NCBI GenBank assembly: GCA_015233115.1 | Contig: JADFYJ010000001.1 | Span: 195,084-259,083, forward strand | Direction: 5' to 3' | From: Candidatus Omnitrophota bacterium | GTDB lineage: Bacteria > Omnitrophota > Gorgyraeia > Zapsychrales > Zapsychraceae | Length of the DNA: 64,000 nucleotides | In this document: in pieces, positions 1 to 64,000 of the stretch | Position numbering within the stretch: the first letter of the stretch is position 1 | Layout: each line of letters starts with the position of its first letter | Made by a program: the position numbers and the translations under genes | The notes under the pieces: generated by a model | What the model was told of the DNA's origin: nothing | Database searches by the model: none | The model's input: only the letters and a program-made list of their open reading frames with translations

Positions 1-2
1 TT

Positions 3-233
3 ATCATTACGAATCCTCCCTACGGTATAAAATTATCATCTACCCAAGAAATTACTTCGATCTATTCGGCTTTGAACGCTTTATTGAAGGATCAAAAACG
101 CTGGTCATTGTTTCTGGTTACCGCGGATAAAAATTTTCCTAATTGTTTCAAACGGGCCAGACCGGATAAGATCAGAAAATTGTACAACGGAACCATTGAA
201 GTAAACTACTTTCAATACTTTGGAGATAAATAA
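3..233 (+). CDS. C-terminal fragment of a class I SAM-dependent amino-methyltransferase (UPF0020/RlmL-like or N6-adenine MTase). The gene starts upstream of the window.
   Basis: Frame-3 translation IITNPPYGIKLSSTQEITSIYSALNALLKDQKRWSLFLVTADKNFPNCFKRARPDKIRKLYNGTIEVNYFQYFGDK* carries the NPPYG motif IV. Stop TAA at 231-233. It is absent from the ORF track only because it is under 60 aa within the window. Confidence 0.45.
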   Translation: MITNPPYGIKLSSTQEITSIYSALNALLKDQKRWSLFLVTADKNFPNCFKRARPDKIRKLYNGTIEVNYFQYFGDK

Positions 234-322
234 AATACCAGGGTACTTTAGGGCAATAGATTATTTCTTCATTTCCTGTATTGTAAAGTTAGGTAAAAAA
301 CAGGTTAAATGAGGAGGTTATC

Positions 323-427
323 ATGAAAGGCTCGAAACAGAGAAATCGTCCAGTGCAATATTTTAGAAAAGTACCCAAATATCAATTTAAACCAGATCTC
401 AAAGTTATATTTACTAAAAATTATTAA
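323..427 (+). CDS. Small basic ORF of 34 aa (MKGSKQRNRPVQYFRKVPKYQFKPDLKVIFTKNY).
   Basis: GAGGAGG Shine-Dalgarno at 311-317, 5-nt spacer, ATG at 323. Its stop overlaps the AAGGAG just upstream of the next gene. No family assignable. Confidence 0.2.
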   Translation: MKGSKQRNRPVQYFRKVPKYQFKPDLKVIFTKNY

Positions 428-432
428 GGAGT

Positions 433-1299
433 ATGGACATTCCAGAAGGCATTTATAAAACTCATGGTGAGCTGTTTGATGCGGCTCACCATCTTGATCA
501 ATATTCCCACCAAGTGCTGGAAAAATTCAATCAAAAAACGATTGTGTTGTTCGATTTACGTCCTTGCCAGCGTATTTTCCTTTTTATCCTGACCCGCTCG
601 CTTAAAACTTATACGTCGATATTATACTTGTGCGAAAAGGGTTATGGTCAAGACGCGTCACCTTTATTAAGATCTTTGCTCGAAAATTTAATAACCGCCC
701 AATATATTTTACATAATCCTGCCATTTCCAATGACTTGGCAAAACGATTTGTGGCTTACAAGTGGGTCATATTAAAACGTCAGTTATCGGACCAAGAACA
801 GCATACTGAACGAACCAAAATAATTTTAGAAAAAGCTGAAGAATTCAAAAAAACATTTAAAGTGAAATCTGATCGTGCGCTCCTTACTTGGTCTGGAAAA
901 ACTGTCCGGGATATGGCAAAACAAATTGATAAAAAATGGCTTTATGAATATGAAACAATTTTTCGGTTGTGTTCCCGATTTTCTCATCCCAGTATTCTAG
1001 GCGATAATGAATACATGATTTTAGATGAAAAAAAATTGGTTTTCTCTTCATTGCCATCTGATATTGGGATAGTTCCTAATCTTCCTAATGCCGCGAAATA
1101 TTGTTTAGAATTTTTAATGATTATTAATGATTTATTTAAATTCAATTGTGAGAAAGATATCACTGCACATTCTCAAGAATTAGAGAAAATTCTTCACCTT
1201 CCTAAATATCATAACGGTTTTGCAGATACCCAACCTGCCGATTTAAAAGGTCCGTCGATCCGTGACTGCATTGTTACTTTCCAAACTCAAATAAACTAA
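433..1299 (+). CDS. Hypothetical protein, 288 aa, no recognisable domain.
   Basis: Long ORF with coding-like composition. The SD AAGGAG sits only 1-2 nt before the ATG, so the true start is uncertain. No motif recognised. Confidence 0.45.
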   Translation: MDIPEGIYKTHGELFDAAHHLDQYSHQVLEKFNQKTIVLFDLRPCQRIFLFILTRSLKTYTSILYLCEKGYGQDASPLLRSLLENLITAQYILHNPAISNDLAKRFVAYKWVILKRQLSDQEQHTERTKIILEKAEEFKKTFKVKSDRALLTWSGKTVRDMAKQIDKKWLYEYETIFRLCSRFSHPSILGDNEYMILDEKKLVFSSLPSDIGIVPNLPNAAKYCLEFLMIINDLFKFNCEKDITAHSQELEKILHLPKYHNGFADTQPADLKGPSIRDCIVTFQTQIN

Positions 1300-1707
1300 G
1301 TTGATCCTTTGTAAGACCATTGTCCCTCCGTAGAACAAAGTCAATATAAAGTGGAAAACGCCTATATTCAAAAAACTCTTTTTTTTCTATGATGGGAACA
1401 GTTCCGGTTTTGTCTGGGGGGGCAAACAACATCTACGCGGAGTTTTTTGATGTTTAAAATGTTTTTATTGCTCCCCAAAAACACATCAGCGCTCGACGGA
1501 AAATTTTTTCCGTTGATTGCTGTTTTTTTTTGCCGCGCACAAACATATATTTTAGAAATATTATTGTCAAAAGGAGGACATATAGAGCTCATGACTCAAA
1601 TAAAACATAAATTTGTTATGTTGTAAAAATGGGTTGATGCTGGTGAATATACCACCCCAGCGCCCTAATTCTAAAAATCAAATTAAATGGATAAAATGAG
1701 GTGCTAT

Positions 1708-4434
1708 ATGAGTAAAAAATTAACTTTTGTGTTTTCACTAGCAATTTTATTTGCTATGTACATTTCCGCCTTGCCGACGCCGGTTATGGCCGGAGGTGTT
1801 CCTTTATCTGATGGACAAATGGATCAAATTGCAGCAGGTGAATGGGTTTTGGCCTCTGCCGCTACTACCAAAAATTCATTAAAAGTTAAAGATCAGTCAC
1901 AAAATACGATTAAAGGTATCAGTAACGCAAACAGTGTGGATAGTGCTGTTAATGGACAGACCAACGTCAGTAATGCTGTCGAAGGAGCTGTAGATATTAC
2001 ACAAAGCAATAATACTTCGGTGACTAATCGTGCAAAGCCAAAAGATACTTTTAGTCTTGATGCCTCCCACAAAACAGTTACCGCCGTTAATGAGAAGGGC
2101 ACGACTACCTATAATAATGTGACCACTTCAAAAATCGATAATTCTAGTGCTGAAACTAAATCAGTTTCTGATACGGAATCGTTAAATACTTCTTCTACAG
2201 ATAAGGCGAGTTCTTCACTGAATGAAACTTCAAATAAAGCGGACAGCCTTAAGACTGGTTTTTCTGATGTTGAAGTCAGTGGTTCTTCAGCAAGCACTAA
2301 TTCTGCAAGTGCCAGCAATTTTTCAAAAGATAAAAGCGCAAGTTCAGCAGAAAATTTTGATTTAGATAAAGGTAAATCTGCTTCTAGCGAAGCTTCCCAA
2401 AGTGCTAATGATGCATCGAAAAATACCGCTAGTGCGAATAACAGCGCTTCGTCTTCTGATAAATTTAATTTAGACGGAAGTTTGAACGCAGGCACAACTA
2501 GCGCATCACAAAGTGCTTCGAAAAGTGCTGACAGTGTAGCAGCAATTTCCAGCAAATCTTCAAGTGATTCTGCTGCAGCCAATGAAAATGCCTCAACTTC
2601 GGATAAAGCAAATTTGGATGGTAGTTTAAGCGCCAGCGAAGGAAATGCTTCACAGAGTGCTGCTCAAAGTGCGAAAAGTCAATCAGCCAATTCCAGCAAC
2701 TCAGCTAGCAATAGTGCTGCAGCCAATGAAAATGCTTCATCTATGGATAAAGCTAATTTGGACGGCAGTTTGAGCGCTGGATCTGCAACGGCATCGCAGA
2801 GTGCTTCAAATAAATCAGACAGTGTAGCTGCTAATGCCAGCAAATCGTCTAGCGATACTGCTGCTGCAAACAACAATGCGACATCATCGGACAAAGCTAA
2901 TGTAGATGGAAGTTTGTCAGCATCGAAGTCAGCAGCCTCACAAAGCGCAGCGCAAAATGCGGATTCATCGGCATCGAACAATAGCGCAGCTGATTCATCT
3001 TCGAGCACAAAAGATGCCAGTCTGAACGTAGCAGCTACAGGAACAAGCAATAAAACTGCCTCATCTTCATCTGATGCTGTTTCCCAGGATGGTGTGAGCA
3101 CGTCTCAAAAGGATGCTAGCGCCAATCAATCCGCTGCACCTGGTTCAGTCACATCAGGGTCAACATCTTCAACAGCAGCCACAACTGGCAATGATGAAAA
3201 TTCGGGTACTGTTACTCAGAATTCTGCCACAGACACAGCCAATTCATCAAAAACGGTTGGTGTTAATGCCTCAGGCACACTTGACACGACTAAGCAATCA
3301 GGGTCGCAATCAGCTGATTCTGCAGCCGCAGATAGTTCTGCTTCAAATTCATCAGCAGCATCTAAAAATAGCAATCTTGATGCTTCATTAAGTGCAAGTA
3401 AAGACAAAGAAGCTTCTAGCGGAGCAGCATCATCATCCGCAAGTCAGGATGCAGCAAATGCTTCATTGACAAAAGATAAAACAGCGTCAGATTCAGCTTC
3501 AGCATCGGATAATAAGAATCTTGATGCTTCATTAAGTACAAGCAAAGATAAAGAAGCAACCAGCCAATCAGCTTCATCTTCAGCTGATCAATCTGCAGCT
3601 AATGCGGCATCGGCTAAAGATGCATCTGCTTCAAATTCAGCATCAGCATCTGAGAGTAAAAACCTAAATGCGACTTTAACCACGAGCAAAGATAAGGAAG
3701 CATCTAGCGCATCAGCATCATCTTCAGCTGATCAATCAGCAGCTAATGCCTCTTTAACTAAAGATAAATCTGCTTCAGATTCCGCGTCAGCTTCTGATTC
3801 GAAAAATTTGAATGCAGCGTTAACTGTTGGAAAAGATAAAGAAGCTGCTAACGCTTCAGCTTCTGCATCTGATCAAGAAGCATCTTCTGCAAGTCAATCG
3901 GCAGACAAAAGTGCTTCTCAAGATAGCTTATCTGTTACCAAAGGCAAAAGTGCAAACTCAGCTTTATCCGTAAAAGATACGAAGAGCGATAATTCTGCTT
4001 CTGCATCACAGGATAGCGCTTCAAAAAATGTTCAAGCAACGGTAGATGCTTCAAAAACTGATAATAAAGCGAAAACTGAAACATCAAGTTCAGAAAATGA
4101 CGCTTCTTTAGCAGCCTCGAAAACAACAACCAAAGCTGAAAATGAAACAAATACAAAAGTCAAAACTGATACTGTCGATCAAGGTGTGATCGTTGATTCA
4201 GCAAAAAATAATACGAATACTGAAGATGATTCAGTACAAATTGATGAGACTAAGACTGGTTCAGTGACCAATGAATTAGTTGTCTCAGGCGGTTCGCAGT
4301 CAGACATTATGGCAGTCAGCAACTTGAACGCAGTTGGTTCAGCTGTAGCCATACAAGCTAACGTTGCTAATTCCAGCACTGTATCTGGAAATATTTCACA
4401 ATCCAACGTGGCTACCGTAGCAAATGGTATTTAG
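1708..4434 (+). CDS. Exported Ser/Ala/Asp/Lys-rich repeat protein (putative fibre or surface-layer subunit). Its termini are paralogous to those of the 4517..5392 protein.
   Basis: ATG at 1708 preceded by GAGGTG; the ORF track start at 1687 is in frame. N-terminal hydrophobic signal-like segment, then LSDGQMDQIAAG. Interior made of two families of imperfect tandem repeats of about 48 and 40 aa. C-terminal N/V/S/Q-rich segment (AVSNLNAVGSAVAIQANVANSS...) aligns with the C-terminus of the next protein. Confidence 0.7.
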   Translation: MSKKLTFVFSLAILFAMYISALPTPVMAGGVPLSDGQMDQIAAGEWVLASAATTKNSLKVKDQSQNTIKGISNANSVDSAVNGQTNVSNAVEGAVDITQSNNTSVTNRAKPKDTFSLDASHKTVTAVNEKGTTTYNNVTTSKIDNSSAETKSVSDTESLNTSSTDKASSSLNETSNKADSLKTGFSDVEVSGSSASTNSASASNFSKDKSASSAENFDLDKGKSASSEASQSANDASKNTASANNSASSSDKFNLDGSLNAGTTSASQSASKSADSVAAISSKSSSDSAAANENASTSDKANLDGSLSASEGNASQSAAQSAKSQSANSSNSASNSAAANENASSMDKANLDGSLSAGSATASQSASNKSDSVAANASKSSSDTAAANNNATSSDKANVDGSLSASKSAASQSAAQNADSSASNNSAADSSSSTKDASLNVAATGTSNKTASSSSDAVSQDGVSTSQKDASANQSAAPGSVTSGSTSSTAATTGNDENSGTVTQNSATDTANSSKTVGVNASGTLDTTKQSGSQSADSAAADSSASNSSAASKNSNLDASLSASKDKEASSGAASSSASQDAANASLTKDKTASDSASASDNKNLDASLSTSKDKEATSQSASSSADQSAANAASAKDASASNSASASESKNLNATLTTSKDKEASSASASSSADQSAANASLTKDKSASDSASASDSKNLNAALTVGKDKEAANASASASDQEASSASQSADKSASQDSLSVTKGKSANSALSVKDTKSDNSASASQDSASKNVQATVDASKTDNKAKTETSSSENDASLAASKTTTKAENETNTKVKTDTVDQGVIVDSAKNNTNTEDDSVQIDETKTGSVTNELVVSGGSQSDIMAVSNLNAVGSAVAIQANVANSSTVSGNISQSNVATVANGI

Positions 4435-4450
4435 TTTTTTATGAGCTAAC

Positions 4451-4481
4451 GCAAAGGGGAAGTATTTTACTTCCCCTTTGC
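4451..4481 (+). terminator. Perfect 14-bp-stem hairpin (GCAAAGGGGAAGTA-TTT-TACTTCCCCTTTGC) between the two repeat-protein genes. Possible attenuator or partial terminator.
   Basis: Inverted repeat read directly. A T-run precedes it; only a weak A/T tract follows it on the + strand. Confidence 0.35.
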
Positions 4482-4516
4482 CGCGCTAAAAAATTTAGAA
4501 GAAAGGAGGTAATGGT

Positions 4517-5392
4517 ATGTATCAAAAAAAAATTTCACCATTGGTTATTTTATGTTTAATTTTAGGGCAAAATTCTTTAGCATTTGCCAATTATGCGGTT
4601 GAGATTTCTGATTATGAACTTGATCAAGTTCATGCCGGAGGATTAAATCTTAACTTTGACAATTTTTTAGGTTCTATGAATACCGCGGCTGATACAGCTA
4701 GCAAAAGTTCTGTAGTTGATATCAACACAACGGCTAAGAATTCGTTAGTGACAAATTCAAACAATTCCGGAGTAACTATTTTAGCGCCGACTCAGCCTAA
4801 TTCTCCTACAGCGCCAACGGCGCCAACGGCTCCAACGGCTCCAGCTGCTCTAGTAGCGCCAACAGTTCCGACTTTGCCGACAGCGCCGGTTTTACCCATA
4901 ACTCCAACTAATCCAGCTTCTCCATTAGTTCCGACAGCTCCAATGCCGGTAGATCTAAGTCTTGCTTCAAATCCAAGCCTGGTGAGTGGATCGATAGCCG
5001 CACCTGAAGCACCATCGACTCCTGCGGTACCAGCCTTACCAGTATCGCCAGCTTCACCTGCAACACCAACGGCTCCTGCCACATCTGCCGCTGTTGCTAA
5101 TACACCTATGACATTTGATGTGGTGGCAAAAACAGGTAACAATTTTCAAGTGGCGTACTCAACAAATAGTAATGTTCAGCCAACTGCCTTTTCATCAACC
5201 GGGGGTATGAACTCAGTGAATGTTTCCGATACGGCGCAACAAAACTTAAGCGCTATGGTTAATGTTAACGCGGCAGGAAGTATTGTTCCTGTTCAAATTA
5301 ATTTAACTGTTCTCATGAATTCAACTGTGCAAAATCTTACCAATTCGAATGATTTGAAATTGAGTAATTACACGACGTTCTCCCTTCAGTAA
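4517..5392 (+). CDS. Exported Pro/Thr/Ala-rich repeat protein, a paralogue of the 1708..4434 protein (second subunit).
   Basis: AGGAGG RBS. Signal peptide with AFA cleavage-like site, then ISDYELDQVHAGG. PTAPTAPTAP low-complexity core. C-terminal N/V-rich segment (AMVNVNAAGSIVPVQINLT...) similar to the upstream protein. Confidence 0.7.
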   Translation: MYQKKISPLVILCLILGQNSLAFANYAVEISDYELDQVHAGGLNLNFDNFLGSMNTAADTASKSSVVDINTTAKNSLVTNSNNSGVTILAPTQPNSPTAPTAPTAPTAPAALVAPTVPTLPTAPVLPITPTNPASPLVPTAPMPVDLSLASNPSLVSGSIAAPEAPSTPAVPALPVSPASPATPTAPATSAAVANTPMTFDVVAKTGNNFQVAYSTNSNVQPTAFSSTGGMNSVNVSDTAQQNLSAMVNVNAAGSIVPVQINLTVLMNSTVQNLTNSNDLKLSNYTTFSLQ

Positions 5393-5429
5393 CGAACCTG
5401 TGGGGAAGGCAATATGATTTTTTATAGTT

Positions 5430-6119
5430 ATGAATAAAAAAGTTCTAACCACAATTTTGTTTTGTTTTCTTTCTTTAGTGTTCGCTAATTATTGTTTTGC
5501 GTCAGTTTTTTTCGTTGGAGGGATGCGATTTAATAAAAAGTTAATGCCGTTACGTGAAATTAAAAGAGAACACGTGGTTATGCAGAATTTTGATTTTAGC
5601 TGTGGAGCTGCGGGCTTGTCGACATTATTGAACTATTACCTTGGCAACCCAATCTCTGAAAGTGTCATTATTAAAACTCTTTTAAAGACTGTTCCGTTAC
5701 AAAAAATACGTCAACGGCGCGGGTTTTCCCTCTATGATTTAAAAAATTTCGCAAAATCAAAAGGATACATCGCGACAGGCTATAAAATGGATATTGATTT
5801 TTTAAAAAAACTTCATAAACCGGTTTTAGTTCCGATTAAATTTAGGAATTTCCGCCATTTTGTTATTATCAAAGCTGTAGTAGCTGATCATGTTCTTATA
5901 GCAGATCCAGCTGCCGGAAATACTTCAATGACGATAGATCAATTTAATAAACTTTGGATAGACGGCATATCTTTGCTCGTAGAAGATCCGCGAAAAAAAT
6001 CTAGTGGTTTTCAGACGAATTTCGACGGAAAAGATTTGTTAATAACAGATCACAAAATGATTGGACGGATTCTAAATCCTGACCTGATTCGCACAACAGT
6101 TTATCCGGGAGAATTTTAA
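5430..6119 (+). CDS. Standalone peptidase C39-like domain protein (papain-fold cysteine peptidase of the double-glycine-leader processing family) with an N-terminal signal/TM segment.
   Basis: The Cys motif FDFSCGAAGLSTLLNYY and the downstream HFVIIKAV...DPAAG (His/Asp) resemble C39 catalytic motifs. There are no ABC transporter domains. It is 229 aa. Confidence 0.6.
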   Translation: MNKKVLTTILFCFLSLVFANYCFASVFFVGGMRFNKKLMPLREIKREHVVMQNFDFSCGAAGLSTLLNYYLGNPISESVIIKTLLKTVPLQKIRQRRGFSLYDLKNFAKSKGYIATGYKMDIDFLKKLHKPVLVPIKFRNFRHFVIIKAVVADHVLIADPAAGNTSMTIDQFNKLWIDGISLLVEDPRKKSSGFQTNFDGKDLLITDHKMIGRILNPDLIRTTVYPGEF

Positions 6120-6274
6120 ACTTATTGTAAGGAGGTCCCGCTACGGCCGCTAGGACGCGGCCTTGCTTGAACAGCAAGCTTCGCGTTGCTCAGCTTCGCG
6201 GGATAAATTCGTGCGGCTGACTTGATGTCGCGATAAATCGCTCCATAAGTCAGGCACTCATTATAGGAGACAAC
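6120..6274 (+). other. GC-rich, highly self-complementary intergenic island. Candidate structured 5' leader or small RNA.
   Basis: Nested inverted repeats: CCCGC...GCGGG, GCTTG-AACAG-CAAGC, CTGACTT...AAGTCAG and GCGAT-AA-ATCGC. Local GC is far above the window average. Confidence 0.3.
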
Positions 6275-7564
6275 ATGGTTAAGCTTAAACTCAACGTTGG
6301 GAATACAGTTTTAATTATTTTATGCCTGTTTTTTGTTCTGGGAGAAGCAAAAATTACTAACCGGTTGGCTGAGAATAAGTACCAAAAACTGGCTCAAACT
6401 TTAAAAGCTGACATTTTGCGGGAATTGAAAAATAATATTAAAAATGAGGTATGGCAGGAAATACTACATAATCACAAAAAAAATTTTATCCAAGAAAAGG
6501 CAAATCTAGCGGATAGTGATATTTTTACTCTTAATCAGGGGAATTTGAACGATGAAGATTTAGATCAATATTTTGCCGGTAATGAAACGCCGAAGGCTTT
6601 AGGAATTAATTCTGGATATACAAAATTAGCGTTACAAAAATCAGCAGACGAACCTTCTTCGTCAACTCTTCAGACCGGAACAGGTGAAATTTCCGGCGGA
6701 AATAAACGTGAGTTACCCGCTTCACTTCAAAAAACTTTTGAAGAACGCGGCAGCATGTTACTTCCCAAAGGAAAATTTCAATTAGAACCAAATTTTACTT
6801 ACGCTCATTTTTCGTCCAACCGTATTAACATTCAAGGCTTCAGTATCCTTCCGGTACTTGTGATAGGAGATATCTCTGTCCAAGAAGTGAAACGGGATGT
6901 GTTTATTAATACATATTCTTTACGATATGGACTTTTAAATAATTTACAGGCTGAAATTAAGGTTCCAGGACGGTTTGAACATGATTTAATCAGCACTTCC
7001 ACAACGAGTGAGACGACCCGTAATCATGGAGGACTAGGTGATGTGGAATTAGGACTTAGCCGTCAAATTGGTTGGGAGCACGGAGTTTGGCCTGATTTGA
7101 TTGCCGCCTTTGCTGTAAAAACACCTTCAGGATTAGAACCATATAATCATTCGATTGCTCTCGGTACAGGGCATTGGGCAGCTCGTGGATCGTTGATCGC
7201 GGCAAAATCCAGTGACCCAGCCGTGGTTTTTGGATGCCTCAGTTACACATATAATTTTGCCAGAAACGGGATTGAAAATTACGGTGATGTTAAGCCCGGA
7301 GATACTATTGCGTACAGTTTAGGAACAGCTGTGGCATTAAGTTACAAAGTCGCGCTTAATTTAGCTTTTGACCAAAGCTTAACTACTAAGATGAATAGAA
7401 ATGGGTCACCGGTGGTTGATTCATTCATGAACTCCGCAGACTTAAAAGCTGGATTAAATTGGGTTATTGATGATAAAAAAGCCGTGGATTTTTCCGTCAG
7501 TATGGGTTTAACCAAAGATTCGCCGGATTTTACAGTTGAAATAAGAATACCAATATCATTCTAA
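6275..7564 (+). CDS. Putative outer-membrane beta-barrel protein with an N-terminal coiled-coil-like periplasmic region.
   Basis: Signal-like N-terminus. K/E/L-rich heptad-like stretch at residues 30-90. C-terminal alternating amphipathic segments ending in ...IRIPISF, a terminal aromatic residue typical of OM barrels. It is 429 aa. Confidence 0.5.
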   Translation: MVKLKLNVGNTVLIILCLFFVLGEAKITNRLAENKYQKLAQTLKADILRELKNNIKNEVWQEILHNHKKNFIQEKANLADSDIFTLNQGNLNDEDLDQYFAGNETPKALGINSGYTKLALQKSADEPSSSTLQTGTGEISGGNKRELPASLQKTFEERGSMLLPKGKFQLEPNFTYAHFSSNRINIQGFSILPVLVIGDISVQEVKRDVFINTYSLRYGLLNNLQAEIKVPGRFEHDLISTSTTSETTRNHGGLGDVELGLSRQIGWEHGVWPDLIAAFAVKTPSGLEPYNHSIALGTGHWAARGSLIAAKSSDPAVVFGCLSYTYNFARNGIENYGDVKPGDTIAYSLGTAVALSYKVALNLAFDQSLTTKMNRNGSPVVDSFMNSADLKAGLNWVIDDKKAVDFSVSMGLTKDSPDFTVEIRIPISF

Positions 7565-7603
7565 GCTTATTGATTTTTTGTATCTTAGTGTTAGGATACA
7601 AAA

Positions 7604-8689
7604 ATGATTTTTGATACCTTTCAATTTAAAAATTTAAAATTGTCGAATCGTTTGGTGCGATCCGCTATTCATGCGGCTGACGCGACAGATGATGGTCTGG
7701 CCACCGTAGAGTCGGCCAACATTTTGTTGGCAGTCGCGGACAATGGCCCTGGGTTGATCATGACCGGCCACGCGTTTGTTTCTAAAGATGGAAAAGGGAA
7801 TCGAAAGCAGCTTGGTGTCTACTCTGATGTTTGTATTCATGGATTAACTGATGTTGCAAAAAATATTCACCAAAAAACCACCTCTAAAATATTTCTGCAA
7901 TTAGCTCATGCCGGCGCTCAAACTTCAGAAGGCATTACAGGAGTAACGCCTATTGGTCCGTCTGAAATAAAAGAAAATTCCATTACACTTTGTCGCTCCA
8001 TGAATGAAGACGACATTAATCGTATTATTTTGGCATTTACACAAGCCGCGCGAAGAGCCTGGGAAGCAGGCTTTGACGGTATCCAAATACATGCCGCGCA
8101 TGGATATTTGCTTTCCGAATTTTTGTCGCCGCATTTTAACCAACGCGGAGATCAATTTGGCGGGTCCAATTTAAACCGTTCACGGTTTTTATGTCTGATT
8201 GTTGAACAGATCCGTAATTTTGTTAGTAAAAATTATCCGATTATTGTTAAAATCAATTCAGAAGATTTTTGGAACGATGGCCTGCAAGTCAAAGATATGA
8301 TTGAAATCGTCGGTTATCTGATTAAAGCCGGCATAGACGGAATTGAACTGAGCGGAGGAACTAAAGATTCAGATCCTGCTATTGAACGCAAGCACGATCC
8401 CCAATCTGTGGAAGAACAATTTTATTACCGCGATGCTGCCCGTTTGTTAAGATCAAAATATTCCATTCCTTTAATTGCTATGGGCGGCATACGTGAATTG
8501 TCTGTGGCCGAATCAATCATCCAGAATAATGAGGCAGATTGGGTTTCTATGGGCAGACCTTTTGTTTGTGAGCCGCATTTAGTTAAGCGTTGGCAAGAGG
8601 GAGACACCTCCCGCGCAAAATGCACCTCATGCAACGCATGTTTCCGGCCTTTGGTCGTGGGAAAGTTGTTAAAATGCCTAAAAAAATAA
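7604..8689 (+). CDS. NADH:flavin oxidoreductase, Old Yellow Enzyme family.
   Basis: HAAHGYLLSEFLSPHFNQRGDQFGGSNLNRSRF is the OYE active-site signature. TIM-barrel length. Confidence 0.85.
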   Translation: MIFDTFQFKNLKLSNRLVRSAIHAADATDDGLATVESANILLAVADNGPGLIMTGHAFVSKDGKGNRKQLGVYSDVCIHGLTDVAKNIHQKTTSKIFLQLAHAGAQTSEGITGVTPIGPSEIKENSITLCRSMNEDDINRIILAFTQAARRAWEAGFDGIQIHAAHGYLLSEFLSPHFNQRGDQFGGSNLNRSRFLCLIVEQIRNFVSKNYPIIVKINSEDFWNDGLQVKDMIEIVGYLIKAGIDGIELSGGTKDSDPAIERKHDPQSVEEQFYYRDAARLLRSKYSIPLIAMGGIRELSVAESIIQNNEADWVSMGRPFVCEPHLVKRWQEGDTSRAKCTSCNACFRPLVVGKLLKCLKK

Positions 8690-10098
8690 AATCTCTTCCC
8701 AAACCTGGTGGAATCATGGAAATGTTGGCTGTTGCCTTGCCTATGTTGGTATCCATGACCTGTGATACGATCATGATTTTTACGGATCGTTTATTTCTTT
8801 CCAAATTAGAACCGGAAATGATGAATGCCTCAATGGGAGGGGGTTTAACGGTTTTTATGATGATGTCATTTTTTGTGGGGCTAACCGGTTATTCGACAGC
8901 ATTAGTGGCCCAATATCTGGGAGCAGGTCAGAAAAAAAATTGTCCGATGGTTATTTCACAGGCCGTCATTGTGTCCTGCGCGGCTTATCTGCCGATTTTA
9001 TTTTGCCGTCCCTTAGCTCATCAGATGTTTCGTCTTATGGGAGTATCCAGCCAACAGTTATTTTATCAAAATGTATATTTTGATATTCTGCTTTATGGCG
9101 CGATCATCACCCTTTTAAGGAATAGTTTAAGCTGTTTTTTCTCAGGTATAGGCCGTACCCGTATCGTTATGATAGCGTCATTTACGGCCATGCTTGTGAA
9201 CGCGATTCTTAATTATATTTTAATTTTTGGAAAACTAGGCTTACCCGCCATGGGCATACGCGGCGCGGCTTTGGGCACGCTGATGGGAGGAGCCAGCGGA
9301 TTTTTTATTTTAGTCTTCGCGTATTTCAGTAAAAATAATAGCGCGGAATTTGATCTGGCCCATTCATTTAAGTTTGACTTTTCTATCATGAAAAAATTGC
9401 TGCGTTTTGGTTCATCACCTGGGCTGGAATTGTTTTTAAATATTTTAGCTTTTAATGCCATGGTCATGGTTTTTCACGCGCAGGGATTAGTGACAGCCAC
9501 AGCTTCAACGATTATGTTTAATTGGGACATGGTGTCATTTGTTCCTTTGTTAGGTATCGAAATTGCGGTGACCAGCATGGTAGGGCGATACATGGGAGCC
9601 CGCAACCCATACATTGCTAACCAGTCTGCCATGTCCGGCCTTAAAGTCGGTCTGGTATTTTCCACGATTATTCTGATTCTTTTTGTAGGATTTCCTCACT
9701 TGCTGATTAATGTTTTCCGTCCGGCTGGATCAAATGTAATTTTCATCAAATCTATACCTATGGCTTTGTATATGATCAGGGTCGCGTCGCTTTATATTAT
9801 GGTAGAAGCATTATTTATTGTATTTATAGGCGCGTTAAGAGGAGCGGGAGATACTTTCTGGGCGATGTGTATATCTGTGACTTTACATTGGGCCATGGTT
9901 TTAGTTGTAGCTGTCGCGTTAAAAGTATTCAAACAAACCCCGGAAGCGGCATGGACGTATATGGTGGTTATTTTTATAGGATTCTCATTTATCGTTTATT
10001 GGCGCTACCGCATCGGCCATTGGCGCAATATTAAAGTCGTTGAAATCGAGCCGGTTCCGATTATCAGCAATGGTTTTCATGGAACGATTGATTTATAA
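8674..10098 (+). CDS. MATE family efflux transporter.
   Basis: A 12-TM hydrophobic profile with a MATE-like N-terminus (MLAVALPMLVSMTCDTIMIFTDRLFLSKL). The ORF-track start at 8590 overlaps the upstream gene; the in-frame ATG at 8674 or 8716 is more likely. Confidence 0.75.
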   Translation: MPKKIKSLPKPGGIMEMLAVALPMLVSMTCDTIMIFTDRLFLSKLEPEMMNASMGGGLTVFMMMSFFVGLTGYSTALVAQYLGAGQKKNCPMVISQAVIVSCAAYLPILFCRPLAHQMFRLMGVSSQQLFYQNVYFDILLYGAIITLLRNSLSCFFSGIGRTRIVMIASFTAMLVNAILNYILIFGKLGLPAMGIRGAALGTLMGGASGFFILVFAYFSKNNSAEFDLAHSFKFDFSIMKKLLRFGSSPGLELFLNILAFNAMVMVFHAQGLVTATASTIMFNWDMVSFVPLLGIEIAVTSMVGRYMGARNPYIANQSAMSGLKVGLVFSTIILILFVGFPHLLINVFRPAGSNVIFIKSIPMALYMIRVASLYIMVEALFIVFIGALRGAGDTFWAMCISVTLHWAMVLVVAVALKVFKQTPEAAWTYMVVIFIGFSFIVYWRYRIGHWRNIKVVEIEPVPIISNGFHGTIDL

Positions 10099-11190
10099 GT
10101 GAATTATTCTTGGTTTTCTTATAATATAAAACCTATGATAAAAAAATTTGAGGTTAAAAAATTAATTCTGCCTTTAAACCAGCCTTTTCGCACAGCTTTA
10201 GGTCAGCATGATTCTTTGGAGAATGTTTTATTTTCTTTAACATTATCTGACGGTACAAAAGGTTACGGGGAGGCGGCTATTGCTACGCATATTACCGGCG
10301 AGACAATTCCTCAGACGATTGTAAATTTAAACAAAATCGGCAACCAACTTATCGGCAAAGATCCGTGTGACTATTGGGCCATATCCGCTTTTTTGCATCA
10401 ACAATTGCCTCATAACAAAGCCGCGTTAGCTGCTATTGAAATGGCTTTATTAGACGCGTTAACCCGCAGTATGAAAATTCCTTTGTGGAAATTTTTTGGG
10501 ACAGAAGCCATAACTTTTAAAACCGATATTACCATTGTTATATCAGAACTGGCCGAAACAGAAGATTCCGTGAAAAAGTTTTACAAACAAGGCTTTCGGG
10601 CTTTTAAAGTTAAAATTGGCAAAGACATGGATTTGGACCTTAAACGGGTGCTGGCAGTCCATACCATTGCCAAGAGATCCAAAATTATCTTAGATGGTAA
10701 TCAAGGTTATACCAGCGATCAAGCCCTCAAGTTTTTAAAAGAACTAAAAAAATATAAGATCCAGCCATATCTTTTTGAACAGCCTGTTCCTAAAAATGAT
10801 TGGGACGGCATGAAACGCTTAACTCGGCTTGGCGGAGTATCTATCTGCGCGGATGAAAGTTGTCAGGATTTGAAAGATTGTTTACGCATCATTTCTGAAA
10901 AAGCAGCGCATGGGATTAATATCAAGATTATGAAATCAGGCTTGATCCAGGGAAGAGATATTGCCTATTTAGCCAAGTCTGCTGATTTGGGTTTAATGAT
11001 CGGCGGTATGATGGAAAGTTCTTTGGCCATGACTTGTTCCGCTCATATGGCCGCGGGATTGGGATGTTTTAATTTTATTGATTTGGATACTCCATTCTTT
11101 TTAAAAAATGGAAAAAATAATCCGTATTTATCAAGTGACGGAACATATGATTTACGGCATGTAAAAAAAGGAATTGGAATTAAAATATAA
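10099..11190 (+). CDS. Enolase-superfamily enzyme of the mandelate racemase / muconate lactonizing family (dipeptide epimerase or o-succinylbenzoate synthase-like).
   Basis: KVKIG...LDGNQGY...FEQP...ADES pattern of MR/MLE metal-binding residues. The start may be the ATG at 10135. Confidence 0.7.
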   Translation: MNYSWFSYNIKPMIKKFEVKKLILPLNQPFRTALGQHDSLENVLFSLTLSDGTKGYGEAAIATHITGETIPQTIVNLNKIGNQLIGKDPCDYWAISAFLHQQLPHNKAALAAIEMALLDALTRSMKIPLWKFFGTEAITFKTDITIVISELAETEDSVKKFYKQGFRAFKVKIGKDMDLDLKRVLAVHTIAKRSKIILDGNQGYTSDQALKFLKELKKYKIQPYLFEQPVPKNDWDGMKRLTRLGGVSICADESCQDLKDCLRIISEKAAHGINIKIMKSGLIQGRDIAYLAKSADLGLMIGGMMESSLAMTCSAHMAAGLGCFNFIDLDTPFFLKNGKNNPYLSSDGTYDLRHVKKGIGIKI

Positions 11191-11194
11191 AAAC

Positions 11195-11280
11195 TGTCAT
11201 TCCCGCGAAAGCGGGAATCCATAAAAAATTTTTAGATTTTTTTATTAATGGATCCCCGACTAAAGCTCTCGGGGATGACA
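11195..11280 (+). repeat. Inverted pair of ATTCCC-N8-GGGAAT-type hairpins (TGTCATTCCCGCGAAAGCGGGAATCCA ... TGGATCCCCGACTAAAGCTCTCGGGGATGACA) flanking an A/T spacer. Same family as 35674..35700.
   Basis: Read directly. There is a near-identical copy after the znuA-like gene. Confidence 0.6.
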
Positions 11281-11317
11281 ACCCTTAATTTTCTATTATT
11301 AGAATATATATACACAT

Positions 11318-12481
11318 ATGATAACAAATCAACTATGTTTGGTTGCCATTCTTTTTGCCATCGAAGCAGTGATATTATTTATTTCCAGCCGGAAGTCTTT
11401 TGAAAAATATTTTCATTTTATCCCGCCGGTGTTTTGGATTTATTTTTTGCCTATGATTTTATCCACAACTGGATTGATCGACGCGAAAAGCCCGGTTTAT
11501 AAAATGATTGCCGAGAATTTATTGCCAATGAGTTTGGTTATTTTATTGTTATCATCCAATATCCGGGCCATTCTGCGTTTAGGGCCCACCGCATTGATGA
11601 TGATGCTGGCTGGAAGTTTAGGTATCATGGTAGGAATACCGATTGTTTTTTGGTCGGTTAAACATTTTGTAGGTTCACAAATGTGGGCGGGATTTGGGGC
11701 GTTATCCGCGTCTTGGATCGGCGGAAGCGCGAACATGATTGCTGTAAAAGAAGCTTTGGGTACGCCGGATTCCGTTTTTTCACCGATGGTCATTGTTGAT
11801 ACAGTTGTACCGTATGTTTGGATGGGCATTTTAGTCGCCTTGGTCACATTACAGCCAGTTTATGATAAATGGAATAAATCCCGACGGGATGTTCTGGATG
11901 AATTGAATGCCAATGTTGAAAAAGGCGGACTACTAAAAAAACAATTCACTTTTTGGGGAACCATGCTGATTCTTTTAATCGGCCTCGTTGGAATTTATAT
12001 TTCCCGCTATATATCCGCGTATTTGCCTAATGTCAAAGACATGATTTCGAATTACACGTGGGTTATTATTGTCGCGTCTATGATAGGAATCGGTTTATCA
12101 TTTACGCCGTGCCGAAAACTGGAACAATATCAAGCATCCCGTTTAGGGTATTTCATTTTATACTTTGTTCTGACCACGATTGGAGCAAAGGCTAGCTTGT
12201 CTAACATGAGTGCAACCGCAATTTTAATTGGAGCAGGATTTGTCGCGGTCTTAATTCACGCTGGTTTTTTATTAGTCGCAGCCAAAATTTTACGCGCGCC
12301 TATGTTTTTAGTCGCGACTGCCAGTCAGGCGAATGTGGGAGGGGTAGCGTCGGCACCTATAATTGCCGCCTTATATGAACCTGAACTTGCGTCAGTGGGT
12401 TTATTACTGGCGATATTTGGGAATATTATTGGAACATATCTTGGCATTTTAACCGGATATATTTGTCACATGATTTCATGA
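11318..12481 (+). CDS. Polytopic membrane protein, possibly DUF819-like.
   Basis: About 10 predicted hydrophobic helices. No catalytic motif recognised. Confidence 0.45.
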   Translation: MITNQLCLVAILFAIEAVILFISSRKSFEKYFHFIPPVFWIYFLPMILSTTGLIDAKSPVYKMIAENLLPMSLVILLLSSNIRAILRLGPTALMMMLAGSLGIMVGIPIVFWSVKHFVGSQMWAGFGALSASWIGGSANMIAVKEALGTPDSVFSPMVIVDTVVPYVWMGILVALVTLQPVYDKWNKSRRDVLDELNANVEKGGLLKKQFTFWGTMLILLIGLVGIYISRYISAYLPNVKDMISNYTWVIIVASMIGIGLSFTPCRKLEQYQASRLGYFILYFVLTTIGAKASLSNMSATAILIGAGFVAVLIHAGFLLVAAKILRAPMFLVATASQANVGGVASAPIIAALYEPELASVGLLLAIFGNIIGTYLGILTGYICHMIS

Positions 12482-12495
12482 GTTTAAGGCATAAG

Positions 12496-13860
12496 ATGAA
12501 AAAATTGATAACAATGTTTATTACTGCTTGTTGCATCTGTTGGCTTTGTAAAGGTACCACCGCTGATGAGCAAATCATGCATTATGCGGCTCCCACAATT
12601 TTGCCGCATGTTCGCCCGGAAATGCAAACAGCTGGTTTTTGGGTTAGCCGCAATCCTCATGCTGATGAAATTATTATTCCTGCCCGAATAATACCCGTTT
12701 TTAATAAAACCATTCAAGAAAATTTAAAGCTGACCCGCAATATGACTGAATTCCCATCTACGGTGTCAGGCGTTATTTATTTTGATAAACTGCAAAATAA
12801 ATTATCCAGCCTAAGAAATAATGGATATTTTACGAGTGAGGGTATTATCGCTGACCAAAAATTTTTTAATTTAATCGAAAATAATATGAATTTAAAATTG
12901 ATTGGAAAAATACTTCCTGTTAAATTTGGGTTTATTCTTTTTAACGCGGATCAGCGGCAATTACCAACCTTACAACATCTTTACGTCACAGCAGGCAACG
13001 TTGATTTTGATGAACTGCAAGAAAACGCTCTGGATGTTGGAACGCCAGTTGAGGTCATTCATCAAACCAAAGATGGAGAGTGGTATTATGTTCTTGGTCC
13101 TGCGAGTGAGGGCTGGATCAAGGCGGATCTTATAGGCTTATGCGAGCAATATGTATTTCAACAATACTTGAGCCATAAGCAGTTTTTAGTTGTTACCCGG
13201 GCTAAGATTGATATTTTTATCGATGATAAACTAACCCAATTTTATGGTTCCGCACGCATGGGTTCGCGTTTTTTCGTTAAAGATGACAGCGATCCAGAAA
13301 TCTTTCAAATTTATTTACCATCCCGTAAAAGGGAAGAATTTGAAATTTCAAAGGCCTATATTTCAAGACAAGGTGTTCATATTGGGTATTTAGACCATAC
13401 TGCTCGTCATGTGATCCAACAGGCTTTTGAAATGTTAAATACTCCTTATGGCTGGGGCGGCATGAACAACGAACAGGACTGCTCACAATTTATTCAAGAA
13501 ATTTACGCGACCATGGGCATTCAATTGCCACGGAATTCGTCCGATCAAGCCCAAATTGGCAAAGAATTAGCCGCATTTACCGATGAAACAAAAGATTCCA
13601 AAAAATTAGATGTCATTTTACACAGCGCTTCACCTGGAAATAGCATGTTTTATATGAAAGGTCATATTATTTTATTTTTGGGTGTTGTCGATGATGTGCC
13701 TTTTGCCATCCATGATATTTGGGCCTACCGCGAACGGATTGGAAGAGAAGATGTCGCGCGCGTGTTAAACCGGGTAGCGGTGACAGATCTTTCTTTGGGA
13801 ACTGGGTCGAGAAAAGGCTCATTACTAAGCCGTATTTTGCAAATTCGTATGATCCAATAA
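12496..13860 (+). CDS. NlpC/P60 family peptidoglycan hydrolase with an SH3-like domain.
   Basis: C-terminal NTPYGWGGMNNEQDCSQFIQEIY (Cys) and GHIILFLG (His) match NlpC/P60. There is a central SH3b-like segment. Start taken at the ATG at 12496 (MKKLITM..., signal-like). Confidence 0.75.
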   Translation: MKKLITMFITACCICWLCKGTTADEQIMHYAAPTILPHVRPEMQTAGFWVSRNPHADEIIIPARIIPVFNKTIQENLKLTRNMTEFPSTVSGVIYFDKLQNKLSSLRNNGYFTSEGIIADQKFFNLIENNMNLKLIGKILPVKFGFILFNADQRQLPTLQHLYVTAGNVDFDELQENALDVGTPVEVIHQTKDGEWYYVLGPASEGWIKADLIGLCEQYVFQQYLSHKQFLVVTRAKIDIFIDDKLTQFYGSARMGSRFFVKDDSDPEIFQIYLPSRKREEFEISKAYISRQGVHIGYLDHTARHVIQQAFEMLNTPYGWGGMNNEQDCSQFIQEIYATMGIQLPRNSSDQAQIGKELAAFTDETKDSKKLDVILHSASPGNSMFYMKGHIILFLGVVDDVPFAIHDIWAYRERIGREDVARVLNRVAVTDLSLGTGSRKGSLLSRILQIRMIQ

Positions 13861-13874
13861 TTTTACTTTTTTTC

Positions 13875-13910
13875 TTGACAAGTATACCGACCAGTCGGTA
13901 TACTTATTAT
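13875..13910 (+). promoter_or_regulatory. Sigma70-like promoter (TTGACA, 18 bp, TATACT) overlapped by a 22-bp perfect palindrome, GTATACCGACCAGTCGGTATAC. Probable TetR operator.
   Basis: -35 at 13875-13880, palindrome at 13882-13903, -10 at 13899-13904. It lies immediately upstream of the TetR gene and the RND operon. Confidence 0.55.
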
Positions 13911-13937
13911 CATGAGCGTTTTATTAAACAGGTCAAT

Positions 13938-14495
13938 ATGAGCAAAAAAATCAATTGTAAAGAAGCTATTCTCGATGCAGCTGAAAAAGTTGTATTGGAA
14001 GCTGGTGCTGCGCACATGTCGCTTGATCATGTTGCCCAAAAAGCCGATGTTAGTAAAGGCGGCTTAATGTATCATTTTCCAAATAAAGAGTGCCTGCTTC
14101 GCGCCATGCTGAGCCGATTGATTTCGCAAATTTATGCGGATCGTGAACAACGATTAAAAAAATTGACAGAACGACCTAATCGCATCATCAAAGCTGGTAT
14201 TCTTACGACTTTGAACCGAAATGAAAAAAGAAACCGTACTGGTCAAGCTCTTTTAGCCGTTATGTCACACGATCCTGATCTCGTTGCGCCTATGCGAAAA
14301 GCTTATCAGGATCACCTTGAAGAATTAAAGACTTCTGGTGTTAAATTTGAAAAGACCGCAATTTTATCATTAGCCGCTGATGGTTTATTGTTTTTGGAAT
14401 TGCTTCGTGTGTCGCCGTTTAACGATTCGCAAAGAACTAAAATCGAAAATGAAATTGTTCGCCAGATTGATAATGAAATTGAAAATAATGAATAA
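13938..14495 (+). CDS. TetR/AcrR family transcriptional regulator.
   Basis: N-terminal HTH AILDAAEKVVLEAGAAHMSLDHVAQKADVSKGGLMYHFPNKECLL. Its position just upstream of an RND operon is classical. Confidence 0.85.
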   Translation: MSKKINCKEAILDAAEKVVLEAGAAHMSLDHVAQKADVSKGGLMYHFPNKECLLRAMLSRLISQIYADREQRLKKLTERPNRIIKAGILTTLNRNEKRNRTGQALLAVMSHDPDLVAPMRKAYQDHLEELKTSGVKFEKTAILSLAADGLLFLELLRVSPFNDSQRTKIENEIVRQIDNEIENNE

Positions 14496-15939
14496 TTTAA
14501 AAATAAATAAATTTATTGTTTTTATTCCTGTAGTCGGAATATTTTTTCTAACTGGTTGTTCCGTTGGCCCGAATTATATTAAGCCAGATGGTCCAACTGA
14601 GTCCCGTTACACGTCTTCTTATTCGCGGCCTATTGACGCCAGATCTGCCCAACGTTTTGTTTATAATCAGGATATTCCCGCGGAATGGTGGTCTTTGTTT
14701 CATTGTGAAAAACTTGATCAAGTCATCCGGATGGCTATTGATGGTAATCCTACATTAGAAAGCGCAAAAGCGGCTTTGCGTAAAACCAAAGAAGATTTTA
14801 ACGCGCAAGTTGGCAGTGCTTATTTTCCTGAGGTCAATGCTAATCTTTCCGCTTCACGCCAAAAATTTTCAACAGCAGCCGCTGGTATTTCTAACGGAAA
14901 AGGGAGTATATTTAATCTTTATGGCGCTTCTGTGCAAGTATCTTATATGATGGATATTTGGGGTGGAGCTAAAAGAGAATTAGAATCATTACGCGCTAAA
15001 ATTGACTATGAAACTTTTCAAATGGATGCGGCATATCTGACGTTGACTTCTAATATTGTTGCTGCTGTCGGTAAAGAGGTTGCCATACGGGAGCAAATTT
15101 TGGCGGTGAATGAAATTATTACCATTCAAGAAAAACAATTACAGATATTAGAACAGCAATTAAGTTTAGGCGGCATATCCAAGCAAGACGTATTGTCGCA
15201 AAAATCCGAACTTCAACAAACCAAGGCTGCGATTCCAGCTTTGGAAAGAGAATTGGCAGTGACTCGTCATTACCTAGCAGTTTTGTGCGGTAAATTTCCC
15301 ATTGAAGAATCCACTCTGCCAGAATTTACTTTATCTGAGTTGACTCTTCCGCAAGATCTACCCGTCACATTGCCTTCATCACTGGTTCATCAACGACCGG
15401 ATATTCGTGCGGCCGAAGCCTTATTGCACTCCGCCAGTGCGGAAATTGGGGTTGCTGAAGCCAATTTATATCCACAATTAACTTTAAATAGCGGATTTGG
15501 CCCTCAATCTAACGTGATAAAAGACCTATTTAATGGAAATAATATTGTTTGGAACATTGGTGCAGGAGTATTTCAACCTGTATTTAATGGTGGAGCATTG
15601 AAAGCAAAAAAAAGAGCGGCCGTAGCTGCCTTTGACCAAGCATCTGCCCAATATCGACAAACTGTGCTTTTTGCTTTCCAAAATGTCGCGGATGTTTTAC
15701 GCTCAATTGAAACTGATGGATCAACATTTGATGCCCGTATTGAAGCATTTAATTCAGCGAAAGAAGCTTTAACATTGGCCCAAAATCAATTAGTAACTGG
15801 ATCAATAAGTAATTTAGTCTTTCAAAATAGTGAACATCTTTTCCAGCAGGCTCGTATTGGTGTGGTCCAGGCCCAGGCCGCCAGATTCACGGATACAGCC
15901 GCATTGTTTCAAGCGCTGGGAGGGGGATGGAACAAATAA
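14488..15939 (+). CDS. RND efflux outer-membrane lipoprotein (NodT/TolC family).
   Basis: Lipobox LTGC after a signal peptide. Two OEP repeats. The start at 14488 overlaps the TetR stop by 8 nt. Confidence 0.85.
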   Translation: MNNLKINKFIVFIPVVGIFFLTGCSVGPNYIKPDGPTESRYTSSYSRPIDARSAQRFVYNQDIPAEWWSLFHCEKLDQVIRMAIDGNPTLESAKAALRKTKEDFNAQVGSAYFPEVNANLSASRQKFSTAAAGISNGKGSIFNLYGASVQVSYMMDIWGGAKRELESLRAKIDYETFQMDAAYLTLTSNIVAAVGKEVAIREQILAVNEIITIQEKQLQILEQQLSLGGISKQDVLSQKSELQQTKAAIPALERELAVTRHYLAVLCGKFPIEESTLPEFTLSELTLPQDLPVTLPSSLVHQRPDIRAAEALLHSASAEIGVAEANLYPQLTLNSGFGPQSNVIKDLFNGNNIVWNIGAGVFQPVFNGGALKAKKRAAVAAFDQASAQYRQTVLFAFQNVADVLRSIETDGSTFDARIEAFNSAKEALTLAQNQLVTGSISNLVFQNSEHLFQQARIGVVQAQAARFTDTAALFQALGGGWNK

Positions 15940-15951
15940 GGAGATTTTATT

Positions 15952-17082
15952 ATGTTTAAACGAATGCTTATCATGTTAATTGTTGTCGGGTTTATTTTTG
16001 GCGGGATTTTTGGTTATAAAACTTTTATGGGTTCCATGATGAAAAAATATATGTCCAGCCAAAAAATGCCTCCAGTAACGGTTTCCGCCATAAAAGCGGA
16101 AATGCATCCATGGCAGCCAAAAATTAAATCTATTGGGAATCTGCGTGCAGTTCAAGGTGTGGATGTTACAACAGAAATTCCGGGCATCATCACCCAAATT
16201 AATTTTAAATCAGGAGATGATGTTAAAGTTGATCAAATTCTCGCCCAATTAAATGCGGACACAGATATCGCCCAATTGCATGCTCTTGAAGCAGCGGCAA
16301 ATTTAGCGCAAACTGCTTATGAACGGGATAAAAAGCAACTTGAGGCTCAAGCTGTCAGCCAAGCTGTGGTTGATGCGGACGCAGCTGAATTTAAAAGCCG
16401 CAGTGCTTTAGTCGCGCAACAAACAGCTTTGATTGGTAAAAAAACGATTAAAGCTCCATTTTCAGGTAAACTCGGGATTAGTGCCATTAATATAGGCCAA
16501 TATTTAAATCCTGGTGAAAAGATAGTCACGTTACAATTGCTGGACTCTATCTACGTCGATTTCTACCTTCCACAACAAAATCTCGCCCAAATGGCCATAG
16601 GTCAAAATGTCAGCATCACAACGGATACTTATCCGGGACGCACCTTTGCTGGAACTATTAACGCGATCAATCCTAAAGTGGAAACTGATTCCCGCAATTT
16701 TTTAGTGGAAGCCATCATTGACAATCTTAAACATGAATTAACTCCAGGAATGTTTGTTTCAATAGAAGTACCTGCAGGCAGTGAAGGACATTTTTTAACA
16801 GTTCCCCAAACTGCGGTGACTTATAATCCTTTCGGTGAAACAATTTTTATTATTCAAGAAACCGAAAAAGATAAAGACGGAAAAACAAAAATGACTGTTA
16901 AACAAATTTTTGTTACAGCAGGAGAAACCCGCGGAGACCAAGTCGCAATCTTAAAAGGCTTGAATGCAGGAGATATGGTAGTGACGAGTGGACAACTTAA
17001 ATTAAGAAATGGAAGTGAAGTAGTTATTAATAATCAGGTACAACCGTCCAATGAAGCAGCTCCAATGCCAATTGACGAATAA
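15952..17082 (+). CDS. RND efflux periplasmic adaptor (membrane fusion protein, HlyD/AcrA family).
   Basis: N-terminal TM anchor plus coiled-coil, lipoyl and beta-barrel segments. Sits between the OMF and RND genes. Confidence 0.85.
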   Translation: MFKRMLIMLIVVGFIFGGIFGYKTFMGSMMKKYMSSQKMPPVTVSAIKAEMHPWQPKIKSIGNLRAVQGVDVTTEIPGIITQINFKSGDDVKVDQILAQLNADTDIAQLHALEAAANLAQTAYERDKKQLEAQAVSQAVVDADAAEFKSRSALVAQQTALIGKKTIKAPFSGKLGISAINIGQYLNPGEKIVTLQLLDSIYVDFYLPQQNLAQMAIGQNVSITTDTYPGRTFAGTINAINPKVETDSRNFLVEAIIDNLKHELTPGMFVSIEVPAGSEGHFLTVPQTAVTYNPFGETIFIIQETEKDKDGKTKMTVKQIFVTAGETRGDQVAILKGLNAGDMVVTSGQLKLRNGSEVVINNQVQPSNEAAPMPIDE

Positions 17083-17097
17083 TAGAGAAATAATTTT

Positions 17098-20000
17098 ATG
17101 AACTTTACTGATATTTTCATCAAACGACCCGTCCTGGCAACTGTGTTAAGTTTATTTATTCTAGTTTTAGGTATCCGCTCGGTTAGTTTACTGGGAGTGC
17201 GTGAATATCCTAAAACTCAAAACGCGGTGGTCAGCGTAACTACGGTTTATACCGGTGCGGACCCTGCTTTAGTATCAGGCTTTATTACAACGCCCCTTGA
17301 AAATTCTATTGCTCAAGCAGATGGGATTGATTATTTAACCTCATCCAGCTCGTCAAATGTCAGTTTAATTAAAGCCAACCTTCGCTTAAATTATGATTCC
17401 AACAAAGCTTTGACCGAGATCAACACCAAAGTCAACGCTGTATTAAATCAATTACCTAAAGATGCGCAACAGCCCACAATAACTGTAGAGATTGGTGAAA
17501 CTGTTGATTCCATGTACATTGGATTTTATAGCAAAGATTTGCCAACAAATAAACTTTCCGACTATTTAATCCGTGTCGTACAACCCAAACTACAAACTGT
17601 TCCTGGGGTACAAACAGCGGAGATTTTGGGCAAACGGCAATTTGCCATGCGGGCATGGCTTGACCCAGTCAAAATGGCTGGGCATCAAGTAACGGCACTC
17701 GATATCAGTAATGCGCTCGCTGCCAATGATTTTATTTCTGCGGTCGGCAGTACAAAAGGACAAATGGTTAGTGTTGATTTGATAGCGTCAACCGGACTTC
17801 ACACCATTGATGAATTTAAAAATTTAGTTATTAAAAATGTAAATGGTGCTATTGTTCGTTTAAATGATGTTAGTAAAGTGACATTAGGATCTGATAACTA
17901 TGATATTTCAGTGTCATTTGATGGAGTTAATGCGGTTTTTATTGGTATTAAAGTTGCCCCGACCGCCAATTTATTAACGGTTATTGATGAGGTGCGTAAA
18001 ACTTTTCCTACGATTCAGGCTCAGCTTCCATCAGGATTAGAAGGACGTATTGTTTATGACGCGACCAAATATATAAACAGCTCAATCCATGAAGTGATTA
18101 AAACACTGGTAGAATCACTTTTGATTGTAACCTTGGTGATCTTTCTATTTTTAGGTTCTTTTCGATCAGTTCTTATTCCAGTCATTGCAATGCCACTATC
18201 CTTGATTGGTACTTTTTTTATGATGCTGATTCTTGGATATACGATCAATTTGCTGACCCTTTTAGCCCTGGTGCTTTCAATCGGCTTAGTCGTTGATGAT
18301 GCCATTATTATTGTTGAAAATATCCACCGGCATATTGAAGAAGGATTGCCGCCTTTAAAAGCCGCGTTAAAAGGTGCGGCAGAGTTGGCAGGACCGATCA
18401 TCGCTATCTCTGTCGTTCTGGTCGCTGTTTACATCCCCATTGGATTTATGGGAGGGCTGACTGGGGCACTTTTTACGGAATTCGCGTATACACTCGCAGG
18501 AGCCGTGGCCATTTCCGCACTTATTGCTTTGACCTTGTCCCCAATGATGTGCTCAATATTTTTAAAGTCTCACGATAAAAACGCACGGCATTCATTCATT
18601 GATTTTGTGGATGAACAATTTAATCAACTACGGAATATATATGAAAAATTTTTGCAAGACGTTTTAAATTATTTACCCGTGATTGCCATATTCGCTATTA
18701 TTATTTTGTTTAGCAATTATTTTTTGTATACCAGTGCTAAAAAAGAACTCGCACCTCAAGAAGATCAAGGTTTCCTGTTAGCTTTTCATACTGGTGCTCC
18801 AACAGCGTCTCTAGACCAAACGCTTTTATTTTCAAAACAAATTCATGATACATTAGCGGCTATTCCTGAAATGGATCATATTTTTCAGTTCGAAGGCATT
18901 TACGGACTCAATTCAGGTATTGCCGGAATGGTTTTAAAACCATGGGAAGAACGCAAACGGCATTCGGACATTATTCAACAAGAAACACAAATGAAATTGG
19001 GCCATATTGCCGGTGTCAACGCGGTAGTATTTCCCCCGCCTCCGCTTCCCGGTGGAGGGGAAGGGCTTCCTCTTCAATTTGTCATTGGAACCACAGATTC
19101 AGCGCAACAACTAGACAAAGTCGCCCAAACTTTTATTCAAAAAGCCTATATGAGCGGTCAGTTTGTTTATCTCGATTCTGATCTTAAAATCGATAAACCA
19201 CAAACAGAAATTCAAATTGACCGGGACAAAGCGGCTCAGCTCGGGTTATCCATGCGTGATATCGGCGGATCTTTAGGTTATATGCTAGGTGGAGGTTATA
19301 TTAATTATTTTAGCCTAGCCGGGCGTTCTTACAAAGTTATTCCCCAGGTTATGCAAAGCGAACGTCTTAACGCTGCGCAGTTAAGAGATTATTATATTAA
19401 TACCCCGCAGGGTGCTTTAATTTCTTTATCAACAATTGCAAAATTAAAAAATACGGTTGTACCTGAAACAATTAATCATTTTCAACAATTAAATTCCGCG
19501 ACTATTTCTGGCGTGCCTAATCCAAATTTCACTTTGGGACAAGCTTTGGAAAAAATGCAATCTCTGGCTAAAGAAGTTTTACCGCAAGGGTATAGCATTG
19601 ATTATGCCGGTCAATCCCGTCAATATGTTAAAGAATCAAGCGCGCTCTTGATAACTTTCTTTTTTGCCTTGATTATTATTTTCCTAGCACTAGCAGGATT
19701 ATTTGAGAGTTTTCGCGATCCATTAATTGTTCTTATTAGCGTGCCTATGTCTATTTGCGGAGCGATGATCTTTATTAGTCTAGGCATAGGAGGGGCGAGC
19801 TTAAATATTTTCACCCAAGTAGGCCTGGTGACGTTAATCGGTTTAATTAGTAAACATGGTATCTTAATTGTACAATTTGCCAATGATCTCCAACGAGAAG
19901 GTAAATCTAAATTTAATGCTATCCTTATGGCGAGCGGTATTCGATTAAGACCAATTTTAATGACCACGGCAGCTATGGTGTTGGGAGTTGTTCCGCTTGT

Positions 20001-20142
20001 GTTCGCCTCAGGTGCTGGCGCAGCTGGCCGTTTTAATATGGGTTTAGTCATTATGTCAGGAATCGCGATTGGCACACTATTCACACTTTTTGTAGTTCCT
20101 GCTATGTACATGCTATTAGCGGCAGATCATACCAAAAAATAA
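17098..20142 (+). CDS. RND efflux permease, AcrB/HAE1-type.
   Basis: 1014 aa with 12 TM helices and two large periplasmic loops. Conserved VVDDAIIIVENI motif. Confidence 0.9.
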   Translation: MNFTDIFIKRPVLATVLSLFILVLGIRSVSLLGVREYPKTQNAVVSVTTVYTGADPALVSGFITTPLENSIAQADGIDYLTSSSSSNVSLIKANLRLNYDSNKALTEINTKVNAVLNQLPKDAQQPTITVEIGETVDSMYIGFYSKDLPTNKLSDYLIRVVQPKLQTVPGVQTAEILGKRQFAMRAWLDPVKMAGHQVTALDISNALAANDFISAVGSTKGQMVSVDLIASTGLHTIDEFKNLVIKNVNGAIVRLNDVSKVTLGSDNYDISVSFDGVNAVFIGIKVAPTANLLTVIDEVRKTFPTIQAQLPSGLEGRIVYDATKYINSSIHEVIKTLVESLLIVTLVIFLFLGSFRSVLIPVIAMPLSLIGTFFMMLILGYTINLLTLLALVLSIGLVVDDAIIIVENIHRHIEEGLPPLKAALKGAAELAGPIIAISVVLVAVYIPIGFMGGLTGALFTEFAYTLAGAVAISALIALTLSPMMCSIFLKSHDKNARHSFIDFVDEQFNQLRNIYEKFLQDVLNYLPVIAIFAIIILFSNYFLYTSAKKELAPQEDQGFLLAFHTGAPTASLDQTLLFSKQIHDTLAAIPEMDHIFQFEGIYGLNSGIAGMVLKPWEERKRHSDIIQQETQMKLGHIAGVNAVVFPPPPLPGGGEGLPLQFVIGTTDSAQQLDKVAQTFIQKAYMSGQFVYLDSDLKIDKPQTEIQIDRDKAAQLGLSMRDIGGSLGYMLGGGYINYFSLAGRSYKVIPQVMQSERLNAAQLRDYYINTPQGALISLSTIAKLKNTVVPETINHFQQLNSATISGVPNPNFTLGQALEKMQSLAKEVLPQGYSIDYAGQSRQYVKESSALLITFFFALIIIFLALAGLFESFRDPLIVLISVPMSICGAMIFISLGIGGASLNIFTQVGLVTLIGLISKHGILIVQFANDLQREGKSKFNAILMASGIRLRPILMTTAAMVLGVVPLVFASGAGAAGRFNMGLVIMSGIAIGTLFTLFVVPAMYMLLAADHTKK

Positions 20143-20293
20143 AAACCGCAATCAACAACATTAATATTTCTTAATTTTAAGTTAATGTTTACTTAATTCT
20201 GTTTATATAAACTAAATTACTGTTAAATAAACCAAAATTTTGTTATATTTTATTTATAATACAAACGTAAACTTTTAACCATGAGGAGGCAGT

Positions 20294-20737
20294 ATGAAGG
20301 GTTCAAAATTATTTTTAACCAGTTTATTAATTTCTTGCTCCGTATTAGTATTAGCTTATACGCAAAAAGCTCAAGCGCAGACACCATCACCGGAACAATC
20401 TGGAACAGGCACCACAGCCCCTGCGGTACCTGTGGCTCCGGATCTAAAAGGTGATATTAAAAATGAAGCAAAAGAAATTCAAGGTGATAAAGCTAAAATA
20501 GTTGAAGAAAGCGAAGCTATTAAAGCTGACCGCCTAGCTTTAAAAGATGCTAAAGCAACGGGTGATAAAGAACAAATTAAAAGGGCCAGCGCTCAGCTAA
20601 GAAAAGATCAACGTAAAGAACGCGCGGCTAAAGGTGAGTTAAGCACAGATAAAAAGAATCACCACAAAGAGGGAAAATATCCTCGCAAACATAAAAAAGC
20701 TGCTGCGCAGATAACAACAGATCAAGCCGCGAAATAG
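20294..20737 (+). CDS. Small exported Lys/Glu-rich protein.
   Basis: GAGGAGG RBS. Signal peptide ending AQAQ. Highly charged helical remainder. Confidence 0.5.
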   Translation: MKGSKLFLTSLLISCSVLVLAYTQKAQAQTPSPEQSGTGTTAPAVPVAPDLKGDIKNEAKEIQGDKAKIVEESEAIKADRLALKDAKATGDKEQIKRASAQLRKDQRKERAAKGELSTDKKNHHKEGKYPRKHKKAAAQITTDQAAK

Positions 20738-20756
20738 TCACCTTATTCATTCTAAA

Positions 20757-20795
20757 AAAGCCTGTCTTTCGAAAGGGAGGCAGGCTTCTTTCATT
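20757..20795 (+). terminator. Probable intrinsic terminator: imperfect GC hairpin followed by a T-rich tract.
   Basis: AGCCTGTCTTTCGAAAGGGAGGCAGGCT followed by TCTTTCATT. Confidence 0.35.
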
Positions 20796-20832
20796 AATTT
20801 TTTAAAATATTTCTAATTTAAATTCTCTCAAT

Positions 20833-21726
20833 TTGATATTTATGCCTGCAATAATTAATCTAAATCCTAAATATATATTTGCCACAAAAAAATATACTGA
20901 GAGATCTAAGTTTACGGAACTTTCTTGGGAAGGAACCAAGCCGACTGCTTGTATTTTAATTCACGGCATGACCGGCACCCCGCATGAAATGAAGTTTCTT
21001 GGGAATTTTTTAAGTAAAAAAGGCTATCCTGTCATCTGCCCGCGTTTAAAAAATCATGGAGCTCCGATTTCTGTTTTAAAATATACCAAATGGCAAGAAT
21101 TTTATCAATCTGCCCGGGAAGCGGTCCGACAAGCTCAAAAAAAATATCAGTCCATTTTTGTAGGCGGCTTATCAATGGGCGCGTTATTGGCACTGCTTTT
21201 GGCGGATGAATTTCCTAATTTTATTTCTGGGATTACCTGCCTTTCACCAACTTTATTTTACGATGGATGGAACACGCCAAAATCAAAATTTTTATTACCT
21301 TTAGCTTATGTGACGCCCTTAAAATATATAAGTTATTTCAAAGAAGACCCGCCTTATGGTATTAAAAATGAAGCGATCCGTAAAATTGTTCACCGCTATT
21401 ATAGTCGTGCTAAATTAAGTGATCTTTCCGGTGTAGAACAATATGGGTATCCATTTTTTCCGGTGACTTTGTTAGAACAATTGCAACTATTGGTAAAACA
21501 TTTAATTCCAAAATTAAAAAACATCACAATGCCGATTCAATTAATTCAAGCGGAACAAGATGACATGACCAGCGTCAAAAACTCGCAATTTATTTATGAC
21601 CGGGTTGGCTCATCTATAAAAGAAATGGTGCTGTTAAAAAATTCCTATCATGTGATTACTGCTGATCAAGAGCGTGATACTGTCGGGGAAAATATGGAAC
21701 AATTTTTTACCCGCATTTCGAGGTGA
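20833..21726 (+). CDS. Alpha/beta-hydrolase fold esterase/lipase.
   Basis: Nucleophile elbow GGLSMGA (GxSxG); HGMTG oxyanion region; about 300 aa. Confidence 0.7.
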   Translation: MIFMPAIINLNPKYIFATKKYTERSKFTELSWEGTKPTACILIHGMTGTPHEMKFLGNFLSKKGYPVICPRLKNHGAPISVLKYTKWQEFYQSAREAVRQAQKKYQSIFVGGLSMGALLALLLADEFPNFISGITCLSPTLFYDGWNTPKSKFLLPLAYVTPLKYISYFKEDPPYGIKNEAIRKIVHRYYSRAKLSDLSGVEQYGYPFFPVTLLEQLQLLVKHLIPKLKNITMPIQLIQAEQDDMTSVKNSQFIYDRVGSSIKEMVLLKNSYHVITADQERDTVGENMEQFFTRISR

Positions 21727-22391
21727 GTTTGAAAAATATAAAGCCCAAATATAAAGTTTATTTTGATTTTGATAATACCATTACCTCCTATGATATTTTA
21801 GATGAGGTCATTAAGCGGTTTGCTATCAATTCTGAATGGAAAATTTGGGAAAAAAAATGGGCTGAAGGAAAAATCGGTTCTAAAGAATGTCTCACCCAAC
21901 AATTAAAATCATTGCGGGCTAGCCGGATGGACCTTATGGCTTATTTACATACCATAAAAGTTGATCCATACTTTAAAAAAATTTTAATTTGGCTAAAAGA
22001 TAAACGAATACCATATACCATTGTCAGCGACAGTTTTGCGTTATTGATTAAAACGATATTAAGCAATAACGAAATTCAGGATGTGAAAATCATTTGTAAT
22101 GGTTTGAAAATTGTTGAGGATCGATTCATTCCTGTATTCCCGCATGTCCATCAATGCCGGAATAAGTGCGGAAATTGTAAAAAAAGCCATCTTTTGCTTG
22201 ATCATCCCGCTCGTCACCAACGGATCTATATCGGTGACGGCCGTTCAGACATTTGCCCGGCTGAAAACGCGGATATTGTTTTTGCCAAAGGGACTTTACG
22301 TAACCATTTTAGTAAAAAAAGAAAAACTCACATTCCATTTGATAATCTGGGTGAGGTGTATCGACACTTAAAGGAGGCTAAACTTGAATAA
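21723..22391 (+). CDS. HAD-superfamily phosphatase, MtnX-like subfamily.
   Basis: Motif I DFDNTIT, a Cys-rich insert (CRNKCGNCKKSH) and GDGRSD motif IV, as in 2-hydroxy-3-keto-5-methylthiopentenyl-1-phosphate phosphatase-like proteins. Confidence 0.6.
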   Translation: MSLKNIKPKYKVYFDFDNTITSYDILDEVIKRFAINSEWKIWEKKWAEGKIGSKECLTQQLKSLRASRMDLMAYLHTIKVDPYFKKILIWLKDKRIPYTIVSDSFALLIKTILSNNEIQDVKIICNGLKIVEDRFIPVFPHVHQCRNKCGNCKKSHLLLDHPARHQRIYIGDGRSDICPAENADIVFAKGTLRNHFSKKRKTHIPFDNLGEVYRHLKEAKLE

Positions 22392-23799
22392 CAAAAATGC
22401 AGCCACTATCAACACCAATGCTTCATTAAATCGTGAAGAGCTTTTAGCTTTAGAAGCCACGTATTGTTCGTGGGGGGATACAGTTCATTATGCCAAAAAT
22501 CCTAATATTTTTAAACGAAGTGAAGGGATCTTTCTTTATGACGATGAAGATACGGAATTTCTTGATCTGCAAATGTGGTATTCCGCGGGAAATTTTGGCT
22601 ATAAAAATCAACGGATCAATGATTCTCTTAAACGTCAAATTGATACCTTGCCACAATTAGCCTGCCAGTATTTGCATAAAGAAAAAATTCTATTAGCTGC
22701 CAATTTATCCCGACGGATGGAGCGGACTTGGGAAACTAAAGGTCGCGTTCATTTTAACGTGGGCGGTTCCGCGGCGATTGAAGACTCCATGAAAGTCATT
22801 CGTAATCATACCGGAAAAAATTTGGTTTTCGCTTTTATGGGAGGATACCACGGACGCACGCTTGGCGCCACATCCATTACCTCAAGTTACCGCTACCGTG
22901 AACGCTATGGCCATTTTTCCGACCGGGCCGTATTTATCCCTTACCCTTATTGTTTCCGTTGCCCTTATGATAAAAAACGCGATCATTGCGATATGCATTG
23001 TTTAAAGCAATTTGACCGCCTGTTTGAAACAGAATACCACACGGTTTGTAACCCCAAAACCCGCAATTGTGAATGTGCCGCTTTTTATGTAGAAGCCATT
23101 CAAGGCACGGGAGGATATATTATACCGCCGCGTGATTATTTTGTAGGCCTAAAAGAAATTCTTGACCGAAACAATGTCATGATGGTCGATGATGAAATAC
23201 AAATGGGATTTTTTAGGACTGGAAAATTTTGGGCCATCGAACATTTCAATGTTATTCCTGACGTGGTGGTTTTTGGTAAAGCCATGACCAACGGGCTGAA
23301 TCCATTATCCGGAATATGGGCAAAAGAAAAATTAATTTCACCGGCTGTTTTTCCGGCCGGATCAACCCACGCCACTTTTTCCTCAAATTCATTGGGAACA
23401 ACAGTGGGCTTAGAGGTCATGAAACTTATAGAAGAATCAGATTTCGCTACCCAAATTCCCAAAAAAGGTGAATATTTTATATCCCGTTTTAAACAATTAC
23501 AAAAACGTTATCCTCAGATCGGCAATGTGGATGGTTTAGGTTTAGCGTTAAGTATAGAAATGTGCCAAAAAGACGGCTACACGCCCAACCGTGAATTAAC
23601 GGACGCCATGATGAATATAGGACTCAGTGGCCAATTAACAGCCGGAGGCAAGAAGCGCGGTCTTATTCTTGATGTGGGAGGCTATTACAAAAATATTTTT
23701 ACACTAGCGCCATCATTTTATATTGAGGAACGTGAGATTGATTTAGCCATTGAGCTTTTTGAAGAAACATTGAAAAAAGGCATTCAGGAAACGGCTTAA
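22384..23799 (+). CDS. PLP-dependent class III aminotransferase.
   Basis: VDDEIQMGFFRTGKFWA...VVFGKAMTNG carries the PLP-lysine motif of the class III fold. Long N-terminal extension. Confidence 0.8.
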   Translation: MNNKNAATINTNASLNREELLALEATYCSWGDTVHYAKNPNIFKRSEGIFLYDDEDTEFLDLQMWYSAGNFGYKNQRINDSLKRQIDTLPQLACQYLHKEKILLAANLSRRMERTWETKGRVHFNVGGSAAIEDSMKVIRNHTGKNLVFAFMGGYHGRTLGATSITSSYRYRERYGHFSDRAVFIPYPYCFRCPYDKKRDHCDMHCLKQFDRLFETEYHTVCNPKTRNCECAAFYVEAIQGTGGYIIPPRDYFVGLKEILDRNNVMMVDDEIQMGFFRTGKFWAIEHFNVIPDVVVFGKAMTNGLNPLSGIWAKEKLISPAVFPAGSTHATFSSNSLGTTVGLEVMKLIEESDFATQIPKKGEYFISRFKQLQKRYPQIGNVDGLGLALSIEMCQKDGYTPNRELTDAMMNIGLSGQLTAGGKKRGLILDVGGYYKNIFTLAPSFYIEEREIDLAIELFEETLKKGIQETA

Positions 23800-23806
23800 A
23801 GGGATT

Positions 23807-24955
23807 ATGCAAGGATCCCCTTTAACAGCTTCCATTTATCGTTCCGTTGATGAAATTTCCGTCGACGCATGGGGCAGAATTTTTCCTTCGGTCGCGGAAA
23901 ATTACTTTTTTTACAAAGTAATCGAAAAAACTTTTCCGAAAGAATATAAATTTTATTATCTGGCAATCTATCAAGATAATAACATCGTTTGTCTAGTTCC
24001 CGCTTTTGTCACTGAATTTGCGCTTGATACCACAATAAAGGGGCCTTTAAAGTATTTTACCCAAAAAATCCGCAAAATTTTTCCACATCTATTCACTATT
24101 AAAGTTTTTATCTGCGGCAATCCTTTATCCGCAGGGAAAATGGGCGTAGTCCAACACAATCAGTCTCAAATTGCTCACATGTTAGAGCAAACGATAACGG
24201 CGATATCTCAACAGGAGAAAATTAATATTTGCGCCTTTAAAGACTTTCATCAGACATATACCTCATTTTTAGATCATCTGCTAGCCAGCCGATTTCATAA
24301 AATACCTAGTTTTCCTTCTGTAGAACTTAAAATTAACTTTAAATCTTTTGATGAATATCTTTCAACCCTTAGTAAATCGACTCGCAAAAGCCTTAAAAAA
24401 AAATTCAAAGAAATCGATGATCAGAAGGTTCTAAAAGTTGAAGTGGCGAATAACCTGGGAGATCTACTCGATGAGGCTTACATCCTTTACTTAAACACTC
24501 TTAAAAAAAGTGAAATTCAATTTGAGATTCTCCCGAAATCATTTTTTAAAAATATTGCGGAAAACATGCCGAACGCGGCAAAATTTTTCCTTTGGAAGCT
24601 TAATGGCAAATTAGTGGCTTTTGATCTTTGTCTCCTGCACGACAATCACTTAGTCGATGAATATATTGGTTTGGACTATGATGTGGCGTATCAATACCAT
24701 CTCTATTTTGATTCGTACCGCGTCATTATAAAATGGTGCATTGATCAGGGCATCCTGAATTATGAAGCGGGGGCTTTAAACTATGAACCTAAAAAACGCC
24801 TGGATTTTACATTTAATTTGCAATATATCTATGTCAAACATCGAAACCCTATTATCAATATTTTCATTAAAATTTTAGGAATCATGCTTAAACCGGAAAA
24901 TTTTGATCCAATTTTAAGATCTATATATTTAGATTCCGCAAAGATCAAAAAATAA
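23807..24955 (+). CDS. FemAB/BioF2-like (GNAT-fold) acyl- or aminoacyl-transferase family protein.
   Basis: SFDEYLSTLSKSTRKSLKKKFKEI resembles the conserved central motif of Acetyltransf_6/FemAB-like proteins. About 380 aa. Confidence 0.5.
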   Translation: MQGSPLTASIYRSVDEISVDAWGRIFPSVAENYFFYKVIEKTFPKEYKFYYLAIYQDNNIVCLVPAFVTEFALDTTIKGPLKYFTQKIRKIFPHLFTIKVFICGNPLSAGKMGVVQHNQSQIAHMLEQTITAISQQEKINICAFKDFHQTYTSFLDHLLASRFHKIPSFPSVELKINFKSFDEYLSTLSKSTRKSLKKKFKEIDDQKVLKVEVANNLGDLLDEAYILYLNTLKKSEIQFEILPKSFFKNIAENMPNAAKFFLWKLNGKLVAFDLCLLHDNHLVDEYIGLDYDVAYQYHLYFDSYRVIIKWCIDQGILNYEAGALNYEPKKRLDFTFNLQYIYVKHRNPIINIFIKILGIMLKPENFDPILRSIYLDSAKIKK

Positions 24956-24990
24956 TTTCCTTCTACTAATCTATTTTTAGGCCACATTTT

Positions 24991-25881
24991 ATGCCCATAG
25001 TTAATAAATTGACCCGAATAATTTTTTGTATAATGAGCGTGATGTTTGTTTTAAATTTTTTTAATAACAAAGTATTTGCGGAAACTCAAAATTCACCAGA
25101 AAATACCGCTTTTGAATCAGACTCGACCGTTAAATATATGCCATCACAAAAACAAAAAAATGGGTCTGGAAAAATTACTATTATCGAAGCCAATTCCCAA
25201 CAAAGCTTTGAATTTAAAATTTTTCATAGCCTCCCAGTTATTTTTTCATTTGAAACAAAATATATCGGATTGAACCAAGCGACAGATTATCATTTCCCTG
25301 GATATTTGACGGCTGCGGGGTTTGACATAGAAACAACTGTGCCGGTGTTTAATTCTGATAAAACTTTCCTGCAACTGGGAGCCAACCCATCTTTTTATTC
25401 AGATACTTGGTCTTTTACGACTGATTCATTTCGGTTGCCACTGCGGGCCATATTAATCGATCGGCCTAATACCACACTTTTTCTTGTGTCCGGCATTGCT
25501 TTTTATCCTGATTTTGAAGAGAAAATTTATCCCCTCGTTGGTTTTATTTATAAGCCTAATGAAAAGTGGGTCTTTAATATAACATCTGAAAATCCAAATA
25601 TTATTTACTCATTAAATAAAAAAAATGAATTGTTCATTGAAGCGAACGCGTATCTGGATGAAGAATTTAATACGACCAAAGACAGTGTAAAAAATACAGT
25701 TTTGGAATTTAGGGAAATTTCCTTAGGAGGAGGACTCAGACATAAATTCAATTCTTGCGCGACCACTACTTTTTCTGTAGGTCAGGTGATTAACCGGGTC
25801 ATAAAATACAAAAATTCACCGGATGTTATCAGAATTAATAATGGCCTTTATGTGGAAATGAAATTTAATATCAAAATCTAA
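24991..25881 (+). CDS. Exported hypothetical protein, possibly outer-membrane associated.
   Basis: Signal peptide ending VFA. Beta-rich alternating pattern. No motif recognised. Confidence 0.45.
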   Translation: MPIVNKLTRIIFCIMSVMFVLNFFNNKVFAETQNSPENTAFESDSTVKYMPSQKQKNGSGKITIIEANSQQSFEFKIFHSLPVIFSFETKYIGLNQATDYHFPGYLTAAGFDIETTVPVFNSDKTFLQLGANPSFYSDTWSFTTDSFRLPLRAILIDRPNTTLFLVSGIAFYPDFEEKIYPLVGFIYKPNEKWVFNITSENPNIIYSLNKKNELFIEANAYLDEEFNTTKDSVKNTVLEFREISLGGGLRHKFNSCATTTFSVGQVINRVIKYKNSPDVIRINNGLYVEMKFNIKI

Positions 25882-25911
25882 TCGAAATTATTATCATCAA
25901 ATAGATGATTC

Positions 25912-26283
25912 TTAACGGGCCACTAAATACACGCCGCATAAAATTAAAATTGTTCCCGCCACCCGGGTCCAATGCATGCGTTCTTTCAAAAAAATGTAAG
26001 ACGCGAAAAGAATTAGCACAAATTGCATGCTATCAACACACACCGCGACGCTGAGTTCAATATTGGCCAAGACCACAAACCATACTGTCCAGGAGACGGC
26101 AATACATCCAAAACCCAGCCAAACGGCAGGTATTTTTAACGCGTTAAAAATAAACCAAATTAACTCACCAAAATTACTTAACTTATAATTCTCTAAATGA
26201 TCGGCTGATTTTTTAAAACAGATCTGTTCTGCCGTAGAAAAAACACCATGAATAATAATAAGGAAAAAAATCATTAATGTCAT
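25912..26283 (-). CDS. EamA-like single-domain (4-TM) DMT-superfamily transporter subunit.
   Basis: Four hydrophobic helices with a C-terminal GxxLIxxGVxLV-type motif. The start at 26283 abuts the stop of the upstream paralogue. Confidence 0.55.
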   Translation of the reverse strand: MTLMIFFLIIIHGVFSTAEQICFKKSADHLENYKLSNFGELIWFIFNALKIPAVWLGFGCIAVSWTVWFVVLANIELSVAVCVDSMQFVLILFASYIFLKERMHWTRVAGTILILCGVYLVAR

Positions 26284-26696
26284 AGCTTTTCTACCACCAT
26301 TCGAGTTGACTGAGAAATTAAGGTGACGCCAGCAATAATACAAAGGATACCTAGCCAGCGCGTAGAGGTAATATGTTCATGTAAAAATATCATAGATAAG
26401 AACGCCACAATAACATACGTCGCGCCGCCAACAGGAAAAGCAATGCTCAGATCTATGCGTGAAAGCACAGCCATCCAAATAACAAAATTTATGATATAAA
26501 ACAGAAAACCAATCCAAAAATTGGAGGCAGTCAATAAATGAGAAGCGAAGACCCAAATATTTTGCCAACTCACATGATGAATCTGAGTCGCCACAACACC
26601 TTTTTTAAAAAATAGTTCGCCAAACGATTCTGTAACGTCTGTCATTAAAACACTAAAATAAATTTTTAAAGTCAGATGATTTTTAAGTAGTTTCAT
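26280..26696 (-). CDS. EamA-like single-domain DMT transporter subunit, paired with 25912..26283.
   Basis: Same architecture as its partner, resembling ArnE/ArnF-type heterodimeric half-transporters. Confidence 0.55.
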   Translation of the reverse strand: MKLLKNHLTLKIYFSVLMTDVTESFGELFFKKGVVATQIHHVSWQNIWVFASHLLTASNFWIGFLFYIINFVIWMAVLSRIDLSIAFPVGGATYVIVAFLSMIFLHEHITSTRWLGILCIIAGVTLISQSTRMVVEKL

Positions 26697-26821
26697 ATGA
26701 AATCCTTTTAAATAAAAGTGTAATTAAACGAAATAATATCATATAATAAATAAATAAAGTTTTTTATTTTTATATTATATCTCGAACAAATTTGCATTCT
26801 ATCAGACAAAGGAGACACGAT

Positions 26822-27046
26822 ATGAACAAAAATAATATTTTACGAAGTATCAATCTCATTTTAGTTTTTTCATTTTTGATTCAAGGTTTGACTATTGTTT
26901 TCATGCTGTTTGATATGAAATTTCTGAATCCCAAATTAGTGTTCGCCTGGCACAAATATAATGGCTTAGTGTTGATTGCTCTGATCCTGCTTCATGTGAC
27001 ATTAAATTTTAGTTGGATCAAAACCAATTATTTTAAACGAACTTGA
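26822..27046 (+). CDS. Small 2-TM membrane protein.
   Basis: AAAGGAGA RBS. Two hydrophobic helices. No family assignable. Confidence 0.35.
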   Translation: MNKNNILRSINLILVFSFLIQGLTIVFMLFDMKFLNPKLVFAWHKYNGLVLIALILLHVTLNFSWIKTNYFKRT

Positions 27047-27063
27047 ACCATTTAGGACCACCC

Positions 27064-29199
27064 ATGAATAAAGCGTGGATGACCAAAACACAAAAAATTA
27101 TTTCTCAAGGCCGCAGTATTTCCTTAGGTGTCACTTTAATGGAGGGCGGCGCAAACTTTGCTATTTATTCACAATATGCGAAAGATATTTTTTTACTTTT
27201 ATTCGAACCATCTCAACAAACGCCAACTGATATTATTCGGCTTGAAAAAATTGAAAATAATATCTGGCTGATTTTTGTCCAAGGTATTAAACCGGGACAA
27301 TTATATGGGTATAAAGTCCGGGGAGATTATGATCCTAAACTTGGTTTACGTTTTAATGAAAATAAACTACTGTTAGATCCATATGCCAAAGCTATCCATG
27401 GAGACTTTATAAATGTTGATAAACTTTTATTCGCTTATAACGACAAATCACCAGAACAAGATCTCTCATTTGACCACCGCGACAATTCTGCCGTCGCGCC
27501 TAAGTCAGTAATTGTCGACGATTCATTTGATTGGAACCATGACATTAAACCCGGCATTCCGATGGAAAAACTCATTATTTATGAGCTCCATCTCAAAGGA
27601 TTTACGGCTCATCCTTCTTCTAAAGTAAGGCATCCAGGAACCTATTCCGGCTTTATCGAAAAAATACCTTATTTAAAAAGTCTTGGTATAAATGCGGTCG
27701 AATTACTTCCGGTCAATCAGTTTTATAAGAGGGATGGATTAGTAAATATTGGGCTAACTGACTATTGGGGTTATAATTCTATCGGCTTTTTTGCTCCGGA
27801 AAATTCCTATGCCAGTTCACCCAAAATTGGTGGTCAAGTTCAAGAGTTTAAAACACTGGTCAAAGAACTGCATAAAGCCGGTATTGAACTCATCCTCGAT
27901 GTTGTGTTTAATCATACTGGAGAGATTGATGAATTAGGCCCAACATTATGTTTTCGCGGAATTGATAATCCTTCATATTACGCTTTAAAAGGTCCAGGCA
28001 GCCAGCCAGGACGGTTATATGTCAATGACGCTGGATGTGGGAACATGCTTAATGTTGAGCATCCAGCAACTTTGCGGTTAATCATAGACGCCCTTCGTTA
28101 CTGGTCTACGGTAATGCATGTGGACGGATTCCGTTTTGACCTAGCTACCATTTTGCCCCGCATGCATGGCCAATACTCAAAAGACTCCGCTTTTTTCGAG
28201 GCAGTCTCTCACGACCCTGCGTTAAAGAACATTAAACTCATTGCTGAGCCATGGGATTTAACAACCTATCAAATCGGAAACTTTCCCCTAAACTGGTCGG
28301 AATGGAACGGGAAATTCCGCGATACCACCCGTCGTTTTATAAAAGGAGATTGGGGCCAAGCTAAAGATTTAGCTTACCGTTTGACCGGATCAGAAGATCT
28401 TTATGGAAATGGTGGTCGTGAGCCTTATAACAGTATTAATTTCATAACCTGCCATGATGGATTTACACTTTATGACCTGTTTTCTTACAATCAGAAACAT
28501 AATGAAGCTAATGGAGAAAAAAATAAAGACGGCACAAATGATAATTTTTCCTGGAATTGCGGCGTTGAAGGTGAAACCACCGATGAAGGGATCATTCAAT
28601 TCAGAAAACAAATGGTAAAAAACGCTTTAAGTTGTTTATTAATCCCGTTGGGGACTCCCATGATCTTGGGTGGTGATGAATTCATGCGCACACAGAAAGG
28701 AAATAACAATGCCTACTGCCAAGACAATGATATTACCTGGTTTGACTGGCAATACGCGCAAAAAAATCAAGATATCACGGAATTTTTAAAAAAACTGATT
28801 GTTTTTCGTAAACGATATACGATCTTACAAAAACGCAAATTCTCTCCTGGCCAACATTTAAATTTTAATAATACGAAGGATCTAGTCTGGTTTGGTGAAA
28901 ATCTCGATCATGTTAACTTGGAGGATCCGGCGATCAAAACATTCTGCTGCCATTTAGATGGAACTAAAGAACCATTAGATTCCAAACCGTATCATTTATT
29001 TTTCATGCTCAACGCTGACCATAACTCGCACATGATTAAAATACCAAAATTTGAGAAAATTACGTGGTATCGAACACTTGACACCAGTCTGCAAAGCGGG
29101 TATGATATTTCAGAATTCGGACGAGAACAAAAAATTGATCCTGCCGATGTCTATTTAATAAATCCTCGTTGTGTGGTGGTACTGGTAGGAAAAACCTAA
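27064..29199 (+). CDS. glgX: Glycogen debranching enzyme (GH13 isoamylase-type).
   Basis: GH13 regions ELLPVNQ, LDVVFNHTGE, GFRFDLA, EPWD and FITCHDGFTL. N-terminal CBM48-like segment. The start could be the ATG at 27064 or 27079. Confidence 0.85.
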   Translation: MNKAWMTKTQKIISQGRSISLGVTLMEGGANFAIYSQYAKDIFLLLFEPSQQTPTDIIRLEKIENNIWLIFVQGIKPGQLYGYKVRGDYDPKLGLRFNENKLLLDPYAKAIHGDFINVDKLLFAYNDKSPEQDLSFDHRDNSAVAPKSVIVDDSFDWNHDIKPGIPMEKLIIYELHLKGFTAHPSSKVRHPGTYSGFIEKIPYLKSLGINAVELLPVNQFYKRDGLVNIGLTDYWGYNSIGFFAPENSYASSPKIGGQVQEFKTLVKELHKAGIELILDVVFNHTGEIDELGPTLCFRGIDNPSYYALKGPGSQPGRLYVNDAGCGNMLNVEHPATLRLIIDALRYWSTVMHVDGFRFDLATILPRMHGQYSKDSAFFEAVSHDPALKNIKLIAEPWDLTTYQIGNFPLNWSEWNGKFRDTTRRFIKGDWGQAKDLAYRLTGSEDLYGNGGREPYNSINFITCHDGFTLYDLFSYNQKHNEANGEKNKDGTNDNFSWNCGVEGETTDEGIIQFRKQMVKNALSCLLIPLGTPMILGGDEFMRTQKGNNNAYCQDNDITWFDWQYAQKNQDITEFLKKLIVFRKRYTILQKRKFSPGQHLNFNNTKDLVWFGENLDHVNLEDPAIKTFCCHLDGTKEPLDSKPYHLFFMLNADHNSHMIKIPKFEKITWYRTLDTSLQSGYDISEFGREQKIDPADVYLINPRCVVVLVGKT

Positions 29200-29258
29200 C
29201 AGTATAACAATTTTTTATTAATTCACTTGCGCCCGCATTTATGCCATGATATGCTTTT

Positions 29259-29274
29259 GTATGAAATTTCATAC
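29259..29274 (+). promoter_or_regulatory. 16-bp perfect palindrome GTATGAAATTTCATAC upstream of the second TolC-RND pair. Candidate operator.
   Basis: Read directly. About 40 bp upstream of the ORF-track start of the TolC-like gene. Confidence 0.3.
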
Positions 29275-29314
29275 TAATCAGACAAATCAAACCACAAATC
29301 AATAAACAATTTCC

Positions 29315-30628
29315 ATGAAATCCTTAGGAATCACCATGACCTTTAAAAAAATATTTTTCCTGACATTCTTTATTCTAATCGCGTCATCTGTCATTATCAT
29401 TTTTATTAAACTGGTTTCCGCCGAAACGATTGAATCTGTGAACAGCAGTAGTCTAAATTTAGACGACTGTTACAAGTTGGCGCTCAAACAAAGCGAAACC
29501 TTAGCCATAAACCGAGAAAAAATTATTCAAGCGGAAGCTCATTTCTTACAAGCTTTAGGAACCGCTTTACCGCAAGTATCCCTTTCCCGGACTGATACGC
29601 GACACTATTCCGATAATTCGCCTTCCTCGAATAAGAGCTTTGAACAAAAATTTATATTTACCCAGCAGCTGTTTGCGGGATTCAAAGAATTCGCAGCTAT
29701 ATCAGGAAGCCATTTGGAATCAAAACAACGCAGAAATGAACAATTGCGGGCCGAACAAATTTTATTTGAAAATGTTTCAGATGCCTTTTACCTTTTAGTA
29801 GAAACCCGTGATGATCTCAAAATTTTAAAAACTATTCATATATCTTTGAACGATCGGGTGAAAGATCTTTCAGAACGGTTTAAATTAGGTAAATCACGAA
29901 AGAGTGAAGTTGTTAATACCGAAGTTCAGCTTTATAACACAGAAGCAGATATCGAAACAGCCAAAAATCAAGAAATGATAGCTAAAGAATTATTGGAATT
30001 TTTAACCGGCCAAACAATCAGCGATATCACGGATACTCAGGTTAATTTTATCTTAAAATCAGAAACAGAATATATGAACCATGCCGCCACCCGCGCGGAT
30101 GTCAAAGCCGCTGATTACGCATGGAAAGTTAGTCAAAAACAAGTGGCCATAGCCAGAAGCGGGTTTTTCCCGACTGTTAATCTAGAAGGAGATTATTATA
30201 CTCATCGCACATCTTCGCCAGTTGACAGCGACTGGTCAACCCTGTTAACCGTTTCTGTACCAATCTTTAAAGGAACCTCAACGATGGGCAATCTTAAAGA
30301 AGCAAATTCAATCGCCAAACAATATGAGCTTTATTATAATTTAGCCTTAAGGAATGCCCTACAAGATATCCATGATGCCTATACAAATGTACAATTTTCC
30401 ATTTCCCGAAGCAATGCGCTTGCCAAGGCGCTGGAATCTGCTGAATTAGATTTTAAGTTACAAACGCAAGATTACGCGTCTAATTTAGTGAATAACCTTG
30501 ATGTGCTCACAGCTATCCAGGATCTGGCCGCTGTTAAAAGAAATTATTCCCATACCGCAGCTGAGAATAAAAGATTTTATTGGCAATTACTCGTCGCTTC
30601 TGGTGACATCAATCTAGGAAATAAATAA
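29315..30628 (+). CDS. TolC-like outer membrane efflux protein.
   Basis: Signal or TM N-terminus and two OEP repeats. Immediately followed by an RND gene. Confidence 0.8.
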   Translation: MKSLGITMTFKKIFFLTFFILIASSVIIIFIKLVSAETIESVNSSSLNLDDCYKLALKQSETLAINREKIIQAEAHFLQALGTALPQVSLSRTDTRHYSDNSPSSNKSFEQKFIFTQQLFAGFKEFAAISGSHLESKQRRNEQLRAEQILFENVSDAFYLLVETRDDLKILKTIHISLNDRVKDLSERFKLGKSRKSEVVNTEVQLYNTEADIETAKNQEMIAKELLEFLTGQTISDITDTQVNFILKSETEYMNHAATRADVKAADYAWKVSQKQVAIARSGFFPTVNLEGDYYTHRTSSPVDSDWSTLLTVSVPIFKGTSTMGNLKEANSIAKQYELYYNLALRNALQDIHDAYTNVQFSISRSNALAKALESAELDFKLQTQDYASNLVNNLDVLTAIQDLAAVKRNYSHTAAENKRFYWQLLVASGDINLGNK

Positions 30629-30629
30629 C

Positions 30630-33600
30630 ATGACACTTTCAGACATATCGATTAAAAATCCCGTTTTCGCATGGATGCTTATGTTGGGCATTTTGGTTTT
30701 TGGTTTCATCGGTTTTCAACGTCTGGGCGTTAGCCAAATGCCTGACGTTGACTTCCCTATAGTATCCGTGTCAGTAACCTGGGAAGGAGCTGCCCCGGAA
30801 GTTATGGAAACTGATGTCACAGATGTTTTAGAAGACGCGGTCATGAGTGTGGAAGGGATTAAAGACGTCACTTCTGTTTCGAAACAAGGCCAAAGCCAGT
30901 TGACCATAGAGTTTAATTTGAATCGCAATATCGACGCGGCATTGCAGGATGTTCAAACCAAAATCGCGCAAGCTCAACGGAATTTACCAACAGATATTGA
31001 TCCGCCGATTGTAACCAAAACTAATCCTGAAGATCAACCCATTATGTGGGTTACTTATTCCGGTGATAAACCAATTAAAGAATTGTCAAAGTATGTTTTT
31101 GAAACCTTAAAAGATCAATTTACCGCAGTTCCCGGCGTAGGAACTATTCAATTAGGCGGTTATGTTGACCCTAATCTGAGGGTTTGGCTCAATGCTAAAA
31201 AAATGCAGGACAAAGAAATTACGGTCGAAGATATTTTAGGTACCATCAATACTCAACACGTTGACCAACCAGCCGGGTATATCGATACTGGTGTCAAAGA
31301 AATTAATGTGCGGGTTTATGGCGAAGCAACTACACCCGAAGAATTTCAAAATATCACGATCCCCCAACGCGTCCGTGGGGGACCAGTCTGGAATAATTTA
31401 CAGCTTAAAGATATTGCTACCGTGGAAGACGGATTGGCGGACATCCGCCGGATCGCCCGCACTTCAGGACAACCGTGTATAGGGATGGGAATCATCAAAC
31501 AGCGCGGATCCAACGCCGTTAAAGTCGCGGAAGCAGTTAAACAAAGAATGAAAGATTTAGAAAATCGACTTCCGGCTAATACTAAACTTAATCTGGTTTT
31601 TGATTCGACACAATTCATAAAAGATTCTGTCAATGAATTGAAATTTAATTTACTATTATCCGTTTTACTGACTTCTATGGTTTGCTTTTTCTTTTTGGGA
31701 TCCTGGACTGCGACCCTAAATGTTCTTTTGGCCATTCCCACGTCTGTTATGGGCGCGTTTGTGGTGCTCTATTTTCTTGGATTTACCATTAATACGTTTA
31801 CCATGCTGGGCCTGTCGCTAGTCATCGGAATTATCGTCGATGACGCAATCATGGTTTTGGAAAATATTTCCCGTTATCAAGAACAAGGCTTAGCCCGAAA
31901 AGCGGCGGCCATTATAGGCGCCCGTCAAATTACTTTTGCGGCATTAGCGGCATCCATTGCCATCTTGGCCATATTTATCCCGGTTATTTTCATGGAAGGG
32001 ATCGTTGGAAAATTCTTTTACCAGTTTGGTGTGACGATATCGGTGGCTGTTATGTTTTCATTATTAGAAGCATTGACGATCGCGCCGATGCGTTGTTCAC
32101 AATTTTTGGATGTAGGACATACCACTCGCCTAGGGAAAGTGGTCGATGGTTTCATGCATTGGTTAAGGTCAAGTTATCGTTCGATCTTAGCTTTTTTACT
32201 CAATCATCCGGGTAAAGTTTTAATTGTGGCCATTTTAATTTTCGCGGGATCTTTACAATTAAATAAACTTATTAAAAAAGAATTTGTCCCGTCTCAAGAC
32301 CAAAGCCGATTTATTGCCCGTTTAACAACCCCCCTGGGATCATCCTTGGATACAACAAATGCAGTATTTAAAAAAGCTGAAACCTTTTTTCTACAAAAGC
32401 CGGAAGTAGATAAAATTTTTGCTTCAGTCGGAGGGAGCCAGGTCAATCAGGGCATCATTTTTGTAACCATGAAACCCCGTGACCAACGCCCCATGATTAA
32501 CGGCCATCATGAAACCCAGCTTGAATTTATGGAAAATGTTAGAAAACCTTTGAACAAAATCCCGGGCATGCAGCGGGCGGTTATTCAAGATCTATCTCAA
32601 TCAGCATTTACGGCTAAACGCGGTTTCCCGGTTGAATTTACAGTTCAAGGCCCGGATTGGGATAAACTGGGTGTATATAGCCAAGAGCTTATGAAAAAAA
32701 TGAAAGAATCGGGCACGATGTCGGATATTGATACAGATTATCAGTTAGGTATGCCGGAGTTGCAAATCCATCCTGATCGTTTAAAAGCGGCGGCGCATGG
32801 CGTAAGCATTGGATCAATCGCGGATACCATTAATAGTATGATCGGAGGATTACGCGTTGGAAAGTATACCAGTAACGGAAAACGTTACGACATTCGCGTC
32901 CGATTAACCGGCGCAGATCGTTCTAAAACCGAAGATATTGATAATATTTGGATTCGTAACCAATATGGGGAACTCGTGCGATTATCCGATGTGACCACCG
33001 CTGAAGTTAAACCAACACTTTTTTCCGTAACCCGTGCCAGCCGTCAGAGGGCTGTCAGTATATTTGCTAATCCTAGCCAAGGTCATTCACAACAAGAAGC
33101 ATTAGACACTGTTACGAAATTGGCTAAAACAGTTCTCCCGCAAGATTATCATGTGGTTTTATCCGGAGGAGCAAAAGCGTATAAAGAATCTTTCCAAGGT
33201 TTAATATTCACTTTAATCTTAGGAATTTTTGTGGCATATATGGTTTTAGCGACTCAATTCAACAGTTTTCTTCATCCGTTTACTGTTCTTTTGGCATTAC
33301 CATTTAGTGTGACTGGCGCATTTTTAGCATTATATTTAAGCGGCCATTCCGTTAATCTTTACAGCATGATTGGACTTATTCTGCTAATGGGTATTGTGAA
33401 GAAAAATTCTATTTTACTGGTAGATTTTACGAATGAACGCAGAAGGGAAGGGCTTAATGTTAAAGACGCGCTTTTAGAAGCCTGCCCAGTCCGTTTGCGT
33501 CCTATTCTCATGACCTCCATTGCGACCGTAGCTGCGGCTATTCCATTGTCTTTAGCCATAGGACCAGGTTCAGAAGTTATGGTTCCAATGGCGGTATCCG

Positions 33601-33731
33601 TGGTCGGTGGCGTTACAGTTTCAACTTTCTTAACTTTATTTGTTGTGCCGTGCGCGTATGAACTATTCTCAAAAATCGAGCGCAAAAATTATAAAGAAGA
33701 AAAAAACGAAGAACAAAACACGTCACAATGA
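30630..33731 (+). CDS. RND efflux permease.
   Basis: 1033 aa; 12 TM helices and two large periplasmic loops; IVDDAIMVLENI motif. Confidence 0.9.
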   Translation: MTLSDISIKNPVFAWMLMLGILVFGFIGFQRLGVSQMPDVDFPIVSVSVTWEGAAPEVMETDVTDVLEDAVMSVEGIKDVTSVSKQGQSQLTIEFNLNRNIDAALQDVQTKIAQAQRNLPTDIDPPIVTKTNPEDQPIMWVTYSGDKPIKELSKYVFETLKDQFTAVPGVGTIQLGGYVDPNLRVWLNAKKMQDKEITVEDILGTINTQHVDQPAGYIDTGVKEINVRVYGEATTPEEFQNITIPQRVRGGPVWNNLQLKDIATVEDGLADIRRIARTSGQPCIGMGIIKQRGSNAVKVAEAVKQRMKDLENRLPANTKLNLVFDSTQFIKDSVNELKFNLLLSVLLTSMVCFFFLGSWTATLNVLLAIPTSVMGAFVVLYFLGFTINTFTMLGLSLVIGIIVDDAIMVLENISRYQEQGLARKAAAIIGARQITFAALAASIAILAIFIPVIFMEGIVGKFFYQFGVTISVAVMFSLLEALTIAPMRCSQFLDVGHTTRLGKVVDGFMHWLRSSYRSILAFLLNHPGKVLIVAILIFAGSLQLNKLIKKEFVPSQDQSRFIARLTTPLGSSLDTTNAVFKKAETFFLQKPEVDKIFASVGGSQVNQGIIFVTMKPRDQRPMINGHHETQLEFMENVRKPLNKIPGMQRAVIQDLSQSAFTAKRGFPVEFTVQGPDWDKLGVYSQELMKKMKESGTMSDIDTDYQLGMPELQIHPDRLKAAAHGVSIGSIADTINSMIGGLRVGKYTSNGKRYDIRVRLTGADRSKTEDIDNIWIRNQYGELVRLSDVTTAEVKPTLFSVTRASRQRAVSIFANPSQGHSQQEALDTVTKLAKTVLPQDYHVVLSGGAKAYKESFQGLIFTLILGIFVAYMVLATQFNSFLHPFTVLLALPFSVTGAFLALYLSGHSVNLYSMIGLILLMGIVKKNSILLVDFTNERRREGLNVKDALLEACPVRLRPILMTSIATVAAAIPLSLAIGPGSEVMVPMAVSVVGGVTVSTFLTLFVVPCAYELFSKIERKNYKEEKNEEQNTSQ

Positions 33732-33986
33732 CACAAAGTCACAAGGTCACAAAGGAAAACTTTGTAAAAAACGAAACGAGCAATAATTGACGTTAAAAAT
33801 GATCTTATTTAAAAATATAACAAAACAATATTACACGACGCTCTAGCAAAATGACGAATCCCATAAAAAATTTAATTTAATTTTGATATTTTTGTTTATT
33901 TAAATTTCGCGTAATGTGTTATTCTGTTTATCGTTTTATTAATCTTTACTACCCTTTGTGACTTTGTGTCCTTGTGACATTGTGAC
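33721..33986 (+). repeat. MITE-like element, copy A: terminal inverted repeats built from GTCACAA(G/A)G direct repeats, flanking an A/T-rich core.
   Basis: Left arm CGTCACAATGACACAAAGTCACAAGGTCACAAAGG overlaps the RND stop codon. Right arm CCTTTGTGACTTTGTGTCCTTGTGACATTGTGAC. Conserved sub-terminal AAAACTTTGTAAAAAACGAAAC and TTAATCTTTACTACC. Confidence 0.7.
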
Positions 33987-34030
33987 TTTTAAAAATTAAG
34001 CCAACCCTTAAAACAAAAGGATTCAAAGCT

Positions 34031-34687
34031 ATGGCTTTTACGGACCGGCTAAAAAGATGTTTTAAATTGCGTTTTGCCATTGTCTATCCATTCGCGATTT
34101 ACGCAGTTTTTTTCACCCATCCTGATGCGCAATCCATTTCACAGGGAATAGGATTTGTTGTTTTGGGATTATTGACCAGGCTCTGGTCTAATGGCTATGC
34201 CATTAAATTAGAGAAATTAACGACTTCCGGACCGTATGCTCATATTCGCCATCCTTTATATTTCGGCACATCACTCGTTCTTATAGGCTTTATCATTATG
34301 CTTAAAATGTATTTGGTGGGAATATTATTTTTCATCGTCGTAGTTTCTGTATATTTCCGCACCATTAAACAAGAAGAACAGATGCTGGAAGATAAATTTA
34401 AAGACGATTACCTTGATTATAAGAAAAAAGTTCCGGCATTTTATCCTGCTGTCCTGGCTTATTCAAAGGGAGAAAAGTGGCCCTTTAGTTTTGAACGGCT
34501 TATGAGAAGCAAAGAATATAAATCTGCCATTTGGGTTATTATTTTTATAATTTTTATTTATTTAAAAACTATCCTATTAGTACAAAAATTACCTATGAAT
34601 AATCGCTTATGGGCATTAGCTGCTATCGCTGTTTTGCTTGCCGCGACGGATATAACTGGGGAAATAATTAAAAAAGGTAAAAGATAG
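34031..34687 (+). CDS. ICMT/PEMT-family membrane methyltransferase.
   Basis: GPYAHIRHPLYFGTSLVLIG matches the isoprenylcysteine carboxyl / phospholipid methyltransferase motif. Multiple TM helices. Confidence 0.6.
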   Translation: MAFTDRLKRCFKLRFAIVYPFAIYAVFFTHPDAQSISQGIGFVVLGLLTRLWSNGYAIKLEKLTTSGPYAHIRHPLYFGTSLVLIGFIIMLKMYLVGILFFIVVVSVYFRTIKQEEQMLEDKFKDDYLDYKKKVPAFYPAVLAYSKGEKWPFSFERLMRSKEYKSAIWVIIFIIFIYLKTILLVQKLPMNNRLWALAAIAVLLAATDITGEIIKKGKR

Positions 34688-34748
34688 ACGTGGGACGAGG
34701 GATGATGGACGAAAAAGCGATTGCTCAAAAGCGAACAGCTAAAAAAAA

Positions 34749-35648
34749 ATGTTAAAAAAGACAATAAACCGCTCAATTTTTTATTTTGTTTTTTTTCTAT
34801 CTTCTATCGTCTATCTTCTATCGTCTATGACTTCACTTGTCTGCGCCCAAAAACCTCTGCGTATTGTTACTTCCTTTTATCCAATGTATATCATGGCGCT
34901 GAATGTAACTAAAGACATTCCTGGCGTTGTGGTTGAAAATTTAACTTCTTCCCAAACAGGTTGTTTGCATGATTATGCTCTGACGCCTGATGATATGAAA
35001 AAATTAACTGGTGCTAATTTATTTGTCGCTAACGGTGCTGGCATGGAAAATTTTTTAAACAATATAACAGCCCGCTATTCCCAGATTAAAATTGTCCAAT
35101 TAGCTGATGGTATTTCATTAATTAAAAACGGTAACGATATAAATCCGCATGTATGGACCAGCATTTCGAATGCGATTAAAGAAGTGGAAAATTTAAGCAA
35201 AGCGCTTGAAATTGCTGATCCCAGTCACCAAAAGGCTTATAGCGATAACGCTCATGCATATGTTATAAAATTAAAAAAAATACAGACTCTCATGCATAAA
35301 GAACTTTATATGTATATTGGGGAAAAAATCATTACTTTTCACGAAGCTTTTCCATATTTTGCCCAAGAATTTGGGTTGAATATCGCGGCGGTAATAGAGA
35401 GGGAGCCTGGTTCTGAGCCCAGCGCCAAGGAATTGGCGGATACAATTGATTTGGTTAAAAAAACCGGCATCAAGGCTTTATTTACCGAACCACAGTATCC
35501 GGCACTGGCAGCTCAAACGATTGCGCAAGAAACCGAAGCAAAAATTTTTACTTTAGATCCAGCAGTTACAGGGCCAGAAGAACCCGATGCATATATAAAC
35601 ATCATGACAAAAAATTTAAAAGTTTTGAAATCGGCGTTTACACAGTAA
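34749..35648 (+). CDS. Metal (Zn/Mn) ABC transporter substrate-binding protein, TroA/ZnuA family.
   Basis: Signal peptide. Cluster 9 SBP length and motifs (HVWTS, ITFHEAFPYFAQEFGL, ALFTEPQ). Followed by ATPase and permease genes. Confidence 0.8.
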   Translation: MLKKTINRSIFYFVFFLSSIVYLLSSMTSLVCAQKPLRIVTSFYPMYIMALNVTKDIPGVVVENLTSSQTGCLHDYALTPDDMKKLTGANLFVANGAGMENFLNNITARYSQIKIVQLADGISLIKNGNDINPHVWTSISNAIKEVENLSKALEIADPSHQKAYSDNAHAYVIKLKKIQTLMHKELYMYIGEKIITFHEAFPYFAQEFGLNIAAVIEREPGSEPSAKELADTIDLVKKTGIKALFTEPQYPALAAQTIAQETEAKIFTLDPAVTGPEEPDAYINIMTKNLKVLKSAFTQ

Positions 35649-35673
35649 TGTATTAAATATTTTTATATATCAC

Positions 35674-35700
35674 TGTCATTCCCGCGAAGGCGGGAATCCA
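35674..35700 (+). repeat. ATTCCC-N8-GGGAAT hairpin repeat (TGTCATTCCCGCGAAGGCGGGAATCCA), same family as 11195..11221.
   Basis: Near-identical to the copy after the enolase gene. Sits just after the stop codon of the upstream gene. Confidence 0.6.
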
Positions 35701-35752
35701 GTTTACGTTTCACTTTTCACTTCTCACATTTTACATTTTAAAAGGTTGTTTT

Positions 35753-36481
35753 ATGCCTCGAGATTGCGGACATTGCTGCACCCGAATATCGGATCTTAAT
35801 GTTAAGATCAATGGTCATCATATTTTACAAAATATTAATTTGCATATTAATTGCGGTGAAATTTTGGCTATTATCGGACCGAACGGAGCAGGTAAAACCA
35901 CTTTATTAAACGCGATTCTTGGAGAAATGCCCTACACAGGGAAAATGTCATTCTTAGTCAAAAAGACTCGCGCCAACAAGCCCAAAATAGGATATGTTCC
36001 GCAAAGACTGCAGATTGAACCAAATTCTCCAGTCAGTGTGCAAGATTTTGTGTCTGCTTCAATTTCGAACCATCCGATCTGGACTGGTTTCCCCAAAAAA
36101 GTTGCGGATCAATGCCTAGAATGCTTAAAACCTTTTTCCGCTGAGCATTTGATTAAAAGAAAAATATGCGAACTTTCCGGAGGAGAACTACAAAGGGTTC
36201 TTTTGGCCACGGCTATGGTGCCGACTCCTGATTTACTATTGCTGGATGAACCAGGAACCGGAGTGGATGTGAGTGGTTTAGTGTTATTTTATGAATTAGT
36301 CCGAGGGCTCAGGACTCAGCATGATATCTCAGTGATCATTGTTACTCATGATTTATTTGGCGTCGCTGAATATGTAGATCATCTGGTGTTATTAAACCGG
36401 AGCATCATAGCGGAAGGGACTCCCCAGGAAGTGTTATCAGATAAAAAAACCTTTGAAACCTTTGCTTTCCACAAATTATGA
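35753..36481 (+). CDS. Metal ABC transporter ATP-binding protein (ZnuC-like).
   Basis: Walker A GPNGAGKTT, ABC signature LSGGELQR, Walker B LLLLDEP. Confidence 0.85.
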   Translation: MPRDCGHCCTRISDLNVKINGHHILQNINLHINCGEILAIIGPNGAGKTTLLNAILGEMPYTGKMSFLVKKTRANKPKIGYVPQRLQIEPNSPVSVQDFVSASISNHPIWTGFPKKVADQCLECLKPFSAEHLIKRKICELSGGELQRVLLATAMVPTPDLLLLDEPGTGVDVSGLVLFYELVRGLRTQHDISVIIVTHDLFGVAEYVDHLVLLNRSIIAEGTPQEVLSDKKTFETFAFHKL

Positions 36482-37326
36482 TTGATATTTGGTATAAATT
36501 CATTGAATTCTGTTTTCCCTTTAGTTGGACGCATTACGTCTTCATGAAAAATGCACTGTTGGCGATTATATTAATTTCGCCGGTTTTCGCGCAAATGGGG
36601 ACATTAGTCGTTAATAACCGAATGGTATTTTTTTCTGATGTTTTAGCGCATTCAACACTTGCCAGCTTAGCCATTGGAGTTATTTTTGGATTTCAGGAGC
36701 CTTCATTAGTTATGATTGGTTTTGCGGTACTTTTGGCTATTGCCATCAATTTTCTAAAAAAAATGTCCAATTTGTCCATGGATACAGTGTTAGGGATTTT
36801 ATCCGCATTTATTGTAGCATTAGGCGTGGTTATTTTAAGCAGACAGGGTGGATTTTCGAAATTTTCAACGTATTTAATTGGAGATATTCTTTCTATATCA
36901 ACGGAACAATTAGCTTCAATTATTTTTTTGTGGGTGATCGTGTTTTGGTTTTGGTACAAATACGGCAACAAATTAATACTTATGAGTGTAAATGCGTCTT
37001 TAGCCCGCAGCCGGGGAATCAATATTTTCTGGCTTGAAACCTCATTTACTGTACTTTTAGCTATTGTCATCATGGTAAATATAAAACTCGTAGGTATCCT
37101 GATCATGAATTCACTATTGGTGATTCCCGCCGCAGCCAGCCGTAACATCAGCCGCAATATTAAAACTTACACATTAAGCGCAGTCTTAATCAGTGTTATA
37201 TCCGGAATTACTGGATTAATCTTCTCTTATTATTGGGGAACCGCATCCGGAGCAACAATCGTCATTTTTCTAACCTTATCTTACGTCATCACATTAATTT
37301 ACGCAAAAATATTACAATCCAGATAA
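36478..37326 (+). CDS. Metal ABC transporter permease (ZnuB-like).
   Basis: 8-TM ABC-3 type permease. 4-nt overlap with the ATPase gene. Confidence 0.8.
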   Translation: MIDIWYKFIEFCFPFSWTHYVFMKNALLAIILISPVFAQMGTLVVNNRMVFFSDVLAHSTLASLAIGVIFGFQEPSLVMIGFAVLLAIAINFLKKMSNLSMDTVLGILSAFIVALGVVILSRQGGFSKFSTYLIGDILSISTEQLASIIFLWVIVFWFWYKYGNKLILMSVNASLARSRGINIFWLETSFTVLLAIVIMVNIKLVGILIMNSLLVIPAAASRNISRNIKTYTLSAVLISVISGITGLIFSYYWGTASGATIVIFLTLSYVITLIYAKILQSR

Positions 37327-37418
37327 TCGAATAAATAACAAAAAACAAAAAACTAATTATTTTTGATGTATTTTTTTATAATTTATGTACAATAGTAAAA
37401 TTATCTTGAGTGTTACAT

Positions 37419-37892
37419 ATGAAATTTAAAAATTTTTCAATTATATTTTTAATGTTAAGCTTGCTCCTGGCAGGATGCGCTGTGTCGTCTAATTCCAAAG
37501 CGGATATTGACTTCACCCAGCAAAATTTTGATTCTGTCGCCCAAGACACTGTCACTCATTTATTTTTATTATATAAAAACTTTGATCCCGTTTCTTTTAG
37601 CCAAGCCTTATCACGGGATATTCTACCTGACAAACAGCAATTCATCAGTGATGTTGCCGCATCCGTACAACAACAAAAAGTCGAACAAATCAAATTTTTA
37701 AAAGATTATATTGCCGCAAAAGTCAATGTCATGTCGATAACTGTAAAATGGGAAAAAACCTATACTGTCACAGCAACCGGAGCTATATTCACAGCCAAAG
37801 GTAAGTCAGAATTAATTTTCCGACGATATAATGGCGACTGGCTATTAAACGCAGTCAATGGAGACAGCCCATTCTCAACCGAACATAACTAA
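37419..37892 (+). CDS. Lipoprotein of unknown function.
   Basis: Signal peptide with lipobox LLAGC. About 155 aa. Confidence 0.5.
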   Translation: MKFKNFSIIFLMLSLLLAGCAVSSNSKADIDFTQQNFDSVAQDTVTHLFLLYKNFDPVSFSQALSRDILPDKQQFISDVAASVQQQKVEQIKFLKDYIAAKVNVMSITVKWEKTYTVTATGAIFTAKGKSELIFRRYNGDWLLNAVNGDSPFSTEHN

Positions 37893-37997
37893 AAATAAAA
37901 AAATTATCTTTTTATTTTTATTCAAGAAGATATTGACAACGTTAAGTTTTGCATTAACATATGATGAAGAAATAATTAAGAAAGGAGGAAATAAATC

Positions 37998-38366
37998 ATG
38001 AAAAAATTATTACTCGCACTCGGTCTTTTAGCATTAGTAGCAGCACCGGTTTTAGCACAAGAAGCAGCTAAAACTGAAGTAGCTAAACCAGCAGAAGTTG
38101 CCGCACCTGTTGCAGCACCTGCTGTAGCTGAAACTGTAGTGGCTGGCGATGTCGTATCAGTAGATGCAGCTAAAGCTACAATCGTTGTTAAAACGGTTGT
38201 TGATGCAGCAGCAGCAAAATCTGAAGACAAAACCTTCACTATTCCAGCAGAAGCATCATTAAAGAGCGGAGAAGCACAAATTACGCTCGCTGATGTAGCC
38301 GTCGGAGCTAAAGTTGTTGTTACTTTAGAAAACGATGTTGTTAAATCAGTTGTTGTTAACAAATAA
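37998..38366 (+). CDS. Small exported Ala/Val-rich protein, 122 aa.
   Basis: GGAGGA RBS. Signal peptide ...PVLAQEA. GCA/GTT-biased codon usage that looks expression-optimised. Two short beta-rich segments. Confidence 0.55.
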   Translation: MKKLLLALGLLALVAAPVLAQEAAKTEVAKPAEVAAPVAAPAVAETVVAGDVVSVDAAKATIVVKTVVDAAAAKSEDKTFTIPAEASLKSGEAQITLADVAVGAKVVVTLENDVVKSVVVNK

Positions 38367-38384
38367 TTCTCTTAAGGAGAAATT

Positions 38385-38468
38385 ATGCCAGTCAAAGCAA
38401 AAAAACCGGCTAAAAAAGCCGGAACTTGCAAGACAAAAAAAGCATCAAAAACATGTTGTTGTAAGTAA
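38385..38468 (+). CDS. 27-aa Lys/Cys-rich micro-ORF (MPVKAKKPAKKAGTCKTKKASKTCCCK).
   Basis: AAGGAGA RBS 6 nt upstream of the ATG. Four Cys, including a CCC triplet, in a poly-Lys context. Not in the ORF track because it is shorter than 60 aa. Confidence 0.25.
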   Translation: MPVKAKKPAKKAGTCKTKKASKTCCCK

Positions 38469-38664
38469 TCCTATATCTTTAGGGCCCCGAAGGATATATT
38501 TTAAGCCGAATTTCTGACCTTCAAGGAAGCGGGAGATACCAGCAGGGGGGTGAATCTCATGTAACATGAGAGGGATAGCTGCCATCCTAACCCATCAACT
38601 AATCTCGCAGGCTAGGCAGTATTTTTTTATTAGTTCAAGCTTTAAATATTTTTTGTGGGGGATA

Positions 38665-39438
38665 ATGAGTCATTTAATTGCTTTAATATTGGGTATGGTG
38701 GAAGGAATTACTGAATTTCTACCAATTTCTTCTACTGGGCATTTGATTCTTACCTCAAAATTACTTCACCTTGCTGATTCCGAATTTTTAAAAAGTTTTG
38801 AAATTATTATTCAATTAGGTGCTATTTTATCTGTTGTAGTTCTATATTGGAAATCTTTTTTTACAAACCTCGCTACTGTCAAACGCATTGCAGTTGCTTT
38901 TTTGCCGACCGCAGTTATTGGTTTCATATTTTACAAGCTCATTAAAAAATTTTTATTAAGCAATAGTGACATTGTTATTTGGTCCTTGTTGCTGGGTGGC
39001 ATATTTCTGATCATATTTGAAATGCTTCATAAGGAAAATACGGATTCTTCGCAGGGAATACTGGCCATTTCTTATAAACAAGCATTTTTTATAGGCATAT
39101 TTCAATCCTTCGCTATGATACCCGGCGTTTCCCGTTCTGCTGCCACAATCATTGGAGGGATGTTTTTGGGTATAAGCCGTAAGACTATCGTTGAGTTTTC
39201 CTTTTTATTAGCTGTACCAACTATGGGAGCCGCAGTAGGGTTAGATCTTATAAAAAATTCGCCTAGCTTCGCTGCTGAACAATTTGGATTTTTAGCTACC
39301 GGATTCATTGTTTCGTTTATTGTCGCGCTCGCGGCTATAAAATTTTTGTTATCTTATATCCAAAAAAATAATTTTATTCCTTTTGGTTTTTACCGCATTA
39401 TTGTAGCCATCATATTTATCACTTTCTTCCGATTTTAA
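38665..39438 (+). CDS. uppP: Undecaprenyl-diphosphatase.
   Basis: The N-terminal motif GMVEGITEFLPISSTGHLIL is the BacA/UppP signature, with a second motif PGVSRSAATI. Start at the ATG at 38665; the ORF-track start is upstream in non-coding sequence. Confidence 0.9.
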   Translation: MSHLIALILGMVEGITEFLPISSTGHLILTSKLLHLADSEFLKSFEIIIQLGAILSVVVLYWKSFFTNLATVKRIAVAFLPTAVIGFIFYKLIKKFLLSNSDIVIWSLLLGGIFLIIFEMLHKENTDSSQGILAISYKQAFFIGIFQSFAMIPGVSRSAATIIGGMFLGISRKTIVEFSFLLAVPTMGAAVGLDLIKNSPSFAAEQFGFLATGFIVSFIVALAAIKFLLSYIQKNNFIPFGFYRIIVAIIFITFFRF

Positions 39439-39512
39439 TATTATAAAATTCTATAGCCTTTTTCGTTTTTTAATGGATAATGTAAATATTATTAAAATTA
39501 TTTAATATTATT

Positions 39513-41492
39513 ATGATTAAATTTCTACAAAAATTCAAACTTGTTGTTATTGGAAAATCTAAAAATCCACAGGATTCTCAGATCTTCCACAATCTCTCGC
39601 TCATGGCGTTTTTTGCCTGGGTTGGACTAGGTGCTGATGGTTTGTCTTCTTCATGTTATGGTCCTCAAGAAGCTTTCTTAGCCTTAGGTCACCATACTTA
39701 TCTAAGTATTTTTGTTGCCTTGGCCACTGTGATTACCATTTGCGTCATTAGTGCCAGTTACAGCCAAATAGTTGAAGTTTTTCCTTCAGGAGGCGGGGGT
39801 TATCAGGTCGCCAGCAAATTACTTTCGCCCAGTTGGGGCATGATATCAGGATGCGCGCTTTTGATCGATTACGTATTAACGATTACTGTTTCTATCGCGA
39901 GCGGCGCAGATGCTGTTTTTAGTTTACTTCCTCCTCATTTTATCCATTACAAACTTTGGTTTGCTTTATTTAGTATCATTGTTCTCACTCTTCTTAATAT
40001 GAGAGGGGTGAAAGAATCTGTTCTGACTTTAGTCCCCATTTTTCTCGTTTTTGTTTTTACCCATGTATTTATAATAATTTATTTTTTCTTCCATCACTTA
40101 CCAGAATTACCTAATATTGCCCATGCCGCGCACGCTGATGTTTCCAGTGCTGTTTCTCAAATAGGATGGCTCGGGGTCATTTTTCTCATTTTACGAGCTT
40201 ATAGCATGGGAGCAGGGACTTTCACCGGGCTGGAAGCAGTCAGTAATGCGGTTTCTTTGTTACGTGAACCTAGAGTTAAGACCGCTAAAAAAACCATGGT
40301 CTACATGGCAGTTTCCCTATCCGTTATTGTCTTAGGTTTGATGCTGGCGTACATTGTTTATGACCTACATTTTGTTGAAGGAAAAACCCTCAATGCTGTT
40401 TTGTTTGAAAAAATCACTTCATCATGGGGTATCGGCGGCTATATTTTTGTTCTTATCGCGCTTATTTCTGAGGCTACACTTTTGTTTATCGCCGCTCAAA
40501 CTGGATTTTTAGGCGGACCACGTGTTTTGGCGAATATGGCTGTCGACCGCTGGTTTCCAACCCGATTTTCCATGCTCAGTGACCGGTTAGTCATCCAAAA
40601 CGGTGTCCTGATCATGAGCATTTTAGCTTTAGCCCTTTTGATTTTTACACACGGTTCAGTCAGCTTGCTAGTCGTCTTTTACTCAATCAACGTGTTTATT
40701 ACTTTTGTGTTATCCCAACTTGGCATGGTGAGACATTGGTGGAATAATCGATCAAAAGTGACGGATTGGTTTAAAAAAATGTTGGTCAATGGCATAGGCC
40801 TTGTTTTAACTGCATTTATTTTAGTTTCAATGATAGTTTTAAAATTTAACGACGGAGGGTGGGCCACTCTGGTGGTAACCGGAGCATTAATCGCTTTTGC
40901 TATCTATATCAAGAAGCATTATCTTCAAACCGCTAAATTGTTAAAAAGACTTAATAACTTAGTTGTGGCAGCTGAAAATTCGCCAGTTGAGCATGACCCA
41001 ACCAAGACTGCCTCTTTAATAAAAAATCCAGATTTTTCCGCCAAAACCGCGGTGATTCTAGTTACCGGATTTAATGGGATGGGCTTACATACTTTATTTG
41101 GGATATTCAGATTTTTTGGGCAAACATTTAAAAATTATGTATTTGTCCAAGTTGGCGTTATCGATGTGGAAAATTTCAATTCATCTGAAGAGGTTAAATC
41201 TGTTGAAACAAAAGTAAAGCATGATACGGATCGATATGTTGCGTATATTCAAGGGCAAGGTTTTTATTCTGAAGGTATTTGGTCAGTGAATGTTGATGCC
41301 GTTGAAGGCGTTGTTGATTTGGCTCCACAAGTATTAAAAAAATATCCGAATTCGGTTTTCTTTGGGGGGCAATTGATATTTCCGGAAGAAACATTGATAT
41401 CCCGTTTTTTGCATAATTATACGTCTTTTGCGCTCCAAAAACGACTTTATTGGCAAGGGGTCCCATTTGTAATTTTGCCAATTCGTGTATAA
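39513..41492 (+). CDS. APC-superfamily amino-acid permease with a roughly 200-aa cytoplasmic C-terminal extension.
   Basis: 12 TM helices with an APC-like N-terminus. Soluble C-terminal domain of unknown function. Confidence 0.65.
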   Translation: MIKFLQKFKLVVIGKSKNPQDSQIFHNLSLMAFFAWVGLGADGLSSSCYGPQEAFLALGHHTYLSIFVALATVITICVISASYSQIVEVFPSGGGGYQVASKLLSPSWGMISGCALLIDYVLTITVSIASGADAVFSLLPPHFIHYKLWFALFSIIVLTLLNMRGVKESVLTLVPIFLVFVFTHVFIIIYFFFHHLPELPNIAHAAHADVSSAVSQIGWLGVIFLILRAYSMGAGTFTGLEAVSNAVSLLREPRVKTAKKTMVYMAVSLSVIVLGLMLAYIVYDLHFVEGKTLNAVLFEKITSSWGIGGYIFVLIALISEATLLFIAAQTGFLGGPRVLANMAVDRWFPTRFSMLSDRLVIQNGVLIMSILALALLIFTHGSVSLLVVFYSINVFITFVLSQLGMVRHWWNNRSKVTDWFKKMLVNGIGLVLTAFILVSMIVLKFNDGGWATLVVTGALIAFAIYIKKHYLQTAKLLKRLNNLVVAAENSPVEHDPTKTASLIKNPDFSAKTAVILVTGFNGMGLHTLFGIFRFFGQTFKNYVFVQVGVIDVENFNSSEEVKSVETKVKHDTDRYVAYIQGQGFYSEGIWSVNVDAVEGVVDLAPQVLKKYPNSVFFGGQLIFPEETLISRFLHNYTSFALQKRLYWQGVPFVILPIRV

Positions 41493-41556
41493 TTAAACGC
41501 AAACAAAAGTCGATAGGTTGAAGGATAGGTTTAAAATTTAAAAAGTGAGAGATTTT

Positions 41557-42141
41557 ATGGTGAAAGAAATTTTATTAGCATTTGTGCCTATATTTGTCGC
41601 TGTAGACGCCATAGGCGTTCTTCCCATATTTCTCGGTGTGACTGGAAACCTTGATTCAAAGCAAAGAGTGACAGTTATACAACAGTCGATTGTTACAGCT
41701 TTAACCCTAGCCATTAGTTTTATTTTTTTAGGGAAAAGCTTATTTCATTTACTGGGAATTACCGTCGCAGATTTTATGATCGCGGGAGGGGCGATTTTAT
41801 TTTGTATCGCGCTCAGTGATATTTTTCAAACCGAAAAAAAACGCAACATTCCGGCTGAAGAGATCGGTGCTGTTCCCATTGGCACGCCTTTGATCGTTGG
41901 GCCAGCTGTTTTGACAACATGTTTGATCTGTATTGGTCAATATGGCATTGTCCCTACATTAATTGCCGTTACGATCAACGTGCTGATTGCTGGTATCATT
42001 TTTGCCTGTGCTGACGTACTCATACGAGTAGTTGGCAGATCTGGCGCTGCCGCTTTATCCAAAATTATGGCTTTATTGTTAGGCGCTATCGCGGTTATGA
42101 TGATCCGCAAAGGCGTTTTTGTCTTTATCCATCCAGTATAA
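41557..42141 (+). CDS. MarC family (UPF0056) membrane protein.
   Basis: N-terminus ILLAFVPIFVAVDAIGVLPIFLGVTG and 6 TM helices, typical of MarC/UPF0056. Confidence 0.7.
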   Translation: MVKEILLAFVPIFVAVDAIGVLPIFLGVTGNLDSKQRVTVIQQSIVTALTLAISFIFLGKSLFHLLGITVADFMIAGGAILFCIALSDIFQTEKKRNIPAEEIGAVPIGTPLIVGPAVLTTCLICIGQYGIVPTLIAVTINVLIAGIIFACADVLIRVVGRSGAAALSKIMALLLGAIAVMMIRKGVFVFIHPV

Positions 42142-42183
42142 AAACAGGCTATAGGCGACAGGAATAACGAATTATAATTATTT

Positions 42184-42513
42184 ATGAAAACAATCATTTT
42201 ATTATCAATTTCAAATGTTTTCATGACCTTTGCCTGGTATGGTCATTTAAAATACAAAAATTCCCCTTTATATTTAGCGATTTTGTTCAGCTGGCTGATC
42301 GCGTTTTTTGAATATTGCTTTCAGGTTCCGGCTAACCGTTACGGATATGGACAATTCACGGGCGCACAATTAAAAATTATACAAGAAGTAATTACGCTAG
42401 TGATATTCTGTATTTTTTCCGTCTTTTACTTAAAAGAAGGCCTGAAATGGAATTATCTGATCGGATTTCTCTTCATTATCGCCGCTGTTTTCTTTATATT
42501 CAAAAAATGGTAA
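42184..42513 (+). CDS. Small DMT-like membrane protein (DUF486-like).
   Basis: 109 aa, 4 hydrophobic helices. Confidence 0.4.
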   Translation: MKTIILLSISNVFMTFAWYGHLKYKNSPLYLAILFSWLIAFFEYCFQVPANRYGYGQFTGAQLKIIQEVITLVIFCIFSVFYLKEGLKWNYLIGFLFIIAAVFFIFKKW

Positions 42514-42670
42514 ATTCACATCGTTAAAGTAAAAAGTTAAAAGTAAGAAGTAAAAGTAAAACCAATAATACCAAGCTAGAAAACAATAAAAAAAATGCAT
42601 AAAAATAAATTTATGCTAAAATATCGGCCATAAACGACAATAGAATAAAATTCTTAAAAGAGGACTGGTT

Positions 42671-44425
42671 ATGCCGTTGATAGAATATGAAACATTAGAC
42701 CGAAAAATTATTATCCGTATTCGTGACCGCATTTGCGAAACACCGGAAGAACTGATCACCAGCGATCTTTTTCGGCACATAGTCAAAGAAGCAATTTTAG
42801 AATTACATCAGCACGATTCTTATTTATTAAATATTTTTCCAGTTAAAGAAGCAGGCAGGGAAGAGATTGATGTTTTAATTGAAATATTCCAATTTTTAGT
42901 AAAAATGAAAGCCGAACTTGTTCCCAATGTCGTAAAAAATTCCGCGTCACTTCTAAAAGATAAACACTTATTTAATGAATTTGTTGAATACCTTTATAAT
43001 TATTGGCGTAATTTTGACCGTTTTATCATTTGTGAATCAGCTGAAGGGACTGTCGAAAGCCGGCCATATCGCATATTTAATAACACCATTGAACATCTTA
43101 TGCATTTAGTGCGGGCGGTATATCGGGATATTCAGGAAAATATTACCGGCGAACATCCTAACATTTATCGTCAAGTTCGAGCCGGCGCAGAAATTGCCAC
43201 CATAGCGGTTCCTCAAAAACTGCCGTTCCGGTCTAACACATTTAAAAAATTGGATGCTATTCCGGTTATCCGTCAGGTTCTGCTTTATCCGCCATTGATA
43301 CTTAACCCCCCCATGAATAAAAGGACCGGGAAATTTGAAAAAATATCAGTCAATCCTTTAGAAAAAGTAGATATCGATTCACGCGAATGGCTGTGTTATC
43401 CTGCCAAAGTAGGTCCTTTGGTCATTTGGATTTATTTCCATCAAAAATTCGCGGAACTCGGTTTTTCGCTATGTAATTTATTTGAACTCGCCACAGGTAA
43501 AGACTTAGACAAAAAACCTGACGGAGTTTTTTGCTTTGGCGTGCCCCGTCAATCATTAGAAGGATTGGGCAAATCACTGACTGTATTTTATGAAGACACA
43601 AAGAATGATGTACTCATCGCTGCCTGCCCAAGTGACGACGAATTTGGGTATTACGGTTATTTAAAGAAAATGGTCTTAACTCTTCATAATGTTGTCATGA
43701 TGAAAAGAGGGATTCTCCCTTTTCATGGCGCGTTAGTGCGAATTATATTATCAAAAAACAAAATTGTTACCGTCTTGCTAATAGGTGATACCGGCGCAGG
43801 TAAGTCTGAAACTTTAGAAGCTTTACGCGAAATGGGTAAAGATATTATCAAAGACTTGATTATTATCGCGGATGATATGGGTTCGATTCAGATTGACGCG
43901 AAAGGTCAGGCTTTGGGATATGGCACCGAAATCGGCGCGTTTTTACGTCTGGATGATTTAAAACCTGGATACGCTTTCGGACAAATGGACCGAGCTATTA
44001 TTATGAATCCAAACAAAATAAATGCCAGGATCGTGATCCCGGTGACCACCTTTGATAAACTCATAGCTGGTTATCCTATTGATATGGTGTTATATGCTAA
44101 TAATTACGAAGAAGTTGATGAAGATCATCCTATTGTGGAACGTTTTCAAACTGTCGAAGAAGCTTTAAAAATTTTTCGTGAGGGCACAGTTATGAGTAAA
44201 GGGACAACGACCTCAACCGGCATCGTTCACTCATATTTTGCCAATGTGTTCGGCCCGACCCAATATAGAGAATTGCACGATGCATTAGCTTCTAAATATT
44301 TTGAAGCATTCTTCAAGAAAAAATTATATATGGGACAATTTCGTACCCGCCTGGGAATTGCTGGCGCAGAGAGAAAAGGCCCGGAAGAAGCGGCACAAGC
44401 GTTGTTAAACCTCATCAGCAAATAA
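42671..44425 (+). CDS. HprK-like P-loop domain protein with a large uncharacterised N-terminal region.
   Basis: The C-terminal segment HGALVRIILSKNKIVTVLLIGDTGAGKSETLEALREMGKDIIKDLIIIADDMG matches the HPr kinase/phosphorylase Walker A (G-D-S/T-G-x-GKSE) and the following hLvADD motif. The N-terminal 370 aa or so have no recognisable motif. Confidence 0.55.
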   Translation: MPLIEYETLDRKIIIRIRDRICETPEELITSDLFRHIVKEAILELHQHDSYLLNIFPVKEAGREEIDVLIEIFQFLVKMKAELVPNVVKNSASLLKDKHLFNEFVEYLYNYWRNFDRFIICESAEGTVESRPYRIFNNTIEHLMHLVRAVYRDIQENITGEHPNIYRQVRAGAEIATIAVPQKLPFRSNTFKKLDAIPVIRQVLLYPPLILNPPMNKRTGKFEKISVNPLEKVDIDSREWLCYPAKVGPLVIWIYFHQKFAELGFSLCNLFELATGKDLDKKPDGVFCFGVPRQSLEGLGKSLTVFYEDTKNDVLIAACPSDDEFGYYGYLKKMVLTLHNVVMMKRGILPFHGALVRIILSKNKIVTVLLIGDTGAGKSETLEALREMGKDIIKDLIIIADDMGSIQIDAKGQALGYGTEIGAFLRLDDLKPGYAFGQMDRAIIMNPNKINARIVIPVTTFDKLIAGYPIDMVLYANNYEEVDEDHPIVERFQTVEEALKIFREGTVMSKGTTTSTGIVHSYFANVFGPTQYRELHDALASKYFEAFFKKKLYMGQFRTRLGIAGAERKGPEEAAQALLNLISK

Positions 44426-44428
44426 TAT

Positions 44429-46219
44429 TTGTTTTTGGCTAATATGGATCTTTCCAATATCCGACCGCCTTTTATTTTTCTTGATTCTGCTCGTCTAGAT
44501 AATAAGAATGATAAATCTTATCTATTTATTCGTCCCCTGCAAATACTAACGACAAATCAGCCTCATGAAATAAAAAGTATATTTGATCAAATCGATATTT
44601 TATCCCAAAAATATTGGATCAGCGGATATTTGAGTTATGAAGCTTTATATGGATTCGAACCAAAATTAACCAGCCCTAAATCCTTCTCATATCCATTAAT
44701 CTGGATGGGTGTGTATAAGAAACCTTTTCTTATCAAATCATATAAAGGGCAGAGACCAGGTGAAGAGCATTTAATTCAGCTAAATTCATCCATGTCTTGG
44801 CCGACTTATAAAAACGCAATCCATAGTATAAAACAACATATCCACCGAGGTAACACGTATCAGGTTAATTATACATTCGATCAGAATATGCGCGCATCAA
44901 TAAGCGGCTGGGCTTTGTACGACTTCCTTCGTCATAAACAAAAGACCTCGTATTGCGCCTATATTCATACTCGTCATAACGAAATCATGTCATTTTCTCC
45001 AGAATTGTTTTTTTGCCGCGACAAAAATTTTATTGAAACTAAGCCCATGAAAGGGACTATCAAGCGCGGACGACATTCTGCGGAAGATCTCGAAAATAAA
45101 AACCAGCTTGCCCACGACACCAAAAATATTGCTGAAAATCTCATGATTGTTGATTTATTGCGAAATGATTTAGGACGCATATGTCAGACGGATAGCATAA
45201 AAGTCCAAGATATGTTCCAGGTCGAAACACATCCGACGCTTCACCAAATGACAACCACTATTCAAGGTCAGCTTAATCCCCACACTGCCTATTATGATAT
45301 ATTCCGTAGCCTGTTCCCGTGCGGGTCAGTCACTGGCGCGCCCAAAATCAAAACCATGCAGATCATTGAAAAAATCGAGCAGGGAAAACGTGGTGTTTAT
45401 TGCGGAGCTATCGGATACATATCGCCAAAACAAAAAGCAGTTTTTAGCGTCCCCATTCGGACTTTAGTTCGCCCAACTTCACAAAAATTATGGAAATATC
45501 GCGTCGGCAGCGGCATAATATGGGATTCTGACACCAAACAAGAATGGGAAGAATGCCATACAAAATCACAGTTTCTAACACAACTGCCGTGTCAAGATTT
45601 TGATATTTTTGAGACCATATTATGGAATAAACGGCTCATTTATCTTAATGACCATATTAATCGTCTAAAAAATTCCTGCCAGTATTTTGCTTATCCCTTA
45701 GATGACAAAAATTTAAAATTATTAATCAAAACGATTCAGCATACTCTTAAAAATAATCCGCCAACCATAATCAAAATCATGGTTGCAGCGAATGGAAAAA
45801 TGCGTTGGGAAGTACGGCCATTTAAAAAATTTACGAATAATGGAGAGCCATTAAAAATTATTATCGCGGAACAAAAACTAGACTCCCAAAATAAATTTTT
45901 ATTTCATAAAACAACTCGCCGACCTTGGTATGAAAAGGCATCTAAGTTAACAAAAAACAACCAATCATATGAAGTGATATTTTTTAATCAGCGTGGAGAA
46001 TTGTGCGAAGGGAGCCGGTCAAATATTTTCATTGATATGGCCGGACAACTATTTACTCCAGCGCTCACCTGCGGATTATTACCAGGAATCTTGCGCGGTA
46101 GATTACTTAAACAAAATAAATGTAAAGAGCTGATTTTGCACAAAACTGATTTGGATCGTGCCCAAGCAATCTATTGTGGGAATTCTGTCCGAGGTTTAGT
46201 TCAGGTAAAAATGGTATAA
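44429..46219 (+). CDS. pabB: Bifunctional aminodeoxychorismate synthase component I / class IV aminotransferase (PabB-PabC fusion).
   Basis: Chorismate-binding motifs (GAPKIKTMQIIEKIEQGKRGVYCGAIGY) in residues 1-390. C-terminal class IV aminotransferase / ADC lyase-like domain (ILWNKRLIYLNDHINRL...). Confidence 0.8.
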   Translation: MFLANMDLSNIRPPFIFLDSARLDNKNDKSYLFIRPLQILTTNQPHEIKSIFDQIDILSQKYWISGYLSYEALYGFEPKLTSPKSFSYPLIWMGVYKKPFLIKSYKGQRPGEEHLIQLNSSMSWPTYKNAIHSIKQHIHRGNTYQVNYTFDQNMRASISGWALYDFLRHKQKTSYCAYIHTRHNEIMSFSPELFFCRDKNFIETKPMKGTIKRGRHSAEDLENKNQLAHDTKNIAENLMIVDLLRNDLGRICQTDSIKVQDMFQVETHPTLHQMTTTIQGQLNPHTAYYDIFRSLFPCGSVTGAPKIKTMQIIEKIEQGKRGVYCGAIGYISPKQKAVFSVPIRTLVRPTSQKLWKYRVGSGIIWDSDTKQEWEECHTKSQFLTQLPCQDFDIFETILWNKRLIYLNDHINRLKNSCQYFAYPLDDKNLKLLIKTIQHTLKNNPPTIIKIMVAANGKMRWEVRPFKKFTNNGEPLKIIIAEQKLDSQNKFLFHKTTRRPWYEKASKLTKNNQSYEVIFFNQRGELCEGSRSNIFIDMAGQLFTPALTCGLLPGILRGRLLKQNKCKELILHKTDLDRAQAIYCGNSVRGLVQVKMV

Positions 46220-46272
46220 AATGGTATAAAATTTTTTCTTGACAAATGATACTAAAGTGGTATCCTTAGGAT

Positions 46273-46671
46273 ATGAAGCTAATTAACAAAAACACAGATT
46301 ATGCCGTTCAAGCCATTTATTATATTGCCCAAAAATCTCCTGATATCGTTTCGACTGTTGAAGTAGAAGAAAAATTAGGATTGCCGCGTCCTTTTATTCG
46401 CAAAATCCTACAAATTTTAACCAAAGCCGAAATTTTATCATCATCAAAAGGAAATAAGGGAGGTTTTACAATTTCCCGACCATTATCTGACATTTATTTG
46501 CTCGATTTAATGCAATTATTTCAGGGAAGAATTGCTTTTACAGATTGCTCATTCCAGAAAAAAGTTTGCCCGAATGCAGGGCATTGTCCTTTGCGCCGGC
46601 GCATTAAAACTATTGAAGAAACAGTAATTAATGAATTAAAAGGTGTAACTTTAAAAGAGCTGTTAAATTAA
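46273..46671 (+). CDS. Rrf2 family transcriptional regulator (NsrR/IscR-like, three Cys ligands).
   Basis: N-terminal wHTH (KNTDYAVQAIYYIAQ...) and C-terminal CSFQKKVCPNAGHC motif. Positioned upstream of hcp. Confidence 0.85.
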   Translation: MKLINKNTDYAVQAIYYIAQKSPDIVSTVEVEEKLGLPRPFIRKILQILTKAEILSSSKGNKGGFTISRPLSDIYLLDLMQLFQGRIAFTDCSFQKKVCPNAGHCPLRRRIKTIEETVINELKGVTLKELLN

Positions 46672-46707
46672 TAATTTTATTTTTTAATGATACATTAAAA
46701 GTATCAT

Positions 46708-47550
46708 ATGAGTCATATGAAACGAAACATTATTGTCATTGATGAAGAAAAATGTAATGGTTGCGGCCAATGCGCATCCGGATGCCCGGAAGGCGCAATC
46801 CAAATGGTTAATGGTAAAGCGAAATTGGTCAGTGAAAATTATTGTGATGGTTTAGGCGCCTGCTTAGGAAGCTGTCCGGTTAATGCGATCACTGTTGAAC
46901 AAAAAGAAGTGGCCCAATATGATGAAAAGTCTGTTATGGAGCAAAGCATCATTCCTCAAGGGATCAATATGATTAACGCGCATTTAAAACATCTTAAAGA
47001 ACATAATCAAACTGACTATTTACACATGGCCGTAAATACATTAAAAGAGAAAGGATTTGATATGGAACCCATTCGAAATGCCATTCACGGGCAAAGCGGC
47101 GGAAGCTCCTGCGGCTGCCCTGGCTCACAAATGAAAGAAATAAAAAATAACAATCCATCAATTAACAGTTCATTGCCTCTATGTTCTGAATTATCCCAGT
47201 GGCCGATACAACTTCACTTAATTAGCCCGAGTGCTCCGTATTTTCAAAATGCCGATTTATTGATATCAGCGGACTGCGCGCCATTCGCGTTTGGAAATTA
47301 CCATCAGAAATTTTTAAAAGGAAAAAAAGTCATTACTTTCTGCCCTAAATTAGATGAATCCAGGGAAGAGTATATTGAAAAATTAACTGAACTATTAAGC
47401 GTCAATTCAATCAATTCCGTCAGTGTTGTGCGCATGGAAGTGCCTTGCTGTTCAGGGACAACTCAAATCATCGAAGAGGCAATTAAAAGATCAGGTAAAA
47501 GTTTAGTTTTAAGAGAATATGTCATATCACTCGATGGAAATATCATTTAA
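46708..47550 (+). CDS. 4Fe-4S dicluster ferredoxin-domain protein with a Cys-rich C-terminal domain.
   Basis: CNGCGQCASGCP and CDGLGACLGSCP cluster motifs. A C-terminal PCCSG motif. Confidence 0.7.
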   Translation: MSHMKRNIIVIDEEKCNGCGQCASGCPEGAIQMVNGKAKLVSENYCDGLGACLGSCPVNAITVEQKEVAQYDEKSVMEQSIIPQGINMINAHLKHLKEHNQTDYLHMAVNTLKEKGFDMEPIRNAIHGQSGGSSCGCPGSQMKEIKNNNPSINSSLPLCSELSQWPIQLHLISPSAPYFQNADLLISADCAPFAFGNYHQKFLKGKKVITFCPKLDESREEYIEKLTELLSVNSINSVSVVRMEVPCCSGTTQIIEEAIKRSGKSLVLREYVISLDGNII

Positions 47551-47611
47551 CGAAGGTCTTATGGACAATCAAAAATAATATTAGATAATAATCATAAAAA
47601 GGGAGGATTCT

Positions 47612-49237
47612 ATGTTTTGTTTTCAATGTCAGGAAACTGTACGTAATCAAGGCTGTACAATTCGCGGAGTATGCGGTAAACCAGATCAAACCGCAAATCT
47701 ACAGGATCTAATTGGTTATGTGTGTAAAGGGATTTCATTTTTAGCCGAAAAAGGGACACCTGACCTGGCTGTTGGTCGCTTTGTCGCCCGTGCCATGTTT
47801 TCTACGATCACCAACGCGAATTTTGATGATGACCGCATGATTGCGATTATCAAAGAAGGCTTAACCGTCCGGGATGCTTTAAAACAAAAAATCTGCAGCG
47901 GCGGATGTAGTTGTTCAGTACCTGATTGCGTATCATGGACTGCAAATACCAACGAAGCCTTACTAGAAAAATCTAAAACTGTCGGTGTTTTAGCCACTTC
48001 CAATGAAGATGTGCGGTCATTACAACAACTTTTAATTTATGGGATCAAAGGGATATCGGCGTATGCCACTCATGCCTCAGTCCTTGGCTATGAAGATCCT
48101 ACAATTTTTAATTTTATCTTTGAGGGATTAGCTTCAACTGTAAAAAGCCTTCCTGTTGATGAAATGGTAGGCTTAGTTATGAAATGCGGACAAACGGCTG
48201 TAACGACCATGGCTTTATTAGACAAAGCTAATACCTCAACGTATGGCAAACCCGAAATTACTAAAGTAAATATCGGTGTCCGAAAAAATCCGGGAATTCT
48301 TATATCTGGGCACGATTTAAAAGATATGGAAGAGCTTCTTAAACAAACCGAAGGGACAGGCGTGGATGTTTATACGCACAGTGAAATGCTCCCTGCCAAT
48401 TATTACCCAGCGTTTAAAAAATATTCACATTTTGTAGGAAATTACGGCGGCTCCTGGTGGCATCAAAATGATGAATTTGAATCATTTAACGGGCCGATAT
48501 TAATGACTACCAACTGTATCATACCTGTCAAAGAATCATATAAAAATCGTTTTTTTACGACCGGCATGGCTGGATACCCAGGCGTAACGCATTTACCTGA
48601 ACCCCAAGCAGGAAAACCTAAAGATTTTTCGGAAATTATAACTTTAGCTAAAAAATGTTCATCTCCGAAAGAGCTGGAAACCGGTGAAATTGTTGGAGGT
48701 TTTGCCCACGATCAAATTTTAGCTTTGGCGGATACAGTCGTAGCCGCTGTCAAATCAGGAGCAATTAAACGGTTTGTGGTCATGGCAGGATGTGACGGCC
48801 GGTTTACTACCCGCAAATATTTCACTGATGTCGCAGAAACCTTACCCAAAGACACGATTATTCTCACTGCCGGATGCGCAAAATACCGGTATAACAAACT
48901 TAAATTAGGCGATATCGGCGGAATACCGCGTGTTTTGGATGCGGGACAGTGCAATGATTCATACTCCTTAGCTCTGGTGGCGCTGAAACTTAAGGAAGTA
49001 TTCGGATTGCAGGATGTCAATGAACTTCCTTTGTCATTTGATATCGCATGGTATGAACAAAAAGCAGTCGCAGTTTTATTAGCTGTTTTATCGTTAGGAT
49101 TCAAAAATATTCGGCTTGGGCCAACCTTACCGGCGTTTTTGTCTCCTAATATTGCTAAAGTTTTGGTTGAGAAATTCGATATTAAACCCACTACAGAAGC
49201 GGAAACTGATGTCGCAGCTATGATGGCAGGTAAATAA
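47612..49237 (+). CDS. hcp: Hybrid cluster protein / hydroxylamine reductase.
   Basis: N-terminal MFCFQCQET...CGK cubane motif and the typical Hcp length, with conserved motifs throughout. Confidence 0.92.
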
Positions 49238-49240
49238 AAA

Positions 49241-49423
49241 GGTCACAAGGACACAAAGTCACAAGGACACAAAGTCACAAGGTCACAAAGGTAAAATAAT
49301 TATTAAAATGCGATTAACCAAAAACATGAATGATTTTGACATGAAAGAAAATAATTGTTTTTTAAATATTTTTTTATTTTTATGTTTATTCGTTGTTTTA
49401 CGTGTGACCTTGTGACTTGTGGC
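49241..49423 (+). repeat. MITE-like element, copy B: GTCACAAGG-repeat terminal inverted repeats.
   Basis: Left arm GGTCACAAGGACACAAAGTCACAAGGACACAAAGTCACAAGGTCACAAAGG begins 4 nt after the hcp stop. Right arm is CGTGTGACCTTGTGACTTGTGG. Confidence 0.65.
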
Positions 49424-49436
49424 TTTTCAATAAAAA

Positions 49437-49461
49437 GCCGTCTATGATAGACGGCTTTTTT
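49437..49461 (+). terminator. Rho-independent terminator.
   Basis: GCCGTCTA-TGA-TAGACGGC followed by TTTTTT. Confidence 0.7.
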
Positions 49462-49865
49462 GTGTTACCTAATCCAAGAAGAGACTGAGCACCATTCTTA
49501 GATCAGGAACTGCGCCTTACGCGAAATCGGCTGTATCGCCTTTGCTAAATAGCGTAAGGTTAATGCAGACACTCAAACTTTAAATATAAAAAGATCGGGT
49601 TTGAGAACATTAAACCGTATTTTTTAATCCAAGCCCACGGTTAATAATGATTCTCATCTTGAGCATGGCCATTCATAAATTTACACATTTATGAAAGGCT
49701 CATTTTTTCGTGCTCGTACCCGATCGTTATCAAAGATCTTATCTATTTTTAGTATAACGAATGAAACAAAAATATATATAGGACTAAAGTTTCATTGATC
49801 CGTAATTTTTCTTGTGATTATGGCGTAGTTATGCTAATTTTTGAGGTTAAATTAAGAGGAGACTT

Positions 49866-51560
49866 ATGAAAAAATTAGCCCTAAGTATGCTGCTTCTTTT
49901 TATTCCAGCCATGTCAAAGGCAGCGATATATGACTTGGAACCAATAAAAATTTATAGTTTGAACAATAACGGCCAAGATGCAGCTAATACTCAAAACATC
50001 CCCAACAGCTCATCTGGCGTAGATATCCAAACCCGGGTTGATGAAGGCATTCTCCAGGATATTTCAATCCGGGGCGGCACTTTTGAAGACGCGGATGTAC
50101 GGATGAACGGTGTCAATTTAGACAATCCGCAGACTGGCCACTTCAACTTGGCTTTGCCGATAGTATCGACAGATATTATCAATAGTAAAGTTGACCTTAA
50201 CGGCCAATATATTGATTACAATCTCAAAATGCCCCAAAAAAATGAGGCCATGGTTCGGGTTTCTGCCGGAAATGGCGGATACGCGGATACATTGATATCA
50301 GCTTCTTTTGGAAAAAATAATACTTTCAACCGTTTCTCGTATGAAGGTATGCGTACTGACGGACTTTTACCCCAAACTGATGCCGATAAAAATGCGGTTT
50401 CCTATACTTTTTTTCATGACGCGGATTTTATGACTTCGAAAATTTATGCTTCATATCTAAATAAAAATTATGGAGCAGGCGGCGCGTACGGCGCTCCCTG
50501 GTATATGGCAGAAGAAGAGCATCTTGAGCAGCATTATTTAATGAGCCAGCTGACATTTAAACAAAATTTAGATCTTGAACTCACGCCATATATTTACCGG
50601 ACTGATGATACATTTTTTTTGAACCGTGATGATCGTACTCATAATCGCAATGACCACACCATGTATGTTTATGGAAATAATGCTAAATCTTTTTTTCTTG
50701 ATCGCTTATTTTATGGCGAATTAGATGTGCGGGAAGAAAGTATTGATTCAACGAATTTACTGGAACATAACCGGTTGGTATATGAAATGGGTTTGGGCCA
50801 GGAAGAAAAACAATTTGGAAAATTCGGTTACAACTTTTACGGTGGGTTATTATCATTAGACGGATATCCTTATAAATTTACACCCAAAGCCGGCATATTC
50901 TATGATGTGGCTCAAGGCTGGCGCGTCACTTTAGACGCGGCTAGAAAATATCGTCAACCATCATTTACAGAGCTATATTATTATTCTCCATCAAGTCATG
51001 GCAACAATACTTTAGTGCCCCAGCAATCGTCTAATTATGAATTAGGATTGACACGTAAATCTTCCGGATGGTTGTGGCGGGTTAACGGCTTTTATCGGCA
51101 TCAGGAAAATACAATTGATTGGGTAAAAAATAATAGCGATACTTTTTATCGCGCTATTAATGCCGGTCAATTAGAGGCCAGAGGATTTGATCTTAAATGG
51201 CAATACGACGCAAATTGGAAATTTTTAAAACGAATATCAGCAGAATATACCGGATTATTTCTCAATAAACAAAATAATTGGGATATGTCAAAATACGCGT
51301 TCGAATATTTGCAGGACCGTCTGGTATGTAAATTCGAACAATCAATAGGAAAATGGGACTTTGATGTGTCATATATTTATGAAGACCATATTAGTCAAAA
51401 AGGGCGCTCGCTGGTTAATGGCGGGGTGGTTTATAAAATGGCGCCGCGTAAGAGTATATTTTTAAGAGTGGATAATCTTTTTGATTTTGATTATTATGAA
51501 TTGCCGTATATAAGAGGAACCCCGGTTTCGGTTAAGGGGGGAATGGAGATAAAATTTTGA
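49866..51560 (+). CDS. TonB-dependent outer-membrane receptor (short, BtuB-sized).
   Basis: Signal peptide. Plug-domain motifs (DISIRGGTFEDADVRMNGVNLDNPQTGHFNL). C-terminal ...GGMEIKF with terminal Phe. GAGGAG RBS. Confidence 0.65.
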   Translation: MKKLALSMLLLFIPAMSKAAIYDLEPIKIYSLNNNGQDAANTQNIPNSSSGVDIQTRVDEGILQDISIRGGTFEDADVRMNGVNLDNPQTGHFNLALPIVSTDIINSKVDLNGQYIDYNLKMPQKNEAMVRVSAGNGGYADTLISASFGKNNTFNRFSYEGMRTDGLLPQTDADKNAVSYTFFHDADFMTSKIYASYLNKNYGAGGAYGAPWYMAEEEHLEQHYLMSQLTFKQNLDLELTPYIYRTDDTFFLNRDDRTHNRNDHTMYVYGNNAKSFFLDRLFYGELDVREESIDSTNLLEHNRLVYEMGLGQEEKQFGKFGYNFYGGLLSLDGYPYKFTPKAGIFYDVAQGWRVTLDAARKYRQPSFTELYYYSPSSHGNNTLVPQQSSNYELGLTRKSSGWLWRVNGFYRHQENTIDWVKNNSDTFYRAINAGQLEARGFDLKWQYDANWKFLKRISAEYTGLFLNKQNNWDMSKYAFEYLQDRLVCKFEQSIGKWDFDVSYIYEDHISQKGRSLVNGGVVYKMAPRKSIFLRVDNLFDFDYYELPYIRGTPVSVKGGMEIKF

Positions 51561-51608
51561 AATTGTGACAATGTAACAATGTGGCATTGAAAAATCGATT
51601 ATTGTAAA

Positions 51609-51705
51609 GCGCGCGGATTGGGCGGTTAGCATTTAAACCGAATCCTTCGCTCAAACAACCTTGGCGAAGCGCCAAGGAAACTCGCTCGGGGATTCAGTTT
51701 AAAAG
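51609..51705 (+). repeat. Roughly 95-nt structured repeat, copy 1. Conserved TCCTTCGCTCAAACA - GAAG hairpin - AACTCGCTCGGGGA with compensatory stems.
   Basis: Aligns with 58465..58555. The inner stem CCTTGGCG/CGCCAAGG and outer stem GAATCC/GGATTC differ in sequence from copy 2 but keep their pairing. Confidence 0.5.
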
Positions 51706-51775
51706 TTAACCTTGTGTTTGGGCACGCGGTTTTCTATTTTTTACATTGTCATTGTTCCTCTGTCAGGATAAAAAA

Positions 51776-52156
51776 ATGGTCATTGAAAAAATTCGGGTTG
51801 ATAAATGGTTGTGGGCCGTACGGATTTTTAAGACACGATCGCTGGCTTCTGAAATGTGCGAGAGAGAAAAGGTTTGGATTGAAGGTCAGCACGTGAAGCC
51901 GTCCCGGGAAGTGAAAGTTGGTCAAAAAATTAAAGTCCGCAAAGATAATATTGATTGGGAATATGAAATTTTAAAATGTATAGATAAAAGAGTGAGCGCG
52001 ACTGTTGCCAATGAATGCAGAAAAGACATTACGCCGCCGGAAATCATTGAACGCGCTAAATTGATTCGCAGTATGTGGGTGCCGAGGCGCGAACCAGGAG
52101 AAGGCCGGCCAACTAAAAAAGAACGCAGAGATTTAGATAAATTCATGGATTATTAA
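51776..52156 (+). CDS. hslR: Ribosome-associated heat shock protein Hsp15 (S4 domain).
   Basis: IRVDKWLWAVRIFKTRSLASEMCE matches the Hsp15 S4 motif RLDKWLWAARFFKTR. Confidence 0.8.
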   Translation: MVIEKIRVDKWLWAVRIFKTRSLASEMCEREKVWIEGQHVKPSREVKVGQKIKVRKDNIDWEYEILKCIDKRVSATVANECRKDITPPEIIERAKLIRSMWVPRREPGEGRPTKKERRDLDKFMDY

Positions 52157-52160
52157 GCAT

Positions 52161-52922
52161 ATGCTTCTTGATGCGCATATTCATTTACAAGATATCAAAA
52201 CGGATTCTGAGCTTACTGATATTTTCAATCTAGCAACTCAGCAGCGGATCGGCAAAATGTTTTGTAATGGAATTAAACCGTCGGATTGGCAAAAAGTCCG
52301 ACAGATCGCTCAACAAGACCAAAAAGTCATACCGTTTTTTGGTGTCCATCCCTGGCAGGTCGACTCAATCGAAGATTCCTGGCTGGCAGAACTCAAAAAA
52401 TATTTACGCGAAGTTCCGTTATCAGGTGTTGGCGAAATTGGATTAGATAAAACCCGCAATGCCGGAAAATTTGATAAACAGCTAAATGTGTTTAACAAAC
52501 AAATTGAATTAGCAGTTGAGTTGAAACGGCCTTTTGTGGTGCATTGCGTACACGCCTGGGAAAATCTTTTTGAATGCTTAAAACCATTCAATTTTAAAAA
52601 TCAGCCGTTTATCATTCATTGTTTTATAGGTTCACTAGAAATAGCAAGCCGGTTGATACAGTCGGGCGCATATTTATCCATATCTTTGAAACTGCTCTCA
52701 GATAAAAATCAACATTCTTTATCTGAAGTATTTCAAAAATTACCTTTAGACCGGATTTTACTGGAAACAGATTATCCATATACCCCTCGTTCTTTAGAAC
52801 CGGCGTCATATTCAACCTATCTCAGACAGATGTATGAGAAAGCCGCTCTGTTAAAACAAATCGAACCCGCACAATTAGAAAAGGTTATCTGGCAAAATGG
52901 CACAATCCTCACAACTTTCTAA
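52161..52922 (+). CDS. TatD family metal-dependent hydrolase (DNase).
   Basis: LLDAHIHLQD N-terminal His motif. TIM-barrel length. Confidence 0.85.
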   Translation: MLLDAHIHLQDIKTDSELTDIFNLATQQRIGKMFCNGIKPSDWQKVRQIAQQDQKVIPFFGVHPWQVDSIEDSWLAELKKYLREVPLSGVGEIGLDKTRNAGKFDKQLNVFNKQIELAVELKRPFVVHCVHAWENLFECLKPFNFKNQPFIIHCFIGSLEIASRLIQSGAYLSISLKLLSDKNQHSLSEVFQKLPLDRILLETDYPYTPRSLEPASYSTYLRQMYEKAALLKQIEPAQLEKVIWQNGTILTTF

Positions 52923-53607
52923 AATCAAAAAACGTTTGCGTGATTTTGCGTCTCCGGAAGACGCAGTATTTTTGCAACGTTTTTTTAAAACCGGGCCCGG
53001 CCAATATGGCGAAGGTGACATATTTATTGGGGTCCGCGTGCCAAATACGCGTATTGTCGCAAAAGAATTTAGCACTTTGCCAATCGAAGACATCAAAGCA
53101 TTGCTGAAATCGCCTATCCATGAAGAACGGTTGTTAGCTTTGATCATATTGACCATTAAATTTGCCAATGCATCCGTACAAATCCAAAAAGAAATTTTTG
53201 AAATTTATTTGTCATATACCCAGTATATTAATAATTGGGATCTAGTAGACGTAACAGTCCCGCATGTGGTCGGCGCATATTTGTTTGAACGCCCACGTTC
53301 CATATTACAAAAAATGGCAAAATCAAATCTTTTATGGGACCGCAGGATTGCTATTGTATCAACGCATTATTTTATCCGTCACCATGATTTTTCAACTACA
53401 CTAAACATTTCGGAAATGTTATTAAAAGATAAAGAAGATCTCATTCACAAAGCCACAGGCTGGATGCTAAGAGAAGTCGGAAAAAGGAATGCAGATATTT
53501 TACGTTCCTTTTTAGATAAACACGGGTCTATTATGCCGCGTACCATGCTAAGATACGCGATAGAAAAATTTACGCCCGAAGAAAGAAAGTTTTATTTAAA
53601 TGGATAA
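52897..53607 (+). CDS. DNA alkylation repair protein (AlkD/AlkC-like HEAT-repeat family).
   Basis: LRDFASPEDAVFLQRFFKTGPGQYGEGDIFIGVRVPNTRIVAKEF is typical of the DNA_alkylation family. Confidence 0.7.
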   Translation: MAQSSQLSKIKKRLRDFASPEDAVFLQRFFKTGPGQYGEGDIFIGVRVPNTRIVAKEFSTLPIEDIKALLKSPIHEERLLALIILTIKFANASVQIQKEIFEIYLSYTQYINNWDLVDVTVPHVVGAYLFERPRSILQKMAKSNLLWDRRIAIVSTHYFIRHHDFSTTLNISEMLLKDKEDLIHKATGWMLREVGKRNADILRSFLDKHGSIMPRTMLRYAIEKFTPEERKFYLNG

Positions 53608-54544
53608 TATGTTACCGCCGAAATTTTTGGAAAGGCTTAAATTAATACTCCCCGCAGAGCATTATGTTAATGTTCTTAATACATTGGCAGGGCCCCGGTC
53701 TTATTGGATAAGAGTCAACACTTTAAAATCAAACGTTTCTGATGTCGCGCAAATTCTTAAAACTGCTGATATTAAATACCAAACTGTTCCATATTTCCCG
53801 TCAGCGTTACTTATTGTTAAAAGCGAAAACAATTCCATGATCATAGATAATCTTATTGCTCAAGGAATTTTATATCCGCAAAATATTTCCAGCATGCTTC
53901 CCGCCATCATTTTGAATCCGCAGCCAGAAGAAAATATTCTCGACACCTGCGCGGCTCCGGGCAGTAAAACATCACAAATGTCTGCCATGATGAATAATCA
54001 AGGTACAATCCGTGCGATTGACGCGGTTCCCAAACGGTTATTCAAGCTTAGATCTGTGATGCAGTTGTTAGGTGTAACCAATGTGACGTCTACATGCTGT
54101 GACTTCCGCAGATTTGTCTCAACCGGCCAAATGTTCGATAAAATCCTGGTCGACGCGCCGTGCAGTTCTGAAGGACGGTTTTCAGCTCATGATACGGACA
54201 GTTACGCTTACTGGAGTGAACGTAAAATCAAAGAAATGGTGCAAAAACAACGGGGCATTTTATTATCTGCCAGCCGATTACTCAGCCAAAACGGAATACT
54301 AATTTATTCCACTTGCACATTTGCCCCTGACGAAAATGAAGGGGTTATTGACTGGTTTTTAAGAAAAACAAAATTACCTTTTGAAGTCGTACCAGTATCA
54401 TTGCCAAACGAAGTGCCAACTTATCCAGCGATAACCCAATGGTCAAAGAAGCCATATGCTGAAGAAACTGCGAAATGCCTTAGAGTTTTACCTGACGGCT
54501 CTTACGAAGGTTTTTTTATGGCGGTCTTAAAACATAAAATATAA
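53600..54544 (+). CDS. RsmB/RsmF (NOL1/NOP2/Sun) family RNA cytosine-C5 methyltransferase.
   Basis: SAM motif DTCAAPGSKT and catalytic DAPCSSEG. Confidence 0.8.
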   Translation: MDNMLPPKFLERLKLILPAEHYVNVLNTLAGPRSYWIRVNTLKSNVSDVAQILKTADIKYQTVPYFPSALLIVKSENNSMIIDNLIAQGILYPQNISSMLPAIILNPQPEENILDTCAAPGSKTSQMSAMMNNQGTIRAIDAVPKRLFKLRSVMQLLGVTNVTSTCCDFRRFVSTGQMFDKILVDAPCSSEGRFSAHDTDSYAYWSERKIKEMVQKQRGILLSASRLLSQNGILIYSTCTFAPDENEGVIDWFLRKTKLPFEVVPVSLPNEVPTYPAITQWSKKPYAEETAKCLRVLPDGSYEGFFMAVLKHKI

Positions 54545-54630
54545 AATAATTATCCCGAAATAATTTTTTTATAATAAAATAACATCTGCGTCTTAATGCA
54601 TATTTTATAAACTTAACTAAAGGGGCCTTA

Positions 54631-55341
54631 ATGAAAACAACCTTATTGATTCCCGTTCTGAACGAAATTGACGGTTTAAAGGCTATTATGCCCCAAATTA
54701 AGCGGGAATGGGTTGACCAAATCCTTTTTGTTGACGGACAATCAACAGACGGCACAGTCGATTGGATTAAACAAAACGGCTATGAATATGTCATCCAACA
54801 GAAAAAAGGCATGCGTTATGCCTATTTAGAGGCCTGGCCTCACATTAAAGGCGATGTTGTTTTAACTTTTAGCCCTGACGGCAACTCTGTGTCAGATCGT
54901 ATTCCTCCTTGTATTGAAAAGATGAAGGAGGGATATGACATGGTCATTGTGTCCCGCTACGCGCCAGGCGCCAAAAGCGATGATGATGACGCGATTACCG
55001 GATTTGGCAACTGGATGTTCACCTCATTGATTAATCTCTGCCATGGCGGGCATTATACGGATGCTATGGTTATTTACCGCGCTTACCGCAAGGATCTTAT
55101 TTATGAATTAGGCTTAGATCTGGATAAACATTATGAAGTTGAAGAAAAGCTTTTCCACACCCGCGTGAGCTGGGAACCATTGTTGTCCATGCGCGCGGCC
55201 CGTAAAAAACTCCGCATTGCTGAAATTCCTGGAGATGAACCTGCCCGTTTAGGCGGAGTCCGTAAACTGCAAATCATCCGTTGGGGATCCGTATTCATGT
55301 ACGAATTGATCCGGGAAATGTTTATCAAAAATTACAAATAA
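54631..55341 (+). CDS. Family 2 glycosyltransferase (polyprenol-phosphate sugar transferase-like).
   Basis: LLIPVLNE...FVDGQSTDGT GT-A N-terminal motifs and the DxD region. Confidence 0.75.
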   Translation: MKTTLLIPVLNEIDGLKAIMPQIKREWVDQILFVDGQSTDGTVDWIKQNGYEYVIQQKKGMRYAYLEAWPHIKGDVVLTFSPDGNSVSDRIPPCIEKMKEGYDMVIVSRYAPGAKSDDDDAITGFGNWMFTSLINLCHGGHYTDAMVIYRAYRKDLIYELGLDLDKHYEVEEKLFHTRVSWEPLLSMRAARKKLRIAEIPGDEPARLGGVRKLQIIRWGSVFMYELIREMFIKNYK

Positions 55342-55357
55342 TCTTTAATTTTCACTC

Positions 55358-55395
55358 TTGACTTTTTGATTTTATATGTTACTATTGGTAGTAAC
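55358..55395 (+). promoter_or_regulatory. Putative trp promoter (TTGACT, 16 bp, TACTAT) with an 18-bp palindrome GTTACTATTGGTAGTAAC overlapping the -10. TrpR-type operator candidate.
   Basis: -35 at 55358-55363, -10 at 55380-55385, palindrome at 55378-55395. ACTA/TAGT half-sites resemble the E. coli TrpR operator core. A 9-bp-stem hairpin, GGACAGGTC-CCC-GACCTGTCC, follows at 55410-55430. Confidence 0.45.
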
Positions 55396-55447
55396 AGCAA
55401 TACTTGTAGGGACAGGTCCCCGACCTGTCCGTAAAAAGTAAACCCAT

Positions 55448-56842
55448 ATGAAACCAAAAATCACAATTAAAACCATACCTGCCGACCGATTCACGCCGCT
55501 GGTGGTATTTAAAAAATTAGCGGGAAAAGCTCTGCTGGAATCAGCCGTTCTAGAAATCGGGAAGAGCCGTTATTCCATTATTCTGGTTGAAGAAGCTTTC
55601 CGCCTAATTTTAGATAAAAACGGTGTTCATTGCCTTGAAAACGGTAAAAAGCGCGCCATCACCCGCGACCGTAAAAAATTTCTCGAACTCGTCGAAGAGG
55701 CAGGGAAAAAAGTGCGGACCCAGGAAAATTTTTCCATTCCAATCCCCGCGGCTGGCTTAGGCTACCTGGGCTATGAAACGGCCATGCTGTTTGATAAAAT
55801 CAATCTGGCAAAACAGCAGGATGAATTAAATCTACCGGACAGCATTTTTATGTTTGGTTCCATTTTTGCCATATTTGATCACTATAAATCCGAATTACAT
55901 CTGGTGGCCATTGATCAGCAAGGCTCGGTTAATGCTAAAAACAAATTGGAGGGATTGGCTTTAAGATTGTTGGATGATGATTTCCGCGCCTATAAATCGA
56001 ACGATGCGCATTTTGAATATTCAGCAGATATCGAAGCTGGTAAACAACAATTTATTTCCGGCGTCAAAACTATAAGGGATCATATCATTGCCGGCAATTT
56101 AGTGCAGGCGGTCTTATCCCGTAGAGTTGACGTTAAAACACATTTACCCGCCATTGAAGCTTACAGCCGGTTACGCCGAGAAAATCCTTCTCCATATTTA
56201 TTCTATTTGGATTTTGATGATTTTCAATTATTAGGCGCGTCGCCTGAACTCATGGTTTCTTTATCCGGAGATATTGCCACTATTAAACCTATTGCCGGAA
56301 CCAGACGCAGAGGCAAAGACCGCGCTGAAGATGTAGCTTTAGAGAAAGAATTGCTCGCCGATGAAAAAGAACGAGCTGAACATTTAATGCTGGTTGATTT
56401 GGCCCGCAATGATTTAGGGCGAGCGGCCGCATCAGGAAAAGTGACACCTGTCCATCTTTATGGCGTTGAACGTTATGCTCATGTTATGCACATTGTATCG
56501 GAAATAGAAGCGCCGTTACGTAAAGATCAAACGGCGTGCGATCTGATCAAAGCGACTTTTCCTGCCGGTACAGTATCCGGAGCGCCTAAAATCATGGCCA
56601 TGCAGATTGTTTCACAAATTGAAAAAACCAAACGCGGACCATACGCGGGATTAATTGGACATTTTGACGTCAATGGCAATTTCGAATCATGTATCACGAT
56701 CCGTTCATACATTCATAAAAATGACCATTATTATATTCAGGCAGGGGCAGGAATTGTTTATGATTCTGTGCCGGAAAAAGAATTCGAAGAAACAGTTTAT
56801 AAATCCAAAGCGCTGATCAAAGCCTTGGGAGTAAAAATATGA
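55448..56842 (+). CDS. trpE: Anthranilate synthase component I.
   Basis: [13 protein letters not shown] and [27 protein letters not shown] chorismate-binding motifs. About 464 aa. Confidence 0.9.
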
Positions 56843-58431
56843 TTCTCATGATTGATAATTATGATTCATTTACCTATAACGTGGTCCAGCTGATCAGTAA
56901 ATTGGGTTATACAGTAAAAACTGTGCGTAACGACGAGATCACAATTAAAGAAATTGAAAAATTAAAGCCTTCGCATATTGTAATATCTCCCGGGCCAGGT
57001 TATCCCAAAGACGCGGGGATCAGTCTTAAAGTCATTAAATATTTTGCTGGAAAAATTCCGATTCTTGGCGTTTGCTTAGGGCATCAATGTATTATTGAAG
57101 CGTTTGGCGGCAAAATTATTTCTGCCGGTAAAATCGTGCACGGCAAAACCTCCAAAATCATTCATGACAGCAAAGGTCTTTTTCGCAATATTCCTCAGAG
57201 TCTGGATGTAGTCCGGTATCATTCTCTGGCCGGTGATCCTGAAGCTATGCCTGAATGCCTGGAAACCACAGCCCAGACAGAAGACGGCACTATCATGGGC
57301 GTGCGGCATAAAGATTACCAAATTGTGGGTGTACAATTTCATCCAGAATCAATCGGCACTCAAAAAGGTGAAGAGATAATGAAAAACTTTTTTCATTATC
57401 GCAGTGAAGAAGCGCAAGCTGTTAAATTGATTACAAAGGTTTCCCGCGACGAAAATCTGGATGCCAAAGAGAGTTATCACATGATGGATGAAATCACTTC
57501 CGGTGAATTAGCAGATAGTCAGCTCGGAACATTTTTAGGCGCATTGGCTGTCAAAGGCATTACTCCGGTAGAACTCAGTAGTTTTGTGCAATTGTTGCGT
57601 GACAAAGCCGGAGTGAAAACTTCGATCAGGGGTGCCTTAGATACATGCGGGACTGGCGGTGACGGAAAACACACGTTTAACATCTCAACTGCTGCGGCAT
57701 TATTATGCGCGTTTTCCGGCATCAAAGTTGCTAAACACGGTAACCGCGCTATCAGCTCTAAGTCCGGCAGTTTTGATTTTTTAAATAGTTTAGGAATCAA
57801 TACCCAAGGCGACATTGTTGAAAACATTAAATCCCTGAATAAAAATAATTTCGCGTTCTTTTTCGCGCCGAATTATCATTCTGCCATGAAGTATGTGGCT
57901 AAAGTCCGGCAGGAAATAAAGATCCGCACAGTTTTTAACATGATCGGCCCTTTGGCAAATCCGCTGGCATTAGATTATCAACTCGTCGGTATTTTTGATC
58001 CAAAATTGCTTGATCTGTTTGCTGAGTCTATGAAACGACTTGGCAGGAAACACGCGATGGTGGTTCACTCCACTGACGGCTTAGATGAAATCAGCATATC
58101 CGCAAAAACATTAGTGAAAGAATTAATGCGTGATGGCACAATCATTTCTTATGAAATAAACCCGGCTGATTTTGGCATCAAAAATTATAAATTGTCCGAC
58201 ATAGAAGGCGCTTCAGCTAATGACAATGTGGAATTATTTTATAAAATTATTTCCGGCAAAAAACTTACGCATAAAGAAACTGCCGTGAAAATCGCCATAG
58301 CCTTAAATGCCGGAGCAGCGATGTATATTTGTGAGTTAAGTCCAACGATTAAAGATGGGTATAAATTAGCGCTTAAAAAAATTGAAGATAAAAAATTTAT
58401 TTTATATTTGAATCATTTAAAAAATTCTTAA
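56839..58431 (+). CDS. trpGD: Bifunctional anthranilate synthase component II (glutamine amidotransferase) / anthranilate phosphoribosyltransferase.
   Basis: N-terminal class I GATase (GVCLGHQ). C-terminal TrpD motifs (DTCGTGGDGKHTFNISTAAA, KHGNRAISSKSGS). 4-nt overlap with trpE. Confidence 0.9.
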   Translation: MILMIDNYDSFTYNVVQLISKLGYTVKTVRNDEITIKEIEKLKPSHIVISPGPGYPKDAGISLKVIKYFAGKIPILGVCLGHQCIIEAFGGKIISAGKIVHGKTSKIIHDSKGLFRNIPQSLDVVRYHSLAGDPEAMPECLETTAQTEDGTIMGVRHKDYQIVGVQFHPESIGTQKGEEIMKNFFHYRSEEAQAVKLITKVSRDENLDAKESYHMMDEITSGELADSQLGTFLGALAVKGITPVELSSFVQLLRDKAGVKTSIRGALDTCGTGGDGKHTFNISTAAALLCAFSGIKVAKHGNRAISSKSGSFDFLNSLGINTQGDIVENIKSLNKNNFAFFFAPNYHSAMKYVAKVRQEIKIRTVFNMIGPLANPLALDYQLVGIFDPKLLDLFAESMKRLGRKHAMVVHSTDGLDEISISAKTLVKELMRDGTIISYEINPADFGIKNYKLSDIEGASANDNVELFYKIISGKKLTHKETAVKIAIALNAGAAMYICELSPTIKDGYKLALKKIEDKKFILYLNHLKNS

Positions 58432-58464
58432 GATTACGCATGCTATAGCTTAAGAAAATATCTG

Positions 58465-58555
58465 GAGCGCAACGGGCGACGTTTCAACCAAGTCCTTCGC
58501 TCAAACAGCTGAGCCGAAGCGGCTCAGAACTCGCTCTGGGACTCGGTTTCCACTC
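58465..58555 (+). repeat. Roughly 95-nt structured repeat, copy 2 (see 51609..51705), in the trpGD-trpB intergenic region.
   Basis: GAGCGCAACGGGCGACGTTTCAACCAAGTCCTTCGCTCAAACAGCTGAGCCGAAGCGGCTCAGAACTCGCTCTGGGACTCGGTTT. Confidence 0.5.
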
Positions 58556-58634
58556 TGCCCTGAGCAAATTGAATGCGCTTGGGACCGGCATGCTGTATGT
58601 TTAAAATAATTATTTCTATTTTAAAGGTTAATAA

Positions 58635-59843
58635 ATGTCAAAATATTTCGGACAATTTGGCGGTCAATATACTGGCGAAGTTTTAAAACCAGCTTTAGCT
58701 GAGCTTGAAGCCGCGTTTTTAAATATTTTGCCGACCGAAGAGTTTCAGAAAGAATATCATATTTTACTGCGTGATTACGTCGGACGTCCTACGCCGCTAT
58801 ATTTCGCGGAACGGACCACCAAAGACTTGAATGGCGCAAAAGTTTATATCAAATTAGAAGGACTGGCCAATACTGGCGCGCATAAGATTAACAATGCTTT
58901 AGGGCAAGTTTTATTAGCCCAAAAAATGGGAAAGACCCGGGTCATTGCGGAAACCGGAGCAGGACAACATGGTGTGGCCACAGCCGCAGCCGCAGCCAAA
59001 CTTGGACTGGCCTGCGAAGTATTCATGGGAGAAGTTGATGTTGCCCGCCAACAGCCAAATGTTTTTTTAATGAAACAATACGGTGCGAAAGTGACGCCGG
59101 TTTCTGATGGTACACGCACGCTTAAAGACGCGGTCAACCGCACCTTAAAAGAATGGGCAGGTTGTTCCTCGGACACATTATACATTTTGGGTTCAGCTTT
59201 AGGCCCTTATCCCTATCCGGATATGGTCCGCACATTTCAGCAAATTATTGGTCAGGAAATCCGCCAATCAATTTTAGAAAGGGAAGGGCGTTTACCCGAT
59301 ATGCTGATTGCCTGTTGCGGCGGAGGTTCTAATTCTATCGGCACATTTACGCCATTTATAAATGACACAGTTTCTCTTGTCGCGGTAGAGGCAGGCGGAA
59401 AGGGAAAACATTTAGGCGATCACGCGGTTCGCATGAATGGTAACGGCCATCTAGGAATTATTGAAGGCTACAAATCATTTTTTATACAAAATGGCGAAGG
59501 ACAAGTTTTACCGACCCATTCTATTTCAGCTGGTTTAGATTACGCTGGCATCGGACCAGAATTAGCCTTTTTAGGAGAGAAGGGCAGAATTAAATTCGAA
59601 AGCGCGACTGACACGGAAGTTTTAAACGCGTACCAATATTTTGCCCAAAAAGAAGGTTTATTATTCGCCATGGAATCTGCTCATGCCGCGGCCTATGCTT
59701 TGCGAATAGTTCCCAAATTGACCAAAGAAGCTATCGTCTGCATCACCATGTCTGGACGAGGCGATAAAGATATTTTTATTACGGCGAAAGAATTGTATAA
59801 AGCAGAATGGATTAAATTCTTAAAAAATGAATGTGAAAAATAA
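58635..59843 (+). CDS. trpB: Tryptophan synthase beta chain.
   Basis: GGQYTGE...RPTPLY...HKINNALGQ...GAGQHG PLP-fold signatures. Confidence 0.92.
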   Translation: MSKYFGQFGGQYTGEVLKPALAELEAAFLNILPTEEFQKEYHILLRDYVGRPTPLYFAERTTKDLNGAKVYIKLEGLANTGAHKINNALGQVLLAQKMGKTRVIAETGAGQHGVATAAAAAKLGLACEVFMGEVDVARQQPNVFLMKQYGAKVTPVSDGTRTLKDAVNRTLKEWAGCSSDTLYILGSALGPYPYPDMVRTFQQIIGQEIRQSILEREGRLPDMLIACCGGGSNSIGTFTPFINDTVSLVAVEAGGKGKHLGDHAVRMNGNGHLGIIEGYKSFFIQNGEGQVLPTHSISAGLDYAGIGPELAFLGEKGRIKFESATDTEVLNAYQYFAQKEGLLFAMESAHAAAYALRIVPKLTKEAIVCITMSGRGDKDIFITAKELYKAEWIKFLKNECEK

Positions 59844-59864
59844 AATGTGATAAAAGATGCTGTT

Positions 59865-59993
59865 GTAGGGGCGATCTCCTGATCGCCCGCACTATAAAAG
59901 ATTTATAAATTATCATTTCGGTTTTTTTTGTTTGTATTTTTGAAATAAAAAAGCGAATATTTTGTAAACGGGCGATCAGGAGATCGCCCCTAC
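59865..59993 (+). repeat. Long inverted repeat, GTAGGGGCGATCTCCTGATCGCCCG ... CGGGCGATCAGGAGATCGCCCCTAC, flanking an A/T-rich 79-bp core.
   Basis: 25-bp arms that are exact reverse complements. Each arm is also internally palindromic (GGCGATC-TCCT-GATCGCC). Confidence 0.7.
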
Positions 59994-60140
59994 GACCAAG
60001 GACGCAATGTCCGCGTAGTGCTGGAAGCTCCTGCGAGCAGTGCGACCAAGGACGCAATGTCCGCGTAGTGCTGGAAGCTCCTGCGAGCAGTGCGACCAAG
60101 GACGCAATGTCCGCGTAGTGCTGAAGCTCCTGCGAATGGC
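59994..60140 (+). repeat. 50-bp direct tandem repeat, about 2.9 copies (GACCAAGGACGCAATGTCCGCGTAGTGCTGGAAGCTCCTGCGAGCAGTGC).
   Basis: Units at 59994-60043 and 60044-60093 are identical. The third unit is degenerate, with a 1-nt deletion and a diverged end. Confidence 0.8.
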
Positions 60141-60157
60141 ACAAAAATATATTAAAA

Positions 60158-60937
60158 TTGTCAAAAACACAAAATATGACACAAAAGAATTTATCTATGC
60201 GTATTATGTCGCACTTAGTTGCCGGTTTTCCAAATCACGACGGATTTCTTCAGGCTCTAAAAGCTTTGAAAGACGGCGGCGCAGATACTTTAGAATTGCA
60301 GATTCCATTTTCTGATCCTACAGCTGACGGTCCATCCATTACTTTTGCCAATGAAGAAGCAATACGACAGGGATTTCATGTGCCGCAAATTTTTGACTAC
60401 ATCAAAGAAGCCCAAAAAATCGGGTTTGAACGAATAGTCGTCATGACCTACGCGAATATTCCTTTTGTTTATGGGATAAAAAAATATGTTCAGGACATGA
60501 AAAAAGCTGGCGTGACTGCTATTTTAGCGCCCGATTTACCCTTGGACGACGAAGAAGGATTTTATCAAGCATCTTTTGACACAGGCATTGACCCTATGCC
60601 GGTTGCTGTCGTCAATATGTCTGCCGCGCGTTTACAATTAATAAAACAAAAACCATTCAAAAAAATTTACGTGGCCATAAGAGCAGGGACAACCGGAAAA
60701 CAAACAGTATTAGATGAAAATATTAAAAATATTCTTCAACAGCTCAAGGACTATGAAATTTACGCGGGTTTCGGCATTAGAACCAATCAACAAATTCAAG
60801 AACTTTCCAAATACGCTGACGTCTCAGTAGTGGGTTCTTTTTTCACAGAAACCATTATTAATGCCGTCCAACAAAAATCCGATATCTACACCCAAGTCAA
60901 AGCCGCGATTTCAAGCTTGATAAACCCGATATCTTAA
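60158..60937 (+). CDS. trpA: Tryptophan synthase alpha chain.
   Basis: GADTLELQIPFSDPTADGPSIT matches the TrpA motif ELG(I/V)PFSDP(L/V)ADGP. Confidence 0.85.
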   Translation: MSKTQNMTQKNLSMRIMSHLVAGFPNHDGFLQALKALKDGGADTLELQIPFSDPTADGPSITFANEEAIRQGFHVPQIFDYIKEAQKIGFERIVVMTYANIPFVYGIKKYVQDMKKAGVTAILAPDLPLDDEEGFYQASFDTGIDPMPVAVVNMSAARLQLIKQKPFKKIYVAIRAGTTGKQTVLDENIKNILQQLKDYEIYAGFGIRTNQQIQELSKYADVSVVGSFFTETIINAVQQKSDIYTQVKAAISSLINPIS

Positions 60938-60954
60938 TTTACAATTAAACTTCT

Positions 60955-61221
60955 ATGTTAGGCCTTAAAGAATTAATTCAAGTATTTGTGCATATTAAGG
61001 ACGAGAAAGAGATGAAGCAACTCTTTCATGAAATCTTTACTGAAAAAGAGCGGGAAACTTTATCTGACCGCTGGCTTTTGATGAAAGAAATTCACAACAA
61101 TACTCCACAACGGAAAATCGCGGAAAAATTTCACATGAGTTTATGCAAAATCACCCGCGGAGCAAAAGTTTTACACGAAAAAAAATCTATTTGTAAAAAA
61201 ATATTGGATGCGAAAAATTAA
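60955..61221 (+). CDS. TrpR/YerC-family small DNA-binding protein.
   Basis: EKERETLSDRWLLMKEI...QRKIAEKFHMSLCKITRGAKVL aligns with the TrpR/YerC HTH, including the (A/S)TITRGS motif. Confidence 0.6.
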   Translation: MLGLKELIQVFVHIKDEKEMKQLFHEIFTEKERETLSDRWLLMKEIHNNTPQRKIAEKFHMSLCKITRGAKVLHEKKSICKKILDAKN

Positions 61222-61222
61222 C

Positions 61223-62962
61223 ATGGAACTTTTATCAGGTAATGAAGCCATCAGCCGTGGTGCCTACGAAGCAGGCGTCACTTTAGCCGCGGGATATCCG
61301 GGCACACCATCAACGGAAATTCTAGAAGATATCGTCAAATATAAAGACGCGATCTATGCGGAGTGGTCTCCTAATGAAAAAGTCGCCTTCGAAGTCGCAT
61401 CTGCCGCAGCCATGTCTGGCGCGCGATCTTTAGTCACCATGAAACACGTGGGCTTAAACGTGGCTGCTGATCCTTTGATGACTTTGGCCTATATTGGTGT
61501 TAAAGGCGGCATGGTGGTCGTAGTTGCCGATGATCCGGGCATGCATTCGTCTCAAAATGAACAAGACAGCCGTCATTACGCGCGTTTCGCGAAAGTGCCG
61601 ATGCTCGAGCCATCTGACAGCCAGGAAGCCAAAGATTTTATGCTGAAAGCCTATGAGCTTTCTGAGCAATTTGGAACACCAGTCATTTTACGTACTGAAA
61701 CCCGCATCAGCCATTCACGCAGTTTGGTTAATCTGGGAAACCGCCGTCTGGCAAACAAGGTTGATTTTATAAAAGATCAAAGTCAGTTTGTCATGGTTCC
61801 GATGTGGGCCAGAGGACGTCGCGTGCAATTGGAAGGACGTCTCAAAAAAATGCAGGAAAATGCCTGCCAATCTGACCTGAACAGAATGGAAATGAATGAC
61901 ACATCTTTCGGAATTATTACTTCTGGCGTTACTTATCAATACGTCAAAGAAGTCTGGCCCAATGCGTCAATTTTGAAACTTGGTTTTGTTTATCCTTTTC
62001 CTGACGAATTAATCCGTCAATTTGCGTCAAAAGTTAAAACCATACTGGTTGTCGAACAACTGGATAATTTTATCGAAGAACATGTCAAATCTTTAGGTAT
62101 CGCATGCCAGGGAAAAAATTATATTCCCAATATCGGCGAACTATCGCCATCAGTTTTATCTGACGTAAAAGCCAAAATGGAATCAACTTCAACCGCACAA
62201 GTACCTTTCAAAAATATTGCGGAACAACTTCCCGGCCGGCCGCCGGTGTTATGCGCAGGATGCCCGCACCGTGGAATATTCCATGCCTTAAAAAACCATG
62301 ATGTCGTTGTTGCAGGCGATATTGGTTGTTACAGTTTAGGAACTTTTAAACCATTGTCGCAATTGGATATTATTTTGTGCATGGGCGGCGGCATATCCAT
62401 GGCACACGGCATTCAAAAAGCTAGCAATGCCAAAAAAGTCGTCGGAGTTATCGGAGATTCAACGTTTTTCCATTCGGGCATAACAGGTTTGGTTGATATT
62501 GTTTATAACAAAGGCACATCAACCATTATCGTGCTGGATAACCGTATTACAGGCATGACCGGCCATCAGGAAAACCCGGGGAGCGGACTCACTTTAATGG
62601 GAGAATCAACACACGCCATTTCAATTGCGGATATAGGACGAGCATGCGGAGTAAAGCGTATTTTTGAAATCAATCCCTACGACCAGAAACATACCCAGCA
62701 AATCATTGCACAAGAGATCGCGGTTGATGAACCATCTTTGATCATTTCCAAAGCGGCCTGTGTTTTGCATGTAAAAAAACCGGTCAGCCCACAACGGTAT
62801 ATTGATCAGGATACATGCAAAAATTGCCGTCAGTGTTTAAAATTAGGATGCCCAGCCATAGAAGCAGGCGAAGGCAAGCCGCATGTTAATCCCTACACCT
62901 GCATGGGTTGTACACTGTGTCAGCAGGTTTGCAAGTTTGATTCAATACACGAGATAAAGTAA
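61223..62962 (+). CDS. iorA: Indolepyruvate ferredoxin oxidoreductase alpha subunit.
   Basis: TPP-binding 2-oxoacid:ferredoxin oxidoreductase N-terminal motifs. C-terminal 2x[4Fe-4S] (CKNCRQCLKLGCPAI, CMGCTLCQQVC). Start at the ATG at 61223, just after the preceding stop. Confidence 0.88.
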   Translation: MELLSGNEAISRGAYEAGVTLAAGYPGTPSTEILEDIVKYKDAIYAEWSPNEKVAFEVASAAAMSGARSLVTMKHVGLNVAADPLMTLAYIGVKGGMVVVVADDPGMHSSQNEQDSRHYARFAKVPMLEPSDSQEAKDFMLKAYELSEQFGTPVILRTETRISHSRSLVNLGNRRLANKVDFIKDQSQFVMVPMWARGRRVQLEGRLKKMQENACQSDLNRMEMNDTSFGIITSGVTYQYVKEVWPNASILKLGFVYPFPDELIRQFASKVKTILVVEQLDNFIEEHVKSLGIACQGKNYIPNIGELSPSVLSDVKAKMESTSTAQVPFKNIAEQLPGRPPVLCAGCPHRGIFHALKNHDVVVAGDIGCYSLGTFKPLSQLDIILCMGGGISMAHGIQKASNAKKVVGVIGDSTFFHSGITGLVDIVYNKGTSTIIVLDNRITGMTGHQENPGSGLTLMGESTHAISIADIGRACGVKRIFEINPYDQKHTQQIIAQEIAVDEPSLIISKAACVLHVKKPVSPQRYIDQDTCKNCRQCLKLGCPAIEAGEGKPHVNPYTCMGCTLCQQVCKFDSIHEIK

Positions 62963-62970
62963 ATCATGAA

Positions 62971-63147
62971 AAAGTCACAAAGTCACACGTCACAAGGTCA
63001 CAAAGGAAAATTTTGTTTAAAAACAAAACAAAAAGCGAATGATTAAATTTTGTTTTTTTAGTTTATTTATTTTTCTTATTGTTTGAGGTGTTATTTTTTT
63101 AATCTTTATTAGCCTTTGTGACATTGTGACTTTGTGTCCTTGTGACT
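62971..63147 (+). repeat. MITE-like element, copy C, lying entirely between iorA and iorB.
   Basis: Left arm AAAGTCACAAAGTCACACGTCACAAGGTCACAAAGG. Right arm CCTTTGTGACATTGTGACTTTGTGTCCTTGTGAC. The sub-terminal sequences match copy A. Confidence 0.7.
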
Positions 63148-63166
63148 TTTTAAAAAGGATCTGTTT

Positions 63167-63751
63167 ATGTCAAACGATACTATCGTTAGCATTGTTATCG
63201 CCGGTGTCGGCGGCCAGGGGATTTTGTTGGCTAGTGACATTACTGCCTTGGCAGCACTCAATGCCGGCTTTGATGTTAAAACCAATGAAGTTCATGGCAT
63301 GGCGCAAAGAGGAGGGTCAGTTATCGGGCAAATCCGCTATGGAAAAAAAGTTTACAGCCCATTAGTGAAAAAAGGCACAGCTCAAGTTTTAGCAGGGTTA
63401 GAACGGATTGAAATTTTGCGTTACGCGGAATATCTCGCGAAAGACGGATTGGCGGTCGTGAATAGCCAAATGATCATACCTGTTACAGTTTCTATGGGCG
63501 TATCAAAATATCCGGCTGACGCAAAACAATTACTTGAATCTACTTTTCCCAGATTAGTTTATTTCGATGCCGGCGTAGAAGCCGCAAAATTAGGCAACAT
63601 TAAAGCCGCCAATGTGGTGCTTTTAGGCGCCATATCCAATGGAATCGGTCTGCCATTAGAAGCATGGACTGGAGCCATCACCAAACGCGTCCCGCAAAAA
63701 TTCCTTGATCTCAACATTAAAGCGTTTATGGCAGGAAGAAATTACAAATAA
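63167..63751 (+). CDS. iorB: Indolepyruvate ferredoxin oxidoreductase beta subunit.
   Basis: IVIAGVGGQGILLASDI...EVHGMAQRGGSV is the IorB/OFOR gamma-like signature. Confidence 0.85.
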   Translation: MSNDTIVSIVIAGVGGQGILLASDITALAALNAGFDVKTNEVHGMAQRGGSVIGQIRYGKKVYSPLVKKGTAQVLAGLERIEILRYAEYLAKDGLAVVNSQMIIPVTVSMGVSKYPADAKQLLESTFPRLVYFDAGVEAAKLGNIKAANVVLLGAISNGIGLPLEAWTGAITKRVPQKFLDLNIKAFMAGRNYK

Positions 63752-63752
63752 T

Positions 63753-64000
63753 TTAAATAATTTTCCAATATTCGGCTGGTGGGATAATAAGAATATTTTG
63801 GTATTTTTTAAGCATGGTTAAATCTTTGTCACCAGAGATGATCATATCAATTTTATTCAGCAATGCATCAGCTAAAATTTGATTATCATTCGGATCCCGG
63901 CATATATCTATTATTTCAGAGGCTTTTTCGCCCTTAGTCCCATATTTTTTAAAAAGTTCAACTACAGAATGGATCACAGGGAGGCTTAAATCAAATTTCT
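63753..64000 (-). CDS. PIN-domain toxin of a putative toxin-antitoxin system (TIGR00305-like). The 5' end lies beyond the window.
   Basis: The C-terminal region DPNDNQILADALLNKIDMIISGDKDLTML matches the DPxDxxxL...GDKDLL motif. The ORF stays open to the window edge on the minus strand; the track's 'M' at 63977 is a GTG. Confidence 0.5.
   Translation of the reverse strand, partial: KFDLSLPVIHSVVELFKKYGTKGEKASEIIDICRDPNDNQILADALLNKIDMIISGDKDLTMLKKYQNILIIPPAEYWKII

Follow-up and report, generated by a model that had tools for sequence, protein, structure and literature searches.

Cyanobacteria have been known since 1990, and Xanthomonas since 2015, to carry tandem arrays of 7-8-nt units, whose origin and function are unexplained. 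Correia/NEMIS elements of Neisseria and ERIC/IRU elements of enterobacteria are non-coding, 100-300 bp long, bounded by terminal inverted repeats and located between co-transcribed genes; their long RNA hairpins can change mRNA processing or stability, and their presence varies between relatives. REP sequences (a palindrome after GTAG) and REPINs, which are mobilised by RAYT transposases, occur as intergenic inverted doublets, form hairpins and are spread in the genome. The Foldback (FB) transposons of Drosophila have terminal inverted repeats made of tandem short units, and the length of their arms varies. The Omnitrophota, the host phylum in this study, are a little-studied group of ultra-small bacteria.

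In cyanobacteria, STRR hairpins consist of short-unit arrays that pair with each other between hupS and hupL (PMC2670836). Each Xanthomonas genome has 70-75 inverted pairs of GGGAATC arrays, which mostly have four units and could form stem-loops (Rehm et al. 2015, PMC4692102). The arrays are 89-93% intergenic, with a mean distance of 28 nt to the upstream ORF, and lie mostly between co-oriented genes; they are transcribed, have no IS association, and do not accompany the same genes in different species (PMC4692102). Repeats of the heptamer TAACTGA occur in Beggiatoaceae, Cyanobacteria and Bacteroidetes (MacGregor 2015, PMC4679880).

The window analysed here (the whole stretch of Omnitrophota DNA, 64 kb) carries three elements, A, B and C, and one solo arm. 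A sequence-only reading had described the three as a MITE-like repeat family with terminal inverted repeats. We found them at the same places (33722-33986, 49242-49423 and 62974-63146, with boundaries within 1-3 nt), with arms of about 34 nt and lengths of 173-265 bp; they do form a family with long terminal inverted repeats, and are small and non-coding. In our judgement there is an even chance that A, B and C are copies of a small non-coding insertion element of foldback type, of the same kind as the inverted pairs of STRR and GGGAATC arrays. The features are as follows.

33722-33986, no strand assigned: element A, 265 bp, between the RND pump gene and the ICMT/PEMT-family gene
33722-33755: left arm of A, four octamers plus GG (GTCACAAT GACACAAA GTCACAAG GTCACAAA GG)
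33756-33952: A/T-rich core of A
33953-33986: right arm of A, CC plus four octamers (CC TTTGTGAC TTTGTGTC CTTGTGAC ATTGTGAC)
30630-33731 and 34031-34687, both + strand: genes flanking A, encoding the RND pump and the ICMT/PEMT-family protein
33729-33731, + strand: TGA stop codon of the RND transporter gene, within the left arm of A (GTCACAATGAC)
49242-49423, no strand assigned: element B, 182 bp, 3' of the hybrid-cluster-protein (Prismane) gene at 47612-49237
49242-49291: left arm of B, six octamers, (GTCACAAGGACACAAA)x2.5 + GTCACAAA + GG
49292-49401: core of B
49402-49423: right arm of B, short and degenerate (GTGTGAC CTTGTGAC TTGTGGC)
49437-49461, + strand: G+C-rich hairpin plus T-run (GCCGTCTATGATAGACGGCTTTTTT), directly 3' of element B and outside it
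51562-51585, no strand assigned: solo degenerate array resembling a right arm (ATTGTGAC AATGTAAC AATGTGGC), without a left partner
62974-63146, no strand assigned: element C, 173 bp, inside the iorA-iorB operon
62974-63006: left arm of C, with one unit shortened to GTCACAC (1-nt loss)
63007-63112: core of C
63113-63146: right arm of C

The arms of all three elements are tandem octamers, G(T/A)CACAA(G/A/T), inverted around an A/T-rich core of about 107-197 nt. The basic arm has four units, with the consensus GTCACAAK-GACACAAA-GTCACAAK-GTCACAAA-GG, also written GTCACAAKGACACAAAGTCACAAKGTCACAAAGG, and GWCACAAR as the unit. The arms are 83-92% complementary, both within and between copies, and range from 2.5 to 6 units when read from the sequence; Tandem Repeats Finder returned a period of 8/16 with 3.9-6.2 copies in six of six arms. 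Within the 64-kb window, the 17-mer GTCACAARGKCACAAAG with at most three mismatches was found 18 times against 0.41 expected (~40-fold), each time inside one of the three elements, and GTCACAA was found 19 times against 5.9 expected, with 17 of the 19 matches in the elements. The order of units is kept among the left arms of A and B and the right arm of C, with microsatellite-type changes elsewhere. The arrays have expanded and contracted, with a unit swap in A, a 16-nt duplication in B and the loss of 1 nt in C, and the two arms of B are unequal (six units on the left, 2.5 on the right). These data show that the arms behave as microsatellites in which units are gained, lost and swapped.

Copies A and C have more in common than their arms. 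As had been claimed from the sequence, they share sub-terminal stretches, for which we measured a 39-nt match (87%) on the left side and a 62-nt match (85%) on the right side. When the left sides were anchored at the array boundary, 15 of 20 positions matched (P=2e-4), and comparison of the two cores gave z=4.7 in the same orientation only. As sequence beyond the arms is common to both sides, at least A and C derive from one ancestral element. Whichever way it is oriented, the core of B is not significantly similar to that of A or C; B has just the arms in common with them and could be of separate origin.

The nearest sequenced relative, GCA_015233195.1, is syntenic with the window over about 37 kb in a near-perfect manner, with protein identities of 81% for IorA and 84% for the permease, and allows filled and empty sites to be compared. 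At the junctions holding A, B and C, the spacers are 299, 628 and 204 nt in the window versus 0, 12 and -11 nt in the relative, so that all three of the three orthologous sites are empty there: the RND and ICMT/PEMT-family genes abut at the site of A, and iorA and iorB overlap by 11 nt at the site of C. No octamer arrays were found in 43.7 kb of the relative. Of two outgroups, one (L045) has an iorA/iorB overlap of 4 nt and the other (L046) an 80-nt spacer without arrays; judged from these genomes, they show the insertion between iorA and iorB to be derived. The comparison shows that A, B and C were gained in the lineage of the window at otherwise tight junctions. Protein sequences of the relative differ by about 20%, which is too much for the insertion boundaries to be placed at single-base resolution.

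Element B begins 4 nt past the Prismane stop codon, and element C begins 11 nt past the iorA stop and ends 20 nt ahead of the iorB ATG. Element A starts at -10 nt relative to the stop codon of the RND gene, and its left arm overlaps the stop, as the earlier reading had noted, with TGA 33729-33731 spanning units 1 and 2. The C-terminal tail of the RND protein reads ...EEKNEEQNTSQ* in the window versus ...NTDNKLKGHL* in the relative, and the right flank of A, read by eye, gives PTLKTKGFKA, similar to the tail in the relative; in the 44 nt that follow A on its right side there seems to be a remnant of the original 3' end of the RND gene plus its RBS. The solo array begins one base past the stop of the TonB-dependent receptor gene (49866-51560), in a spacer of 185 nt in the window versus 21 nt in the relative.

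If each locus were an independent product of slippage and template switching, in which a simple repeat grew and was then folded back, with the units having converged because this genome lets only certain units proliferate, no mobility would be needed. This is consistent with the microsatellite dynamics of the arms and with unrelated 7-nt arrays, built of other units, in window spacers at 34687-34712, 35708-35740 and 42526-42561; arrays with units of 5-11 nt have also been ascribed to slippage (Mrazek 2007, as cited in PMC4679880). However, such an origin does not explain why non-repetitive sub-terminal sequence, similarly oriented, is common to A and C at both ends, or why the order of variant units within arms is kept between loci, and the spacers of 0 or negative length in relatives leave nothing to expand from. 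We consider the chance of this explanation to be slim.

The sequence-only reading had also proposed a non-autonomous transposable element (a MITE). The elements do behave like one: they are non-coding, 173-265 bp long, have terminal inverted repeats of ~34 nt with a conserved unit order, number three per 64 kb, occupy sites that are empty in the relative, and in A and C share internal sequence. On this basis, an IS deletion derivative would be cut and pasted by a DDE transposase acting on the 34-nt terminal repeats, with the octamers as sub-terminal binding sites. In all three copies, GTCAC is preceded on the left by A4-5, and GTGAC is succeeded on the right by T4-5 and then A5; these flanks could hide an A-rich target duplication. 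However, no consistent direct repeat was seen by eye at plausible boundary pairs (three copies in a genome of 61% A+T), and no transposase or recombinase was detected by Pfam among the ten window ORFs scanned (window-specific and flanking), which gave ZnuABC, ICMT/PEMT, Prismane, a TonB-dependent receptor, EamA and a PALP enzyme. The three copies have no common conserved interior, A and C being partly alike and B unrelated, and no cognate autonomous IS was found among the window ORFs checked. The unrelated core and unequal arms of B, the solo arm and the solo in-frame arrays of other Omnitrophota also argue against this mechanism, 8 bp is short for a transposase site, and the occurrence elsewhere of the same architecture with quite different 7-8-nt units is a poor fit to one sequence-specific transposase. 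The insertion part of the earlier claim stands, membership of the MITE class is unproven, and we regard the classical MITE as unlikely. A phage or plasmid origin was rejected, with no matches in viral contigs or phage genomes; the only plasmid match was a (TTTGTGAC)x4 array on Leptolyngbya pRF1.

Folding of the full elements, suggested in the earlier reading, gave strong predictions: -66.1 kcal/mol for A (z -5.9), -69.9 kcal/mol for B including the adjoining terminator (z -7.9) and -57.5 kcal/mol for C (z -7.2). The stems are A/U-rich, enclose about 107-197 nt and are each followed by U4-5. An intrinsic terminator has a short G+C-rich stem, a loop of 3-8 nt and a U-tract. Scanning found no intrinsic terminator within A, B or C, and we rejected a terminator identity for the elements, given the lack of a consensus match and A/U-rich stems with a long enclosed core. 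The hairpin at 49437-49461, which follows B, is probably the intrinsic terminator of the upstream operon, as judged from its sequence and fold; it is absent from the list of the consensus scanner. Rfam gave no match on the elements at the gathering threshold or at E<=5, and its only match elsewhere in the window was a c-di-AMP riboswitch.

On a further view, the hairpin is a cis-acting mRNA element under selection: as an attenuator or terminator, as an RNase III site or as a stabiliser, it would govern how strongly the flanking cistrons are expressed relative to each other, and would be kept for this function. This would account for the very stable predicted folds, the U4-5 after each stem, the location at the 3' ends of cistrons, and the downstream RBS lying outside the stem in A and C. 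STRR hairpins of cyanobacteria have been proposed to stabilise transcripts or couple translation (PMC2670836). However, no compensatory changes were seen between arms. Stem mismatches comprise one G.U and one A.C in A, and no G.U and one A.C in C; as G.U is not in excess over A.C, nothing indicates selection on the + strand RNA. In addition, no element fits the terminator consensus, B directly precedes a real terminator, Rfam has no match even at the relaxed threshold, and the relative does without the elements. We therefore hold a selected RNA function to be improbable.

Other readings of the elements were rejected. As carriers of promoters or as invertons they do not qualify: promoter-like sites are no more numerous than in shuffled controls, with none in C, and no recombinase is present in the ten ORFs scanned. 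The only ORF (by eye) is an unconserved frame of 26 codons in C, which does not make a coding element. CRP-type sites (TGTGA-N6-TCACA) would need half-sites in the opposite relative order to that within an arm, and a CsrA sponge is not indicated, with AAGGA in some units only.

Ribbon-helix-helix proteins bind arrays: MetJ binds 8-bp met-boxes, and omega binds 7-bp heptads. The earlier reading had offered, as its alternative, arrays of binding sites for a TGTGAC-recognising factor, and our results speak neither for nor against that idea. The octamer arrays might likewise be bound on double-stranded DNA by a small protein, co-operatively and with one octad per dimer, as an operator, a centromere-like site or a nucleoid site. 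The exact 8-bp phasing, the conserved GWCAC core and the occurrence of direct, inverted and solo arrays agree with this, as does the presence of an identical octamer in many phyla, which fits a mobile binding protein; MacGregor speculated similarly about the TAACTGA repeats (PMC4679880). Nevertheless, the cores offer no excess of promoter-like sites over shuffled controls, sites after stop codons inside operons make poor sense for an operator, the arrays are missing from a close relative that has the same genes, and a candidate protein was not found. We give this explanation little credence.

Returning to the foldback-type insertion element, several consequences can be proposed. With every neighbouring gene on the + strand and with C inside an operon, A, B and C would be co-transcribed with these genes, and the 3' end of the upstream cistron would carry, in the transcript, an imperfect stem of ~30 bp. 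The likeliest consequence would be an effect on mRNA 3'-end stability or processing, with the stem acting as a barrier to 3' exonucleases or as an RNase III substrate. Alternatively, the elements may be near-neutral selfish DNA, tolerated only between the 3' side of a stop codon and the next RBS. The unit itself might spread via a trans-acting function encoded elsewhere, or by repeat-driven recombination or template switching.

Similar arrays occur in other genomes. An equivalent foldback is present in another Omnitrophota MAG (L003, 7354-7478), with arms of the heptamer GWCACAW; it begins immediately behind a stop codon. Solo arrays are present in other Omnitrophota, some of them even within genes and in frame. 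Paired inverted arrays of 7-8-nt units, separated by 9-110 nt, were found in Gemmatimonadota, a Schleiferiaceae MAG, Chloroflexota and several unassigned metagenome contigs. A crude survey of the window and the other fetched loci found arrays close to stop codons. Many metagenome pattern matches were rejected as unrelated, being eukaryotic-looking, retroposon-type repeats that end in (GTCACAAA)n. A literature search for the octamer returned only incidental primer matches.

A more speculative view, which we rate as a long shot, is that one widespread, undescribed system creates or mobilises phased arrays by stop codons, with the foldbacks and their 7-8-nt look-alikes as its footprints. The look-alikes meant are those in Omnitrophota, Bacteroidota, Chloroflexota, Acidobacteriota, Gemmatimonadota, BRC1 and cyanobacterial plasmids, and the system could be either a horizontally transferred protein whose subunits each bind one unit, or transposition or template switching with arrays as the ends. 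If true, this would explain the origin of STRR/LSSR arrays, a puzzle for decades, and the recurrence of identical units across phyla.

Whatever the mechanism, whole arm-core-arm units have been inserted at tight junctions, including that between the two subunits of one enzyme (iorA/iorB), and insertion A supplies a new stop codon for the transporter gene. These results show that: repeat hairpins can spread as units, besides growing in place; and such hairpins can inflate operon spacers in a compact genome. The window thus provides a clearly polarised case, and with metatranscriptomes or a complete genome its loci would be a simple natural test of the effect of a 30-bp repeat hairpin on a polycistronic mRNA and of array movement.

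The earlier description of the family as novel was overstated, as inverted pairs of long-unit tandem arrays 3' of ORFs are known (PMC2670836, PMC4692102). We place the elements among the inverted long-unit simple-sequence repeat pairs, with an octamer as the unit and an Omnitrophota bacterium as the host. The known mobile and intergenic elements resemble A, B and C in part. Correia/NEMIS and ERIC/IRU have unique, non-tandem terminal inverted repeats, defined target duplications (TA for Correia) and conserved interiors, whereas none of these was found here. FB transposons are an architectural likeness only, being eukaryotic, of kilobase scale and built of units of other sizes. REP/REPIN sequences differ from the octamer arms, which are not self-complementary and lack GTAG, and no Y1 transposase was detected in the ten ORFs scanned; a REPIN-like doublet, separate from the octamer elements, lies at 59862-59996. 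The TAACTGA repeats resemble the octamer in that an identical short unit occurs in distant phyla, as intergenic tandem arrays near gene boundaries and with no evident transfer mechanism. However, those repeats are direct and stand shortly before start codons, with one inverted case reported, whereas the arrays here are inverted pairs downstream of stops.

The closest likeness is to the STRR and Xanthomonas arrays, a comparison that rests on architecture and position and not on a common demonstrated mechanism. It extends to arrays of four units, to a place shortly 3' of ORFs and to the lack of conservation among relatives. The GGGAATC unit is a G-rich heptamer that could form quadruplexes, and its host has a high G+C content, whereas the octamer is A/C-rich without G-runs. 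STRR hairpins have a 7-bp unit and belong to a different phylum, whereas the unit here has 8 nt and so departs from the classical heptanucleotide, although a heptamer, GWCACAW, does occur in the other Omnitrophota MAG; a long, partly conserved A/T-rich core or shared sub-terminal sequence was not found described for them. In other respects, the elements have the properties of STRR/LSSR arrays: a 5-11-nt unit is repeated in tandem beyond chance; convergent arrays lie close together and can form a stem-loop; the arrays are intergenic, closer to where the upstream ORF ends than to where the next one starts, at -10, +4 and +11 nt from the upstream stops with all flanking genes on the + strand; and array length varies, with arrays missing at the same genes in the relative. 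As in the STRR hairpins, the arrays are able to pair and occupy a spacer inside one operon.

Each of the three non-coding foldback elements in the window consists of two inverted arms, which are tandem arrays of 8-nt units (octamers), with an A/T-rich core between them. Nearly all genes in the window lie on the + strand with short spacers, and the elements are situated as follows:

Element A, 33722-33986 (265 bp): left arm 33722-33755, right arm 33953-33986, core 197 nt; between the RND pump gene and an ICMT/PEMT-family gene.
Element B, 49242-49423 (182 bp): left arm 49242-49291, right arm 49402-49423, core 110 nt; begins 4 nt past the stop of the hybrid-cluster-protein (Prismane) gene, with a G+C-rich terminator-like hairpin next on its 3' side.
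Element C, 62974-63146 (173 bp): left arm 62974-63006, right arm 63113-63146, core 106 nt; extends from 11 nt past the iorA stop to 20 nt short of the iorB start (iorA and iorB encode the two subunits of indolepyruvate:ferredoxin oxidoreductase).

The sequence-only reading had described these three correctly as a repeat family, and the family is real. The arm unit is G(T/A)CACAA(G/A/T), the innermost unit always being GTCACAAAGG, and Tandem Repeats Finder called a period of 8 or 16 at all six arms. A 17-mer across two units (<=3 mismatches) gave 18 matches, all within A, B and C, versus 0.41 expected; GTCACAA gave 19 versus 5.9 expected, 17 of them within the elements. According to the repeat finder, the arms pair at 83-92% complementarity both within and between copies. 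The order GTCACAAK GACACAAA GTCACAAK GTCACAAA GG is common to the left arm of A, the last four units of the left arm of B and the right arm of C (reverse complement), and the middle two units are exchanged relative to it in the right arm of A. The left arm of B has six units (effectively 2.5 copies of a 16-mer with one further unit), its right arm has 2.5 degenerate units, and one unit in the left arm of C carries a 1-nt deletion. The arms have thus undergone microsatellite-type turnover.

A and C are also similar beyond the arrays, on both sides and in the same orientation (39 nt at 87% and 62 nt at 85%), so the shared sub-terminal sequence noticed earlier is real. With the edge of the array as the fixed point of the alignment, 15 of 20 positions were identical (P=2e-4), and the core similarity has a z of 4.7. 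A and C share a common ancestry. The core of B showed no significant similarity to either of the other cores in either orientation. An alternative is that the arrays arose by local slippage at each site independently, to which we would give only a slim chance.

RNA folding, which had been proposed as a check, predicts very stable structures (-57 to -70 kcal/mol, z -5.9 to -7.9) and hence a strong hairpin potential. A selected RNA element might be imagined on this basis. However, stem mismatches are A.C as frequently as G.U and compensatory changes between the arms are absent; nothing indicates selection specifically on the + strand RNA, and we hold this explanation to be very unlikely. Rfam returned no family match for the elements, even at E<=5, and no terminator consensus was found inside them. 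A role as promoter carriers was rejected, as promoter-like sites in the cores were not above shuffled controls and C has none. The elements are not REPs, because the arms are not individually palindromic and GTAG is absent. The tandem units might alternatively be a protein-binding array of the ribbon-helix-helix kind, which seems quite improbable.

The term "MITE-like" fits the behavior of the elements, but membership among MITEs is unproven. A classical MITE would be moved by a transposase; however, no transposase or recombinase was present among the neighboring or window-specific ORFs, and the search for target-site duplications at the ends, also proposed earlier, found nothing consistent across the three copies. 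Each copy, though, is bordered by A4-5 on the left side of GTCAC and by T4-5 followed by A5 on the right side of GTGAC; with three copies in a genome of 61% A+T, this pattern is no more than suggestive. A classical MITE is rather unlikely.

The nearest genome with DNA to compare, GCA_015233195.1 (IorA 81% and APC permease 84% identical), is syntenic gene for gene with positions 27-64 kb of the window, and its gene junctions are tight where the window carries the elements.

Spacer lengths at the three sites in the relative and in the window
Site A: relative, 0 nt (the next ATG directly follows the RND stop); window, 299 nt
Site B: relative, 12 nt past the Prismane gene stop; window, 628 nt
Site C: relative, iorA and iorB overlap by 11 nt; window, 204 nt

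The 43.7 kb of the relative contained no octamer arrays, and neither did 22 kb from a third Omnitrophota genome. Of two outgroups compared at site C, one shows the genes overlapping by 4 nt and the other an array-free spacer of 80 nt; therefore, the insertion of C is derived in the window lineage. Arm-core-arm units were inserted into tight gene junctions as derived events. As had been stated earlier, the left arm of A overlaps the RND stop codon (TGA, 33729-33731). The 44 nt to the right of A resemble the RND 3' end and RBS of the relative; judging from this sequence, A probably landed in the non-conserved tail of the RND gene and now provides its stop codon. The two genomes also differ in gene content: the znuABC zinc-uptake operon (34749-37326) is absent from the relative, while a dCache histidine-kinase gene following the Prismane gene (missing at 49238-49865) and a 191-aa gene after the permease are found in the relative and not in the window.

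The reading that we prefer, which in our judgment has an even chance of being right, is a mobile arm-core-arm hairpin unit of a known class of long-unit repeats. Such a unit might owe its mobility to a function encoded at some other locus, or else to recombination or template switching driven by the repeats. It would be co-transcribed with the flanking genes; an imperfect stem of ~30 bp would then form at the 3' end of the upstream cistron and might alter 3'-end stability or RNase III-type processing. Otherwise, the unit might persist near-neutrally where neither a coding region nor an RBS is disrupted.

The window also holds a solo degenerate arm, beginning one base past a stop codon, and further 7-nt arrays occupy its spacers. 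Other repeats and features are:

2422-2915 and 3330-3863: tandem repeats of 144 nt (48 codons) in two sets, with 71-76% identity, within a 915-aa ORF (1687-4434); by eye, the TRF consensus appears to be rich in Ser, Ala, Asp and Lys codons.
11198-11219 and 35677-35698: a G+C-rich hairpin repeat, CATTCCCGCGAAGGCGGGAATC, present twice; the copy at 35677-35698 is immediately followed by (TTTCACT)n, a heptamer array whose end is 13 nt short of the next start codon.
34687-34712: (GACGWGG)x4, flush with the ICMT-family gene stop codon.
34795-34835: (TCTATCK)x5, within the part of the ZnuA gene that encodes the signal peptide; as judged by eye, G.U pairs could allow it to pair with (GACGWGG)x4.
38494-38628 (+): c-di-AMP (ydaO-type) riboswitch (69 bits, E 6e-14) upstream of a BacA/UppP-family gene, whose true start is probably further downstream than the listed 38566, since the latter overlaps the aptamer.
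42526-42561: (AAAGTAA)x5, beginning 12 nt past a stop codon.
51636-51700 and 58486-58550: second repeat family (~65-75 nt, a hairpin within an outer stem), its two copies differing by 5 compensatory base-pair changes; no Rfam match; spacers 185 nt in the window versus 21 nt in the relative, and 203 nt versus a 4-nt overlap; either a structured RNA or one more small mobile element is conceivable.
59862-59889 and 59969-59996: REPIN-like doublet between trpB and trpA, inverted copies of GTAG plus palindrome (GTTGTAGGGGCGATCTCCTGATCGCCCG), 96% complementary, around a 79-nt A/T-rich core; three tandem 50-nt repeats (59993-60142) follow immediately.

An exact three-unit pattern, scanned in one genome per species, matched 11 loci in Gemmatimonadota, Bacteroidota, two Omnitrophota, Acidobacteriota, BRC1 and Chloroflexota; the source genome was not among the matches. 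Many of these have related octamers, inverted arrays and a short core, the same architecture as A, B and C. The clear counterpart in one Omnitrophota MAG (L003, 7354-7478) has GWCACAW heptamer arms directly past a stop codon. Another (L004/L038) has solo arrays in frame within genes: (GTCACAAA)x4 at 5199-5231 adds 11 in-frame codons to a long ORF, which by eye we take to be queC-like, and (AACGTCAC)x4 at 7364-7397 of L004 lies within a second ORF; therefore, octamer arrays can persist in coding sequence if their total length is in frame. In a crude survey, arrays lay <=13 nt from a stop in 21 of 53 cases and <=11 nt from a start in 7 of 49.

A Litorilinea aerophila MAG (L009, 1-330; L010, 4990-5140) carries tandem hairpin units, (CTTYGTGWC)n-TTTGTGGTT, loop, AACCACAAA-(GWCACAAAG)n, with ~30-nt spacers, an arrangement resembling a BIME cluster. 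The L009 series is just upstream of an ORF, presumably DNA-methyltransferase-like from its N-terminus read by eye. In a Bacteroidales MAG (L011, 4163-4548), long direct TTTGRARA octamer arrays flank a G+C-rich, apparently structured core and adjoin (GTCACAAA)x3. On the 4.2-kb cyanobacterial Leptolyngbya plasmid pRF1 (NC_004964.1, 4098-4174), a non-coding stretch has (AATCWWRC)n running straight into (TTTGTGAC)x4.

The pattern had no matches in viral contigs or phage genomes. The metagenome scan gave 28 loci, some being bacterial arrays whose unit changes along the array; one small contig (L017) terminates in an arm like those of the window and also has a heptamer-armed foldback with a different unit. 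Many others look eukaryotic, being repeats of the retroposon type with (GTCACAAA)n at their end and no relation to A, B and C. Freshwater metagenome contigs (L013, L015, L024-L027, L029, L030, L034-L036) share a conserved ~150-nt repeat (…TCCGAAGTACGAGCGAC…GTTACCACG) always ending in GACACAAAGTCACAAAGTCACAAAGG, and also carry GT-rich repeats and repeats of the TAGGGTT type; the ~150-nt repeat has the look of a retroposon from a eukaryote, its tail made of octamers, and has no relation to the bacterial elements.

Among known repeats, cyanobacterial STRRs have 7-bp units, are hairpin-capable and are located between hupS and hupL; transcript stability or translational coupling has been proposed, and their function is unknown (PMC2670836). 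Xanthomonas GGGAATC arrays, mostly of four units, form 70-75 convergent pairs per genome that could fold into stem-loops; 89-93% of the arrays are intergenic, and their mean distance from the upstream ORF is 28 nt. They are mostly flanked by co-oriented genes, transcribed, not linked to IS elements, and not conserved at the same genes between the two species compared (PMC4692102). Beggiatoaceae, Cyanobacteria and Bacteroidetes all have arrays of the heptamer TAACTGA, and no mechanism is evident for this recurrence (PMC4679880). A, B and C fit this class in every architectural and positional feature tested, but differ in their 8-nt unit, in their phylum, and in having a long core, part of which is conserved among copies and which travelled along with the arms. 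What is novel is thus the variant and not the class: the elements are an octamer variant, in Omnitrophota, of a known, still unexplained class.

Follow-up and report, generated by a model that had tools for sequence, protein, structure and literature searches.

Here, we describe a family of intergenic palindromes whose centre is conserved while the surrounding stems are free to change. We put at about one half the probability of our preferred reading, in which each element is a small, mobile but non-autonomous DNA palindrome with its conserved asymmetric core as a recognition module. Two copies lie in the window, by which we mean the whole 64-kb stretch of Omnitrophota DNA analysed here, and the known sample comprises about 10 copies from three lineages. 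The names attached to TrpGD and its relatives place the source of the window among Candidatus Omnitrophota MAGs. The family is absent from Rfam, and a literature search with the exact core strings returned unrelated primer matches only. If this reading is right, the elements form a new family of insertion palindromes in which an asymmetric centre is conserved rather than the termini, which is common to Omnitrophota and Gammaproteobacteria and whose arms can be made from host flanks. It would point to a novel mobilisation mechanism and enzyme. Furthermore, apparent compensatory base changes would then arise without selection at the RNA level, which matters for the discovery of non-coding RNAs by covariation, and the family would offer a small natural system for the study of palindrome formation and inverted triplication.

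Two insertions in compact gene strings

Copy 1 folds into an imperfect hairpin at 51609-51727, closed by an outer stem that runs from GCGCGC (51609-51614) to GCACGC (51722-51727). Inside it a 22-nt inverted repeat (51624-51645 and 51690-51711, 86%) encloses the plus-strand core block TTCGCTCAAACA at 51646-51657, which reads TGTTTGAGCGAA on the minus strand and is the same in all intact copies, then a variable apical hairpin, CCTTGGCG-AAG-CGCCAAGG, at 51658-51678, and a second plus-strand core block, AACTCGCTC, at 51679-51687 (GAGCGAGTT on the minus strand). Copy 2 is built alike. Its imperfect hairpin spans 58466-58579, with an outer stem from AGCGCA (58466-58471) to TGCGCT (58574-58579), and contains the plus-strand blocks TTCGCTCAAACA at 58496-58507 and AACTCGCTC at 58528-58536 on either side of the apical hairpin CTGAGCCG-AAG-CGGCTCAG at 58508-58527. 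The inner stems are CCTTGGCG/CGCCAAGG in copy 1 versus CTGAGCCG/CGGCTCAG in copy 2, and the outer stems GAATCC/GGATTC versus AGTCC/GGACT; all of them pair. The 15-mer TCCTTCGCTCAAACA occurs exactly twice in the window (51643-51657 and 58493-58507), as does AACTCGCTC(G/T)GGGA (51679-51692 and 58528-58541), and every other match in the window to either string has at least 3 mismatches. For an exact 15-mer to recur within 64 kb is far beyond chance. A covariance model run over the whole window with filters off returned nothing beyond copies 1 and 2.

A preliminary description of this DNA had reported two homologous copies with identical core blocks and compensated inner and outer stems, one upstream of hslR-tatD and one between trpGD and trpB. 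The sequence bears out the copies and their stems as described, and NCBIfam assignments confirm the flanking genes. The repeats of about 95 nt that it delimited are real; however, they are the apices of longer hairpins, since the outer stems close structures of 114-119 nt. It had also allowed that the element might be merely the end of a longer dispersed repeat. This is partly the case, in that the element is the centre of a longer palindromic insertion. Around copy 1, weaker outer arms (TGACAATGTAACAA at 51566-51579 pairing with TTTTTACATTGTCA at 51738-51751; 14 nt, 93%) extend the palindrome to 51566-51751, about 186 nt or nearly the whole spacer, and their pairing score was reached by 0 of 2000 shuffles. 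A 10-mer, TTTCTATTTT, recurs in the right flanks of both copies (51731-51740 and 58610-58619), 36 nt and 15 nt upstream of the start codons of hslR and trpB, respectively. Possibly this 10-mer marks a degenerate right end of the insert, in which case the inserted unit would measure roughly 176-190 nt.

The window contains other repeats. Arrays of 8-nt-periodic units (GTCACAAG / GACACAAA) form inverted pairs around 60-200 nt of AT-rich intergenic DNA at 33717-33759/33953-33989, 49234-49295/49397-49421 and 62975-63010/63113-63151, and constitute a second family of palindromes between genes, which are either similar to MITEs or arrays of operators. The outer arms of copy 1 (51563-51590 and 51744-51760) consist of degenerate units of this type. 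Within genes, coding repeats with a 144-nt period (2422-3863) lie in a 915-aa ORF at 1687-4434 and repeats with a 9-nt period (CGCCAACGG-like, 4785-5088) in the next ORF, 4517-5392; both ORFs are repetitive, surface-protein-like genes.

Both copies are co-oriented and stand within co-directional gene strings. Copy 1 follows a gene for a TonB-dependent receptor (49866-51560) and precedes Hsp15/hslR (51776-52156) and tatD, while copy 2 lies after trpE and trpGD (56839-58431) and before trpB (58635-59843) and trpA. In relatives these junctions are compact. The trpGD/trpB gap measures -4 to 25 nt in the relatives L004, L012, L013 and L014 versus 203 nt in the window. In L004, the closest relative examined (TrpGD 79% identical, same gene order), the two genes overlap by 4 nt; in three further Omnitrophota relatives the gaps are -4, -4 and 25 nt, and one more has trpC/F inserted between trpGD and trpB. 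L004 is also the sole relative that keeps the junction of TonB receptor and hslR, with a gap of 21 nt versus 215 nt in the window. Since the relatives' junctions are compact, the spacers of 215 and 203 nt in the window are derived. In about 86 kb of sequence from Omnitrophota relatives, the covariance model R1, for which four copies were used, found no copy.

The flanks of copy 1 may carry a trace of the event. A decayed direct duplicate of the hslR start, AACAATGTGGCATTGAAAAA, lies on the plus strand at 51575-51594 and matches AAAAATGGTCATTGAAAAA at 51772-51790 with a score that was reached in 1 of 2000 shuffles; on this comparison it resembles a target-site duplication. At copy 2 no duplication of the flanks reached significance in the shuffle test. 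Judged against the outgroup, the insertion separated an overlapping trpGD and trpB and spared both genes, which we infer would require duplication of the junction. The case also shows that a translationally coupled, overlapping pair of genes can take up such an insertion with both reading frames kept.

Homologues in other lineages and arms made from host DNA

The layout of the family, read on the minus strand of the window, is an arm, 1-2 nt, GAGCGAGTT, a hairpin of 16-21 nt, TGTTTGAGCGAA and the complementary arm. The variable arms measure 10 to more than 40 bp, and the apical hairpin is GC-rich and variable as well. The bipartite core of 21 nt is invariant between an Omnitrophota genome of about 38% GC and Gammaproteobacteria of about 65-70% GC with all of its surroundings replaced, a conservation that is partly ascertained, as the first homologues were found with a pattern that requires the core. 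The sequence GCGAAGC, described as a 'mini-hairpin' DNA motif (PMC13037366), occurs in copy 1 and, almost intact, in copy 2. It is missing from the other lineages, and we rejected it as a feature of the family.

A metagenome scan for the two core blocks 14-34 nt apart yielded two contigs with genuine elements, L005 and L006. Although they have no sequence in common with those of the window copies, their stems and apical hairpins pair. The L005 contig (306 kb, about 68% GC) comes from an uncultured gammaproteobacterium, judged by the names of the relatives of its XerC, and carries two inverted copies about 130 nt apart. A search of one genome per GTDB species with the pattern CTTCGCTCAAACAN{14,34}AACTCGCTC gave 3 matches that lack the hairpin and are due to chance, and a looser 19-base pattern run on viral contigs gave 5 matches, all of them chance and three from the same phage sequence. 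Further homologues came from the xerC-DUF971 spacer. This spacer holds two copies in L016 (XerC 88% identical) and one copy, at a contig end, in L019 (XerC 90%), and it is empty, with a length of 49 nt, in L017 and L018 (XerC 85%). The second L016 copy (L016B) and the L019 copy were found by synteny and the covariance model and not by the exact pattern, and their core is identical. In the first L016 copy (L016A, L016 3902-3976) the core is interrupted by a nested 18-nt palindrome; because this core is disrupted, individual copies are dispensable and able to decay. A third lineage is represented by L020, from the same organism as L006, with an element in the divergent hutU/tauE spacer. Directly beside it (L020 6763-6799) we observed a perfect 15-bp palindrome, TTGCTGTATACTGTA ... 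TACAGTATACAGCAA; palindromes seem to cluster in the same permissive spacers.

Presence and absence among close relatives was thus seen in two lineages. The elements have inserted into short spacers next to the ends of genes, their orientation to the host genes is mixed, and the neighbouring genes (hslR, trpB, DUF971/xerC and tauE/hutU) are functionally unrelated across loci. The xerC beside the gammaproteobacterial copies belongs to the housekeeping DUF484-xerC pair. Copy number appears low: the 64-kb window has 2 copies, and 21 kb of L022 also contain 2, R1 with filters off finding nothing there beyond the xerC site.

We have analysed stem covariation in an alignment of 7 copies from the three lineages, extracted by hand and 55 columns wide, which contains 12 bp of the arm, the core and 5 bp of the apical stem. 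With the stem registers chosen by us, standard pairs fill 93.5% of the cells versus 64.5% after column shuffles and 22-44% with slid partners, and of the 17 variable pairs, 16 have changed on both sides. This covariation fits either strand, and a DNA palindrome, equally well.

The origin of the arms bears on this question. In L005 the palindrome of the copy next to xerC runs outward for about 90 nt on each side. The distal arm of this copy (5367-5406) repeats the 3' end of xerC (5546-5585), namely the last ~35 nt of coding sequence and the stop region, in inverted form at 85%. The distal arm of the other copy (5399-5427) is a 90% inverted copy of the 5' end of DUF971 (5190-5218). L016 follows the same host-arm pattern, with 3821-3862 pairing with 4013-4054 at 86%. 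The source in xerC encodes the conserved C-terminus ...AAHPRAK and is unchanged at the empty site; hence the xerC segment in the arm is host sequence and not part of the element. In a three-way alignment the junction of xerC end and DUF971 start is present three times, in direct-inverted-direct order, and at this gammaproteobacterial locus each inversion junction carries one core, the two cores being oppositely oriented. Such an arrangement is producible only at the DNA level, e.g. by fold-back priming, template switching or hairpin-templated repair. Because host-derived arms, which have been shown for the Gammaproteobacteria only, need a DNA-level process, at least part of the compensated pairing arises without selection on RNA structure.

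In copy 1 of the window, the outer stem region GCGCGCGGATTGGGCGG (51609-51625) has a 10-mer, GCGCGCGGAT, in common with the reverse complement of the gammaproteobacterial xerC 3' end. Its counterparts lie at L005 5565-5585 and L016 4037-4054, where the xerC sequence sits in the arms. With a rough p of about 0.01, the shared 10-mer may reflect chance in GC-rich sequence or a relic of horizontal transfer.

Inverted-duplication junctions are a known artefact of multiple displacement amplification (MDA) and of metagenome assembly, and fold-back chimeras or chance similarity could account for such a locus. The same architecture recurs with diverged sequence in independent JGI, ENA and NCBI assemblies, and this recurrence effectively refutes an artefact. 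In addition, two copies lie within one 269-kb MAG contig, and exact repeats of a 15-mer and a 14-mer are not expected by chance. We give this explanation next to no weight.

A comparison of L005 and L016 further shows apices that seem exchanged, as the apex of L016B matches L005b and its arms match L005a. To judge by this pattern of matches, the exchange suggests recombination or conversion within the cores of inverted copies. It is what one would expect of an attC-like or other folded single-strand site of an integron-like or Xer-like tyrosine recombinase, where conserved unpaired bases give strand and polarity and the terminal structure is variable. The architecture, with a paired outer box, a conserved unpaired centre and a variable apex, fits as well, and the gammaproteobacterial copies lie directly downstream of xerC. 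However, this xerC is a housekeeping gene that is equally present at the empty sites of L017 and L018. Reading the sequences directly revealed no RYYYAAC/GTTRRRY boxes at the base of the hairpin, and there is no cassette array and no intI at the element loci, nor was a recombinase found among the window ORFs scanned. We consider such a site very unlikely.

Strand asymmetry and the choice between RNA and DNA

The core is not symmetric with respect to the strands. Folded as RNA, the minus strand is better than the plus strand by 2.7-14 kcal/mol in all 8 of 8 copies, and only on the minus strand can the core form a near-continuous helix, from C-G, G.U, A-U and G.U pairs and tandem G.A. The covariance model scores 72-77 bits on the minus strand versus 12-14 bits on the plus strand. 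These features would suit a structured non-coding RNA on the minus strand that has spread horizontally, for example a new self-cleaving ribozyme, a small RNA or a motif bound by protein. Its function would then reside in the invariant internal loop, with no demand on the two flanking helices other than pairing; small ribozymes and protein-binding RNA motifs are typically laid out in this way, with an invariant asymmetric core between two freely covarying helices. However, the strand asymmetry stems wholly from positions that never vary and covariation cannot test it, while the G.U wobbles in the variable arms are symmetric between the strands (10 versus 12). Calculated with DNA energy parameters, the folds of the two strands are about equal in strength. 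No promoter-like site was found on the minus strand with either window copy, and the mixed orientation to host transcription would make expression haphazard. Moreover, the arms include duplicated host coding sequence and one ortholog has a disrupted core.

Rfam 15 gave no match to the element, neither over the window at the gathering score nor around both copies on both strands up to E = 10. In the permissive search the flanks of copy 2 gave two chance snoRNA matches off the element, and on L005 and L006 there was only a spurious match to a miRNA hairpin (29 bits versus a gathering score of 97). The window's only Rfam match is a c-di-AMP (ydaO/yuaA) riboswitch on the plus strand at 38494-38628 (69 bits; gathering score 38), and a BacA/UppP-family ORF (38566-39438) follows directly downstream of it. 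Known self-cleaving ribozymes (hammerhead, twister, twister-sister, pistol, hatchet, HDV-like and hairpin) were rejected, as there were no Rfam matches to them, and to our knowledge the core matches none of their consensus sequences. On reading the sequences, we set aside a k-turn, as the tandem G.A lacks a 3-nt bulge, and likewise domain V of group II introns. ARAGORN found no tRNA-like structure, and this candidate was rejected. Taken together, we regard a minus-strand RNA as an unlikely explanation.

A scan of the minus strand for the terminator consensus flagged copy 1, with its TTGTTTG tail, and left copy 2 unflagged. On the minus strand, and there alone, the apical hairpin and the TTGTTTG behind it have a weak resemblance to a terminator, which the sense strand lacks; the window copies are oriented such that the operon mRNA is without the hairpin-plus-UGUUUG feature. 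One may ask whether the element is a cis-acting operon module for hslR-tatD and trpB, such as a riboregulator, a processing site, an mRNA stabiliser or a polar terminator or insulator. The terminator-like feature and the common orientation of the two window copies within co-directional gene strings would speak for it, and REP, ERIC and similar palindromic repeats are known to change the stability of mRNAs into which they have inserted. Against this, relatives with the same operons are without the element, and the homologues stand by xerC/DUF971 and hutU/tauE, genes of unrelated function, in both orientations. An effect on the operon would be a by-product of insertion and would leave the conservation of the core across phyla unexplained. 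A cis-regulatory RNA in the strict sense, i.e. a riboswitch or leader with fixed position and orientation upstream of one gene class, was rejected, because no such fixed arrangement is seen. A role as an operon module thus appears rather improbable.

These results bear on the functions that the preliminary description had proposed. It had taken stems that change while pairing is kept as the signature of selection on RNA structure. The changes do mark a repeat family, but, given the host-derived arms and the symmetry of the G.U pairs, they do not by themselves show selection on RNA structure. A riboregulator of hslR or trpB is not supported, given the empty sites in relatives and homologues beside unrelated genes in both orientations. 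Of its three guesses the REP-like module comes closest, although the GTAG head and the whole-length conservation of REPs are missing.

A mobile DNA palindrome is the reading we prefer, and its mechanism can be sketched as follows. The element would be copied or inserted as a folded single strand, or via fold-back DNA synthesis that is hairpin-primed or involves template switching. Such a fold-back process would build and repair the arms from whatever adjoins the core. The asymmetric core, non-palindromic inside a self-correcting palindrome, would then be the recognition or cleavage module of a putative trans-acting enzyme. The orientation of the window copies might let trp and hslR transcription read through, as the mRNA strand is without the hairpin-plus-UGUUUG. 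Near the copies we found no gene for a transposase, recombinase, HUH nuclease or reverse transcriptase, and Pfam searches of 30 further window ORFs revealed no mobilising enzyme. More speculatively, the family could represent a new cross-phylum class of hairpin-mobilised elements, in which a core of ~50 nt, GAGCGAGTT - hairpin - TGTTTGAGCGAA, is recognised as single-stranded DNA or is a catalytic RNA, and in which palindromes seeded by fold-back copying of the flanks give rise to direct-inverted-direct triplications. We hold this extended version to be a doubtful, if possible, one.

Comparison with known systems

REP and REPIN sequences, which are associated with RAYT/TnpA-REP, are similar in several respects. 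They are intergenic, hairpin-forming and dispersed, vary in presence between strains and often occur as inverted doublets, and they are thought to act as folded single-stranded DNA, for which the inverted pairs in L005 and L016 may be compared. However, REPs measure 20-40 nt and have a GTAG head at the 5' end; within a species their conservation extends over the full length, and they are not known to be shared between phyla. Our element is conserved in the centre with free stems, measures 114-119 nt and has no GTAG in or beside the core. Identity with REP/REPIN was rejected on the missing GTAG and on stems that differ between copies of one genome. No RAYT (Y1 HUH) was present among the scanned window ORFs or at the examined homologue loci.

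Two further observations concern trpB-trpA spacers. In the window this spacer holds a GTAG-headed, REPIN-like 28-nt inverted doublet, GTTGTAGGGGCGATCTCCTGATCGCCCG (59862-59889 and 59969-59996), which is found nowhere else in the window and is followed by three tandem 50-nt repeats at 59993-60142; the corresponding spacers of relatives have a different sequence. The spacer of L004 (~12895-12960) contains the hairpin GATAATTC-GAGCGGGCACGG-CTCGTAC..GTACGAG-AGCGA-GAATTATC, whose apical stem is flanked by GAGCG on either side, with two further GAGCG motifs nearby. It was rejected as a copy of the family, as it gets no model score and folds no better than shuffles.

Several short motifs were compared on reading the sequences. 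We take the lambda/rrn boxA-boxB system not to apply, since CGCUCAAACA resembles the nutR boxA CGCUCUUACA without what we understand to be its essential U run. A sigma-54 promoter in the 3' flank was likewise set aside, as its presumed -12 GC is missing or mis-spaced, and the XerCD dif site is presumably not represented either. The likeness to ERIC we consider superficial, as it consists of TGAATCCCC..GAGC only, in the variable arm of one copy.

Like rho-independent terminators, the element has on its minus strand a GC-rich hairpin with TGTTTG behind it. The U-tract, however, is short and broken up, a far longer helix surrounds the hairpin, and a terminator role would not account for the GAGCGA repeats that are conserved to its left and right. 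Integron attC sites are also imperfect palindromes (57-141 nt) that work as a folded single strand, with extrahelical bases that set polarity and a variable terminus. Unlike attC, the element has no R''/R' consensus boxes, cassette array or integron integrase, and it lies between housekeeping genes.

MITEs and long palindromic repeats such as ERIC/IRU, Correia/NEMIS, RUP and BOX come to 100-200 nt, form long imperfect hairpins, insert into operon spacers, are co-transcribed and are flanked by target duplications. Empty sites and a target-site duplication are what marks a MITE insertion, and here we found empty sites in relatives and a direct repeat of ~20 nt at copy 1. However, in MITEs the terminal inverted repeats, the ends bound by transposase, are conserved and the middle varies, and the element is the reverse: conservation is central and the outer arms are site-specific or host-derived, so that a MITE with conserved termini was rejected. 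No parent IS matching the element was found. Unlike MITEs, the element is common to Omnitrophota and Gammaproteobacteria, and its arms can be host-derived.

Origin-dependent inverted-repeat amplification (ODIRA) and bacterial tandem inversion duplications offer a parallel to the gammaproteobacterial locus, since they have the same direct-inverted-direct structure and a hairpin-forming sequence at each inversion junction. Inverted triplications of the ODIRA type form at short inverted repeats (PMC4689423). However, ODIRA events are sporadic, use arbitrary short inverted repeats and span kilobases, while the unit described here is shorter than 100 nt and carries the same core at both junctions.

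Follow-up and report, generated by a model that had tools for sequence, protein, structure and literature searches.

A probable GTAG-tagged REP dimer and a separate 50-bp tandem duplication in the trpB–trpA spacer of an Omnitrophota genome

The trp operon and its trpB–trpA spacer

The stretch of DNA analysed here, 64 kb in length and referred to as the window throughout, carries an operon at 55448-63751 which consists of trpE, a trpG-trpD fusion (trpGD), trpB, trpA, a TrpR-like gene, iorA and iorB, and which lacks both trpC and trpF. The closest relative (L001) and four further Omnitrophota relatives (L112-L115) are also without trpC and trpF at this locus, and L116 has a trpCF fusion located between trpGD and trpB. 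The trpA gene of the window is intact, with all of the residues that are invariant among six Omnitrophota TrpA proteins present. Details of the genes and of the features found in the spacer between trpB and trpA are presented in Table 1.

Table 1. Genes of the trp operon and features described in and near the trpB–trpA spacer of the window
Feature	Position	Strand	Basis or remark
Second GTAG-tagged palindrome	55404-55431	+	TTGTAG-GGACAGGTC-CCC-GACCTGTCC-G; hairpin scan; -12.2 kcal/mol, z -6.5
trpE	55448-56842		Pfam
trpG-trpD fusion	56839-58431		Pfam
trpB	58635-59843	+	Pfam PALP, E 1.7e-37; 100% identical to NCBI 'Candidatus Omnitrophica bacterium' TrpB
Probable REP unit 1	59865-59889	+	GTAG + GGGCGATC-TCCT-GATCGCCC-G; RNA fold -16.4 kcal/mol
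AT-rich dimer core	59890-59968	.	79 nt between the REP units
Probable REP unit 2	59969-59993	-	GTAG read as CTAC at 59990-59993; head-to-head dimer
50-bp tandem array	59993-60142	+	TRF; abuts GTAG end of REP unit 2
Putative ancestral trpA leader (last ~45 nt of spacer)	60131-60175	+	DNA alignment to L001 11441-11475
trpA	60158/60176-60937	+	Pfam Trp_syntA, E 1e-51
TrpR-like gene	60955-61221		Pfam
iorA	61208-62962		Pfam
iorB	63167-63751		Pfam

The length of the spacer depends on the start codon of trpA, for which there are three in-frame candidates (TTG 60158, ATG 60176 and ATG 60197). The 314 bp given in a preliminary description of this DNA is correct when counted to the first of them, and becomes 332 bp if translation starts at ATG 60176, as the alignment with the sister genome L001 suggests. 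We regard ATG 60176 as the probable start on the basis of this alignment, and the ambiguity is a caveat for the annotation of the gene. Before trpA, the window (60131-60200) has AAAAACAC at the place where L001 (11441-11500) has the Shine-Dalgarno-like AAAGGTTAAT.

The first feature of the spacer begins 21 nt downstream of the trpB stop codon (59841-59843) and is the first arm, GTAGGGGCGATCTCCTGATCGCCCG, of the inverted repeat that had been described before. Its two 25-nt arms are each self-complementary and are exact reverse complements of one another (25/25 positions), and the match can be extended to 59862-59889 and 59969-59996 with 27 of 28 positions paired. Allowing up to three mismatches, the 21-nt core of the arm is found at just these two sites in the window and at none in 100 shuffled sequences. 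Each arm is composed of GTAG followed by an 8-bp stem, formed by GGGCGATC and GATCGCCC, with a 4-nt loop, and the GTAG ends of the two arms point outward. As DNA, the arms fold with -9.9 and -9.6 kcal/mol at z of about -5 (-4.9 for the first unit), and the whole dimer (59862-59996) folds with -43 kcal/mol as DNA (z -11) and with -69 kcal/mol as RNA (z -13). The A/T core reported earlier between the arms is 79 nt in length and has a GC content of 17.7%, in comparison to 68% in the arms, 61% in the array and 39% in the window. No significant similarity was detected between the core and the dimer spacers of other genomes, or between the core and the other repeat elements of the window (z at most 3.9).

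The tandem repeat of 2.9 copies of a 50-bp unit, also part of the preliminary description, is borne out by TRF (59993-60135, period 50, 98% matches, score 279), with the array running on to 60142. Array and second arm overlap by one base (59993). Copies 1 and 2 are identical, whereas copy 3 lacks one nucleotide and departs from them over its final 7 nt. Such head-to-tail, near-identical units are the arrangement seen in VNTRs and minisatellites. The period of 50 bp is not divisible by three. The identity of the first two copies implies a recent duplication. A significant fold of the 50-bp unit was found on neither strand (z -0.4 to -0.9), and the unit aligns neither to the arm nor to the second GTAG-tagged palindrome of the window. 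A degenerate REP had been considered for it, as it contains GTAG and a hairpin of 6/8 pairs, but was rejected on account of the same fold scores and of the missing alignment to the arm. A CRISPR array was discarded from the sequence, in which unique spacers are absent between the repeats. A 24-mer of the unit gave no match in JGI metagenome contigs and IMG/VR, and a blastn search of the spacer against plasmids and phages returned a chance AT-rich match alone.

We read the array as what looks like a young minisatellite, the source DNA of which lies outside the REPs, and its behaviour as a VNTR is plausible. It may have arisen when a 50-bp GC-rich sequence abutting the dimer was lately duplicated head-to-tail, by slipped-strand replication or by unequal recombination, and the neighbouring hairpin could have favoured this by stalling replication. 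Tandem arrays beside REPs and REPINs are known in P. fluorescens, where the REP itself is repeated (PMC3116915). The array is a candidate marker for strain typing.

The preliminary description had named three spurious ORFs; three are indeed present on the minus strand (110, 68 and 50 aa in length), and two ORFs on the plus strand cross the repeats as well. For the 110-aa ORF, a search of 5.8 billion proteins found no homologue. The repeats breed spurious reading frames, which is a second caveat for annotation.

The spacer in comparison with related genomes

The expectation that trpB and trpA are contiguous or overlapping agrees well with the four relatives L112-L115, where the gap is -14 bp in L114 and L115 (an overlap), 26 bp in L112 and 49 bp in L113 (short spacers). 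A gap of 138 bp is present in L116 and contains a different hairpin, the arms of which consist of tandem 8-mers. L001, in which TrpB is 89% identical, has a gap of 269 bp. Comparison of these junctions, as had been proposed, did not reveal an identical spacer in any relative: the spacer is unconserved, and the closest relative carries a different inverted-repeat element of 148 bp of its own. This element shows no similarity to the insert of the window. What the two junctions have in common is confined to the ~45 nt before trpA, which are homologous in the window and in L001, and the foreign material stops at the same point in both. Since the gaps of the relatives differ and the last ~45 nt are homologous, the large spacer can be read as a derived, lineage-specific structure placed on a short ancestral leader; the insert itself is, as judged from these alignments, lineage-specific.

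The source of the sequence is a metagenome-assembled genome (MAG), and an assembly artefact, in which chimeric GC-rich reads or a mis-resolved repeat came to lie between trpB and trpA, has to be weighed at this point. Short-read assemblies are prone to copy-number errors in tandem arrays, the arms and the array have 61-68% GC in a genome of 39% GC, and repeats identical to the arm occur in gut Actinomycetota and Clostridia. Against this, the same operon continues on both flanks in the right order and on the right strand, the core between the arms is host-like in composition, the spacer ends in 45 nt that are homologous to the leader of the sister genome, and GC-rich tagged palindromes occur at four more intergenic sites of the window. 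An exact inverted pair is also not what a chimera is expected to produce. We consider an artefact very improbable.

Identity and distribution of the GTAG-tagged palindrome

REPs are non-autonomous palindromic repeats. Their spread is attributed to RAYT, which would mobilise them as hairpins of single-stranded DNA without duplication of the target site. RAYT is a tyrosine HUH transposase similar to those of IS200/IS605. The GTAG superfamily of REPs has been defined by units of 20-40 bp with stems of 5-13 bp and an unpaired GTAG (Di Nocera et al. 2013, PMC3733652). Members of this superfamily mainly follow an ORF and lie in gaps between genes that are co-directional or convergent; among their dimers the head-to-head (HH) arrangement with GTAG outside predominates, and the spacers are mostly 20-100 bp in length (PMC3733652). 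They have been recorded in Proteobacteria, Cyanobacteria, Chloroflexi and the PVC superphylum (PMC3733652). Omnitrophota is a member of the PVC group.

The arms of the trpB–trpA spacer resemble these repeats in each of the above respects. They are 25-nt palindromes with an 8-bp stem and a 4-nt loop, which falls within the size range of 20-40 bp, and the unpaired GTAG is present at the end of the palindrome (59865-59868). The site is extragenic and follows the stop codon of trpB, upstream of the co-directional trpA, and the two units form an HH homodimer with a spacer of 79 nt, within the range of 20-100 bp. The differences lie in the host, a 39% GC Omnitrophota MAG, in the presence of one dimer in 64 kb, and in the extremely AT-rich nature of the spacer. 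We know of no earlier description of REPs in Omnitrophota.

The dimer also shares features with REPINs, in which an inverted doublet and its spacer are predicted to form one long hairpin in single-stranded DNA or mRNA (Bertels & Rainey 2011, PMC3116915). The same fold is predicted here, and the arms are identical to one another, as is expected of a replicative unit. In contrast to REPINs, which by definition form populations associated with a RAYT gene, the present element is known from one doublet in the 64-kb window, and the array next to it repeats flanking non-REP DNA and not the REPIN itself.

For the distribution of the palindrome, the pattern GTRGGGGCGATC-N4-GATCGCCC was scanned against one genome per GTDB species. 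It is present in more than 110 stretches of GTDB genomes, and a few would be expected by chance according to our estimate. The copies are clustered within genomes: one Phototrophicaceae MAG has at least 37 loci and Gordonibacter sp. Marseille-P2775 (LT827128.1) has at least 17, and among the matches listed a goat-ileum Clostridia MAG and Anaerolineae MAGs have several loci each. Loops differ by host group among the matches listed (CTTG, TCCT/TCCA and CCCT). The identical 25-28-mer is found in Gordonibacter, in an Oscillospiraceae MAG and in a Christensenellales MAG. Dimers are formed in several ways: as HH homodimers with GC-rich spacers of 55-110 nt in Gordonibacter, as HH heterodimers with a second palindrome in Chloroflexota, and as tail-to-tail (TT) dimers in Clostridia. 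The clustering within genomes together with the dimers indicates classic REP/BIME populations, with the arms of the window in the same sequence class. The repeats of Gordonibacter, Clostridia and Chloroflexota (GTAG-GGGCGATC-N4-GATCGCCC) are identical to the window arms in tag and stem, and those of Gordonibacter agree also in the loop TCCT and in the HH layout; they differ in their spacers, which are GC-rich and bear no relation to the core of the window, and in their hosts, which belong to other phyla than Omnitrophota. It is the arm alone that is common, and neither the core nor the 50-bp unit gave a match in the loci of other phyla. No gene recurs beside the palindrome copies in the loci that were fetched. 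The arm had no match in a scan of a viral collection, and a metagenome scan for the arm in an AT-rich context returned one irrelevant GC-rich contig.

A conventional MITE, 135 bp in length and derived by deletion from an insertion sequence with a DDE transposase, with terminal inverted repeats of 25-28 bp, an AT-rich core and the array as a separate event, would account for the size of the element and for its layout of terminal inverted repeats around a core. Other inverted-repeat elements with AT-rich cores at intergenic or intra-operon positions of the window (33722-33989, 49239-49425 and 62971-63149) are in keeping with it. The terminal inverted repeats are, however, not accompanied by a direct target-site duplication, as the flanks of the dimer (...GATGCTGTT and GACCAAGG...) have no common direct repeat. 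This makes mobilisation of the HUH/RAYT type a better fit than a DDE-type MITE. Furthermore, each arm is itself a GTAG-tagged hairpin, the arm is found elsewhere alone or in dimers whose spacers are unrelated and differ in length, as is usual for REPs and not for MITEs, and no transposase is located nearby. A MITE is therefore unlikely in our view. An integron attC site does not agree with the arm ends, which by inspection do not fit GTTRRRY.

Taken together, the spacer is likely a composite, in which a head-to-head dimer of GTAG-tagged REPs, of the REP/BIME type and similar to a REPIN, and a separate 50-bp tandem duplication lie upstream of a short ancestral trpA leader. Among the candidates of the preliminary description, the footprint of a mobile element is the one best supported, through the head-to-head arrangement of the GTAG-REP dimer and through a palindrome that is multicopy and dimer-forming in other phyla. 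The dimer would have been inserted as a single-stranded hairpin mobilised by RAYT, a step which presumes mobility in the host genome. Several findings count against the assignment to REPs. Many copies are a hallmark of REPs, and the window contains one dimer of the arm type in 64 kb, its copies amounting to the two arms and one stem variant (55404-55431). The core is AT-rich like the host and the arms have 68% GC, and the moving unit may have been either the dimer or single REPs. The 50-bp unit is unrelated to REPs, and the 21-kb syntenic stretch of the sister genome holds no such palindrome. No RAYT-like gene was found among ten small ORFs of the window, a scan of the window and 117 loci with a RAYT motif gave no match, and no RAYT candidate was found between inverted arm pairs in the Gordonibacter loci.

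The dimer and the array are best seen as a known kind of selfish intergenic repeat rather than a new regulatory device, and they reveal no new mechanism. Their presence suggests that selfish palindromes of the REP type reach an uncultivated AT-rich phylum of the PVC group and can split the tightly coupled trpB–trpA pair. That one REP class is common to several phyla makes it a tractable question whether RAYT/REP systems have spread horizontally or have converged.

Possible effects on expression and other repeats of the window

In the preliminary description, a transcriptional attenuator decoupling trpA had been among the candidates. This idea is not supported by the spacer, which has no U-tract terminator, no promoter-like site and no Rfam family. 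Terminator-like sites are absent from 58300-60400, and in place of the U-tract of an intrinsic terminator the arms continue into CACTAT and GACCAA. A sigma-70-like promoter could not be found on the coding strand of the spacer, and the search against Rfam 15 gave nothing at the gathering threshold and, below it, generic long-hairpin (plant miRNA precursor) matches alone. A T-box, a trp leader, a riboswitch or another Rfam RNA was thus rejected, as were an intrinsic terminator and a sigma-70 promoter.

Alternatively, the insert might not be a mobile repeat but a structure that arose in place to regulate or process the trp operon, such as an attenuator, a cleavage site of RNase III or a region with an internal promoter, and that is under selection to set the TrpB:TrpA ratio. 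This could explain why it sits between genes that are normally translationally coupled, why its hairpin is so stable (-69 kcal/mol, z -13), and why the junction of the sister genome also has a structured inverted-repeat element of 148 nt (z -4.9). However, apart from the missing terminator, promoter and Rfam signals, there is no sequence conservation with the element of the sister genome, four relatives are without such a spacer, the arm is identical to dispersed repeats of unrelated phyla, and the perfect array copies point to a very recent change. We hold such a structure to be quite unlikely. Equally doubtful is a broader scheme in which one REP class (GTAG-GGGCGATC-N4-GATCGCCC) has spread with its transposase over at least five phyla including Omnitrophota, and in which this lineage has recruited the dimer together with the expandable array as a module for RNA processing or attenuation inside the operon, with the length of the array tuning the output of trpA against that of trpB.

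A REP dimer in this position may nevertheless affect the message. On the trp mRNA it would form either two local 8-bp hairpins or one stem of ~28 bp (-69 kcal/mol). An RNA stem of ~28 bp is a plausible substrate of a double-strand RNase. The hairpin would accordingly be open to two fates, in that it could shield the upstream trpE-trpGD-trpB mRNA from 3'-to-5' decay or be cut by such an RNase; read-through into trpA would be lowered, and the translational coupling of trpA to trpB would be lost. As a functional model, REP325 of the yjdMN operon of E. coli seems suitable, which acts as a partial, partly Rho-dependent terminator and as a stabiliser of the upstream mRNA (bioRxiv 10.64898/2026.03.23.713779). 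As in the present operon, the REPs of REP325 are located between two genes of one operon. Its function has been shown by experiment, in E. coli only. By this analogy, probable effects of the dimer in the window are protection of the trpE-trpB message upstream of it, less read-through into trpA and the loss of the translational coupling of trpA.

The trpB–trpA spacer is one instance of a general colonisation of the window by several families of small repeats in intergenic DNA. Some of these families interrupt junctions within operons at which the genes are tightly spaced in the sister genome. The second GTAG-tagged palindrome (Table 1) is located 17 nt upstream of trpE and has the TTGTAGGG...CCG frame in common with the arms, around a different stem. 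A further palindrome tagged with TGTC (CTGTC-ATTCCCGCGAARGCGGGAAT-CC) is present in two copies (11193-11221 and 35672-35700), which are identical at 28/29 nt, and resembles the CGTC-1 / Neisseria dRS3 class (Di Nocera et al., PMC3733652).

Two copies of a GC-rich element that forms a long imperfect hairpin were found at 51612-51735 and 58462-58585, with 77% identity over 69 nt. The strands of the internal loop, TTCGCTCAAACA and AACTCGCTC, are conserved in both, and 8 of the 28 predicted pairs are compensatory. The element has no match in Rfam. The spacers in which the copies reside are absent from the sister genome L001, where the gap between the TonB-receptor and S4 genes is 22 bp and trpGD overlaps with trpB.

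The inverted-repeat elements at 33722-33989, 49239-49425 and 62971-63149 have arms made of tandem 7-8-mers, e.g. (GTCACAAR)n ... (YTTGTGAC)n, around AT-rich cores, and further elements with such arms lie at 34680-34830 and 51564-51770. The element at 62971-63149 parts iorA from iorB, which overlap in L001. The same architecture of tandem arms, built from other octamers, is seen in three spacers of the trp operon of L116 (740-880, 3926-4000 and 5209-5347).

Apart from these elements, a c-di-AMP riboswitch (RF00379) was identified at full length at 38494-38628 with 69 bits, upstream of the ORF 38566-39438. Tandem repeats of 144 bp are present at 2458-2916 and 3330-3885 with 71-76% matches, and since both lie inside an ORF of 915 aa (1687-4434) they probably represent a repetitive coding region.

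Follow-up and report, generated by a model that had tools for sequence, protein, structure and literature searches.

The spacer between iorA and iorB in this Omnitrophota genome is probably the product of a mobile foldback repeat, a non-coding, AT-rich element that behaves like a MITE, carries tandem 8-bp units in its arms, and would have inserted at the iorA–iorB junction as a selfish or near-neutral event. The spacer is 204 nt long (62963–63166, + strand) within the 64-kb stretch of DNA that we analyzed in full (the window). A repeat search, Tandem Repeats Finder and RNA folding delimit the element, which we call copy C, to 183 of these bases (62969–63151, no strand assigned; 90% of the spacer), bearing out the original prediction of a 204-bp spacer made up almost entirely of an inverted-repeat element.

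Copy C and its two relatives in the window

The genes around copy C were read from open reading frames and Pfam matches. A trpR-like gene (60955–61221, + strand) overlaps the start of iorA by 14 nt. iorA (61208–62962, + strand), for which we also aligned the C terminus with relatives, encodes the 584-aa alpha subunit of indolepyruvate:ferredoxin oxidoreductase with POR_N, TPP_enzyme_C and Fer4 domains (583–585 aa in relatives); its TAA stop codon lies at 62960–62962, with 6 nt between it and the left arm of copy C. iorB (63167–63751, + strand) encodes 194 aa with a POR domain; it is intact, with 86% identity to the orthologue at locus L001 and a dN/dS of about 0.05. Because synonymous sites are saturated and the closest relative is distant, this conservation bounds the age of the insertion little. 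We call trpR–iorA–iorB an operon because a relative has the identical gene order, and this synteny, together with the lack of a predicted promoter or terminator in the spacer, supports presumed co-transcription of the three genes.

Copy C is built from two arrays around a short core. Its left arm (62969–63006, + strand) reads AAAAA, GTCACAAA, GTCACAC, GTCACAAG, GTCACAAA, GG, which amounts to four units of GTCACAAR. The right arm (63113–63151, + strand) reads CC, TTTGTGAC, ATTGTGAC, TTTGTGTC, CTTGTGAC, TTTTT, an inverted array whose last five bases are U in RNA. Between them lies an AT-rich core of 106 nt (63007–63112, no strand assigned), defined by alignments, of which about 30 nt beside each arm are common to copy A. 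The repeat search returned nested inverted pairs of 17–42 nt that are 75–94% complementary, with an 8-nt periodicity in the right arm, and Tandem Repeats Finder reported period-8 arrays in both arms. GC content is 26% over 62966–63155, against 39% for the window as a whole. When up to 3 mismatches are allowed, the window contains 16 matches to the 17-mer AAAGTCACAAAGTCACA, all within three loci, where 0.27 would be expected.

The other two loci hold copy A (33717–33995, 279 nt; left arm 33722–33755, right arm 33953–33990) and copy B (49242–49428, 187 nt), neither assigned a strand. The TGA stop codon (33729–33731) of the AcrB-like ORF upstream of copy A falls within its left arm. Copy B, with six units in its left arm (49242–49291) and about 2.5 in its right arm (49403–49427), starts 5 nt past the stop codon of hcp (49235–49237); a canonical terminator hairpin comes after it (about 49432–49462). 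Copies A, B and C lie 13–16 kb apart, all within the 64-kb window, and are 86–88% identical over aligned bases with the non-array subterminal sequence included, in agreement with the claim of three homologous copies that include copy C. The dispersed copies share about 30 nt of non-repetitive subterminal sequence at either end and range from 183 to 279 nt, with GC contents of 26–29% against the 39% of the window. Their cores measure between 106 and about 197 nt. The number of units differs between copies and between arms, from 4 to 6 in left arms and from 2.5 to 4 in right arms, a clear sign of slippage. The only ORF in the copies is an incidental 26-codon frame, and each copy begins within about 10 nt of a + strand stop codon.

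Filled and empty junctions

We then compared the junctions with those of relatives. iorA and iorB are separated by −11 nt at L001, −1 nt at L139, +2 nt at L140 and L141 and −1 nt at L142, against 204 nt here; the junction is empty in GCA_015233195.1 and in three further lineages. This matches the expectation that the two genes are normally adjacent or overlapping, and the comparison of the junction with relatives, suggested along with the original prediction, found no spacer there at all, so the refuting condition named with it (a like spacer in relatives that lacks inverted repeats) does not hold. Similarly, no base separates the AcrB-like and ICMT genes in GCA_015233195.1 (0 nt; TAA directly followed by ATG), against 299 nt here, with copy A between them. 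Because iorA and iorB are tightly packed in four lineages and copy A provides a second pair of filled and empty sites, copy C is, on this comparative evidence, a derived insertion. We dropped the search for an empty site of copy B, as in the relative a histidine kinase and a response regulator lie downstream of hcp and the region is not comparable.

The history of in-place growth, in which the spacer would have expanded through replication slippage and hairpin-templated copying with no mobile element involved, is very unlikely. It would account for unit numbers that differ between copies and arms, and for the lack of a clear target-site duplication at the three copies, but it sits poorly with loci 13–16 kb apart that are 86–88% identical through about 30 nt of non-repetitive sequence on each side, and with two independent junctions that are filled here and empty in a relative. 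The flanks themselves are equivocal: copy B is bordered by a 9-bp direct repeat, AATAAAAAG, at 49233–49241 and 49429–49437; copy C has AAAAAG on both sides, the left one equally readable as the A-run of the arm; and copy A has no flanking direct repeat. Among 78 similar foldbacks in other genomes, flanking direct repeats showed no excess over a shuffled control.

Both insertions that could be compared in this way (A and C) sit among the final codons of the gene before them, just 5′ of the ancestral Shine-Dalgarno (SD) sequence of the downstream gene, and at both junctions the downstream SD region survives on the right-hand side of the repeat. The preceding ORF stops at the left edge of copy C, and within the left arm of copy A. 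At iorB, an RBS-like AAAAAGGA (63152–63159, + strand) begins one base past the stem and ends 7 nt before the ATG, and the SD itself, AAGGAT (63155–63160, + strand), stands 6 nt ahead of the ATG and forms no pairs in the predicted fold. In each of the four relatives the aligned counterpart of AAGGAT-N6-ATG is GAGGAT/GAGGAG-N5–8-ATG, placed within the final iorA codons; the RBS was thus not contributed by the element, and the alignment indicates that the iorB SD is ancestral and was spared by the insertion. The RBS-like sequence that the original prediction placed at the right end of the element does sit there, but it is no part of the element. Further, two of the three copies lie between tightly linked co-directional genes, suggesting that the element does not abolish downstream expression.

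Taken as an insertion, copy C would have entered the 3′-terminal codons of iorA immediately 5′ of the iorB SD, in an ancestor whose iorA and iorB overlapped and were probably translationally coupled. Such an event could be tolerated because iorA still stops at the left edge of the element and yields an IorA of normal length, because the iorB SD and AUG would be single-stranded just 3′ of the stem, and because the C-terminal tail of IorA is already variable among relatives.

Predicted fold and its possible consequences

RNA folding of 62955–63175 gives a predicted −57.5 kcal/mol, against −36.5 ± 4.0 for 200 shuffled sequences (z −5.27, none as low), so the strong hairpin potential ascribed to the spacer is upheld (z −5.3). 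The arms of copy C (38–39 nt) pair almost end to end in this fold, and positions from 63152 onward are unpaired, leaving both the iorB SD and the AUG free. The hairpin z-score of −5.3 for copy C compares with −5.8 and −7.7 for the other two copies. All three fold on both strands about equally, copy A better on the − strand and copies B and C on the + strand.

If transcribed with the operon, copy C would form an imperfect stem of about 38 bp over a 106-nt core, followed by five U. The folded element would end termination–reinitiation coupling. It could also terminate part of the transcripts, protect the 3′ end of the upstream message as a hairpin or serve as a target for a double-strand RNase, and in these ways might shift the IorA:IorB ratio. 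Both a mobility mechanism and a regulatory effect on this ratio are things that we infer. Copy C lacks the form of an intrinsic terminator (a GC-rich stem of 5–14 bp, a loop of 3–8 nt and a U-tract), and the scan called no canonical terminator inside the spacer. Its stem encloses 106 nt, with five U after the last G·C-containing pairs; stem and U-run could nevertheless be a real terminator, in which case iorB would need its own promoter. It is extremely unlikely that an outward promoter of the element now drives iorB independently of iorA. The AT-rich core does contain weak −35/−10-like strings, and the polarity of a long hairpin would otherwise be costly, but no sigma-70-like promoter was called in 62963–63166, which is weak evidence given that the sigma-70 rules used may not be those of this phylum. 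Rfam 15 gave a c-di-AMP riboswitch as its sole match in the whole window; for the spacer at E ≤ 10 it returned chance matches only, far under thresholds, and it had no match at ten loci with similar foldbacks.

These features invite the reading of copy C as a selected intercistronic regulator, its hairpin and five U acting as an attenuator or processing site that sets IorA:IorB stoichiometry or stabilizes the upstream message. We regard this as unlikely. Analogous roles are filled by REP between malE and malF and by ERIC in Yersinia; the predicted stem is very stable, with five U directly after it, and it begins 7 nt past the iorA stop codon, so that a terminating ribosome would overlap its base. 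The start of all three copies within about 10 nt of a + strand stop codon fits as well, as do similar repeats in other genomes, where a crude survey found 17 of 36 gene-3′ flanks within 30 nt. By contrast, four relatives do without any spacer, copy B has its own canonical terminator after it, so its hairpin would be unneeded there, core length ranges from 106 to about 197 nt, and the loop is far beyond terminator range. Further, the two strands fold about equally, and the arms show no bias of G·U over A·C mismatches: across 81 foldbacks, G·T and A·C mismatches number 139 and 147, with no over-dispersion (P = 0.30). On this balance of mismatches and the folding of both strands we rejected a strand-specific RNA signal.

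Relation to known repeats and to arrays in other genomes

The description of copy C as MITE-like holds in part. The three copies have the size and composition of bacterial MITEs (under about 600 bp, non-coding, AT-rich), occur as multiple dispersed homologous copies (three in 64 kb) and have filled and empty sites among relatives at the iorA/iorB and AcrB-like/ICMT junctions. They also have terminal inverted repeats, although the arms are tandem 8-bp arrays and not a unique TIR. The part that finds no counterpart is a parent element: no array pair flanks an ORF in the window, no transposase or larger parent with matching ends occurs in the window or at the compared loci, and a metagenome scan for the window-type end returned no longer element.

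Among small bacterial repeats, ERIC/IRU of enterobacteria and Correia/NEMIS of Neisseria share with this element a length below 300 bp, a non-coding and AT-rich sequence, dispersal, inverted ends that fold into one long stem-loop, insertion between co-directional genes with occasional fusion to ORF ends, and filled and empty sites among relatives (PMC2229807). Both set precedents within operons, ERIC being co-transcribed and Correia processed by RNase III (PMC2229807). They differ in having unique TIRs, 5′-TA-3′ termini and clear target-site duplications where the element here has 8-bp arrays, A5/T5 ends and an ambiguous duplication, and RNase III or RNase E effects are established for them (PMC2229807).

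REP/BIME sequences, mobilized by RAYT and exemplified by the malE–malF REPs, resemble the element as intergenic palindromes inside operons. REP/BIME palindromes are able to protect upstream mRNA. Mosaics with other hairpins, as in BIMEs, are made by similar foldbacks elsewhere (Desulfonema L005, cyanobacterial L023). REPs are 20–40 nt long with a GTAG or CGTC tag (PMC3733652), whereas the element here is 183–279 nt and untagged; its ends read AAAAAGTCAC…GTGACTTTTT, which is not a REP/BIME palindrome with GTAG or CGTC, and no RAYT gene was seen within the 64 kb.

In architecture the closest match is with the Foldback (FB) transposons of Drosophila, whose long inverted repeats are made of tandem short subrepeats around a variable middle. 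These belong to another domain of life, are kilobases in scale, bear no sequence relation to the element here, and have a transposase that is different or unknown relative to it. In BOX of Streptococcus pneumoniae, a 45-nt boxB is repeated between unique boxA and boxC ends; BOX is likewise modular, intergenic and hairpin-forming with a variable number of internal tandem modules, but has no inverted arrays of 8-nt units. The intervening sequences of 23S rRNA, with their genes for four-helix-bundle (PF05635) and GxxExxY (PF13366) proteins, are stem-flanked transcript inserts as this element would be, whereas the window copies are gene-free and outside rRNA. CRP-type TGTGA-N6-TCACA sites, DnaA boxes, integron attC cores and Chi-like octamers were each set aside for a misfit in spacing or bases. 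Among the papers that could be searched, none prints the repeat; searches by repeat strings gave either no match or matches on unrelated topics (mammalian cell biology, a LAMP assay), and keyword searches on foldback or octamer repeats of prokaryotes brought up no pertinent work. The repeat architecture looks undescribed, while the insertion event itself is of an ordinary kind.

We next defined a provisional group of CACAAAGG-type foldbacks as at least 3 tandem CACAANGN units, a core of at most 400 nt and then an inverted array, in that order. All three window copies satisfy this definition, and of 120 genome loci, 58 have one or more such pairs. Arrays of the same type and foldback polarity occur in at least 13 phyla, in one archaeon (Methanothrix) and on viral contigs, and the CACAA array precedes the TTGTG array in 60 cases, against 10 in the reverse order. 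The window copies have A5/T5 ends and the unit GTCACAAR, unlike the common TTGAAC-CACAAAGG type; they may be related by descent to foldbacks elsewhere or may only resemble them. Viral contigs gave 9 matches to the real unit (8 distinct, at least 5 of them foldbacks) and 1–3 matches to each permuted-unit control (4 distinct loci, 0 with an inverted partner), an enrichment that is real but modest. Solo arrays were found on plasmids, in the non-coding DNA of pRF1 and next to a Burkholderia IS256-like element; cultured phages and plasmids held solo arrays or chance matches only.

Could the arms instead be iterated 8-bp sites that act in DNA, bound by a transposase, a ribbon-helix-helix-type regulator or a partition or nucleoid factor, with the hairpin as a by-product? 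This is improbable, yet several observations point that way. Across the 78 foldbacks elsewhere, complementarity between an element's own arms (0.655) barely exceeds that between arms of different elements (0.613), 57% of the mismatches between arms are of types other than G·U or A·C, polarity is fixed (60 versus 10), and there are the solo arrays just described. Ribbon-helix-helix proteins typically have operators made of tandem 7–8-bp repeats, as in the met-boxes of MetJ, the omega heptads WATCACW and the sites of ParG. On the other side, no recurrent transposase or DNA-binding protein gene lies near the arrays at 135 loci, where an all-against-all BLAST of 4216 ORFs found no family in more than 6 loci; a single host regulator is hard to square with an 8-bp unit spread across many phyla; and nothing in the window ties a protein to the arrays. 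Small genes do accompany some arrays: at the Endozoicomonas locus, L056, a GxxExxY gene lies between the outer left arm and the right arm of CACAAAGG arrays, and in Opitutales arrays adjoin four-helix-bundle genes, an association (GxxExxY or four-helix-bundle) found at only about 6 of 120 loci.

Beyond the insertion of copy C itself, we tentatively consider it possible that the Omnitrophica copies are one lineage of an undescribed and very widespread class of small prokaryotic repeats. Such a class would have inverted arrays of the 8-bp unit CACAAAGN, the CACAA array always first, around a short variable core; it would span at least 13 bacterial phyla, Methanothrix and viral contigs, with no regular target duplication and often with insertion only a few bases from stop codons. 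Its arms would be kept because they are iterated recognition sites and not because they form a hairpin, and its occasional PD-(D/E)XK (GxxExxY) or four-helix-bundle cargo genes would be candidates for mobility or maintenance functions. Because many matches lie at contig ends, the arrays appear to break metagenome assemblies; if this is truly one family, it would be a widespread genome component overlooked by current annotation. For the organism itself, read as an insertion, the locus shows how a tightly coupled two-subunit enzyme operon survives such an event: the element lies among final codons that the upstream gene can spare, exactly 5′ of the downstream SD, and the same placement occurs at two separate junctions within 64 kb.

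A foldback repeat in the iorA–iorB spacer and its copies

The window belongs to a Candidatus Omnitrophica MAG, and its IorB shows 100% identity to an NCBI protein under that name. The genes iorA (61208–62962) and iorB (63167–63751), whose identities we confirmed by Pfam domains, belong to a gene order (trpE–GD–B–A–trpR–iorA–iorB) common to the window and its closest relative, GCA_015233195.1; in the window, a trpR-like gene overlaps the start of iorA. As the original prediction held, the 204-nt iorA–iorB spacer contains one inverted-repeat element, copy C (62969–63151). Its left arm is an array of an 8-bp unit (AAAAA–GTCACAAA–GTCACAC–GTCACAAG–GTCACAAA–GG), followed by a 106-nt AT-rich core and an inverted array with TTTTT at its end. 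The arms pair over ~38 bp in the predicted RNA fold (−57.5 kcal/mol, z −5.3), which is unpaired from 63152 on, AAAAAGGA and the AUG included. A 26-codon ORF (MKKSQSHTSQGHKGKFCLKTKQKAND*; 62966–63046, + strand) begins 3 nt past the iorA stop and runs through the left arm; it is not present in the other two copies and is probably incidental.

These homologues, copy A (33717–33995) and copy B (49242–49428), share the plan of copy C, with a left arm of 4–6 units and a right arm of 2.5–4, and match its fold strength (z −5.8 and −7.7, respectively). The window contains 16 occurrences of the unit string where 0.27 would be expected, all of them confined to three loci, and the GC content of the copies is 26–29%, versus 39% for the window. 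Over aligned bases only, the copies are 86–88% identical in pairwise comparison, the main difference between A and C being ~90 additional internal bases in copy A. Because this identity extends into ~30 nt of non-repetitive DNA on the inner side of each arm, it argues that the three copies share descent and excludes independent slippage as their origin. A degenerate solo array (TTGTGACAATGTAACAATGTGGCATT, 51563–51588), 3 nt past the stop of a TonB-receptor-like ORF, may be what remains of one of its right arms.

The window holds other repeats and RNA features. A ~75-nt motif with no Rfam match occurs twice on the + strand, at 51628–51702 and 58478–58552, upstream of an ORF at 51746 and of trpB at 58635; it forms a single hairpin of 19 pairs, 5 of which are changed on both sides between the copies with pairing kept, and is a candidate small structured RNA or a candidate further repeat family. 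The 314-nt trpB–trpA spacer carries a different repeat (59862–60142), a 28-nt inverted repeat of 96% complementarity in which each arm also forms a palindrome of its own (GGGCGATC…GATCGCCC), with three 50-nt units in tandem after it; the relative's spacer is also long (270 nt) and unrelated in sequence. We further found a full-length c-di-AMP riboswitch (RF00379; 38494–38628, + strand; scoring 69 bits where the threshold is 38), two copies, 97% identical, of a 29-nt GC-rich hairpin repeat, ACTGTCATTCCCGCGAA(A/G)GCGGGAATCCA (11193–11221 and 35672–35700), and a 144-nt unit repeated in tandem three to four times with 71–76% identity (2458–3863), probably a repetitive Ser/Ala-rich coding region.

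Filled and empty sites, and the likely effect on the operon

The original prediction took iorA and iorB to be normally adjacent or overlapping and proposed comparing their junction across related genomes, a comparison that bore it out. The two genes overlap by 11 nt in GCA_015233195.1, whose IorB is 86% identical, and lie −1, +2 and −1 nt apart in three further lineages, so that the 204-nt spacer is without counterpart in all four relatives. Similarly, in the relative the AcrB-like gene runs directly into the ICMT-family gene (TAA|ATG; locus L151, 4440–4560), whereas a gap of 299 nt, filled by copy A, separates them in the window. No arrays of this unit type are present in the 20.6 kb scanned of the relative's contig. 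Copy B does not permit such a comparison, as two additional genes occupy that place in the relative: a histidine kinase and a response regulator lie downstream of hcp (locus L138, 11621–14596), where the window runs from copy B through a terminator and ~400 non-coding nt to a TonB-receptor gene (49238–49866). Copy C is thus a real feature, a foldback-type repeat that was inserted secondarily at a junction within the operon.

All four relatives carry the iorB Shine-Dalgarno sequence (GAGGAT or GAGGAG, 5–8 nt from the ATG) within the last iorA codons. In the window it reads AAGGAT, 6 nt from the same ATG, and now lies directly right of copy C. The ribosome-binding site thus sits where the original prediction placed it, at the element's right end, but alignment with the four relatives marks it as ancestral rather than part of the element. 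IorA, which ends in …HEIK*, has a normal length (584 aa versus 583–585 in relatives), its TAA 6 nt ahead of the left arm. At the copy A site, the downstream Shine-Dalgarno sequence (AAAGGA, 9 nt from the ATG in both genomes) is also retained on the right, and the left arm supplies the final three codons and the TGA of the AcrB-like gene, whose product falls 8 aa short of its orthologue. Copies A and C therefore both landed in expendable final codons of the upstream gene, immediately ahead of the ribosome-binding site of the gene that follows.

Such an insertion would have removed the overlap that enables termination–reinitiation coupling, so iorB would now have to start from its own accessible Shine-Dalgarno sequence. 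The stem starts 7 nt past the iorA stop, and its base would therefore be covered by the terminating ribosome. Its last G·C-containing pairs followed by five U would resemble a terminator, apart from the 106-nt loop; a simple terminator scan made no call on this stem. The ~38-bp duplex is also a plausible substrate for a double-strand RNase, processing of the kind proposed for Correia elements (PMC2229807). Strong polarity is unlikely, since two of the three copies lie inside tight gene pairs. The iorB gene is intact and better conserved than iorA (86% versus 81% identity to the relative), with a dN/dS of ~0.05. The most economical interpretation is a selfish insertion that the operon tolerates, with a modest effect at most on the subunit ratio. 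The original observation is thus confirmed, and its interpretation is supported in part.

A MITE-like repeat of unusual build

The label MITE-like, also from the original prediction, suits the repeat in size, inverted ends, multiple copies, filled and empty sites, AT-richness and absence of coding capacity. We found no parent element or transposase in the window or in the loci retrieved from other genomes. Flanking duplications vary: copy B has a clean 9-bp direct repeat (AATAAAAAG), copy C only an A-run that is possibly part of the arm, and copy A none. The nearest known architectural match is the eukaryotic Foldback transposon. The window repeat differs from the bacterial MITEs tabulated in a review, none of which has arms made of arrays of an 8-bp unit (PMC2229807). 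Given these arms, we would describe the repeat as behaving like a MITE but representing a new variant in its construction: an element of ordinary kind and unusual design.

Octamer arrays in other taxa

A search for CACAANGNCACAANGNCACAAAGG in one genome per species returned at least 120 loci, against ~1 chance match expected by our own calculation. The matches listed include Chloroflexota, Verrucomicrobiota, Desulfobacterota, Planctomycetota, Bacteroidota, Cyanobacteriota, several classes of Pseudomonadota, Spirochaetota, Acidobacteriota, Nitrospirota, Gemmatimonadota, Bdellovibrionota, Lentisphaerota, Chlamydiota and the archaeon Methanothrix. Of the 120 loci listed, 58 hold a foldback (array, core, inverted array) with a median core of 43 nt (range 11–374). 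Within a distance of 400 nt, a TTGTG-type array follows a CACAA-type array in 60 cases and precedes it in 10; the order of the two is fixed. Viral contigs gave 9 matches, at least 5 of them foldbacks, whereas three permuted-unit controls gave 1–3 matches each and no foldbacks. Many matches are located at contig ends, as expected of multi-copy repeats.

In the foldbacks of other genomes, flanking duplications were not above control, G·U versus A·C mismatches showed no strand bias, and arms were scarcely more complementary to their own partner than to other elements' arms (0.655 versus 0.613). The unit therefore seems more important than pairing, which favours a putative sequence-specific, protein-binding role for the arrays. 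We looked for a recurrent neighbouring protein beside the arrays in 135 loci and found none; a few elements carry or abut GxxExxY/PF13366 genes (Endozoicomonas, Allosphingosinicella, a Saprospiraceae MAG) or four-helix-bundle/PF05635 genes (Opitutales).

Individual loci vary in build. In Endozoicomonas acroporae (L056, 1203–1766), a GxxExxY gene (PD-(D/E)XK, PF13366) lies between outer left (TTGAAC–CACAAAGG…) and right (…CCTTTGTG–GTTCAA) arms, with a second left arm internal, in what looks like a gene-carrying foldback. In the Desulfonema magnum chromosome (L005, 1–420) and at L023 (2240–2470), foldbacks alternate tandemly with a second, unrelated hairpin module, a mosaic that recalls BIMEs. 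Solo arrays with no inverted partner occur in non-coding DNA of the 4.2-kb cyanobacterial plasmid pRF1 (NC_004964.1; L149, 4143–4176; 4 × CTTTGTGA) and adjoining an IS256-like element on a Burkholderia plasmid (NZ_CP029828.1; L150, 3001–3095; (CACAAAGG)6(TACAAAGG)5). In the viral contigs L132 and L133 (~6050–6330), the 8-nt unit of a long run changes stepwise from CACAAAGG through CGCAAAGG/A and TACAAAGG to TACAAAAG, then switches to CGAATTAA-type units.

The octamer foldbacks match no Rfam family in the ten loci compared, our literature search found no paper that prints the repeat, and a metagenome scan with the window-type end returned no close relatives. By plan the window copies are foldbacks of this definition, but their ends are different (A5/T5, with GTCACAAR as the unit) and their cores are longer and AT-rich, so they may share descent with the other foldbacks or only resemble them. 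The recurrence of this array type across phyla is the aspect most worth pursuing.
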